32,000 nucleotides of DNA from Geobacter metallireducens GS-15 (GTDB lineage Bacteria > Desulfobacterota > Desulfuromonadia > Geobacterales > Geobacteraceae): positions 2,460,001-2,492,000 of the forward strand of contig NC_007517.1 of assembly GCF_000012925.1 (NCBI RefSeq), read 5' to 3'. Positions 1 to 32,000 of the stretch are shown one piece after another. The position numbers were made by a program, and so were the translations under genes. The stretch's first letter is position 1. Each line of letters opens with the position of its first letter. Under the pieces are notes generated by a model, which was given only the letters and a program-made list of their open reading frames with translations, ran no database searches and was not told where the DNA came from.

Positions 1-75
1 GGCGATGCTGTCCAGCTGCTCCCGGAGGAACCGTTCACCGTTGTAGGTGCATATGGCGACAGACAGTTTCAGCAT
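1..75 (-). CDS. Glycosyltransferase family 2, first 25 codons only (gene runs off the window start)
   Basis: Too short for the ORF track. The reverse complement has ATG at 75-73 and reads MLKLSVAICTYNGERFLREQLDSIA, a typical GT2 N-terminus. It starts 6 nt after the stop of the upstream methyltransferase. Confidence 0.55.
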   Translation of the reverse strand, partial: MLKLSVAICTYNGERFLREQLDSIA

Positions 76-80
76 GGCAC

Positions 81-1118
81 TCACTTGACACCCATGAGAG
101 ATAATTCCTCTCCCTTGTGAGGGAACACTTTGAGCAGGCCCCACTCCACCAGCCGCATCAGCAGCATGAACAGCCTGCCGGACCGGCCCGGTTGCGATCC
201 CATGGCATACGTGCCCCGTCTACTGATGGAGTAGCTTGCCCAGAAAAGGGCGTGGGCATCGCGGATGGTGGTCCTGATTTCCATGTTGGTGAAGCCGGCC
301 TTGCGGGCCAGCGCCCGAATCGTTCTGACGTTGTAGAGGATCAGATGCCGGGGCGGGTCCAGGTGCAGCCAATGCCTCCCGAAGAGATGGCTGCCCATGG
401 ATTCGACGTTCGGGGTTACCAGACTGAGCACCCCGCCCGGTTTCAATATCCGGTAGCACTCGGTGAGCAGTTCCACAGGATTGGGAACATGCTCGATCAC
501 GTGGCTGATCATGACGGCGTCAAAGGTGTTGTCCCCGTAGGGCTGCTCCAGAAGGTCGCCCTGCGCCACATTCAGCCCCTTGCTCCTGGCATTGGCAACT
601 GCCGAAGGGTCAACGTCTATCCCTTCCGTCCGCCACCCCAGCGATCCCAGGTAGCTCAGCATCGTGCCGCTGCCGCATCCGATTTCCAGCAATCGCCCCC
701 CCGGCCTGCTTCGCAGGTACATCACGCTGAAATCCACATCGGCGCGTCGTCCCGGAAAGAGATACAGAAGTGTTCCCAAAAACCTCAGTGGGGACTGACG
801 CAGTTCGTTGAAATAGTCATATTTGAGGGCCAGATAGCAGTCCCTGACGCAATGGAATATTCTTTTCGCAACGCCTGCCGGGGGAGCCTGATTGTCCCCG
901 TGGGTGTAGTAGGAAGCGTACGCCTTCCAGATCTCATCCTTGCGGGGAGCAGGATTCAACCAAACAAGGCCGCAGTTATCATTAACGCACTTCTCAAGCG
1001 TCCATTTACCGGGCGCCCCGAAGAGCCTGTCTCCCAGATCCTCGTAGAGCGCATTCCCGTTCCTACCGCATAACAAGCAGTCACGCCTGGGTTCAGTGGT
1101 TATCCTGATGTTATCCAT
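81..1118 (-). CDS. Class I SAM-dependent methyltransferase with an N-terminal Cys-rich (zinc-ribbon-like) segment
   Basis: 345-aa ORF. Motif I is LLEIGCGSGTMLSYL, followed by DAVMISHVIEHV and LKPGGVL. The N-terminus has CLLCG...C..DNCGLVWLNP. GC is high, like the flanks. Confidence 0.85.
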   Translation of the reverse strand: MDNIRITTEPRRDCLLCGRNGNALYEDLGDRLFGAPGKWTLEKCVNDNCGLVWLNPAPRKDEIWKAYASYYTHGDNQAPPAGVAKRIFHCVRDCYLALKYDYFNELRQSPLRFLGTLLYLFPGRRADVDFSVMYLRSRPGGRLLEIGCGSGTMLSYLGSLGWRTEGIDVDPSAVANARSKGLNVAQGDLLEQPYGDNTFDAVMISHVIEHVPNPVELLTECYRILKPGGVLSLVTPNVESMGSHLFGRHWLHLDPPRHLILYNVRTIRALARKAGFTNMEIRTTIRDAHALFWASYSISRRGTYAMGSQPGRSGRLFMLLMRLVEWGLLKVFPHKGEELSLMGVK

Positions 1119-1255
1119 GCTCTAGCTTTCCGGATGGGGCCAAGTATCGTCTGGCCACCGGTCCGTCGGAGATACTTGCTCTGTTGTCCACCAACCAGGT
1201 TCGGCGACCTCATCAAGAGACACGTTTTGTTGTCCGAGAGCCTTAGCCACATGGC

Positions 1256-3907
1256 TTATCTGATAACAGCTGTTACGAGCGCGGCAGGTTCAAAGGTGAT
1301 AGATTCCAAAAATACATCTCCCGCAATAGAGATTGGCAGATCTCCCGTTGGGCCAGTTGTGCTTGCAACCAACACCCCATCAAAAATATAGCTCACATTA
1401 GTTCCCGACCGGCGAATTTCGAAAGTTTTTGTCAGTTCCTTCACACGTTGGAATCCTCCGGCAATCATGGTACCGTTGTTGTTCACTGTAAATATGTTGC
1501 TGCTGTCCACTTGGAAAAACAAGTGAGTGGTCCCATCGGAGAGTCCTACCTTAGGGGTGTTGCCTCCGGTCATCTGCGCAGTGATCCGTAGTGTACCATC
1601 GCCAAACTTTTGGCCTGATCGTAGCGACGTACCGCTCGCCACTTTCATCCGGCTACCCCATGAAAATGGCCATTTTGCCTCCACGAACCCCCCATCACGA
1701 AATTCATGCCCCCAGACAGGTTCACCGGAAGGTGGCCGCTGCCTACCGTCATAAGCTCCGTATACAACCCCATTTCTCACGACCAGACTCGAAAGCAACC
1801 CGATTATGTAGCCATCCCAGGCACCGTACCCCGGAGAAACGACCGTAGTCTTATTTGATACGTCCCAAGATTTCGGGTCGTTAGACCAGTACATGACAAT
1901 AGAATCTGTATATGCTGGCTCTGAATTCGGTTGCTGCACATGGTTTGCAAACAAGTAATAATACCCAGACAACGCGTCATGAATCAGCACGGGATTCTCA
2001 ATACCTTCTCGCCCATCAATAACGCTAGTCCTATGATCCCAGGGGCCAGACGGGTCAAGAGCGTTTGCATATCCCAAGGCCGCGGCTGAGTACAGACAAT
2101 TATACTTGGTGCCGTCGTACCAAACGGTATTGATCAATGCCTCGTCTTGGTCAAATTCCCCTTTCCTCAGAGGTAGAACCACTCCTTTCTTGGTATACGG
2201 TCCTGTTATCGCAGAAGCAGTTGCTAACATTCCATTATACGGAGTAAGAGGTACACCCAAGACAATGTTGGGAGTACCCAGGTAGTACATATAAAATGTT
2301 GAACCAATTTTCGTTACATATGCGCCACTAGCTGATCCCGAATCCTCCTCTAGGCTAGGCTGCAAGATCGGTCCCAGCTTTAACCAGTTGGACAAATCTT
2401 GGCTTTTTGCCTGACAGACACCCCATCCTTGGAACCCGTCAAGAGTTCCCTCATCGTCACAATCGTAATAGGCGTAATACCATCCATCTTCGTATAGGAG
2501 TGAATTGATATCACGCACATTTTTCCAGTCGTAATAACCTGGGGTACGGCTCAACAAAGGGTTGTTTCTGAACTTCAGGAATTCTGGCTTCGGCATCGCC
2601 ATGATGGTCGGAGTCGGACCGGTAACAACGAATGCGGCCGTTGAACTGCCGTCAACATAGAAAGGATAAATGTTCTCTCTGTTCGACTTTGGAGAGACAG
2701 ATTCGTTCGGATTGCCATAGTAGAGACAATACCCACTGTCTGCGCCATTTGCCGCAATCGCTACCTGTACCTTGAAATGAATGGTCCCGGTATCAGCCAG
2801 AGCTCTATCTATCTCCTGGTTGTCATAGAAAAGTCGCAAGTCGTTACGGTCGGACCGCAACAGCCCCTCAGAGATTAGTGCCCTAGAGTCAATCGTGAGT
2901 GATGCAACAGCCCCCGCGGCTATGCCGGAGAGCCCTCCATTAATTGTTATTTGCCGTACCACAGAATAACCGGATGAAAAATGTTGAAACAGATTCACTA
3001 AAGGCATGTCCGTCGGTAAGCCGTACGATACAACTTGTGGCGAGCCATTGGAGCTGTTTAGGATGTACCATTTCCCTGCCGACGGCCGGTATACAGCTTC
3101 GTCAGTCTTGCCGTCGCCGTCGTAGTCGCCGGGAGCCGGAATGTCGCTACCGATTCCGTAATTCACAACATGCTGTGTGTTATTTGAACTGTACAAAATA
3201 TACCAGTTGCCCTCTGATGGACGGAACATGGCTACATCAGTCTTACCATCACCGTCATAGTCGCCGGGTACTGCGATATCGCCACTAATTCCATAGCTAA
3301 TGACATTTTGAGAGCCGTTAGAGCTGCTCAAGATGTACCACTTGCCTTCTGATGGCCGGTATACAGCTTCGTCGGTTTTGCCGTCGCCGTCAAAATCGCC
3401 AAAAACAGGAATATCACCGCTAATTCCGTAATTCACAACATGCTGTGTGTTATTTGAACTGTATAAAAGGTACCAGTTGCCCTCTGATGGACGAAACATG
3501 GCTACATCGGTCTTACCATCTCCGTCATAGTCGCCGGGAACTGCGATATCGCCACTAATTCCATAGTTAATAACATTTTGAGAGCCATTAGAACTCCTCA
3601 AGATGTACCACCTTCCTTCTGATGGCCGGTATACAGCTTCGTCGGTTTTGCCGTCGCCGTCAAAATCGCCAAAAACTGGAATATCACCACTGATTCCGTA
3701 ATTCACAACATGCTGTGTGTTATTTGAACTGTACAAAATGTACCATTTGCCCTCTGATGGACGAAACATGGCTACATCGGTCTTACCATCACCGTCATAG
3801 TCAACGATTTTGGGAATCATGATTGCAGATGCAATCGAAGTCACAAGTGTAACGCTAATTAGGGTTAACAACGTACTGGCAAGTAAAGTCGCAAGAGTTT
3901 TTGTCAT
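1256..3907 (-). CDS. Secreted multidomain protein: signal peptide, 6 FG-GAP/VCBS-type Ca-binding repeats, DUF2341-like module, beta-propeller glycoside-hydrolase-like region, ConA/LamG-like C-terminus
   Basis: 883-aa ORF with AGGAGG 6 nt upstream of the ATG at 3907. The hydrophobic N-terminus ends in SIASA. D[YF]DGDGKTD...RPSEGKWYIL...YGISGDIP occurs six times. The central segment LRLFYDNQEIDRAL...YCLYYGNPNES is DUF2341-like. The region WYYAYYD / FYMYYLG / YYYLFANH resembles 5-bladed GH43/32/68-type propellers. The hydrolase family assignment is uncertain. Confidence 0.8.
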   Translation of the reverse strand: MTKTLATLLASTLLTLISVTLVTSIASAIMIPKIVDYDGDGKTDVAMFRPSEGKWYILYSSNNTQHVVNYGISGDIPVFGDFDGDGKTDEAVYRPSEGRWYILRSSNGSQNVINYGISGDIAVPGDYDGDGKTDVAMFRPSEGNWYLLYSSNNTQHVVNYGISGDIPVFGDFDGDGKTDEAVYRPSEGKWYILSSSNGSQNVISYGISGDIAVPGDYDGDGKTDVAMFRPSEGNWYILYSSNNTQHVVNYGIGSDIPAPGDYDGDGKTDEAVYRPSAGKWYILNSSNGSPQVVSYGLPTDMPLVNLFQHFSSGYSVVRQITINGGLSGIAAGAVASLTIDSRALISEGLLRSDRNDLRLFYDNQEIDRALADTGTIHFKVQVAIAANGADSGYCLYYGNPNESVSPKSNRENIYPFYVDGSSTAAFVVTGPTPTIMAMPKPEFLKFRNNPLLSRTPGYYDWKNVRDINSLLYEDGWYYAYYDCDDEGTLDGFQGWGVCQAKSQDLSNWLKLGPILQPSLEEDSGSASGAYVTKIGSTFYMYYLGTPNIVLGVPLTPYNGMLATASAITGPYTKKGVVLPLRKGEFDQDEALINTVWYDGTKYNCLYSAAALGYANALDPSGPWDHRTSVIDGREGIENPVLIHDALSGYYYLFANHVQQPNSEPAYTDSIVMYWSNDPKSWDVSNKTTVVSPGYGAWDGYIIGLLSSLVVRNGVVYGAYDGRQRPPSGEPVWGHEFRDGGFVEAKWPFSWGSRMKVASGTSLRSGQKFGDGTLRITAQMTGGNTPKVGLSDGTTHLFFQVDSSNIFTVNNNGTMIAGGFQRVKELTKTFEIRRSGTNVSYIFDGVLVASTTGPTGDLPISIAGDVFLESITFEPAALVTAVIR
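2992..3805 (-). repeat. In-frame tandem repeat: 270-nt unit (two alternating 45-codon FG-GAP repeat types), about 3 copies
   Basis: The string attccgtaattcacaacatgctgtgtgttatttgaactgta recurs at 3153, 3423 and 3693, exactly 270 nt apart. Aligned units differ at only a few positions per 100 nt by eye. Confidence 0.9.
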
Positions 3908-4031
3908 CTCGAACCTCCTAACGTACCTTTAGAATAATAAGTGAAAGTTCAGTGTTAGTAGTGCAATCTTGTGGTTGCTATATAATACTGCTTGGATTAA
4001 GTCATAGTGTCATATGATTAAATATTTGTTC

Positions 4032-5099
4032 CTATAAAGTTCTAACCGATAAATTCACATCTGCTAACGTGTAACTGTCAGCCTCTCCAATATTACCGCT
4101 GATACCGTCCAATAACGCGTCATAAAAAATCCGCAACCGAGAATAATTAAATTTACTCAGCACGAAACATACGCATATCGCGTAGTAGATCAATAAATTG
4201 CAGATAAATATAGTTTTGTTGTTGCAATGTTGATTCAAATGGAAATGTATTGCATTTCTAAAGGTGTAATACAGTCTCACCTTGTCATAAATATTGGCAT
4301 AAATACTAAAGATATTGGCGGTCATCTCAGATCTGTCATCCATGTCATATATTTTGGCATCCAATAATGCGAGAATCATTCCGCCGTTTAAAGGTATACG
4401 ATACGTAAATTCACAGTCATCAGCATAGATGACATAGTCTTCGTTTGGATATCCGATAACCTCGAGTAGACTTTTATGAAAAAACAGGCCTCCATAGGGT
4501 GCAAAGTTTGTTGTCCTGTAATTGGTTCCGCGACCGCTCAGGCTGGCTTTGGGTAACTTAAAAAGCCTGGCGCATGTGTTTCTGATAATTTCACCAACAT
4601 GGAACCCCAAGAAACTGTTCGGCTTCCCGAGCAATAGCCAAGGGTTATCCTGAGCGACAACTCTTTCATTGATTCCCAAATGTACCCTGTTGCAAGCCAG
4701 AGCCGTTAGTTCATGCTTGTAAGCTAGGTTAGTCCAATATGATTCCAGGACTTCAATCAGATCCAAGTCTGGCAGGTTATCGTCGTCCAGAAGCAAAATG
4801 TATTCATACCCCTCCAACTGGTTGGCTTTTATCAATCCAGCCTTGAATGCTTTTGCTGATCCGACATTCTCTGCCATGGTTATACTATCAATGAGCTCGT
4901 TATGGTATTGAGATGCAGCGGTATCCAACAGGGCTTTAGTGGAGCAGCTCGAGTTATTGTCCACGAGGACTATTTTCTTTATGTTAAGCTGTGCTATTCG
5001 TTCCAGCAGTCTTGATACATAAACTGATCTATCCCCATAGGTGACCGTCACTACAACTATTTTTTCTGCAAATATATCAGTTGCTCTAGGTTCGCTCAT
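4032..5099 (-). CDS. Glycosyltransferase family 2 (rhamnosyltransferase-like)
   Basis: 355-aa ORF. It has VVVTVTYGDRS near the N-terminus, LLLDDDN (DxD region) and a hydrophobic C-terminal segment. GC is very low (sampled lines 27-38%). The ATG lies 2 nt after the upstream gene's stop. Confidence 0.85.
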   Translation of the reverse strand: MSEPRATDIFAEKIVVVTVTYGDRSVYVSRLLERIAQLNIKKIVLVDNNSSCSTKALLDTAASQYHNELIDSITMAENVGSAKAFKAGLIKANQLEGYEYILLLDDDNLPDLDLIEVLESYWTNLAYKHELTALACNRVHLGINERVVAQDNPWLLLGKPNSFLGFHVGEIIRNTCARLFKLPKASLSGRGTNYRTTNFAPYGGLFFHKSLLEVIGYPNEDYVIYADDCEFTYRIPLNGGMILALLDAKIYDMDDRSEMTANIFSIYANIYDKVRLYYTFRNAIHFHLNQHCNNKTIFICNLLIYYAICVCFVLSKFNYSRLRIFYDALLDGISGNIGEADSYTLADVNLSVRTL

Positions 5100-5101
5100 G
5101 A

Positions 5102-5698
5102 CTATTTTTGCAACTCAAACTTGATTTCGAATGCCGGAAACATAAAGCAGAAACACTCTTCATAAAATTCCTGGGTCCATTTTGAGCGATTTACAATTTT
5201 CTGCACGATCCTCTTGGGGAACTTTCGCGAGTTAAAGATCGAATAAAATACTATTTCCAACTTAATAATTTCGAAATCCAAATCATTGTAAAAAACTGGA
5301 ACAGTCCGCTTGAAAAATTGCTTTTTTGAAAGATAGGAAAACGAATACAGGCCAAACTGAGTCTTATGAGTGTAATCACTATAGAAATACGGATTAGAAA
5401 AATGTGGTACGGTTCCACTAAATTTTCCGCCCTTTTTAAGTATCCTGTATGATTCCTTAAAGAACAGATCAATACTAGTAAGGTGTTCCAGAAAATGATG
5501 TGAAACGATTCCGTCAACACTGTTATCATCAAAAAAAGGGAAACCTTTATTAAGGTCTGCCACAATATCAACTCCATCCATGTTGATAATATCAATAGCG
5601 ATCGAATCAGCCATTCGTTTGGACTCACCACAGCCGCATTCTATGATTACCGAAGGCTTTTTGTTAATCGTTTTCATGACACCGGTTTTATCGTGCAT
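5102..5698 (-). CDS. Class I SAM-dependent methyltransferase (Methyltransf_11-like)
   Basis: The ORF runs 5102-5731 (TTG). I prefer the ATG at 5698 (MHDKTG...). Motif I is VIIECGCGES, followed by DGIVSHHFLEHL and LKKGGKF. The start is uncertain (5731, 5698 or 5677). Confidence 0.8.
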   Translation of the reverse strand: MHDKTGVMKTINKKPSVIIECGCGESKRMADSIAIDIINMDGVDIVADLNKGFPFFDDNSVDGIVSHHFLEHLTSIDLFFKESYRILKKGGKFSGTVPHFSNPYFYSDYTHKTQFGLYSFSYLSKKQFFKRTVPVFYNDLDFEIIKLEIVFYSIFNSRKFPKRIVQKIVNRSKWTQEFYEECFCFMFPAFEIKFELQK

Positions 5699-5743
5699 AA
5701 TCAGGCCTTTTAGATCAAAATATAGCAACAAAGTCGCTTGCGA

Positions 5744-7192
5744 TTAACTATGCAAGAACACCGTCCGTATTTCTCTAAATAACTTGCCCCTATCTGCTAA
5801 TATGAAAAATACGAGATAAACAATAATGCCGAATACTGAATTAATTATAAGCAAAACCGGAGTCATGTGAATCGCCTGCTTTAGCAATGTCATGGCAATG
5901 CCCATAACTACTACGGAAGCTATGGGTAGCTTTATAACATCTACAAATTCGGCCAAATCAACATTTATCTCTCTTTTTATAATCGGAATATAGACAAAAT
6001 ATTGAGTTGCATAAGCAAGCGTGACGGCTATTGCAACTCCTTCAATTCCATAATAGTTTATTGCAGGATAAATAAGGCTAAGCTCTACCACTGTGACAAT
6101 AAGTATTGCTTTCATAAAAAGCTGAGGTTTGCCAATTCCCATCACCACGTTTCCGATCGGTTCCAATAGTGACCTCAAGACTCCGTACAAGCAAAATATC
6201 TGGAAAGTAATGACCGCTGGCAACCATCTATCGGTCCCTCGCCCGAGAATATAAAAAAGGAACTCTCTTCCCTCTATGAATAAAATCGCATTCGCAGGCA
6301 CTGCCAAGAAAGCTATATATTGCAATGAAGTAAGATATGCCTTTTTCATAGAGGATGTTTCGTACTGAAGCTTTGAAAATGTCGGGAACAGTACCTTATG
6401 AAACATGCCCCCCATTAGCACACAAACCATCGATCCCCAGTTAAACGCAATCGAGTAATAACCCAACTGTTCGATTCCGGACAAAGAGCCGATAAGAAAG
6501 TTATCCGTATTAAATATTACAAATACAATGATCCCCGGGAGCAGAAGACTCCAACCAAAACCCAAGAGTTGCCTGGCAATAGAGCTATCAAAGACAACCC
6601 TGAGGGAAACCGGCTTTATAATGACCAGCATTGCGGCATTCAACAAATTTGACAACAAGCTGGCGCCAACTACGCTCCAATAACCGAATCCGAGATACGC
6701 CATGTATACTGAACATATCGAACTCCCGACGAGTGCCAATGTCTGCGGGCCTACGAGTTTCTTATAGTCCAGGTTCCTGGTCAGCACCACTTGCGGCAAA
6801 AAAATGAATATGGAGATCAGGAAATTTAATGATAATGCCCTGATTACTGTTGGTATTTCATGCTGGCCATTAAAATAGTATGACAGAGGTGCCGCAATAA
6901 TAATCAATGCGAATATTATAAGACTTAGTATTACTTTTAACGTAAATGCCGTGTACAAAGTAGTGCTATCGATTTCTTTTTTTTGAACCACAGCATTGTT
7001 GATACCGAAATCACAAAACTGGATCATGAAATTACTGAATATCTGCGCAAATCCTACAATGCCATAATCTTGTGGTGTCAGAATTCGAGCCAAATATATC
7101 GTTGTGACAAATTGTATAATTGCCGCCAAAATAGTGGCTATTGAATTATAACCGATGTTATTGACTGTCTTAGCTATCAGCTCTCTATGCAT
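5744..7192 (-). CDS. wzx: Oligosaccharide/polysaccharide flippase, Wzx (MOP superfamily)
   Basis: 482-aa ORF that is hydrophobic throughout, with about 12 predicted helices by eye. The N-terminus NSIATILAAIIQFVTTIYLARILTPQDYGIVGF is typical of Polysacc_synt proteins. GC is low. Confidence 0.85.
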   Translation of the reverse strand: MHRELIAKTVNNIGYNSIATILAAIIQFVTTIYLARILTPQDYGIVGFAQIFSNFMIQFCDFGINNAVVQKKEIDSTTLYTAFTLKVILSLIIFALIIIAAPLSYYFNGQHEIPTVIRALSLNFLISIFIFLPQVVLTRNLDYKKLVGPQTLALVGSSICSVYMAYLGFGYWSVVGASLLSNLLNAAMLVIIKPVSLRVVFDSSIARQLLGFGWSLLLPGIIVFVIFNTDNFLIGSLSGIEQLGYYSIAFNWGSMVCVLMGGMFHKVLFPTFSKLQYETSSMKKAYLTSLQYIAFLAVPANAILFIEGREFLFYILGRGTDRWLPAVITFQIFCLYGVLRSLLEPIGNVVMGIGKPQLFMKAILIVTVVELSLIYPAINYYGIEGVAIAVTLAYATQYFVYIPIIKREINVDLAEFVDVIKLPIASVVVMGIAMTLLKQAIHMTPVLLIINSVFGIIVYLVFFILADRGKLFREIRTVFLHS

Positions 7193-7428
7193 TTGCAGAA
7201 ATGTCTCCGCCCGAGCCCCATGTCGAACAGGCTAAAATAACCAATCAGCATCCAGACAATGGTGATTACAGCAAAGCGATCTGTGCCGAGATGCTTGATG
7301 AGAACCGGAATCGTGACAAGTCCGACGCCCATGGGGACTATTTGGCCTACCAGATTGAGTGTGGCGTTTCTGGCAATCGAGCAACCGCTGGTGAAACTCT
7401 TTGCATTTATGACAGGCCGGTCGTTCAT
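7177..7428 (-). pseudogene. 5' stub (about 74 homologous codons) of a second, high-GC Wzx-type flippase, truncated at the GC switch
   Basis: From Met52 (ATG 7428), ORF 7177-7581 reads MNDRPVINAKSFTSGCSIARNATLNLVGQIVPMGVGLVTIPVLIKHLGTDRFAVITIVWMLIGYFSLFDMGLGR. This is a textbook Wzx N-terminus (TM1-TM2). Nine unrelated codons (RHFCKCIES) and a stop follow. The tail overlaps the ATG of the intact low-GC wzx. Confidence 0.6.
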
Positions 7429-7514
7429 AGATTTCTGATATCCCGTTTTGAGTAATGGCTTGAAAGGGCATGATTTTTCCAATTCAAGCGCCCGAACATG
7501 CATTCCTTCAGGCA

Positions 7515-8744
7515 CTATTCGTTTTGCAAAGTGAGCTTCTGTTTTTTCCAGAACAACAGCCGGCTTTTCAACTCGAACCACCGCATCTTGTCCTGCTCGG
7601 ACATCCTGTCGAGATGTTCGAGCACGAACGAAAGGTAGATCGAGCAGAGGAACGCCGTAAGTGCGGCAACCAGCACGATCAGCGTGCGATGGGGTTTGCT
7701 TTTCTTCTCGGGCACTTTTGCCACCTGGAGCACCTGGAACGGCGAAACATCCTTGACCTCGGACATCCTTGCCACTTCATACTGCTTTGCAAGCAGCTCA
7801 ACCATTGTCTCCTGGATCTTGAAATCCCGCATCAGCCGCAGGTACTGCTGTCCCAGCTGCGGCATGCTCCCCACCGACGGAATGGCGCTGCCTCCGCCGC
7901 CATTCCCTTCGAGCCTGGCGATCTGGGCCTGCAGTCTGCCGATGGCGGCCTTGGACGTTCTCACTTCCTGGCTCGAATCGGTGAACTGGCTCCGGTAAGC
8001 GGAAAGTTGCACTTCCTGGGCGGCAAGCTGGGCACGCAGTTGCGCCACGCCATCGATCGTGGCTTTCGCCTGATCGCTTACCGATACGGCCTTGTTTTTC
8101 GACTGAAAGGCCTTGAGCGCATCCTCAGCCTTGGCAAGATCGACACGGGCCGAGGCAAGCCGTTTTTCCAGATACATCCTGTCATTGCCCGCAGACGCCA
8201 TGTTGAGCCGATTTGCCAGCCTCCCCAACTCCTCCACGTAGGCGTTGGCCATCTCCGCCGCGCGCCTGGGGTCCCTGTCATCCACGGCAATGGTGATGAT
8301 GCCGTCCTTTTTTCCCACCGTGACCGCAACATTTCTGTCCAGCGCTCCATAGGCTTCGGTCCGGTACTTCGCCTCGTAGGCTTCCAACAGCCTGAAGCGG
8401 TCAATGAGCGGGTCCCTGATGGTTTCGCCATTGAGCATGGCCAGATACACGTCGGCCTTGGAGGGGTTGCCGAGCCCGATCCGTCCGACTCCGGCCAGGC
8501 CGGCCAGTTGGCCAAGAGCGGCTCCCACCCCTTCGCGATCGTCCTCCAGCGGCAGGATCATGGACCGTGCCGTGTAGAGGTTCGGCAGCATCAGCGTGTA
8601 AATCACGGCGACAAGGGCCGCAGCGAGGGTGATGCAGGCAGTCAGCCGCCAGTGCTTGATGATTACGGCCGCGAAATCAAGCAGAGTGAACAGGGGTTTC
8701 GAGGTGCGGGTATCGTCAGTTGAATTTTCTGAATGCAGCATCAT
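7515..8744 (-). CDS. Polysaccharide co-polymerase / chain-length determinant (Wzz domain), no kinase domain
   Basis: 409-aa ORF. It has an N-terminal TM (WRLTACITLAAALVAVIYTLMLP), then YTARSMILP, a long coiled-coil periplasmic region and a C-terminal TM (LIVLVAALTAFLCSIYLSFVL). GGAG lies 5 nt upstream of the ATG. Confidence 0.85.
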   Translation of the reverse strand: MMLHSENSTDDTRTSKPLFTLLDFAAVIIKHWRLTACITLAAALVAVIYTLMLPNLYTARSMILPLEDDREGVGAALGQLAGLAGVGRIGLGNPSKADVYLAMLNGETIRDPLIDRFRLLEAYEAKYRTEAYGALDRNVAVTVGKKDGIITIAVDDRDPRRAAEMANAYVEELGRLANRLNMASAGNDRMYLEKRLASARVDLAKAEDALKAFQSKNKAVSVSDQAKATIDGVAQLRAQLAAQEVQLSAYRSQFTDSSQEVRTSKAAIGRLQAQIARLEGNGGGGSAIPSVGSMPQLGQQYLRLMRDFKIQETMVELLAKQYEVARMSEVKDVSPFQVLQVAKVPEKKSKPHRTLIVLVAALTAFLCSIYLSFVLEHLDRMSEQDKMRWFELKSRLLFWKKQKLTLQNE

Positions 8745-8790
8745 ATGAACTCCGCGAATCCTTGTAGGTTTTCCCTTTCCGCCGCCATCG

Positions 8791-11340
8791 CTACAGACCT
8801 GCCGCTACTATCACCCCGGCCGCAAGGGCCAGGTTGCCGAGGATGACGGCTATATCCTTGATTTCCCGCATCCAGGCAATTCTCTCGAATCTCTGGGGCA
8901 CTATGACGGTGTCGCCCGGCTCCAGGGTCGTTGACATGAAACCGCCGAAGGTCCAGCGACGCTGGGAGTCACTCCAGTTGATGCCAAAGGACGACTGCTG
9001 GCGGCTCAAGACCGTCCCGTCGGCGCGGACGATATAGATGTCGCACTTTTCCGCGTTTCGGGTCGGACCGCCCGCCTTCTCCAGATAGAACGCCACATCC
9101 TCATTGTTCTCGGGGATAAAGCTGGTCGGGTTGTAGACCTGCCCAAGGACGCTCACGGCATGGGGCTGCGGGGGCACTTCCAGCGTGTCTCCCCCCATGA
9201 GTTCCACGTCGGAGGCAGTTCCCTTGAACGCGTCGGGTTGTTCCAGACGGATCACCAGCCGCCCTTCCGCCTTCGCCGTCTTCAGCAGCGCCACGGAGCG
9301 CTGCAGGCTCTCCAGGGCCGCCTTGGTTGCCTCCACTTCCTCCTTGGAGGATGCGGTCGTGGCCAGCTCGGCCTGTTTTTTCAGGATCTCCTGCTCGGAG
9401 GCGGCCACCATCTCATCCATCCTCTTCTGCTGCAGCTCCCGAAGGGGCTCCCTGGTGTATTTGGCGGCGCGCAGGTATGCCTTGTCCGTAAAGCCGCCGG
9501 CACGCTCGATCAGGGCGCTCAGCTTTTCCCCCTTGTGAATCGGATAGACGCCGGGGAACCTGAACTCGCCGCGCAGCGTGACGTATCGCTCCTTTTCCTC
9601 GGCCCAGTTGGGGATTTTCCTGATGGTCACCTCGTCAAAAGGGGCGAGCACCAGGTTGTCCTTCGGATCGCCCTTCAGGGCCTGTTCCAGATTGATGACG
9701 ATGGGAAACGATGAAACCGACTCGCCGGTCTTGGATATCCGGTTGATCTCGGCGTTTTTCAGATAGGCGGAGGTCTTGAGGTTGCCGGCCTCCATGAGGA
9801 GATCGCGGACCGTCATGTTGGCGAAGAGCCGATATTCTCCCGGCCGCTGCACCTCGCCGTTCACCTTGACCTTCGGCATCTCCTCCATCTCCCAGCGGGA
9901 GAAGATCCGCACCTCGTCGAACTCCTTCAGTTCCAGGTCGTGCTCGGGATCGCCCGCAAGCGCCTTGGCGACACTGACGAATATTTTTTCCAGATGGGAA
10001 TCCGGCGGGTAGAGCCGGGTTATTTCCGCGGCATCCTTGTAATATTCGGTGAGGAGATTGTCCTGGGACAGGAGCTGGCTCAGCCGCATGTGGGGCTGGA
10101 GCGCATAGACTCCGGGGCGGAGCACGTACCCGTCGAGCCGGACATGGTCACGGAGGGTGGCGTTGATGGGGAATATCTTGACGATATCCATATCCTGGAT
10201 CGCTATCCCCTGTACGATCTGATCCAGGGATTTCCCCGCCCCTTTCGGATCGATGTTGAAATCGGCAACCATCCGTTTGTCATGGGCGTCGACCCTGGTG
10301 ATCTGCACCCTCTGCAGATAGCCGGTGGGAAGGAACCCTTCCGCCAGCTCAACCAGATCGCCGAGGTTCTTTTCGTCCTTCAGTTCATAGATGGCGGGGC
10401 GCTTCACGTTGCCGGCGATTCCGGCGACCCTGCCGATGACCGGCACGAAGATGGTGTCGCCGGGTTGGAGACGGATGTCCTTTCCCTTGTCCCCCTTGAG
10501 GAAGAAATCGTAGAGATCGACCGTTTCCACGACCTTCCCCCCACGCTTGATCTTGATATTTCTCAGGGTGCCGGTTTTCAGGGGGCCGCCCGATGCGGCA
10601 AGGGCGTTGATCAGCGTCGAGAGCGGGCTCAGGTTGTAGTCGCCGGGCATCTTCACCTCGCCGACCACGTACACCTTGATGACACGCAGCTTGCCCATGG
10701 TCACATTCAGGTCGAAATTCTTGTATATCTTCGACAAATGGGTTTTCAGCACCTCCGGCAGCCGCTCGAAGGTGATTCCCCATACCTTAACGCTCCCCAC
10801 CCGCGGAAGCACGATTTCCCCGCTCCGGTTCACCTCCAGTTCGTGGGTGCCTTCGGCGCTCCCCCAGAGGTTCAGGATGATCCGGTCTCCCGGGCCGATA
10901 ACGTAATCGGGGCCCACCGGGATATCGGCAAGGGGAGCGAAACCGGCCGCGGCTGGCCTGAAGAAGTTGTACCCGAACTGCCTGAGCTCCTGAACCTCGT
11001 AGGGCTGAGGGCGGGTATTGTCTTCTGCGCCGGCTTTGGCAATAACGCTTTTTTCAATGGCGGAAAGCTCATCCGCATCCGCGGAGGATTCTTTTGCCGT
11101 TACCGTCTTGCCTTCTTCAGTATTTTTCCGTGGGGATGAAGCCTCTGCCGGGGGCGAGGCCTTGGCAGCCGACGATAGGGATGTAAACGTTGGCAAGGCT
11201 GCGGCAGGGCGGTGTGGGGAGGCCTGTGGCAACTCCCGGGACAGGGTTGGGAAAAATTCCGCGGCGAAAACCAAGTGAATACCGCACAACACCCCGACCA
11301 ACCCGAGAAGGGCACAGAAAAACGAATTTCCTCTTTTCAA
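8791..11340 (-). CDS. Polysaccharide export protein, Wza/GumB-like Poly_export domain followed by multiple SLBB domains
   Basis: 849-aa ORF with a TTG start at 11340 preceded by AAGGAGAA. It has a signal sequence and YVIGPGDRIILNLWG (Poly_export motif). It also has repeated SLBB-like blocks (VxVxGEVxxPGxY, LxPGDTIxVP) and a terminal TM. Confidence 0.9.
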   Translation of the reverse strand: MKRGNSFFCALLGLVGVLCGIHLVFAAEFFPTLSRELPQASPHRPAAALPTFTSLSSAAKASPPAEASSPRKNTEEGKTVTAKESSADADELSAIEKSVIAKAGAEDNTRPQPYEVQELRQFGYNFFRPAAAGFAPLADIPVGPDYVIGPGDRIILNLWGSAEGTHELEVNRSGEIVLPRVGSVKVWGITFERLPEVLKTHLSKIYKNFDLNVTMGKLRVIKVYVVGEVKMPGDYNLSPLSTLINALAASGGPLKTGTLRNIKIKRGGKVVETVDLYDFFLKGDKGKDIRLQPGDTIFVPVIGRVAGIAGNVKRPAIYELKDEKNLGDLVELAEGFLPTGYLQRVQITRVDAHDKRMVADFNIDPKGAGKSLDQIVQGIAIQDMDIVKIFPINATLRDHVRLDGYVLRPGVYALQPHMRLSQLLSQDNLLTEYYKDAAEITRLYPPDSHLEKIFVSVAKALAGDPEHDLELKEFDEVRIFSRWEMEEMPKVKVNGEVQRPGEYRLFANMTVRDLLMEAGNLKTSAYLKNAEINRISKTGESVSSFPIVINLEQALKGDPKDNLVLAPFDEVTIRKIPNWAEEKERYVTLRGEFRFPGVYPIHKGEKLSALIERAGGFTDKAYLRAAKYTREPLRELQQKRMDEMVAASEQEILKKQAELATTASSKEEVEATKAALESLQRSVALLKTAKAEGRLVIRLEQPDAFKGTASDVELMGGDTLEVPPQPHAVSVLGQVYNPTSFIPENNEDVAFYLEKAGGPTRNAEKCDIYIVRADGTVLSRQQSSFGINWSDSQRRWTFGGFMSTTLEPGDTVIVPQRFERIAWMREIKDIAVILGNLALAAGVIVAAGL

Positions 11341-11403
11341 GGGATTCTCCTTTGCTCCCCACAGCCCTGTCGGAAATTCTGTTTTTCCTTGGTAAGGGTG
11401 TTA

Positions 11404-11438
11404 CCTGCCGGGGGGTCCGTGCGGACCCCCCCGGCAGG
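11404..11438 (-). terminator. GC-rich hairpin between the cytochrome-lipoprotein gene and the exporter gene
   Basis: CCTGCCGGGGGG-TCC / GGA-C-CCCCCCGGCAGG forms 12 bp plus 3 bp with one bulge and a 4-nt loop. It starts 18 nt after the stop at 11456. No U-tract follows, so it may be an attenuator or stabiliser rather than a full terminator. Confidence 0.4.
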
Positions 11439-11455
11439 TGCATTACGTTCCGGAA

Positions 11456-13426
11456 TCAGAAGTTCAGGGCTGTGGCAATGGCTTGAACCTGGGCAGCAGT
11501 CAGGGTCGACAGGAAGCCCATGCCGCCAACGTTGTTATTGATTGCAGCCTGAATCTGGGCTGCGGTTCTCATCCTCTTGGTCGACGTCGCCAACGGGTTG
11601 TGGCAGCCGGCACAGTTGGCTGCATACAGTGCCGCGCCGTCCAGGGCCGGAGCCGATGTCATGGCCGAAACCTGGGCCGACGGGGCGCTGGTGCCGGCAG
11701 CGTTCATGGCGGTGACCACGTAGAAATAGGTGGTGGATGCGGTCAGACCGGTCTGAACATAGGGAGAGGTGGCGTTGGCGATCAGGGTCCCGTTGGCCGG
11801 GGTAACGCCCGTGGTGGTGGACCAGTACAGGTTGTACGAGGTTGCGCCGGTAACGGCCGGCCAGGTGATGGTTACCTGATTGGCGCCGCCCGTGGCAGTC
11901 GCAACGGGAGCGGCCGGCACGGTCACCGCGGCGGCGGGAGTGGCCGAAACCTGGGCCGACGGGGCGCTTTCGCCGACGGCATTGACCGCAGTCACGACGT
12001 AGAAGTAGGTGGTGCCGTTGGTCAGGGCGGTCTGGACGTAGGGAGAGGTAACGCCGGCGATCAGGGTCCCGTTAGCCGGGGTAACGCCCGTGGTCGTGGA
12101 CCAGTACAGGTTGTACGAGGTGGCACCGGTGACGGCAGGCCAGGTGATGGTCACCTGATTGGCACCAGCGGCGGCACTTGCAACGGGAGCAGCCGGCACG
12201 GTCGCGACGGCGGAAGGAGTGGCCGAAACCTGGCCCGACGGGGCGCTCTCGCCAACGGCGTTAACCGCGGTCACGACGTAGAAGTAGGTGGTGCCGTTGG
12301 TGAGACCGGTCTGGGTGTAGGGAGAATTGACATTGGCGATCTTGGTCCCCGTTGCCGGGGTAACGCCCGTGGTCGTGGCCCAGTAGATATTGTACGACGT
12401 GGCACTGGACACGGCGCCCCAGGAGATGGTTACCTGCCCGGAACCGGCGGCGGCGGTTGCCGTGGGAGCTGACGGAACGGCCGCCGGAGGCGCTGCCCCT
12501 TCAATCGAGATCTTCGTGGCATTCAGTACGCCGTTGACAACGGTGCCTTCCACTTCCACCTTGACGCCGTTGGCGATCCCGGCAAGGGAAAGATTGCCCG
12601 CGTTAACCTTCGTGCCTGCCACCGTGAACGTATTGCCGGTAAGATTCTGGACAAAGCCCTCGACATCCACGTGCCCTTTGTGGTTATCGTCGACCTCGAC
12701 CCCCTCTTTGCGGGAGGAAACGCTGGTCGCCTTGAGGGTAGTGGCGGTGGCAGCCGTCATGGTCCCCTCGACCTTGACGAACGACCCAACGGCGGTGCCG
12801 GCCGGGAGGGTGATGCCGGTTGCGTCAACGGTCAGGCCGCCGATGGCGAAGCTGGTGGCCGTCGGCATGGCGGTGATGGTCCCTTTCATCTCAACAACCG
12901 TGGTCGGTGTCCAGTCGGGGAGATGCCGCTCGATGCGGGTTGCCTTGATCGTGCCGCTGGCATCCGCGTAGCCGCTTACCTGGACCATTTGTCCCGGCAT
13001 GGGGGCGCTGTTGAAATCGTCGAACACCGTTGCCGAATCGAACGTGATGTTCTGCCCCAGAACCGTCATGGTTTTCGCAACGCTGTCCACTGCCGCGATC
13101 GGCCCCTCGAGGGTATCGGAAAACTTGACATAGGTCGCCTTGGCGTGGGTACTGTCGCTGAATGTCCCCATAACCGTGACGACCATCCCTACCTTGAGCC
13201 CTCCGGCCACGTCACCGGGATTTTCCATGTCGGGGGTGAGGCCAGTGGTGTCGTATTCCACCCCGTTGACAAAAATGCTCCCCAGCTTGGTAATGGTCCC
13301 TTTGCTTACCCCCTGGCTGGCGACCGGCGCCGAACCGCCGCCCCCTCCTCCGCAACCTGCCATGACCATCACCCACACCATCATGAATGCGGCGACAAAC
13401 ACCTGGTACAACAATCGTCTTCTCAT
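11456..13426 (-). CDS. Lipoprotein: DUF5666-type repeats, 3 fibronectin type III domains, C-terminal monohaem class-I cytochrome c domain
   Basis: The ORF extends to 13591. The ATG at 13426 has a perfect AAGGAGGA 5 nt upstream and gives MRRRLLYQVFVAAFMMVWVMVMAGCGGGGGG (lipobox). Repeated blocks such as GTITKLGSIFVNGVEYD, VQVSGYADASGTIKATRIE and VEVEGTVVNGVLNATKISIE are DUF5666-like. There are three SYN[IL]YW...TTYFYVVTAVNA Fn3 units. CAGCH lies at 11600-11614, with a downstream GGMGF as a candidate Met ligand. Confidence 0.85.
   Translation of the reverse strand: MRRRLLYQVFVAAFMMVWVMVMAGCGGGGGGSAPVASQGVSKGTITKLGSIFVNGVEYDTTGLTPDMENPGDVAGGLKVGMVVTVMGTFSDSTHAKATYVKFSDTLEGPIAAVDSVAKTMTVLGQNITFDSATVFDDFNSAPMPGQMVQVSGYADASGTIKATRIERHLPDWTPTTVVEMKGTITAMPTATSFAIGGLTVDATGITLPAGTAVGSFVKVEGTMTAATATTLKATSVSSRKEGVEVDDNHKGHVDVEGFVQNLTGNTFTVAGTKVNAGNLSLAGIANGVKVEVEGTVVNGVLNATKISIEGAAPPAAVPSAPTATAAAGSGQVTISWGAVSSATSYNIYWATTTGVTPATGTKIANVNSPYTQTGLTNGTTYFYVVTAVNAVGESAPSGQVSATPSAVATVPAAPVASAAAGANQVTITWPAVTGATSYNLYWSTTTGVTPANGTLIAGVTSPYVQTALTNGTTYFYVVTAVNAVGESAPSAQVSATPAAAVTVPAAPVATATGGANQVTITWPAVTGATSYNLYWSTTTGVTPANGTLIANATSPYVQTGLTASTTYFYVVTAMNAAGTSAPSAQVSAMTSAPALDGAALYAANCAGCHNPLATSTKRMRTAAQIQAAINNNVGGMGFLSTLTAAQVQAIATALNF
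11648..12490 (-). repeat. In-frame tandem repeat, 279-nt unit x3 (Fn3 domains)
   Basis: accagtacaggttgtacgagg occurs at 11821 and 12100 (279 nt apart). A more diverged third copy lies near 12380. Copies 1 and 2 are near-identical over long stretches. Confidence 0.8.
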
Positions 13427-13750
13427 CGTGTCCTCCTTGACCCTTTGCTGTGTGACTTTGCCGACTGTTTCGTATGCGCAGATTGGCTCTGCGGCAACCC
13501 AGGGCAATAGTACCAGCAGCCCCCGGGTGAGGAGGTAGGTGCATGTCTGTTTTTGGATTAAGACATTCGAGAACCGGAGGCATGTCCGCACCCGCGGACT
13601 GACCGGCGTTAACTGTAGGATATCTTAGCAGGCCAATCAGGAAGGGAAGATAGGAGTACGTCTGTTTTTGAACTAGGAGTTTTTGGTAGAAACAGGGTAG
13701 GAATTCAGAGAAGCACAGTGCGGCGTAGTCCTACGGGGACGGATAACCGT

Positions 13751-13781
13751 GCAGGGGGCAAGGGAATCGGGCCCCCCCTGC
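13751..13781 (-). terminator. Hairpin downstream of the REC-histidine kinase gene
   Basis: GCAGGGGG...CCCCCTGC forms an 8-bp GC stem with a 15-nt loop, 24 nt after the stop at 13805. There is no U-tract. Confidence 0.3.
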
Positions 13782-13804
13782 GCGACCAAACAAGAGAGCA
13801 GGGA

Positions 13805-14950
13805 TCAAAGGCTGAAATAGAATGTCGCTCCAATCCCTTTCTCCCCCTCGGCCCAGATCTTGCCGCCATGGCGCTGGATTATCCGTGACGCCGTGGCGAG
13901 ACCGATGCCGAATCCGGCAATCTCGCGGTCACATTCGAGTCTCTGGAAGGGGAGGAAAAGCTTGTCGGCATCCTGTTGATCGAATCCGATCCCATTGTCA
14001 CGGACAAAATAGATGAGATCGTCCTCCTGGTTGACCATGCCGAACTCGATATGGGCATCTTCTTTTTTCATGGAGTACTTCAAGGCATTTTCGAAAAGAT
14101 TTTCAAGGACTATCCGCAGAAGTTCGGGGTCGCAAAAGCCTTTGACCCCTTCGGCGATTGAAAAAACCGCCCGGCAGTCCGGTTGCTGCAGGAGCAGGTT
14201 AGTTTTGATCTCATTAGCCATGCCGCTGAGATCCGACCAGCTTTTTTCCACACGCTTTCGCGAGTAGAGGGAGAATTTGAGCAGGACTCCGATGAGGTTG
14301 CTCATGCGGAGAACTTCCCGGTGTATGATCCCGAGATATTTCTTCCCCTCGTCGTTCAGGACCGCGGCGTGCATTTCGAGCAGCACCTGGGAGAAACCGC
14401 TGATGGATACCATGGGGGAACGGAGATCGTGGGCAACCGTGTAGTTGAATGCTTCAAGCTCACTGTTCGCCATCTCCAGGTCCGCCGCCTTGCGGGCCAG
14501 GTCAGCATTGAGGCTTCGAATCAGTTCGTTCTGCCGTGAAATCTCCTGTTGCGCCCTGATAATAGACAGCACCTTGTCCAGGACGGCGAAAATCTGCTGA
14601 ATATCGATGGGCTTCAGGATGTAGTGACTGATGCCGATCTCGATGGCTTGCAGCAACTGCTGCGTGTTGGCATAGGCAGTCAGGGCGATGATCTCGGTCT
14701 GGGGACTCAACGCCTTGATCTCCGCCGCCATCTTGAGGCCGTCGGTTACGGGCATGTTGATGTCGGTGATAACGATCTGGGGTAGATTCTGCCTGAATGC
14801 GACAAATCCCGATTGGCCGTCTTCAGCGACAATAATCCGCAACTCCGGATAACGACGTGAGATGATCAGGCTGAACATCTCACGGGTGCCCGGTTCATCT
14901 TCAACATAGAGAAGCGCTATCCCCCGCTCTTCAGCATCAGATGCCGTCAC
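13805..14950 (-). CDS. Hybrid two-component protein: N-terminal receiver (REC), coiled coil, HisKA, HATPase_c; no TM or sensor domain
   Basis: 381-aa ORF with a GTG start. The REC domain has LLYVEDEPGTREM...VITDINMPVTDGL...ALTAY. The H-box is FNYTVAHDLRSPM. N/G boxes are LENLFENALKYS, VRDNGIGFD and GFGIGLATASRII. Confidence 0.85.
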   Translation of the reverse strand: MTASDAEERGIALLYVEDEPGTREMFSLIISRRYPELRIIVAEDGQSGFVAFRQNLPQIVITDINMPVTDGLKMAAEIKALSPQTEIIALTAYANTQQLLQAIEIGISHYILKPIDIQQIFAVLDKVLSIIRAQQEISRQNELIRSLNADLARKAADLEMANSELEAFNYTVAHDLRSPMVSISGFSQVLLEMHAAVLNDEGKKYLGIIHREVLRMSNLIGVLLKFSLYSRKRVEKSWSDLSGMANEIKTNLLLQQPDCRAVFSIAEGVKGFCDPELLRIVLENLFENALKYSMKKEDAHIEFGMVNQEDDLIYFVRDNGIGFDQQDADKLFLPFQRLECDREIAGFGIGLATASRIIQRHGGKIWAEGEKGIGATFYFSL

Positions 14951-15127
14951 ATTTCACCCCTATCCTGAACATTGCGCCGTCGTGAGTGTTGGGATCAGCC
15001 AATAATCTGAAATAGTATACCCGCCCGCCTCACCTTCCTCAACCATCGAGAATTGAGAGGCCGGCTTGCATACTCCGGAAACCTCATTACAATTCAATTT
15101 CAGAGACATATTTTCAAGGAGGAAAAT

Positions 15128-16435
15128 ATGCCCGGAAACCATATGGTACTCGAAAGTCCCCACCGCGCGGACGAGGACGCCGTTGCAGCCCTCTCCTTTC
15201 TGGAAAAAGTGCTGGCAGGGTATCATCCGCGTGATTTCGAGGTTCGCCTCTGGGACGGCACGCTTCTCAAGGCCGAAGAGAAGCCCCGCTTCACCATGGT
15301 ACTCAACCACCCCGGCGTCCTCCGCGGAATGTTCCTGAATCCCAGCCAGATAACCCTCGGCGAGGCGTTCGTCCGCAAGGACTTCGACATCGAAGGGGAC
15401 GTGGTCGCGGCCTTTGCCCTCGGTGACTATCTAATGGGTCTCCATTGGGGGATTCTCGACCGGTTCCGCATGGGCAGGGACCTCTTCACCCTCCCGGCAA
15501 CGGCAAAGCCGTCACGTCCCGGCCACGCCTCCGCTCATCTGTCCGGGTCCGTGCATTGCAAAAAAAGGGACAGCCAGGCCATCGCCTTTCATTACAACGT
15601 CTCAAACGACTTCTACCGCCTCTGGCTGGACGAACGGATGGTCTATTCCTGCGCCTACTTCACGTCCACCAGCGATGAACTCGACGCTGCCCAGGAGCGA
15701 AAACTCGACTACATCTGCCGCAAACTGAGGCTGAAACCGGGAGAGCGACTGCTGGACATCGGCTGTGGCTGGGGTGGGCTGGTGCTCCATGCCGCACGTA
15801 ATTACGGCGTTAAGGCCCACGGTATAACCCTCAGCCGTCCCCAGGCGGAACTGGCCGGCGAGCGCATCCGGGCCGCCGGACTGGAAGATAGCTGTCGAGT
15901 GGAGGTAAAGGATTACCGGGAACTGGAGGGGCAGGGAATCTACGACAAGATCGTGAGTGTCGGGATGTTCGAGCACGTGGGGAAAGCACGCCTTGAGGAA
16001 TACTTCGCCCGTGCCTTCCGGCTTCTCGGAACCGGCGGGGCGTTTCTCAACCATGGGATTGCCGCCGGTCAGGGCTACTGTCCCGACGACGACAACTCGT
16101 TCATTGACCGCTACGTCTTTCCGGACGGCGAACTGCTGCCGGTCGACGTCACGCTCCACGCCGCCGCCGCGGCCGGCTTTGAAGCGCGCGACCTGGAAAG
16201 CCTGCGGGAACACTATGCCCTTACCCTGCGCCACTGGATAAAACGTCTGGACGCCGCGGCAACGGAAGCCTTCATCGCTGCCAGCGAGACAACTTTCCGC
16301 GTCTGGCGCCTCTACATGGCAGGCTCCGCCCATGCTTTCGACTGCAATCGAATCAATATCTACCAGGCCCTGCTTGCGAAACCGGACAAGGGGAAAAGCG
16401 GACAGCCCTTGACCCGTGCCGACTGGTACGCCTGA
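15128..16435 (+). CDS. cfa: Cyclopropane-fatty-acyl-phospholipid synthase family (CMAS) SAM-dependent methyltransferase
   Basis: The ORF starts at 15053. The ATG at 15128 follows AAGGAGGA. Motifs are HYNVSNDFYRLWLDERMVYSCAYF, LLDIGCGWGGLVLHAA and VSVGMFEHVG. The substrate (lipid or other) cannot be read from the sequence. Confidence 0.85.
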   Translation: MPGNHMVLESPHRADEDAVAALSFLEKVLAGYHPRDFEVRLWDGTLLKAEEKPRFTMVLNHPGVLRGMFLNPSQITLGEAFVRKDFDIEGDVVAAFALGDYLMGLHWGILDRFRMGRDLFTLPATAKPSRPGHASAHLSGSVHCKKRDSQAIAFHYNVSNDFYRLWLDERMVYSCAYFTSTSDELDAAQERKLDYICRKLRLKPGERLLDIGCGWGGLVLHAARNYGVKAHGITLSRPQAELAGERIRAAGLEDSCRVEVKDYRELEGQGIYDKIVSVGMFEHVGKARLEEYFARAFRLLGTGGAFLNHGIAAGQGYCPDDDNSFIDRYVFPDGELLPVDVTLHAAAAAGFEARDLESLREHYALTLRHWIKRLDAAATEAFIAASETTFRVWRLYMAGSAHAFDCNRINIYQALLAKPDKGKSGQPLTRADWYA

Positions 16436-16604
16436 ATTCTCATGCAGGCAGCCAGCGCATGATCAGACCGCCCCCCTCTTCGGCCATGGGGTTGAATCAA
16501 GACGTTACACCGTCAAATGAACCGTAGCAGCAGAAAGGCTCCGATCGGCAGCAGGGCAAATACCATCCACATAGATCATTTGCGGCTTCCCTTCTGCGGC
16601 GGCC

Positions 16605-16744
16605 TCATACCTGGCGCGGCGCAAACATGATGATGGCCATGCCGACCAATGAACGTTTTTCCTCAACCAGAGGTACGGCAGATAACAGCCGAGAATCCCG
16701 GCGAGAGCCGTCAGAACGAACAGCCCCAGGGTCTTTATGAACAT
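16605..16744 (-). pseudogene. ynfA: YnfA/UPF0060-family membrane protein remnant (internal deletion plus frame change)
   Basis: The first 30 codons, [30 protein letters not shown], match the YnfA N-terminus. The next 16 codons in the adjacent frame (16652-16605) read [15 protein letters not shown], the typical YnfA C-terminal end. About 60 central codons (TM2-TM3) are absent. The annotated 79-aa ORF continues in a frame with no family resemblance. Confidence 0.5.
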
Positions 16745-16822
16745 GAGTACTCCTGCGTTGATTTTTCGGGAAAAAATCTCAACAAGATAAATGGTGAGGC
16801 AAGTGGAGACATGCCTGCGGCC

Positions 16823-17203
16823 TCACATGAACATTCTGGCAAAAAACAGAGAGCAAATGATCCAAACGGTAATGACCGTGGCGGCCGCCAAGCGGCTGAC
16901 TGGCCGTTCGGTGGCCTTGGATGCTGCTTCTCTGTGTTCCGCCATTACTTCGTACGGTATCAGCCGGACAACAAGCAGGATGCCGAGCGGCACGATCACC
17001 AGATCGTCCAGGTAGCCGAGCACTGGGATAAAATCCGGAATCAAGTCGATGGGTGACACAGCATAGGCAGCTACGACCAGCGCAAGAGCCTTGGCGAACC
17101 AAGGTGTGTGTGGGTCCCGGGCGGCAAGCCAGACTGCATGCACATCCCGTTTGATTGTACGCGCCCATTGCCTTGCGTTGGAGATCAGCCTTGTTGTTGT
17201 CAT
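16823..17203 (-). CDS. DUF1232 (YkvA-like) membrane protein
   Basis: 126-aa ORF with the signature AAYAVSPIDLIPDFIPVLGYLDDLVIVPLGI and a second C-terminal TM. Confidence 0.8.
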   Translation of the reverse strand: MTTTRLISNARQWARTIKRDVHAVWLAARDPHTPWFAKALALVVAAYAVSPIDLIPDFIPVLGYLDDLVIVPLGILLVVRLIPYEVMAEHREAASKATERPVSRLAAATVITVWIICSLFFARMFM

Positions 17204-17229
17204 AGTGGGGTCTTCTCAGTACGTTACTT

Positions 17230-17494
17230 GCTGACTTGTTGAAAATTTCGATCACCTGATGAATGAGCTCATCATTGTCACTCTTGTCTCTGACGGCATT
17301 CGAGACACATCCTTTCAGGTGATCTTCCAGAATCACCATTCCAAGGGAACGGATCGCACCACTCGTGGCTGCTGCTTCAAAGTGTCGAGGCAGTCCCGGT
17401 CGTCCTCCACCATCTTGCGAATGCCTCTGATCTGACCTTCAATCCGGTTGATTCTCGAAAGTAATACCTTGTGATCATCTCCACAGAGTGCCAT
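17230..17494 (-). pseudogene. CsoR/RcnR/FrmR-family metal-sensing repressor, reading frame broken near 17370-17380
   Basis: ATG 17494 gives MALCGDDHKVLLSRINRIEGQIRGIRKMVEDDRDCLDTLKQ, then QPRVVRSVPLEW* (stop 17335-17333). The -1 frame continues AAATSGAIRSLGMVILEDHLKGCVSNAVRDKSDNDELIHQVIEIFNK. Joined together, these give the full family fold with the C...H-x3-C ligand pattern. The second frame has no stop at the expected end and runs on out of frame through the DUF1232 gene (ORF 16779-17339). Confidence 0.6.
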
Positions 17495-17794
17495 ACCCAC
17501 CGACCCACGTCTCTAAAAATCTCGCTACTGCTTGTTGCTGCATGGCCAGACCTGCCTGAAACAAATTTTCTAACACATTTCCAGTTGACAACGAATTTCA
17601 ATTTCTTTTATAGTGACCAAACGTTGACGGAGAGACGCATGGGACAGTCACGATTTGTGCCACACAGTGGTTCGGACCAGCAGTTTCATGGACTGGTTCA
17701 TCACCAGGCGGATAGCGGAGGGACGGGCAACCTGTGCGTCGCCCTTTGAGTACCTCCATACTCGTTCAAGAGCGCCTTTTTTTGCATTGCAGTT

Positions 17795-17813
17795 GATAGT
17801 GATTTTCATTTGC
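17795..17813 (+). promoter_or_regulatory. Candidate Fur box upstream of hemP
   Basis: GATAGTGATTTTCATTTGC matches the consensus GATAATGATAATCATTATC at 14 of 19 positions. It overlaps a TTGATA -35-like hexamer (17793-17798), 57 nt upstream of the hemP ATG. Confidence 0.5.
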
Positions 17814-17869
17814 ATACTTTCCAGCAAACCAGGACGCACATCAATATTCAGGCAGGAGGTAATGGCGCA

Positions 17870-17995
17870 ATGCCGGTAAAGTGCATCACCGCTGCAGAGC
17901 TTATGGATGGAGAGATTGAAATCATTATTGTCCACGCCGGGGAACAGTACCGGTTGAGGATTACCGCGAACAACAAGCTGATACTCACGAAATAG
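17870..17995 (+). CDS. hemP: Hemin uptake protein HemP family (41 aa)
   Basis: The ORF starts at 17810. The ATG at 17870 follows AGGAGG (17854-17859). MPVKCITAAELMDGEIEIIIVHAGEQYRLRITANNKLILTK carries the HemP hallmark ...YRLR.T..GKLILTK. Confidence 0.75.
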   Translation: MPVKCITAAELMDGEIEIIIVHAGEQYRLRITANNKLILTK

Positions 17996-18117
17996 CCGTG
18001 CTGGCTCCCCTGGCCCGCACCATCACCTGAAAAACAGTATCTCAAGCCAGCCACGCAGACTTCACGTCACGCAGCCAGCCAGCCAGAGACAAGAACTCAT
18101 TAAAAGGAGATTTGTCA

Positions 18118-19824
18118 ATGACTGCCCTGCGCACCACCTCCCTTGCCTTTGCCTTTGTTCTGACTATGTCAGCCGCCGCCCATGCCAGCCCTGGTCAAGC
18201 GATCCGGTCCGATGGAAATGCTGATGATGCCTACTCTGCCGGGAAACGTAACAATTCGAACAACCCGAATCAGGAAATTCCCGGGCAAATCACTGCCGAA
18301 AACTGGGCCTATCAACTGGTCGCCGATTTGGAAGAAAAATACGGGGCGGGATGGAAACTCGCTGAAGGACAGAGCGCCTCCCGGAATGAGCTGCTGGACA
18401 AATTCGTCGACGCGCTCACCAGAATTGCAGACAGGTACGACAAGGAGGGGGGGCAGGCGGTCTCTCGGGATGACCTGGAGAACATTCGCACTCTGATTGT
18501 TGCGCTGGAGGATGAGCTTTTCGGAAACAACAGCTACACCACTATCCGCACCACCATTGAACAACTCCTTACGTTGGTCGAACCCCCGGTCCCCGTTTTT
18601 AAGTACAAGGTAGGCGTCAACGGCTTTTTGAGGGGCGAAGGTTCGTCCAACTTCAGGCTGGCGGACTTGAGTTATGCCGCGGGCAAGGATGCCGGCCGGA
18701 TGTTGTATCGGGTCAAGCCGTTCGCCTACTGGCATCCCAACGATTATCTGGATGTCCATCTTGAGGGGCAGGGATATGGTTTTACCGGCGAAGGCTCCAG
18801 GGATTCCCATGAATTCAATCTGTATCAGGGATTCGTGGAAGCCAAGCTTCCCCAGGGAGACGGTTCAGGCAAAAACCTCCTGGCCCTCAAGGCCGGCCGC
18901 CAGGAGTTCAATTACGGCAGCGGCTTTATCCTCGGGACCGACAGTTTCTTCAACGGCCTGACCTTCGATGCCGGAAGACTCAGGGTACAACCCTCGTGGA
19001 ACTGGTTCAACAACCTCTCCCTCGACCTTTTGGGCGGCTCCTATGCCAGGCCATTTTCCGATGGAGTGAACGGAGACTTGCTGGGCGCCTATCTTACCTA
19101 CCAGCCATCCGCAGACAGCAGCTTCGAAGCATACGGCTTCCGCGACACCGGGTCTGAGGAGCGCCATTCCGGTGAACATCTGGATACCCTGGGCTTTCGC
19201 AGCACCAGTTCAGTTGGCATTTTCGGGCTGGAATACGAACTGGCCTACCAGACCGGCAAATCCTTCAACGGCGCAAGCAACGACAATATTTTCGCGTTCG
19301 GCGGACACGTTGACCTGACCGGCGAAATTCCCATCAGGGTTTTCGACAACTCCTACAACAGCTCGGTCTTCCTCAGCTACGCCATGGGGTCCGGGGATAA
19401 AAATGCGGTCAACGGAACCTCATCGGCCCGGGAATTCCGTAACCCGAACAACGACACGTCATTGGTGGGCGACATGGGACTCATCGGCGACCTGTCCGGC
19501 TTCGACGCCGGGGAACAGCACGCCAGCGGCATCCAGGTCTACACCCTCGGCTTCGGGATTGACCTCTCCAAGAAGCTGAACATCTCCGCCACGGGACGCA
19601 AGTTCGTGGCTGACAAGGTGGCGGACGGCATCAGCCGCGACATCGGCATCGAGACCGACCTCACCCTCACCTACACCCACAACAAGGACTATGCCCTGGT
19701 GCTGGGTTACGACCACTTTTTCACCGGCAGGTTCTTCCGCGACGCCAACGCCGGAAACAGAGACATCGACTATGTCTTTGCCATGCTCCAGTTCAATTAC
19801 GACTGGACAAAGCGCAAGCGGTAG
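18118..19824 (+). CDS. Outer-membrane beta-barrel, alginate-export (Alginate_exp) family, with an SLH-like/coiled-coil N-terminal extension
   Basis: The ATG at 18118 lies 7 nt after AAAGGAGA. The signal peptide ends AAAHA. LKAGRQEFNYGSGFILGTDSFFNGLTFDAGRL is the Alginate_exp core motif. Alternating beta-strand patterns follow, with a C-terminal aromatic end (FAMLQFNYDW). The N-terminal part is discussed in the findings. Confidence 0.8.
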   Translation: MTALRTTSLAFAFVLTMSAAAHASPGQAIRSDGNADDAYSAGKRNNSNNPNQEIPGQITAENWAYQLVADLEEKYGAGWKLAEGQSASRNELLDKFVDALTRIADRYDKEGGQAVSRDDLENIRTLIVALEDELFGNNSYTTIRTTIEQLLTLVEPPVPVFKYKVGVNGFLRGEGSSNFRLADLSYAAGKDAGRMLYRVKPFAYWHPNDYLDVHLEGQGYGFTGEGSRDSHEFNLYQGFVEAKLPQGDGSGKNLLALKAGRQEFNYGSGFILGTDSFFNGLTFDAGRLRVQPSWNWFNNLSLDLLGGSYARPFSDGVNGDLLGAYLTYQPSADSSFEAYGFRDTGSEERHSGEHLDTLGFRSTSSVGIFGLEYELAYQTGKSFNGASNDNIFAFGGHVDLTGEIPIRVFDNSYNSSVFLSYAMGSGDKNAVNGTSSAREFRNPNNDTSLVGDMGLIGDLSGFDAGEQHASGIQVYTLGFGIDLSKKLNISATGRKFVADKVADGISRDIGIETDLTLTYTHNKDYALVLGYDHFFTGRFFRDANAGNRDIDYVFAMLQFNYDWTKRKR

Positions 19825-19885
19825 TCACTTTGACCTTCCCCCCATTCTCCCGCCAATCCATGAATGTTCTCAATTTCTACACTAT

Positions 19886-21823
19886 TTAAATACTGTCCAC
19901 CCAGTGAGTAGCCGCCAAGAACCCCTCATGAATCGCATCCTTGATTCTACGGGGGGATTTCTTGTCACCTATGATGCAATATGGTAATCCGGCACGGTCA
20001 AGATCGCCGACGAGAAGATCGTCTGACTCAAAGCCGACAGATATGACCAGACATCCAAGCGGGACGGTAATCACCCCCTCGAGCGTTTGGATGACCGCTT
20101 TTCCATCCTTTATTTCCTGAACAGAGGATGAGGTATGGATATTCACCCCCCCCTTGTTCAGATGGTCCAAAAGAACCCACCTCAGGGTTGCGCCCATGTC
20201 AGCAAGCGGTTTTGGTCTTATCTCCACCAGGGAGACGTCAAATCCTTTTGAACTGAGATAATCGGCGGTTTCCCCCCCCACCAGACCGGCACCGATGATG
20301 ACCACCGGATTGTCGGGTGAGACCGTGCCATCCAGAATCTCGCTGCTCGTGTAACAGGGAACCTGTTCCATTCCATTAATGAGAATGGTTCTCTCCTTGG
20401 CGCCGGTAGCCAAAATGACTGCGTCGAAATTTTCAGAAAGTCGTGAAAAGTCGGTTTCCGCAACGACTGGCACCTTCAGTCCCGCCAGTTCATGGGTAAG
20501 ATAGCGGATCAGTCCGGCAATCTCGGATTTGTGTGGGGGGGCTGCAGCAGTGCCAAGCCTTCCGCCTGTTTGCCGGTTCTTTTCCAGAAGGGTCACCTTG
20601 TGACCGCGCGTAGCCAGGACGCGTGCAGCCTCCATGCCTGCAGGGCCGCCTCCTACCACGAGTATGCGTTTTTTGGGTTTGGCAGGCGGCAACGAACCAT
20701 CATCGGTCAGGTCGGCATTCAGCGAGCATTCGATCCTGTCCCTGGCAAAGGCGCGGTCAAAACAGTTACAGCATGAAATGCAGGGGCGGATAGATTCGTC
20801 CTTTCCCGCCTGAGTTTTGTTGGGCCAGTCTGGATCCACGATCAGGGCTCTCCCTAGCGTTACCATGTCCAGCTTTCCTTCGGCAATGACCTGACGCGCC
20901 ATTTGGGGTTCAGTAATACGGACGGCGCACGAAACTGGTATAGAGACGACCTCTTTGATTTTTGTCGCATAGGGGATGAAATGGCCTTGGGGAACGGAGG
21001 GACCTATCTGATGGACCGGCGCATCGTGCCACCCAGCAGTTACGTTAAGGAGATGAATCCCCCATTTTTCCAGTTCGATCGCAAAGTTTCGGTGATCCGC
21101 ATCATCCATCCCCCCGGGCATATTGTCCGTTGAAGACATCCGGAAGATAAGTGGAAAATCATGCCCGACCTCACGCTTCACCGCTGCGATGACCTCTCTT
21201 ATAAAGGTCCGGCGCTTCTCTTCATCCCCGCCGAACCTGTCAGTGCGCTGATTTGTCAGGGGAGAGAGAAACTGACTGATCAGGTATCCAGTTGCCCCCA
21301 GAAATTCAACGGCCTCGAATCCCGCGCGCTTTGCCCGACCTGCAGCTGCGGCAAAAGATTCGATGATCCCTTCTACCTCTGCAGTGGTCAACTCGTGCGG
21401 CAGCTCCTTCGTGTAGCGGGAGGGCAAAGCCGAAGGAGCGACCGGATCCAAGCCGCCGTTGATCGCCTTTTTTGCATAACGCCCGGCATGGTTCAGTTGC
21501 AGGGCCGGAACGGCGCCGCCTTCTTTGATCGCCCTGGCGACTTTTTCCAGAGACGGCAACCACTCATCCCGGTCCGCCCCGATCTGATGCTCATCCTGCC
21601 TTCCGGCCGGATCCACATGGCAGGCGCCGACGATGATCAGGCCGGCCCCACCTTTGGCTCGCCGCCGATAGAACCGGAGCCATTCATCACTGATGTCGTA
21701 TCCGTCTATGGGATAGTTGAGGATGAACGCAGGCATGATGATCCGGTTCTTTATGGTCAGCCCGCTGATGGTAATTGGAGAAAAGAGATCTGGCGCTTCT
21801 GCCGGGACTGGTTTTGTGTTCAT
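19886..21823 (-). CDS. NADH:flavin oxidoreductase of the FadH (2,4-dienoyl-CoA reductase)/enoate-reductase family: OYE-like FMN domain, [4Fe-4S] motif, FAD/NAD(P) domain
   Basis: The ORF extends to 21919. I prefer the ATG at 21823 (MNTKPVP...), which clears the upstream SDR stop. OYE motifs are IKNRIIMPAF and LQLNHAGR. The Cys cluster is CISCCNC-x11-C. Rossmann motifs are ILVVGGGPAGMEAA and VVIIGAGLVGGE. Confidence 0.85.
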   Translation of the reverse strand: MNTKPVPAEAPDLFSPITISGLTIKNRIIMPAFILNYPIDGYDISDEWLRFYRRRAKGGAGLIIVGACHVDPAGRQDEHQIGADRDEWLPSLEKVARAIKEGGAVPALQLNHAGRYAKKAINGGLDPVAPSALPSRYTKELPHELTTAEVEGIIESFAAAAGRAKRAGFEAVEFLGATGYLISQFLSPLTNQRTDRFGGDEEKRRTFIREVIAAVKREVGHDFPLIFRMSSTDNMPGGMDDADHRNFAIELEKWGIHLLNVTAGWHDAPVHQIGPSVPQGHFIPYATKIKEVVSIPVSCAVRITEPQMARQVIAEGKLDMVTLGRALIVDPDWPNKTQAGKDESIRPCISCCNCFDRAFARDRIECSLNADLTDDGSLPPAKPKKRILVVGGGPAGMEAARVLATRGHKVTLLEKNRQTGGRLGTAAAPPHKSEIAGLIRYLTHELAGLKVPVVAETDFSRLSENFDAVILATGAKERTILINGMEQVPCYTSSEILDGTVSPDNPVVIIGAGLVGGETADYLSSKGFDVSLVEIRPKPLADMGATLRWVLLDHLNKGGVNIHTSSSVQEIKDGKAVIQTLEGVITVPLGCLVISVGFESDDLLVGDLDRAGLPYCIIGDKKSPRRIKDAIHEGFLAATHWVDSI

Positions 21824-21896
21824 TGTGATAACCCTTGCGCAGTTTCCCGCGATGTATTTCTTGACGGGGTCAGCCGGAAATTCCGACCTCGAGTTG

Positions 21897-22664
21897 CTAG
21901 AAAGCCGACCAGCCGCCATCCATGGAGACGATCTGTCCTGTCATGTAGCTTGAGGCCTCCGACGCCAGGAACACCACGACATCGGCGACTTCCCGGGGCT
22001 GACCGCCCCTTTTCATGGGGATCTTCAGCAGGTTCTGCTCCAGAATCTTCGGATTTGTCTCAATATCCCTCTTGGCCATTTCGGTAACGATATAGCCCGG
22101 GGCAATACAGTTCACCCGGATATTGTGACGGGCCCATTCCACGGCCAATCCCCTGGTCAGTTGGACAACCCCACCCTTGCTGGCTATGTATGACGCAATA
22201 TTGGGAAAGCCCCTGAGACCGAAGACGGAGGCATTGTTGATAACACAGCCGTTCTTGTTCTTGATCATTTCCCTGCCCACAACCTGGCTACAGAGGAAAT
22301 ATCCTTTGAGGTTCGTATCAACGACCGAGTCCCAGTCCTCCTCGGTAAGATTCACAAACGGCTTGACCAGATTGATGCCGGCATTGTTGACCAGGATATC
22401 GATCGTTCCGAATTGGGCGATCCCCTTATCCACCATCGCCTGAATGTCATCGGCCTTCAGCATGTCCGTTTTGACCGTAAGACACTGGACCCCTTTTGAG
22501 GTCACCTCGGAAGCGACCTTGGCCATACTGGCTTCGTTGCGGCTCGCCAGCACCAGATTGGCACCTGCTTCCGCCAGACCCAGTGCCATGGCTTCACCCA
22601 GCCCCTGACTGGCACCGGTGACGATAGCGGTTTTACCTTTCAGACTGAAACGTTCCAAGCCCAT
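21897..22664 (-). CDS. SDR-family oxidoreductase (FabG / 3-hydroxyacyl-CoA dehydrogenase-like)
   Basis: The ATG at 22664 follows GAGGAGGG at 7 nt. Motifs are GKTAIVTGASQGLG, NNAG and YIASKGG (YxxxK). Confidence 0.9.
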   Translation of the reverse strand: MGLERFSLKGKTAIVTGASQGLGEAMALGLAEAGANLVLASRNEASMAKVASEVTSKGVQCLTVKTDMLKADDIQAMVDKGIAQFGTIDILVNNAGINLVKPFVNLTEEDWDSVVDTNLKGYFLCSQVVGREMIKNKNGCVINNASVFGLRGFPNIASYIASKGGVVQLTRGLAVEWARHNIRVNCIAPGYIVTEMAKRDIETNPKILEQNLLKIPMKRGGQPREVADVVVFLASEASSYMTGQIVSMDGGWSAF

Positions 22665-22697
22665 GGGATTTCCCTCCTCTGTATGCATTTATCATTC

Positions 22698-23471
22698 TCA
22701 TTTACCAACAAATTTCGGTTTCCGTTTCTCTTTGAATGCCCGGCGCCCTTCCTTGACATCCTCCATGAGCAACAACCCGGGGCTCAGCAGATCCTCCCAC
22801 CGGTAATCATCATCCATGCCGCGATGCAGCATGCGCCTGGTCACCTGGACCGAGAGCGGCGGGCACTCCGCAATCCTGTTCGCTATCTTCATGGCCTCTG
22901 CCATCACCTGGTCCTGGGGAACGACCTTGTTGACGATCCCGTATCTCTCCGCCTCGTGGGCATCGATCTTCTCCCCTGTCAGGAGGAGTTGGGATAGCCG
23001 CTTCCTCCCCATGACCTCCCGCGCCCTGCCGAGCATTATGACGTGCACGGCGCCGAAGGTAGCGCCAGGCAGTGAGAATTTTGCCGTTTCCGAAGCGATG
23101 GCAATATCACTCACGATCGCCACCTTGCAGCCGTAACCGATGGCGGCCCCGTTTACCGCGGCAATAACCGGCTGGGGGATATTTTCCAGCCGCCGGAAGG
23201 CCCTGGCGTCAACCTTGATATACTCTGACGAGTCGCGCAGGTTATCGAAATTCAGCTCCTCCAGATCGGCTCCGGCGCTGAACGCCTTGTCGCCCGAACC
23301 GGTGATGACCACCGCCTGCACTTCCCGGTCCGACTCTATCTTGTCAAGGACACAATCAAGCTCCCGGTACATGACCGTGTTGCAGGCATTGAGCTTGTCA
23401 GGGCGGTTCATGGTAATAACTGCAATGGCTCCGCGCTTTTCGAAGATAATCGTTTCGAATTTTTCGGTCAT
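22698..23471 (-). CDS. Crotonase-superfamily protein (enoyl-CoA hydratase/isomerase fold), both canonical catalytic Glu positions apparently substituted
   Basis: 257-aa ORF with VITMNRPDKLNA and FSAGADL. The oxyanion-hole region reads AAVNGAAIGYGCKVAIVSD (K where hydratases have E) and FSLPGATFG (G where hydratases have the PE Glu). Confidence 0.85.
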   Translation of the reverse strand: MTEKFETIIFEKRGAIAVITMNRPDKLNACNTVMYRELDCVLDKIESDREVQAVVITGSGDKAFSAGADLEELNFDNLRDSSEYIKVDARAFRRLENIPQPVIAAVNGAAIGYGCKVAIVSDIAIASETAKFSLPGATFGAVHVIMLGRAREVMGRKRLSQLLLTGEKIDAHEAERYGIVNKVVPQDQVMAEAMKIANRIAECPPLSVQVTRRMLHRGMDDDYRWEDLLSPGLLLMEDVKEGRRAFKEKRKPKFVGK

Positions 23472-23529
23472 GGTTCTCTCCTCAGGGAATCCAGATTGAT
23501 TTCAGTTTTTGCCACACCGGCATTCCGCG

Positions 23530-24369
23530 TTAACCGGCAGCTGTTCGAAACAGCAGATCCGTAAAATAGCGGGATTCGATGCGCAGAGCCGATTCCAGGT
23601 CGACTTGGGCGCCTTCGACCGCCACCGCCAGTATCGATTCCTGTGCCGGTTGCCCGTCAGCGCATTTTTTCCGCAGGATGGCCGGTGCAACAAAGATCTG
23701 TTGCGCTATATTGGGGCTGGAAGGTGTCCCCCCCGGCATCTTATATCCTTTCTGGTCCCAGGGCTGACCGGCAGCGGGATTGGCAGCGATCCAGTCTCGT
23801 GCCATGGATTGGAGTTCGCCACTGCTGGCAGCTAGTTGGTCAATCAGACCAGTCTCTTTCGCCTTTTCCGGGGCAAGTTTTGTTCCTGCCATGAGGAGCG
23901 GCAACCCCTTTTCGAGCCCAATCAGGCGGACCAAGCGCGCTACTCCACCGTTGCAGGGAATCAGACCTGCCGCTACGTCCGGCAGGCCGATCGCGATGGC
24001 AAGATCGTTGACCGCTATGCGGTGATGGGCGGCCAGGCAAAGTTCGTAATCTCTTCCCTGAGTCGGACCATTGATGGCTGCAACGACCGGTTTGCCAAGA
24101 GTTTCAAGACGCCGCAGCATGCTTTTGTAAGCACTGAGGCGGTTAAAAACCTGCTGACGTGCCGAAAGGCTGTTTTCGCTGACAGTGCAGGCGGTAGCGG
24201 GTGATGCCTGATCAATGGTGATAATGACACCACTGATGGTATCGCGTTCAAGGCGATCGAGAAGCTCTCCCGCCGTTCCTTCATCCATGATGCTGGCCGG
24301 CTGGCCTGCGGGATTGATGGTAACGGTTACGATACCCTCTCCATCCCTTTCATATCTGTATGCGCTCAT
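23530..24369 (-). CDS. Crotonase-fold protein resembling the N-terminal hydratase domain of FadB/FadJ, with a C-terminal extension
   Basis: The ORF extends to 24465. The ATG at 24369 follows AAGGTGGG and clears the thiolase stop. AAINGPTQGRDYELCLAAHHRIA retains the first Glu. GLPDVAAGLIPCNGG has D in place of the second Glu. Confidence 0.7.
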   Translation of the reverse strand: MSAYRYERDGEGIVTVTINPAGQPASIMDEGTAGELLDRLERDTISGVIITIDQASPATACTVSENSLSARQQVFNRLSAYKSMLRRLETLGKPVVAAINGPTQGRDYELCLAAHHRIAVNDLAIAIGLPDVAAGLIPCNGGVARLVRLIGLEKGLPLLMAGTKLAPEKAKETGLIDQLAASSGELQSMARDWIAANPAAGQPWDQKGYKMPGGTPSSPNIAQQIFVAPAILRKKCADGQPAQESILAVAVEGAQVDLESALRIESRYFTDLLFRTAAG

Positions 24370-24407
24370 ATATGTCCCACCTTTTATTGTTTGATTGTGT
24401 GCCGCTG

Positions 24408-25616
24408 TCACAGCCGTTCGACAATGGTCGCTATCCCGATTCCGCCACCGACGCAGAGGGTGCACAGGCCATAGCGCAGCCTGCGCCGCTCCAGTTCATC
24501 CAGAACGGTTCCTAATATCATGGCACCACTGGCCCCAAGGGGATGTCCCATCGCGATTGCCCCGCCGTTCACGTTGATCTTTTCTGCCGGTATGTCCAGG
24601 TCTTTCCGGAATTTCATGACGACTGCGGCGAAGGCTTCATTAACTTCGAACAGATCGATGTCGCTGATCTTCAGCCCCGCTTTCTGCAGTACCTTGCGAG
24701 TAGCTGCCGTCGGACCGGTGAGCATAATTGTCGGTTCGCAACTGGTGATCACCCCGGCCACCACGCGTCCACGCGGCGTGAGTCCCAACTCCTTCCCCTT
24801 GGCGGAACTGCCTACCAGCACCGCAGCGGCTCCATCAACAATACCCGACGAGTTCCCCGGCGTATGGACATGGTTGATCCCCTTGAGTTGCGTATATTTG
24901 CGTAACGCAACCGTATCGAAACCGACGGCGCCAACCCCCTCGAAGGAGGGTTTCAGTTGGGCCAGACCTTCCATGGTCGTACTTTTGCGGATGAACTCGT
25001 CGTGGCCAAGGATCGTCAAGCCGTTTCTGTCCTTCACCGGAACCAGCGATTTAGAGAAATGGCCTTTCTCGGAAGCCTCCGCCGCCTTCTTCTGGGACTC
25101 CAGCGCAAAGGCATCCACATCTTCGCGGGAAAATCCCTCCAGTGTAGCTATCAGATCCGCAGATACCCCTTGAGGGATAAAGCCGGTCTTAAGGCTCGTT
25201 TCCGGGTCCAGGCCAAGGGCACCTCCATCGGAACTGATGGTTACCCGCGACATGGATTCCACGCCACCCGCCACCACAAGATCTTCCCATCCGGATATCA
25301 CCTTCATCGCCGCCAGGTTCACCGCCTCCAATCCCGAAGCGCAGAACCGGTTCAACTGGAAGCCGGCAACCACATCGTCCCATCCGGCATACAACGCCGC
25401 GGTTTTGGCGATATTCCCCCCCTGATCACCCAGGGGGGTGACGCACCCAATGACGATGTCTTCCACCTGAGATGTGTCCAGATTGTTACGCACCTTCAAC
25501 TCATTCAAGAGGTCACCCAGCAAGGTAACCGGCTTTACCTCGTGCAGCGATCCATCACTCTTTCCCTTGCCTCGCGGCGTACGTATCGCGTCATAGATGT
25601 ATGCTTCATTTTTCAT
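24408..25616 (-). CDS. Acetyl-CoA C-acyltransferase (degradative thiolase)
   Basis: 402-aa ORF. The active-site Cys is in [12 protein letters not shown]. Other motifs are [29 protein letters not shown] and [13 protein letters not shown]. Confidence 0.9.
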
Positions 25617-25636
25617 ACAGATCCCCTCTTGCTAAA

Positions 25637-26773
25637 TTAGAGTCCCATCAACTGCGCTACGATTTCCCGATGGTAGGTCGCATCTCCGAGTGCCTGCTCC
25701 GCGGCCTTTGCACGACGGAAATAGATCTGCAAATCGCTCTCGTCAATAAAGCCGACGCCACCCATCACCTGATGCCCCAATGCGGTCAATTTCCGATAGG
25801 AGTCGCTCACCCACGCCTTGCACATGGCAGCTTCCTTTTCATAGGAAAGCCCCTGACCGATGCGCTTACTGGCATAAAAGGTCAGAAGCGCTGAACTGTC
25901 CAGACAGGTGAGCATATTGGCACAATGGTGCTGGATCGCCTGGAAGCTCCCGATGGGTTGACCGAACTGCTTGCGCGTCTTGGCATACTCCACGACCATC
26001 TCCAGGACCTTCCGTGCTCCGCCTACCATCTCCGCACACTTTGCAACCGAGGCTACCCGTAGCACACCTTGCAGCAGCTGCCACCCTTCCCCCGCTTCAC
26101 CTAGTAGGGAATCTCCCGACACCAGAACATTATTGAAGACAACGTCACACTGTTTGTCCCTGGCAATGGTATTGAGAACCTCTATCGACACTCCCTGAGA
26201 TCTTCTGTCGACAAGAAAGAGGCTTATTCCCTCTTCACCATTTTTACCGCCGTCGCCTGTCCTGGCAGCGCAGATGATCGTATCAGCTACATGGGCAAAG
26301 GGGACAAAGCGCTTGCATCCATTCAACAGAAAACCATCAGCCACTTTTTTCGCAGTAGTCGCAATCTCGCACGCTGACGGTCCGTCGCCGGTCTCCTCCA
26401 GCGCCAGTGTCATCAACCGCTTCCCCAGGGAGACTTCCTCCAGGACCGACCGTTTCTGTTCAGGGGTACCTGCTGTCAGGATGGTGAGCGCGCCCAAAAC
26501 CACCGTGGAGAAAAAGGGGCCGGCATACCCGGCGTAGCCCATTTCCTCCAAGATCAGGGAGAGTTCAAAGAATGTTGCTTCGAACCCTCCGAATTCCTCG
26601 GGGATTATCGTTCCCATCCAGCCAAATTCCGCTATGCTCTCCCACAGTTTGCGACTGTACCCCTGTTCATCTTCTTCAACTTCGCGAACAAGCGAACTCT
26701 TCAACTCCTCCGTAAAAAAGGACCGAGCGGTATCTTTAAGTATCTTCTGTTCATCATTCAAACTGTAGTTCAT
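25637..26773 (-). CDS. Acyl-CoA dehydrogenase family protein, apparently lacking a catalytic Glu at either canonical position
   Basis: 378-aa ORF with the ACAD fold throughout. The C-terminus reads AAEQALGDATYHREIVAQ where MCAD-type enzymes have IYEGTxEIQR. The helix-G region GVLRVASVAKCAEMVGG has no Glu where IVD/LCAD-type enzymes do. Confidence 0.85.
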   Translation of the reverse strand: MNYSLNDEQKILKDTARSFFTEELKSSLVREVEEDEQGYSRKLWESIAEFGWMGTIIPEEFGGFEATFFELSLILEEMGYAGYAGPFFSTVVLGALTILTAGTPEQKRSVLEEVSLGKRLMTLALEETGDGPSACEIATTAKKVADGFLLNGCKRFVPFAHVADTIICAARTGDGGKNGEEGISLFLVDRRSQGVSIEVLNTIARDKQCDVVFNNVLVSGDSLLGEAGEGWQLLQGVLRVASVAKCAEMVGGARKVLEMVVEYAKTRKQFGQPIGSFQAIQHHCANMLTCLDSSALLTFYASKRIGQGLSYEKEAAMCKAWVSDSYRKLTALGHQVMGGVGFIDESDLQIYFRRAKAAEQALGDATYHREIVAQLMGL

Positions 26774-26784
26774 TCCTCGCCCCC

Positions 26785-27951
26785 CTATGCTCTCGGCAAC
26801 CCTAAACCGCGTTGTGCCATGATATTCCGCTGGATTTCGGCGGTCCCCCCGTAAATGGTCTCAATAACAGTCCAGCGGTAGAGCCATTCAGGCAAACCGT
26901 CCAGAATAGCTCCATTTGCACCCTCCCTCAGTTGGCCTCTTGCCCCCAGTATCTCAAGCGCTGTATTGGCCAGCCGCTGTTCGAAATCGGTCAGGAAGTT
27001 CTTCTCCATGGATGCCTGGTAATTGGGTATCTTGCCGTTGTCCAGCATGTGGGCAAGCTGGAAGTAAAGGTGATGGATTATCTCCAGTTCAATCTCCAAC
27101 TGGGCAAGTTTCTGCCGAACCAGTGGGTCCTTGGTGAGCGGCATGCCGTTGCGCGTAACCGTTTTGAGATAGGCCACCAGATCCTCATAAAACTTTTTGT
27201 AGTGACCGAACGGAAACATCCGTTCAAAATCGAGCGCCGCCATGATGTACTTGAAACCGCTGTTGATTTCACCAACAAGGTTCGCACGGGGGACAACCAC
27301 GTCGTCGTAAAAGACCTCGTTGGTCCTGGTTCCAGCCATGGTGATCATGGGGCGTATGGTTATCCCCGGACTTTTGAGATCCACAATGAGAATCGATATC
27401 CCTTTGTGTTTGGGCCCTTCAAGATTGGTCCTTACCGCCAGCCAATGATAATCGGCAACATGGGCATGGGTGTTGAATGTCTTCTGCCCGTTAACAATCA
27501 GGTGATCACCCTTGTCCGCCGCTCGCATCTCAAGGCCCATGAGGTCCGAACCTGCTGCAGGCTCGGAATAGCCGAGGGCAAACTCGATTTCACCACTCGC
27601 GAGTCGGAGAAGATAATTTTTTTTCAGGTCGTCGTTCCCGTATCTGAGGATGCTCGGCCCGGCCATGTGCGCACCAGCAAAATGTATCGGCACCCGTGCA
27701 TATGCCATTTCATTCCGGATGGCATACATGAGCATTTCAGACGAGTTGAGCCCACCGTATTCTTCCGGCCAGCAGGGGGTCAACCAACCATTGGCGGCAA
27801 ATTTCCGGACGAATTTCCGGCCTTCTTCGCCACCATAGATATACTCAAGATGGTGCGACTCGGCGAGCAGTTCAGGAGTGACTTCGCTCTTGAGAAAACG
27901 GCGCACCTCCTCCAAAATTGCACTCTCCCTGCTGTTCAATTCTATTTCCAT
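26785..27951 (-). CDS. Acyl-CoA dehydrogenase, IVD/LCAD-type catalytic-base arrangement
   Basis: 388-aa ORF. ALDFERMF has Glu in the IVD/LCAD helix-G position. The C-terminal IYGGTAEIQRNIMAQRGLGLPR has Gly at the MCAD Glu position. Confidence 0.9.
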   Translation of the reverse strand: MEIELNSRESAILEEVRRFLKSEVTPELLAESHHLEYIYGGEEGRKFVRKFAANGWLTPCWPEEYGGLNSSEMLMYAIRNEMAYARVPIHFAGAHMAGPSILRYGNDDLKKNYLLRLASGEIEFALGYSEPAAGSDLMGLEMRAADKGDHLIVNGQKTFNTHAHVADYHWLAVRTNLEGPKHKGISILIVDLKSPGITIRPMITMAGTRTNEVFYDDVVVPRANLVGEINSGFKYIMAALDFERMFPFGHYKKFYEDLVAYLKTVTRNGMPLTKDPLVRQKLAQLEIELEIIHHLYFQLAHMLDNGKIPNYQASMEKNFLTDFEQRLANTALEILGARGQLREGANGAILDGLPEWLYRWTVIETIYGGTAEIQRNIMAQRGLGLPRA

Positions 27952-28002
27952 TGGTTTCCTCCTGAATGAATTACCAGGACGGTAAATACATCAGCTCTAT
28001 AC

Positions 28003-28050
28003 CGAACGTTCGATTACTATCTATATAGTACATGTCATTTGTCCCGTCAA
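28003..28050 (-). promoter_or_regulatory. Sigma70-like promoter with a downstream 10-bp perfect palindrome (candidate operator) ahead of the ACAD genes
   Basis: The minus strand reads TTGACG (28050-28045), a 17-nt spacer, then TATATA (28027-22). CGAACGTTCG lies at 28012-28003, between the -10 and the RBS (AGGAGGAAACCA ATG 27951). Confidence 0.4.
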
Positions 28051-28067
28051 GAGAAAAAAACAAGAAA

Positions 28068-28961
28068 TCATTTTAATCCCACCAGATGCATAAGTATCTG
28101 CCGTTGGGCTTCCACGAAGGTTTCGGGGGGAACGATACCACCGATATTTTCATCGGCACAGTACTCGGCAAGCTCTCTGGCAGCATCATCCAGATTGCCG
28201 GTACGCCGGTATACGGAGATCATCAGGTTCCGCCGCGCCGTGGCCGCCGCGAGTGATGCCGTCACAAAGCCGGCGGCCTCGTCACCCGTCACATAACCGC
28301 AATGGTCCGCACAGTAGTAAGCAATCGGAAGTTCCTTCAACCGGCAAAGACTCTCTTCGAATATTCCGTAATTGGACGTACCGTAAGTTACGATCTTTTC
28401 CCCGCTGGGGACGCCGCCGGCATCGGAAGGAAAGAGCGCCTCAAGGCGAGGAACATAGGCGGATACGGAACATGGTGAATGCCCCGGGGTGTCGAATATT
28501 TGTACCTCAAGGCCACCTAGATCGATCATGTCACCGTTGGCAACGGCAATACCGGGGTACCCTTCCCGCCACTCCAGATCACAGGAAGCAGTGGATTCGC
28601 TCAAACCGGAGGATTCAATAACGTAACGGCTGGCAGCATTGATGGCATGGAGAGCCTTGGGTTTTTGGAGAACTTCCAGGGAACGGCATGATCCGTAGAG
28701 TACCATGCCCGGCTTGCGCCGCAAAAAGAAGGGAACAATGCCAACGTGGTCGAAGTGGGAATGAAGGATGAGGAGCTTGTCGATTTTCGTATCATCAATA
28801 CGGAAGGCCCGGAACTGTTCTAGAATATCCGGAACGATACAGCTTATCCCTCCGTTGATCAGCATGGAACTCTCCGCTCCCTCAAGGAGGTAAACGCACG
28901 ACGTTTCACTCCCCAAAAACCATAAACCTTCGGCGATCCTCCCCGGTTTTCGCACTCTCAT
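28068..28961 (-). CDS. MBL-fold metallo-hydrolase
   Basis: 297-aa ORF with LILHSHFDHVG (HxHxDH). Its ATG overlaps the upstream stop as ATGA (28961-28958). Confidence 0.85.
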   Translation of the reverse strand: MRVRKPGRIAEGLWFLGSETSCVYLLEGAESSMLINGGISCIVPDILEQFRAFRIDDTKIDKLLILHSHFDHVGIVPFFLRRKPGMVLYGSCRSLEVLQKPKALHAINAASRYVIESSGLSESTASCDLEWREGYPGIAVANGDMIDLGGLEVQIFDTPGHSPCSVSAYVPRLEALFPSDAGGVPSGEKIVTYGTSNYGIFEESLCRLKELPIAYYCADHCGYVTGDEAAGFVTASLAAATARRNLMISVYRRTGNLDDAARELAEYCADENIGGIVPPETFVEAQRQILMHLVGLK

Positions 28962-30742
28962 AGGGCATCCTCTTCAGATCCTTGGTTTAGAATCGGGGGA
29001 AGAAAGCAGTGCTTCCTCACATCATAAATCCCCCAAGGCGTCATCCGGAAAAACGGAACTCCAACGTAGGTAAGGAAGTGCTGGGTAAGAAAGGCATTTT
29101 CCAGATTGCTCCCATTGTTGCGCGCCCATTGATTTACCGCATCGATTCCAGCTCCGACATCGGCAGCAGACGCCTTGGTCATAAATCCGCCAAGGGGGAG
29201 CGGCAGTTGAGCCTCGATCCTGCCATCCTGGACCGTTACCACTCCACCACCCAGCTCAATCATACGATTGTAGGCAATGGCCATATCATCATCACTGGTG
29301 CCGATGACCAGGGTGTGATAGGGCTCCGACGCGAGTGAATTGCTCATGGCACCCAGACAGCCCCCCACTCCCACGAGAAAGCCTATGGAAAAGCCGCCTT
29401 CAGGATGAGGCATGGCCATCTTCATCACCCGGCCCTCTTCGCCGGCGCAGGAAACGACCCCGTCTTTAACCGGCAGATGCAGATCAATACGCCGGGTAAC
29501 CGTACGGTCCATGATCTCGATGGCAGGCACCAATACATCGCCGGTACCGGCGGAAGCGACCCTGAAATCGGCTGGCGAGGCGTGCAGCACGGAAGGACGA
29601 TACGCCGGCAGTTCCAGCTCATCCAGCCCATGCCAGTCGGGAGTGGGCACTCCGTTGCGTGCGACAACCGCCCCTTGCGCCATAACCCATTTGGGACGCG
29701 GTTCCCGCAGATCATTGAGACAGAGGATGTCAGCATAACGGCCGGGGGCAATAGATCCGATCTGCCCTTCGATCCGGAAATAGCGGGCAGGGTTCAGAGA
29801 CGCCATACGATAGGCATCCAGCGGCGGGATCCCCGCTTCCATGGCAGCAGAGAGGGGATGATCCATATGGCCGAAAGCAGCAAGGTCATTCGGGGGAACC
29901 CAGTCCGGGGTCAGCATGAGGCGGGACCTGTCCACTCCCTCCTTCATGACCAGCGAGGCAAGTTCGGGCAGATCGTAACGGGCTGGTCCGTGACGTAGCA
30001 CTACATAGAGACCGGCACGCAGCCGATTAAGCGCTTCGGCAGACGTCAGCGCTTCGTGACAATCGGTAAGTCCCGCCGCAGCGATCACCTGGAGGTGATC
30101 CGCCCTCGCGCCGGGATTGTGTCCTTCGCAGCACTTTCCATGACGCCGCGCAATGTCGAGCCGGGCAATCAGGCGCTGGTCACCCGCCAGCAAACGCCTC
30201 CAGGGAAGAAATTCGGAGGTACCCAGAACCGTTTCATCGGCAAGAAGGACATCCAGTTCAGCGTCAGTCAATCCCAGCCCTGCAAAGTATCCTGCTTCTT
30301 CCAGTTCGGGTGCCCAACCGGATATGGGGACCGTCCAGCCGAAATGCAAAGGCAGGCTTGTCGCTGCGGCACGCAGACAGGCCAGACCTGGAGCACCGAA
30401 ACGGGCCACGACTGCCAGGGTGTCGTTGACCACCATAGTCGTTCCAAGCGGCAACAACGCTTCCGCTAAACGACGGGGGGAGAGGATATTGTCGAAATGG
30501 GCATGGGGATCCACATAACCAGGAACGAGTATCCCCCCTTCCGCATCCAGAAACTGCGTCTCAGGCCCGATCATCCCCCGTGACGGTCCCACATATGCCA
30601 CACGGCCACTGGCGACAGCCACACCAACCCCGGACAGAATCTCGCCCGAATGGACGTTGAGTACCCGGCCGTTCTCGATATAGAGATCGGCGGAGCGCCG
30701 ACCGCACGCCACCGCCATCAGGTCTGTACGCATCTGCAGCAC
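28958..30742 (-). CDS. Amidohydrolase of the adenine deaminase family (amidohydrolase barrel plus Adenine_deam_C-like domain)
   Basis: 594-aa ORF with a GTG start at 30742, 6 nt after AAGGA. It has LVPGYVDPHAHFD (HxH metal motif). The C-terminal GFLVGVGGCLGAMSNSLASEPYHTLVIGTSDDDMAIAYNRMIELGGGVVTVQDG resembles the adenine deaminase C-domain. The substrate is not inferable. Confidence 0.8.
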   Translation of the reverse strand: MLQMRTDLMAVACGRRSADLYIENGRVLNVHSGEILSGVGVAVASGRVAYVGPSRGMIGPETQFLDAEGGILVPGYVDPHAHFDNILSPRRLAEALLPLGTTMVVNDTLAVVARFGAPGLACLRAAATSLPLHFGWTVPISGWAPELEEAGYFAGLGLTDAELDVLLADETVLGTSEFLPWRRLLAGDQRLIARLDIARRHGKCCEGHNPGARADHLQVIAAAGLTDCHEALTSAEALNRLRAGLYVVLRHGPARYDLPELASLVMKEGVDRSRLMLTPDWVPPNDLAAFGHMDHPLSAAMEAGIPPLDAYRMASLNPARYFRIEGQIGSIAPGRYADILCLNDLREPRPKWVMAQGAVVARNGVPTPDWHGLDELELPAYRPSVLHASPADFRVASAGTGDVLVPAIEIMDRTVTRRIDLHLPVKDGVVSCAGEEGRVMKMAMPHPEGGFSIGFLVGVGGCLGAMSNSLASEPYHTLVIGTSDDDMAIAYNRMIELGGGVVTVQDGRIEAQLPLPLGGFMTKASAADVGAGIDAVNQWARNNGSNLENAFLTQHFLTYVGVPFFRMTPWGIYDVRKHCFLPPILNQGSEEDAL

Positions 30743-30778
30743 GGTATTTCCTTTACGGGGTAACAGGGCTACCCCGCC

Positions 30779-32000
30779 CTAGATCTCTCGTCCGATCCTG
30801 CCGCCGTCATGAATGGCATGGAGGAGGTTGAGCGGCTCGGAGCAATCACCGGCTGCAAAGAGCTCCGGTATCTGCCGGCGCAGCGCCTCTACCGCTTCAC
30901 TGTCATTCGTGAAACCGAGCATCGGTACGACGGTAGCGGCAGGGATCGTCATCCTGTTTCCACCGGCATCACGGATGACCAGACCACGCTCCGTCACTTC
31001 CTCAAATCCGGCAATACCCCTGACAATGGTCACACGCTGTTGTGACAGCCTGTTCATCAGCTTGAATCTGAGGGTGGAGACCATATCCGCAGCCAATTCT
31101 TCATCCTGCGTCACGATGGCCACTTCCCGGCCATGTTCAGCCAGCATATCCGCAAGTTGGCAGGCCATCATCCCCCCCCCCATGATGGCAACACTCTTGC
31201 CGAACATGACGGGAATGCCGAGTCCCGCCAGCCGCTTGCGCAGGGAGAGCGACAGGGGTCTGTCGAGAAAACTCCCGCCAAACCGGATGAGTTGGCCGCG
31301 CCAACCGGTCCGGATCGTCCCGGCGCCAGGGCCGGAAATACCGGACATCATGAGGCGAATGGCACCACTGCTGACGACATTCTCCCTGTTTATACCCGGA
31401 ATGTCAGGTTTGATCGGTTTCGCTCCTATGGCGACAACAACGACATCCGTCCCATCGATACCCAAATGCCCAGGCCCGGCCGGCTGCCCGAGCATGAGGC
31501 GAACCCCTTCATTTGAGACCTGGGCGGTTTGACACGCCGTCAGTTTTTCCACTTCCGCCTTTGAGGGAACCATGGCCTGTAACAGCATGGCGCCGCCCAA
31601 CTGTCTGCTCCTTTCCTGCAACGTCACATCATGCCCCCGCATGGCTGCAATCCGGGCAGCTTCCATACCTGCCGGCCCCCCCCCCACCACAAGAACCCGC
31701 CTTTTCCTTTCAGCGGGCCTGATCCTCCTTTCGTCTTCCCGGCCGGCAGCATAGTTGACCGTACACTCCACACCCTCCCCCGCGGTTGCCCGCTCATAAC
31801 ACTCATGGCAGTCAATGCACGGCACGATCTCGGCGATACGTCCTTCGGCTGCTTTCAGCGGCCAGTGGGGATCGGCGAATAGCTGGCGACCGATGGCAAC
31901 CAGGTCAACCTTTCCCTGGGCCAGAATGGATTCGGCAACGTCAGGGGTCTTGATCCTCCCGACCCCGATAACCGGGATGCCGACAGCCCGTTTAACCGCC
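30779..32000 (-). CDS. Second FadH/enoate-reductase-family flavoprotein, 5' end outside the window
   Basis: The track starts the ORF at a GTG (31825). The same frame stays open to 32000 and reads AVKRAVGIPVIGVGRIKTPDVAESILAQGKVDLVAIGRQLFADPHWPLKAAEGRIAEIVPCIDCHEC, the end of the OYE barrel. Cys cluster CIDCHEC-x11-C, VLVVGGGPAGMEAA and VAIMGGGMMACQLA follow. Confidence 0.85.
   Translation of the reverse strand, partial: AVKRAVGIPVIGVGRIKTPDVAESILAQGKVDLVAIGRQLFADPHWPLKAAEGRIAEIVPCIDCHECYERATAGEGVECTVNYAAGREDERRIRPAERKRRVLVVGGGPAGMEAARIAAMRGHDVTLQERSRQLGGAMLLQAMVPSKAEVEKLTACQTAQVSNEGVRLMLGQPAGPGHLGIDGTDVVVVAIGAKPIKPDIPGINRENVVSSGAIRLMMSGISGPGAGTIRTGWRGQLIRFGGSFLDRPLSLSLRKRLAGLGIPVMFGKSVAIMGGGMMACQLADMLAEHGREVAIVTQDEELAADMVSTLRFKLMNRLSQQRVTIVRGIAGFEEVTERGLVIRDAGGNRMTIPAATVVPMLGFTNDSEAVEALRRQIPELFAAGDCSEPLNLLHAIHDGGRIGREI

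Follow-up and report, generated by a model that had tools for sequence, protein, structure and literature searches.

The stretch analysed here, hereafter the window, comprises 32,000 nucleotides of the Geobacter metallireducens GS-15 chromosome (2,460,001–2,492,000), and it raises the question of what is done by the block of genes at positions 19886-32000 (Gmet_2193–Gmet_2202). This block is occupied by ten minus-strand ORFs, all co-directional, and Pfam and NCBIfam assignments bore out the gene order claimed in the initial annotation: reductase Red2, amidohydrolase, metallo-beta-lactamase-fold (MBL) protein, two acyl-CoA dehydrogenases (ACADs), thiolase, FadB-N-like crotonase, Glu-less crotonase, SDR and reductase Red1. 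The corresponding features are:

30779..32000, minus strand: Red2 (Gmet_2202), C-terminal 406 of 688 aa, crossing the window end at 32000
28958..30742, minus strand: amidohydrolase (Gmet_2201), Amidohydro_1 and Adenine_deam_C domains
28068..28961, minus strand: MBL-fold protein (Gmet_2200), 297 aa, with HSHFDH at 28746-28763
27998..28050, minus strand: promoter-like element and inverted repeat, in the 116-nt MBL/ACAD gap
26785..27951, minus strand: ACAD large subunit (Gmet_2199), best NCBIfam match PimC_large (199 bits)
25637..26773, minus strand: ACAD small subunit (Gmet_2198), best NCBIfam match PimD_small
24408..25616, minus strand: thiolase (Gmet_2197), M. tuberculosis FadA (Rv0859) type
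23530..24369, minus strand: crotonase ECH_b (Gmet_2196), 279 aa, NCBIfam FadJ/FadB N-terminal match
22698..23471, minus strand: ECH_a (Gmet_2195), crotonase fold with both hydratase Glu replaced
21897..22688, minus strand: SDR (Gmet_2194), FabG-like, with TGASQGLG and YxxxK motifs
19886..21823, minus strand: Red1 (Gmet_2193), 645 aa, Oxidored_FMN and Pyr_redox_2 domains (Pfam, NCBIfam)

Read from Red2 to Red1, the intergenic gaps are 36, -4, 116, 11, 20, 38, 58, 9 and 73 nt. For ten consecutive genes, the chromosomal coordinates equal the window positions plus 2,460,000, which fixes the identity of the locus. The ten-gene block is real and had been annotated before, without earlier characterisation: prior papers label the cluster genes only as "predicted fatty acid oxidation". 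Within 19886-32000 neither a CoA ligase or transferase nor a regulator is encoded, and the cluster continues past 32000, as had been stated. The suggested extension beyond this point located a fused CoA transferase (Gmet_2205), outside the window, and a TetR gene (Gmet_2216) at the cluster end. The same region carries a B12 mutase, and the genes past the window are of isobutyryl/methylmalonyl-CoA-mutase-like, 3HCDH, ECH, thiolase and AbfD-like types. Overall, the cluster spans ~27 kb (Gmet_2193-Gmet_2216) inside a 300-kb aromatics island, and the Gmet_2193–2202 block is best explained as the promoter-distal portion of a catabolic cluster. This cluster is not conserved as an ordinary fad operon in relatives, and no G. 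sulfurreducens orthologue exists for the listed acyl-CoA genes.

Both reductases present the CxxCxxC-x11-C cluster and the Rossmann motifs previously attributed to them. Red1, for which a corrected start at M33 (21823), yielding 645 aa, is most likely, comprises an OYE-type FMN domain, a [4Fe-4S] motif and an FAD/NAD(P) domain, with CISCCNCFDRAFARDRIEC (20726-20782), GGGPAG (20636-20653) and GAGLVGG (20273-20293). The part of Red2 inside the window (full gene 2490779-2492845) encompasses the C-terminal end of Oxidored_FMN (OYE barrel), a [4Fe-4S] motif and a Pyr_redox_2 FAD/NAD(P) domain, with CIDCHECYERATAGEGVEC (31763-31819), GGGPAG (31667-31684), GGGMMA (31163-31180) and a clade-specific insertion of ~40 aa (31196-31315). 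The OYE/FadH-type family also includes enoate reductases. The top PDB matches of Red1 are NCR (6qkg, 1e-88) and FadH (1ps9, 4e-86), but it shares just 31-32% identity with NCR and 34% with E. coli FadH, indicating that it belongs to neither. It also scores under every NCBIfam equivalog cut-off, in line with the contention that these are not housekeeping FadH enzymes. The equivalents of FadH Tyr166 and His252 are kept in Red1 as Tyr180 and His266 (alignment A1). A clade alignment revealed that the relatives of Red2 differ from FadH and NCR in forming a clade that lacks the catalytic Tyr and His proton donors.

In the ACAD large subunit, the canonical YEG Glu is gone (IYGGT) and a Glu is found at the IVD-type position, in LDFER (27220-27234). 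This residue aligns with that of the top PDB matches, the steroid-type Tcur3483 (5e-71) and 4x28_A (5e-65), the latter of which we take to be ChsE4. The small subunit, with a PimD_small score of 200 bits that falls under the cut-off and PDB matches that include Tcur3481 and ChsE5, has no catalytic base at either of the known positions (ALGDAT, VLRVAS). Base loss is hence complementary between the two subunits, and on these residues Gmet_2199 is presumed to be the catalytic alpha subunit and Gmet_2198 a non-catalytic beta subunit. The pair, which is kept in five other loci (L002, L011, L095, L096 and L098), resembles steroid-type heteromeric alpha2beta2 ACADs and, more weakly, PimC/PimD, which fits bulky substrates.

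The thiolase carries Cys92, a GNSSG motif and Cys388, scores 682 bits against NF006090 (cut-off 514) and matches PDB 4b3h chain C with an E-value of 5e-173. The top PDB match of ECH_b, whose start is most likely at 24369 after correction, is chain A of the same entry (residues 23-307, E 6e-63; next match ~1e-17). ECH_b keeps the first Glu (GRDYE, 24043-24057), has Asp as the second residue (GLPDV, 23974-23988) and GRD in place of GGG in its oxyanion loop, and it is a free-standing copy of the FadB hydratase domain of the M. tuberculosis type. By these matches, both proteins are of the mycobacterial fatty-acid trifunctional-enzyme type and have their origin in a FadA/FadB pair of this kind, and M. 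tuberculosis FadA/FadB are enzymes of straight-chain fatty-acid oxidation.

The closeness of the thiolase to FadA and of ECH_b to the FadB hydratase domain argues for ordinary auxiliary beta-oxidation in which the substrates are aliphatic acids, unsaturated and/or methyl-branched. In this case, Red1 would be a 2,4-dienoyl-CoA reductase and ECH_a an enoyl-/dienoyl-CoA isomerase. Thiolase, ECH_b and SDR would together make up a trifunctional enzyme in split form, the ACAD pair would be a chain-length variant, and the mutase and other enzymes outside the window would process branched C4/C5 units. The retention of the FadH Tyr/His pair in Red1, the generic fatty-acid oxidation role given to the cluster genes in prior papers and in the metabolic model, and the growth of G. 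metallireducens on substrates that include butyrate, isobutyrate, valerate and isovalerate are all consistent with this explanation. We nonetheless regard it as unlikely, if still a serious contender, since it does not account for the conserved hydrolase resembling adenine deaminase, the PqsE-like MBL protein, the divergent Red2 and the steroid-type alpha2beta2 ACAD. Moreover, the SnoaL-like, BKACE and carboxylase neighbours seen in relatives are foreign to fatty-acid operons, and the low identity of Red1 to FadH also speaks against it.

Alignment of ECH_a with crotonase 5z7r located the two replaced Glu sites at GYGCK (23124-23138) and LPGATFGAVH (23043-23072); the protein also has a conserved C-terminal YRWEDLL (22785-22805). 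The resulting Lys/Gly/His signature is invariant in all nine orthologues examined, paralogues retaining both Glu (alignment A3), and a crotonase of this Lys/Gly type cannot, judging from these residues, fill the normal hydratase role. The initial annotation had termed this protein BadI/MenB-like, and BadI is placed in the MenB-type crotonase subfamily. ECH_a is closest to canonical hydratases (8e-50, versus 2e-32 to 2.6e-26 for MenB-type proteins), so the term stands as an analogy and not as a family assignment.

Homologues of ECH_a with 62-85% identity were found in MAGs carrying the labels Desulfuromonadales, Thermodesulfobacteriota, Terriglobales and Dehalococcoidia, and ECH_a, SDR and an OYE-type [4Fe-4S] reductase form a triad that recurs across phyla. 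The SDR always adjoins ECH_a (L002, L011, L016-L021, L094, L095, L097 and L098), and the three genes (ECH_a at 61-85% identity) are mutual neighbours in 11 of the 12 contexts examined, which, with the invariant signature of the nine orthologues, points to a functional unit. Crotonase-family isomerases likewise lack the hydratase glutamates, and the triad hence fits aliphatic dienoyl-CoA processing equally well. Its neighbours vary widely between genomes and include biotin carboxylases, hydantoinases and ligases. In relatives, SnoaL-like, family III CoA transferase, BKACE and DUF1302/DUF1329/MMPL genes adjoin the triad or its partner genes, the DUF1302/DUF1329/MMPL set being associated with hydrophobic-substrate uptake.

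The MBL ORF (corrected start 28961), which overlaps the amidohydrolase stop by 4 nt, had been put down as a generic second hydrolase. Its product instead matches over its full length the 2-aminobenzoylacetyl-CoA thioesterase PqsE (E 2e-17), and it is thus probably an acyl-CoA thioesterase. As PqsE is its closest solved relative, an aryl-acid side-chain pathway of phenylpropanoid/phenylalkanoate type feeding benzoyl-CoA has to be weighed. ACAD, hydratase, SDR and thiolase would here convert arylpropionyl-/cinnamoyl-CoA to aroyl-CoA and acetyl-CoA, with the OYE enzymes as cinnamate/enoate-type reductases and the MBL protein hydrolysing aroylacetyl-CoA. The location in an aromatics island, the membership of enoate reductases in the OYE family and the acetophenone/acetone-carboxylase-like hydantoinase genes adjoining the module in a Terriglobales MAG are in keeping with such a role. 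However, the Gmet_2201 signal was near array background for benzoate, toluene and phenol alike, and none of the five further cluster genes searched for is among the significant entries stored from the array table. The PqsE similarity is low and holds little information on the acyl group, the cluster has no aromatic-acid ligase, and an oxidative side-chain route needs no reductases, all of which makes this pathway distinctly improbable.

The amidohydrolase is, by sequence, a member of the adenine-deaminase family, scoring under adenine deaminase cut-offs (273 bits against TIGR01178, cut-off 472.5). Alignment to 3nqb showed conservation of all binuclear-metal ligands (HxH, Glu, His, His-Glu and Asp). 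Within its close clade (at least 54% identity), the ACAD pair is present in all three contexts examined (window, L095 and L096). Retention of every metal ligand in a C-N hydrolase family, tandem paralogues in L096, a nearby copy split into Gmet_2219/2220 and accompanied by an Amidohydrolase_2 gene, and the altered active site of the Red2 clade could all suggest that Red2, amidohydrolase and MBL protein degrade an N-containing ring or amide whose product is beta-oxidised by the downstream genes. The logic would be that of dihydropyrimidine/quinolinone degradation, a conjugated lactam being reduced first and its ring then opened by hydrolysis. This is very improbable: every context examined for the amidohydrolase clade is a set of acyl-CoA genes that lacks any for ammonia or amine handling, the vicinity contains no hydroxylase of the xanthine-oxidase type, and amidohydrolase-superfamily members of thn clusters have also been proposed as C-C hydrolases, ThnN being a candidate for ring opening.

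The adenine-deaminase-like hydrolase and the MBL thioesterase stay linked to the cluster in relatives. One of these, L095, keeps 17 genes in identical order, with 57-88% amino-acid identity to the window genes, and the arrangement is thus not due to chance. Next to Red1 orthologues, thioesterases occur more constantly than any other gene type. This neighbour is the MBL protein in the window and an MBL paralogue in L095, L011 and L007; L008 and L013 each carry a minimal OYE-Red1-ligase-TesB set downstream of the same candidate operator as in the window. Such arrangements would suit a reductive or detoxifying role, in which an unsaturated acid, once converted to the CoA ester, is reduced by OYE enzymes and set free by the thioesterase, serving as an electron sink or in detoxification instead of carbon catabolism. 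The window reductases are surrounded by a full complement of oxidative genes, with ACADs, dehydrogenases and thiolases, for which a reductive shunt would have no use, and we consider this role scarcely probable at all.

The promoter and palindrome reported in the MBL/ACAD gap are present. The promoter-like element consists of TTGACG (28045-28050), a 17-nt spacer and TATATA (28022-28027), and is not listed by a simple promoter scanner because its -10 hexamer has a base other than T in position 6. Downstream of TATATA lies an imperfect 19-bp inverted repeat, TAATCGAACGTTCGGTATA (27998-28016), a candidate repressor operator, the 13-nt core of which occurs exactly once in the window. L095 has the same layout between its MBL and ACAD genes, and L013 has it upstream of its Red1 orthologue, so that both elements are conserved in three genomes.

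From the locus, the gene identities and motifs, and the synteny and conservation described above we infer the enzymatic steps, subunit structure, regulator and substrate nature of the reading that we tentatively adopt, which is quite possible if short of probable: a modified beta-oxidation line whose substrate is a non-standard, bulky, unsaturated acid, handled as CoA thioester and most likely alicyclic or ring-substituted. The lack of G. sulfurreducens orthologues, the divergence of Red1 and the linked hydrolase and MBL protein argue for something other than ordinary fatty-acid oxidation, and the steroid-type ACAD match, complementary base loss and SnoaL/BKACE/DUF1302-type neighbours point to a bulky or cyclic substrate. 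Against this modified line stand the marked closeness of thiolase and ECH_b to the M. tuberculosis enzymes, the greater similarity of ECH_a to canonical hydratases than to MenB-type ring hydrolases, and the variable triad neighbourhoods, while the genes past the window could simply serve the short-chain and branched acids that G. metallireducens uses. To our knowledge, cyclohexanecarboxylate is the sole alicyclic acid on which this organism grows, and its route reportedly uses Gmet_3304-3307, which also counts against the modified line.

The ring reduction and opening of a bulky acyl-CoA put forward in the initial annotation is plausible by analogy, and unproven. The ACAD pair, the triad and known systems favour it; the FadA/FadB type of thiolase and ECH_b and the Tyr/His loss in the Red2 clade do not. 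The mrcABCDEFGH cluster of Castellaniella defragrans, which serves monoterpene ring cleavage and has an essential 2,4-dienoyl reductase in MrcC, and the thn/apc clusters of PAH degraders, with OYE-type reductases, share the enzyme logic of the block and are precedents.

In the modified beta-oxidation line, the acid would be activated by Gmet_2205, and a double bond introduced by the alpha2beta2 dehydrogenase Gmet_2199/2198, with a catalytic large and a non-catalytic small subunit. Red1 (FMN/[4Fe-4S]/FAD, FadH-type Tyr/His proton donors) would convert the conjugated dienoyl-CoA to enoyl-CoA, which ECH_b, as FadB-N-type hydratase, would hydrate, and the SDR would oxidise the 3-hydroxyacyl-CoA. 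ECH_a may then hydrolyse a cyclic 3-oxoacyl-CoA, opening the ring as in BadI, MrcE and ThnL, or else isomerise a double bond, before chain shortening by the FadA-type thiolase. Transcription from ACAD to Red1 would start at the internal promoter, with control exerted via the conserved candidate operator, probably by TetR Gmet_2216. The upstream trio, comprising the divergent flavoreductase Red2, the adenine-deaminase-family metallohydrolase, possibly acting by hydrolytic C-C or C-N cleavage, and the PqsE-like thioesterase, which may release or proofread (3-oxo)acyl-CoA, probably acts on a ring or functional group that is refractory to beta-oxidation.

The segment 19886-32000 comprises ten genes running in one direction on the minus strand, with gaps of 36, -4, 116, 11, 20, 38, 58, 9 and 73 nt between them. 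Open reading frames and Pfam and NCBIfam matches bore out the gene set, order and direction proposed in the initial annotation, and the CxxCxxC-x11-C motif and both Rossmann motifs that it had attributed to the two reductases were found in each; the observation is real and was described correctly. All the proteins of the cluster have a clear fold assignment at sequence level and, in order of transcription, they are encoded by the following genes:

Gene 1, minus strand, running off the window: Red2 (Gmet_2202), end of an Oxidored_FMN barrel, Cys motif and Pyr_redox_2 domain
Gene 2, minus strand: Gmet_2201, protein with Amidohydro_1 and Adenine_deam_C domains
Gene 3, minus strand: MBL (Gmet_2200), metallo-beta-lactamase-fold protein
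Genes 4 and 5, minus strand: two acyl-CoA dehydrogenases (ACADs; Gmet_2199, large, and Gmet_2198, small)
Gene 6, minus strand: thiolase (Gmet_2197)
Gene 7, minus strand: ECH_b (Gmet_2196), crotonase resembling the FadB/FadJ N-terminus
Gene 8, minus strand: ECH_a (Gmet_2195), second crotonase
Gene 9, minus strand: SDR (Gmet_2194)
Gene 10, minus strand: Red1 (Gmet_2193), full-length reductase with Oxidored_FMN, Cys motif and Pyr_redox_2

The published gene table places Gmet_2193 at 2479886-2481823 and runs on through Gmet_2202 at 2490779-2492845 (Butler et al. 2007, PMC1924859, Additional file 1), its coordinates for Gmet_2193-2202 being exactly the window positions plus 2,460,000. The block is enclosed by Gmet_2037-2284, the 300-kb "aromatics island" (Butler et al. 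2007, PMC1924859). As anticipated in the initial annotation, the cluster continues past 32000, an extension documented both by the published gene tables and by a syntenic metagenomic contig (L095), and the CoA ligase or transferase and the regulator that it had proposed to seek there are represented by a CoA transferase (Gmet_2205) and a TetR protein (Gmet_2216). The 2007 gene table lists, beyond the window:

Gmet_2204: crotonase
Gmet_2205: 599-aa CoA transferase
Gmet_2206: SDR
Gmet_2207: crotonase
Gmet_2208/2209/2210: B12 mutase small and large subunits, and MeaB
Gmet_2211: long ACAD
Gmet_2212: crotonase
Gmet_2213: thiolase
Gmet_2214: small protein
Gmet_2215: HpaB/AbfD-like protein
Gmet_2216: TetR regulator

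Look-ups of the window proteins by exact sequence yielded nothing beyond an identical contig of 2.7 kb. Searches of the orthologues of the upstream proteins (mutase, CoA transferase, ECHs, SDR and 3HCDH) against NCBIfam returned generic matches only, and no tRNA or Rfam elements were present within the window. The remainder of the window contains several other features:

81-11340, minus strand: exopolysaccharide locus, encoding two methyltransferases, an 883-aa FG-GAP-repeat/GH32-like protein, a GT2 glycosyltransferase, a Wzx-type flippase, a Wzz/GNVR protein and a Wza-like exporter
11456-13591, minus strand: 711-aa fusion of two DUF5666 domains and three near-identical fibronectin type III repeats with a C-terminal cbb3-type mono-haem cytochrome c domain (CAGCH)
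18112-19824, plus strand: Gmet_2192, AlgE-type (Alginate_exp) outer-membrane beta-barrel, convergent with Red1 across a 61-bp gap

In the exopolysaccharide locus, the GT2, methyltransferase and flippase genes (around 4000-7000) have a GC content as low as 36-42%, compared with 55-60% elsewhere, which suggests a foreign insert, and the domain combination of the 711-aa fusion is unusual. Gmet_2192 could provide an uptake channel for the substrate of the cluster, but it may also be unrelated to it, since its top match in the 2007 table is a G. sulfurreducens protein.

The only sizeable gap in the cluster, between the MBL and ACAD genes, was predicted in the initial annotation to hold a promoter and a palindrome, and both were recovered there:

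27952-28067, minus strand: intergenic gap with a promoter-like TTGACG, 17-nt spacer and TATATA, and a good ribosome-binding site
27998-28016, within this gap: imperfect 19-bp inverted repeat, TAATCGAACGTTCGGTATA

The equivalent gap of L095 has this -35 hexamer, spacing and repeat (CGAACGkTCGGTATA) as well, and so does the region upstream of the Red1 orthologue of another contig, L013; beyond these three loci, no further occurrence of the operator motif was detected among the loci fetched. The promoter does not appear in the output of an automatic promoter scan, but it was retained because it is conserved in three genomes. The arrangement fits a putative internal promoter under repressor control, and the TetR protein Gmet_2216 would be the obvious candidate for the regulator of the putative operator. 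A minimal version of the locus was observed in two Desulfuromonadales-type contigs (L008 and L013), in which a partial OYE gene is followed by the same promoter and operator motif and then by genes for a Red1 orthologue of 73-74% identity, a CoA ligase of the AMP-dependent type and a TesB-like thioesterase.

As an observation the cluster is not new: it was remarked on in 2007, and annotations of its genes already existed. The acyl-CoA genes of the block were labelled "unknown" and described as lacking a G. sulfurreducens orthologue in the 2009 genome paper (PMC2700814), and the 2014 metabolic model, in the parts available, assigns them generic homology-based reactions and names Gmet_2201 an adenine deaminase; in the supplementary files of that paper that were consulted, Gmet_2193, Gmet_2194, Gmet_2200 and Gmet_2202 do not appear. 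A literature search for the locus tags Gmet_2193-2216 returned only the 2007 island paper, the 2009 and 2014 papers providing homology labels only. With regard to expression, 12 genes of the neighbourhood were searched in the 2007 list of benzoate versus acetate: none of the six from Gmet_2193-2216 is present, and the neighbouring Gmet_2222 is the only one of the 12 that is. In the rows listed of the 2014 microarray table (sorted by benzoate p-value, to near 0.02), where induced genes reach 12-15, Gmet_2193, Gmet_2197, Gmet_2199, Gmet_2202 and Gmet_2205 are not included; among the cluster genes searched, Gmet_2201 alone appears in these rows, near array background on benzoate, toluene and phenol. 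To judge from this limited evidence, the cluster lies outside the core pathways of benzoyl-CoA.

Red1 combines in one chain, at full length, an OYE FMN barrel, the four-Cys [4Fe-4S] motif and a FAD/NAD(P)H domain, and Red2 presents the barrel end, the Cys motif and both Rossmann motifs within the window. The closest solved structures to Red1 are the 2-naphthoyl-CoA reductase NCR (1e-88) and E. coli FadH (4e-86), and NCR is also the top solved-structure match for Red2. Red1 resembles FadH (PDB 1ps9) in its three-module layout and its [4Fe-4S] motif of four Cys, and it has residues equivalent to Tyr166 and His252; these are Tyr180 and His266, and both are invariant in 23 orthologues of Red1. In FadH, Tyr166 and His252 (E. 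coli numbering) reportedly serve as proton donors. Red1 differs from FadH in presenting Thr in place of Glu164 and CxxCxxC in place of CxxCxxxC, and in lying outside a fad regulon context. Close kinship with housekeeping FadH in an ordinary fad operon had been named in the initial annotation as an outcome that would count against its reading; in the identity check Red1 was only 34% identical to FadH (alignment), and its surroundings are not a fad operon.

Assignment of Red1 to the aryl-CoA reductases of type III was also considered and rejected, since its identity to NCR is 31% by BLASTP and 32% in the alignment, as against the 37-57% to NCR/DHNCR reported for its members (PMC13365417). The best NCBIfam matches, the equivalogs for BilR, BaiCD and the mycofactocin OYE, scored 413-419 bits, a long way short of their cut-offs (750-825). 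Given these identities of 31-34% and sub-cut-off scores, Red1 was placed outside both the aryl-CoA reductases of type III and FadH proper. Neither the window nor the retrieved annotations of Gmet_2203-2233 contain a UbiD-type carboxylase, an aryl-CoA ligase or thn-like genes. Three reductase proteins (P0037-P0039) belong to a Red1-like sister clade at 52-56% identity in the alignment.

Red2 is approximately 33-37% identical to Red1 and groups with sequences from L095 and four other loci (L002-L005) that are 52-58% identical to the window fragment; a scan of a genome collection yielded relatives of Red2 only, at 52-57% identity. Relative to FadH, NCR and Red1, this clade differs at three active-site segments (QLxHxGRY, GxxGYL and GWH(D/E)). 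The QLxH(A/T)GRY segment is altered, Leu or Met occupies the position of FadH Tyr166, and the GWH segment with His252 is absent, these changes in catalytic residues being read from the orthologues, as the N-terminal catalytic part of Red2 lies beyond 32000. Also setting the clade apart from FadH is a specific insertion:

31196-31315, minus strand: insertion of about 40 residues in Red2 (IRxGWxG...SLSLRK...GIP..FGK)

The Red2 clade appears, from its sequences, to constitute a distinct subfamily without a characterised member.

The initial annotation had described ECH_a as a Glu-less, BadI/MenB-like crotonase. The first part of this description stands: in the alignment the two catalytic Glu positions, which are kept by the other crotonases of the cluster, are occupied by Lys (GYGCK) and Gly (LPGATFGAVH), and this Lys/Gly replacement is present in all nine ECH_a orthologues examined, which also share a His and, at the C-terminus, YRWEDLL. 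The second part does not, as no MenB or BadI subfamily affiliation was found: canonical crotonases score better (8e-50 to 1e-40) than MenB structures (2e-32 to 2.6e-26), and no BadI model is included among the best 25 NCBIfam matches, so that orthology to BadI/MenB was rejected. Homologues at 62-85% identity come exclusively from MAGs and metagenomes, none with a functional name, and are labelled Desulfuromonadales, Thermodesulfobacteriota, Desulfosarcina, Terriglobales and Dehalococcoidia.

The thiolase matches M. tuberculosis FadA (4b3h chain C) at 5e-173 and passes the NF006090 cut-off. Its gene lies directly upstream of that for ECH_b, which aligns with residues 23-307 of M. tuberculosis FadB (PDB 4b3h) and matches its hydratase domain at 6e-63, all other matches being around 1e-17; the order fadA then fadB is presumably that of M. 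tuberculosis. ECH_b (279 aa) consists of the hydratase domain only and, in contrast to FadB, has Asp for the second catalytic Glu, GRD for the GGG loop and no 3-hydroxyacyl-CoA dehydrogenase domain. The pair thus looks, on the basis of these alignments, like a FadA/FadB operon minus the dehydrogenase half of FadB. Since the FadB-like protein lacks that domain, 3-hydroxyacyl-CoA dehydrogenase activity would have to come from the SDR, for which PDB and NCBIfam searches returned FabG-like matches only and no specific relative.

These features bear on the main rival explanation for the cluster, in which it simply serves the auxiliary oxidation of aliphatic acids that are unsaturated or branched. 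The strong resemblance of the thiolase and hydratase to FadA/FadB speaks for it, as do the FadH-type catalytic residues of Red1, and the substitutions in ECH_a would fit as well, given that crotonase-family isomerases likewise lack the hydratase glutamates. We nonetheless regard this explanation as somewhat improbable.

In NCBIfam the two ACADs match PimC and PimD best, with scores of 199 and 200 bits where the cut-offs are 624 and 653. The large ACAD is closest among solved structures to the steroid-type Tcur3483 (5e-71) and to 4x28_A (5e-65), which we take to be ChsE4; it carries a Glu (LDFER) at the IVD-type position, and the canonical YEG Glu is missing. The small ACAD, which is closer to homomeric ACADs than to Tcur3481, has a catalytic Glu at neither position. 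Adjacent genes and a single catalytic Glu at the IVD-type position are shared with Tcur3481/Tcur3483 (presumably an IpdE1-IpdE2 homologue), ChsE4-ChsE5 and PimC/PimD of Rhodopseudomonas palustris, although the window proteins fall far below the PimC/PimD equivalog cut-offs. Because the genes are adjacent, only one catalytic base is present and the pairing is kept in five other loci, an alpha2beta2 heteromer is the natural, sequence-based inference for this pair.

Identification of Gmet_2201 as a true adenine deaminase was rejected: it scores below cut-off against both TIGR01178 (273 of 472.5 bits) and PRK10027 (227 of 768 bits), and the three contexts seen for its clade are all acyl-CoA gene sets and not purine salvage. 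Alignment to 3nqb indicated that the binuclear metal ligands (HxH, Glu, His, His-Glu and Asp) are all kept. The close clade of this amidohydrolase is small, and the ACAD pair lies alongside in all three contexts. The neighbouring MBL aligns over residues 2-290 with residues 5-292 of PqsE, the Pseudomonas aeruginosa 2-aminobenzoylacetyl-CoA thioesterase (E 2e-17; second-best PDB match 4e-8), with which it shares a similar size and the HxHxDH metal motif (HSHFDH in MBL). The similarity is low and there is no quinolone-biosynthesis context, and MBL is predicted to be a PqsE-like acyl-CoA thioesterase. Its start probably lies 32 codons upstream of the 2007 annotation (2488068-2488865), which adds the following stretch:

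28866-28961, minus strand: N-terminal extension of MBL, with an ATG at 28961

This start was chosen because of its ATGA overlap with the amidohydrolase stop, the beginning of the PqsE alignment at residue 2 and the 297-aa L095 orthologue, which has the same overlap.

Comparison of gene neighbourhoods, as proposed in the initial annotation, revealed 17 genes, from MeaB to SDR, in identical order and orientation on L095, with proteins 57-88% identical to those of the window. In 11 of the 12 contexts examined, ECH_a (61-85% identity), an SDR and an OYE-type reductase adjoin; the reductase of this triad is Red1 in the window and in L095. Eight metagenomic loci present ECH_a, SDR and a Red1-like reductase (52% identity) in the window order, and a Terriglobales MAG has Red1-MBL-ACAD-ACAD-ECH_a-SDR. 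A Syntrophales MAG carries ACAD-ACAD-SDR-ECH_a-SDR, followed by a ferredoxin/NAD(P)-oxidoreductase-like gene and next by a Red2-type reductase, and a Dehalococcoidia genome carries ECH_a-SDR together with an ACAD, three CoA transferases of family III and a MaoC protein, without an OYE gene. Thioesterases of the MBL, TesB-like or 4HBT type are found beside Red1 orthologues nearly everywhere. The variable partners include biotin carboxylase with HMGL/PYC_OADA carboxyltransferase, hydantoinase A/B, AMP-ligases, long ACADs, DapB-like dehydrogenases, SnoaL-like proteins, DUF2284, FixABCX-type ETF, BKACE and uptake-type genes (DUF1302/DUF1329/MMPL). Homologues occur in MAGs labelled Desulfuromonadales, Thermodesulfobacteriota, Syntrophales, Terriglobales and Dehalococcoidia; the core (Lys/Gly crotonase, SDR, OYE-type reductase and heteromeric ACAD) is present in MAGs of several anaerobic lineages, with G. 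metallireducens as its sole cultured representative. These results support a conserved, specialised acyl-CoA pathway.

Two further gene sets were observed in relatives. Four loci (L096, L021, L094 and L002) encode a biotin carboxylase, an HMGL/PYC_OADA carboxyltransferase and a biotinyl carrier, often with a DapB/DAP_DH-like dehydrogenase, adjoining the ECH_a-SDR-reductase triad or amidohydrolase paralogues; in G. metallireducens, a DapB-like gene (Gmet_2230) and a split amidohydrolase copy (Gmet_2219/2220) lie about 20 kb away. Another locus (L098, from the genome that also holds L007 and L010) encodes an OYE-type reductase, a FixABCX-type ETF, a Zn-ADH, several SDRs, three SnoaL-like proteins, DUF2284, ECH_a, the ACAD pair, a BKACE protein and a sigma-54 activator. 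This ETF set may supply low-potential electrons to the reductase.

Precedents for such a gene combination are available in two known systems. The mrcABCDEFGH monoterpene cluster of Castellaniella defragrans 65Phen includes MrcC, a FadH-type 2,4-dienoyl reductase essential for growth on limonene, and lies near a second dienoyl-CoA reductase and an NADH:flavin oxidoreductase (PMC4109377). Its enzyme logic, the closest one documented, is that of the window: the dienoyl reductase shares one cluster with BadK/H/I-like enzymes and an ACAD, and the set includes a hydratase, an SDR dehydrogenase and, for the ring hydrolysis, a crotonase-fold 3-oxoacyl-CoA hydrolase. MrcD and MrcE are 85-88% identical to BadH/BadI, whereas the window SDR and ECH_a are not demonstrably BadH/BadI-like, and the mrc listing contains no adenine-deaminase-like hydrolase, PqsE-like MBL or FadA/FadB-N pair. 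In the thn (naphthalene) and apr/apc (phenanthrene) clusters of sulfate-reducing PAH degraders, which carry aryl-CoA reductases of type III (NCR, DHNCR, AprB-E), OYE-family FMN/FAD/[4Fe-4S] reductases likewise adjoin hydratase, dehydrogenase, hydrolase, thiolase, ACAD and CoA-transferase genes, and act before the hydratase, dehydrogenase, hydrolase and thiolase steps; ThnN, which like its homologue BamU is placed in the amidohydrolase superfamily only, is the remaining candidate there for ring opening (PMC12016498). Unlike these systems, the Red2 clade lacks the conserved Tyr/His, and no gene annotated as an ATP-dependent ring reductase is found among the retrieved annotations of Gmet_2188-2233. 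The ThnN/BamU branch is presumably different from the Amidohydro_1/adenine-deaminase type of the window, to judge from the 'Amidohydrolase 2' label of the benzoate-induced Gmet_2056.

On the strength of the mrc and thn/apc precedents, the reading that we favour, tentatively, is that a modified beta-oxidation acts on an acid that is bulky, unsaturated and probably cyclic, and by analogy with them the functional hypothesis of the initial annotation is reasonable. Aryl-alkanoate, N-heterocycle and reductive-shunt readings are less likely than either this or the aliphatic-acid rival. A more far-reaching proposal, which we hold to be unlikely, assigns four elements, the Lys/Gly crotonase, the SDR paired with it, the [4Fe-4S] reductases of OYE type and the metallohydrolase of the adenine-deaminase family, to an anaerobic route not described so far, by which an alicyclic acyl-CoA, terpenoid-, naphthenic- or steroid-fragment-like, would be reduced and hydrolytically opened. 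Under this proposal, the crotonase, the amidohydrolase or both would belong to a novel type of C-C ring hydrolase, Red2 would stand for a catalytic subtype new to the FadH/NCR family, one that dispenses with the Tyr/His proton donors, and the module would be widespread in uncultured anaerobes.

The conserved triad, the Lys/Gly crotonase, the altered active site of Red2, the PqsE-like thioesterase, the FadA/FadB-derived pair, the heteromeric ACAD and the conserved operator are the additions made here, and they turn the cluster into a well-defined target in a genetically tractable organism that serves as a model for the anaerobic degradation of aromatics. If the substrate is an ordinary unsaturated fatty acid, the finding is routine. 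The cluster raises the question of the role of an adenine-deaminase-family hydrolase in acyl-CoA metabolism, and that of the mechanism of a FadH/NCR-family reductase without the Tyr/His proton donors. One third of the 300-kb aromatics island, this cluster included, has no assigned substrate; solving the cluster in Geobacter would annotate a widespread, unnamed module, and could reveal how anaerobes open ring-containing or otherwise recalcitrant acids.
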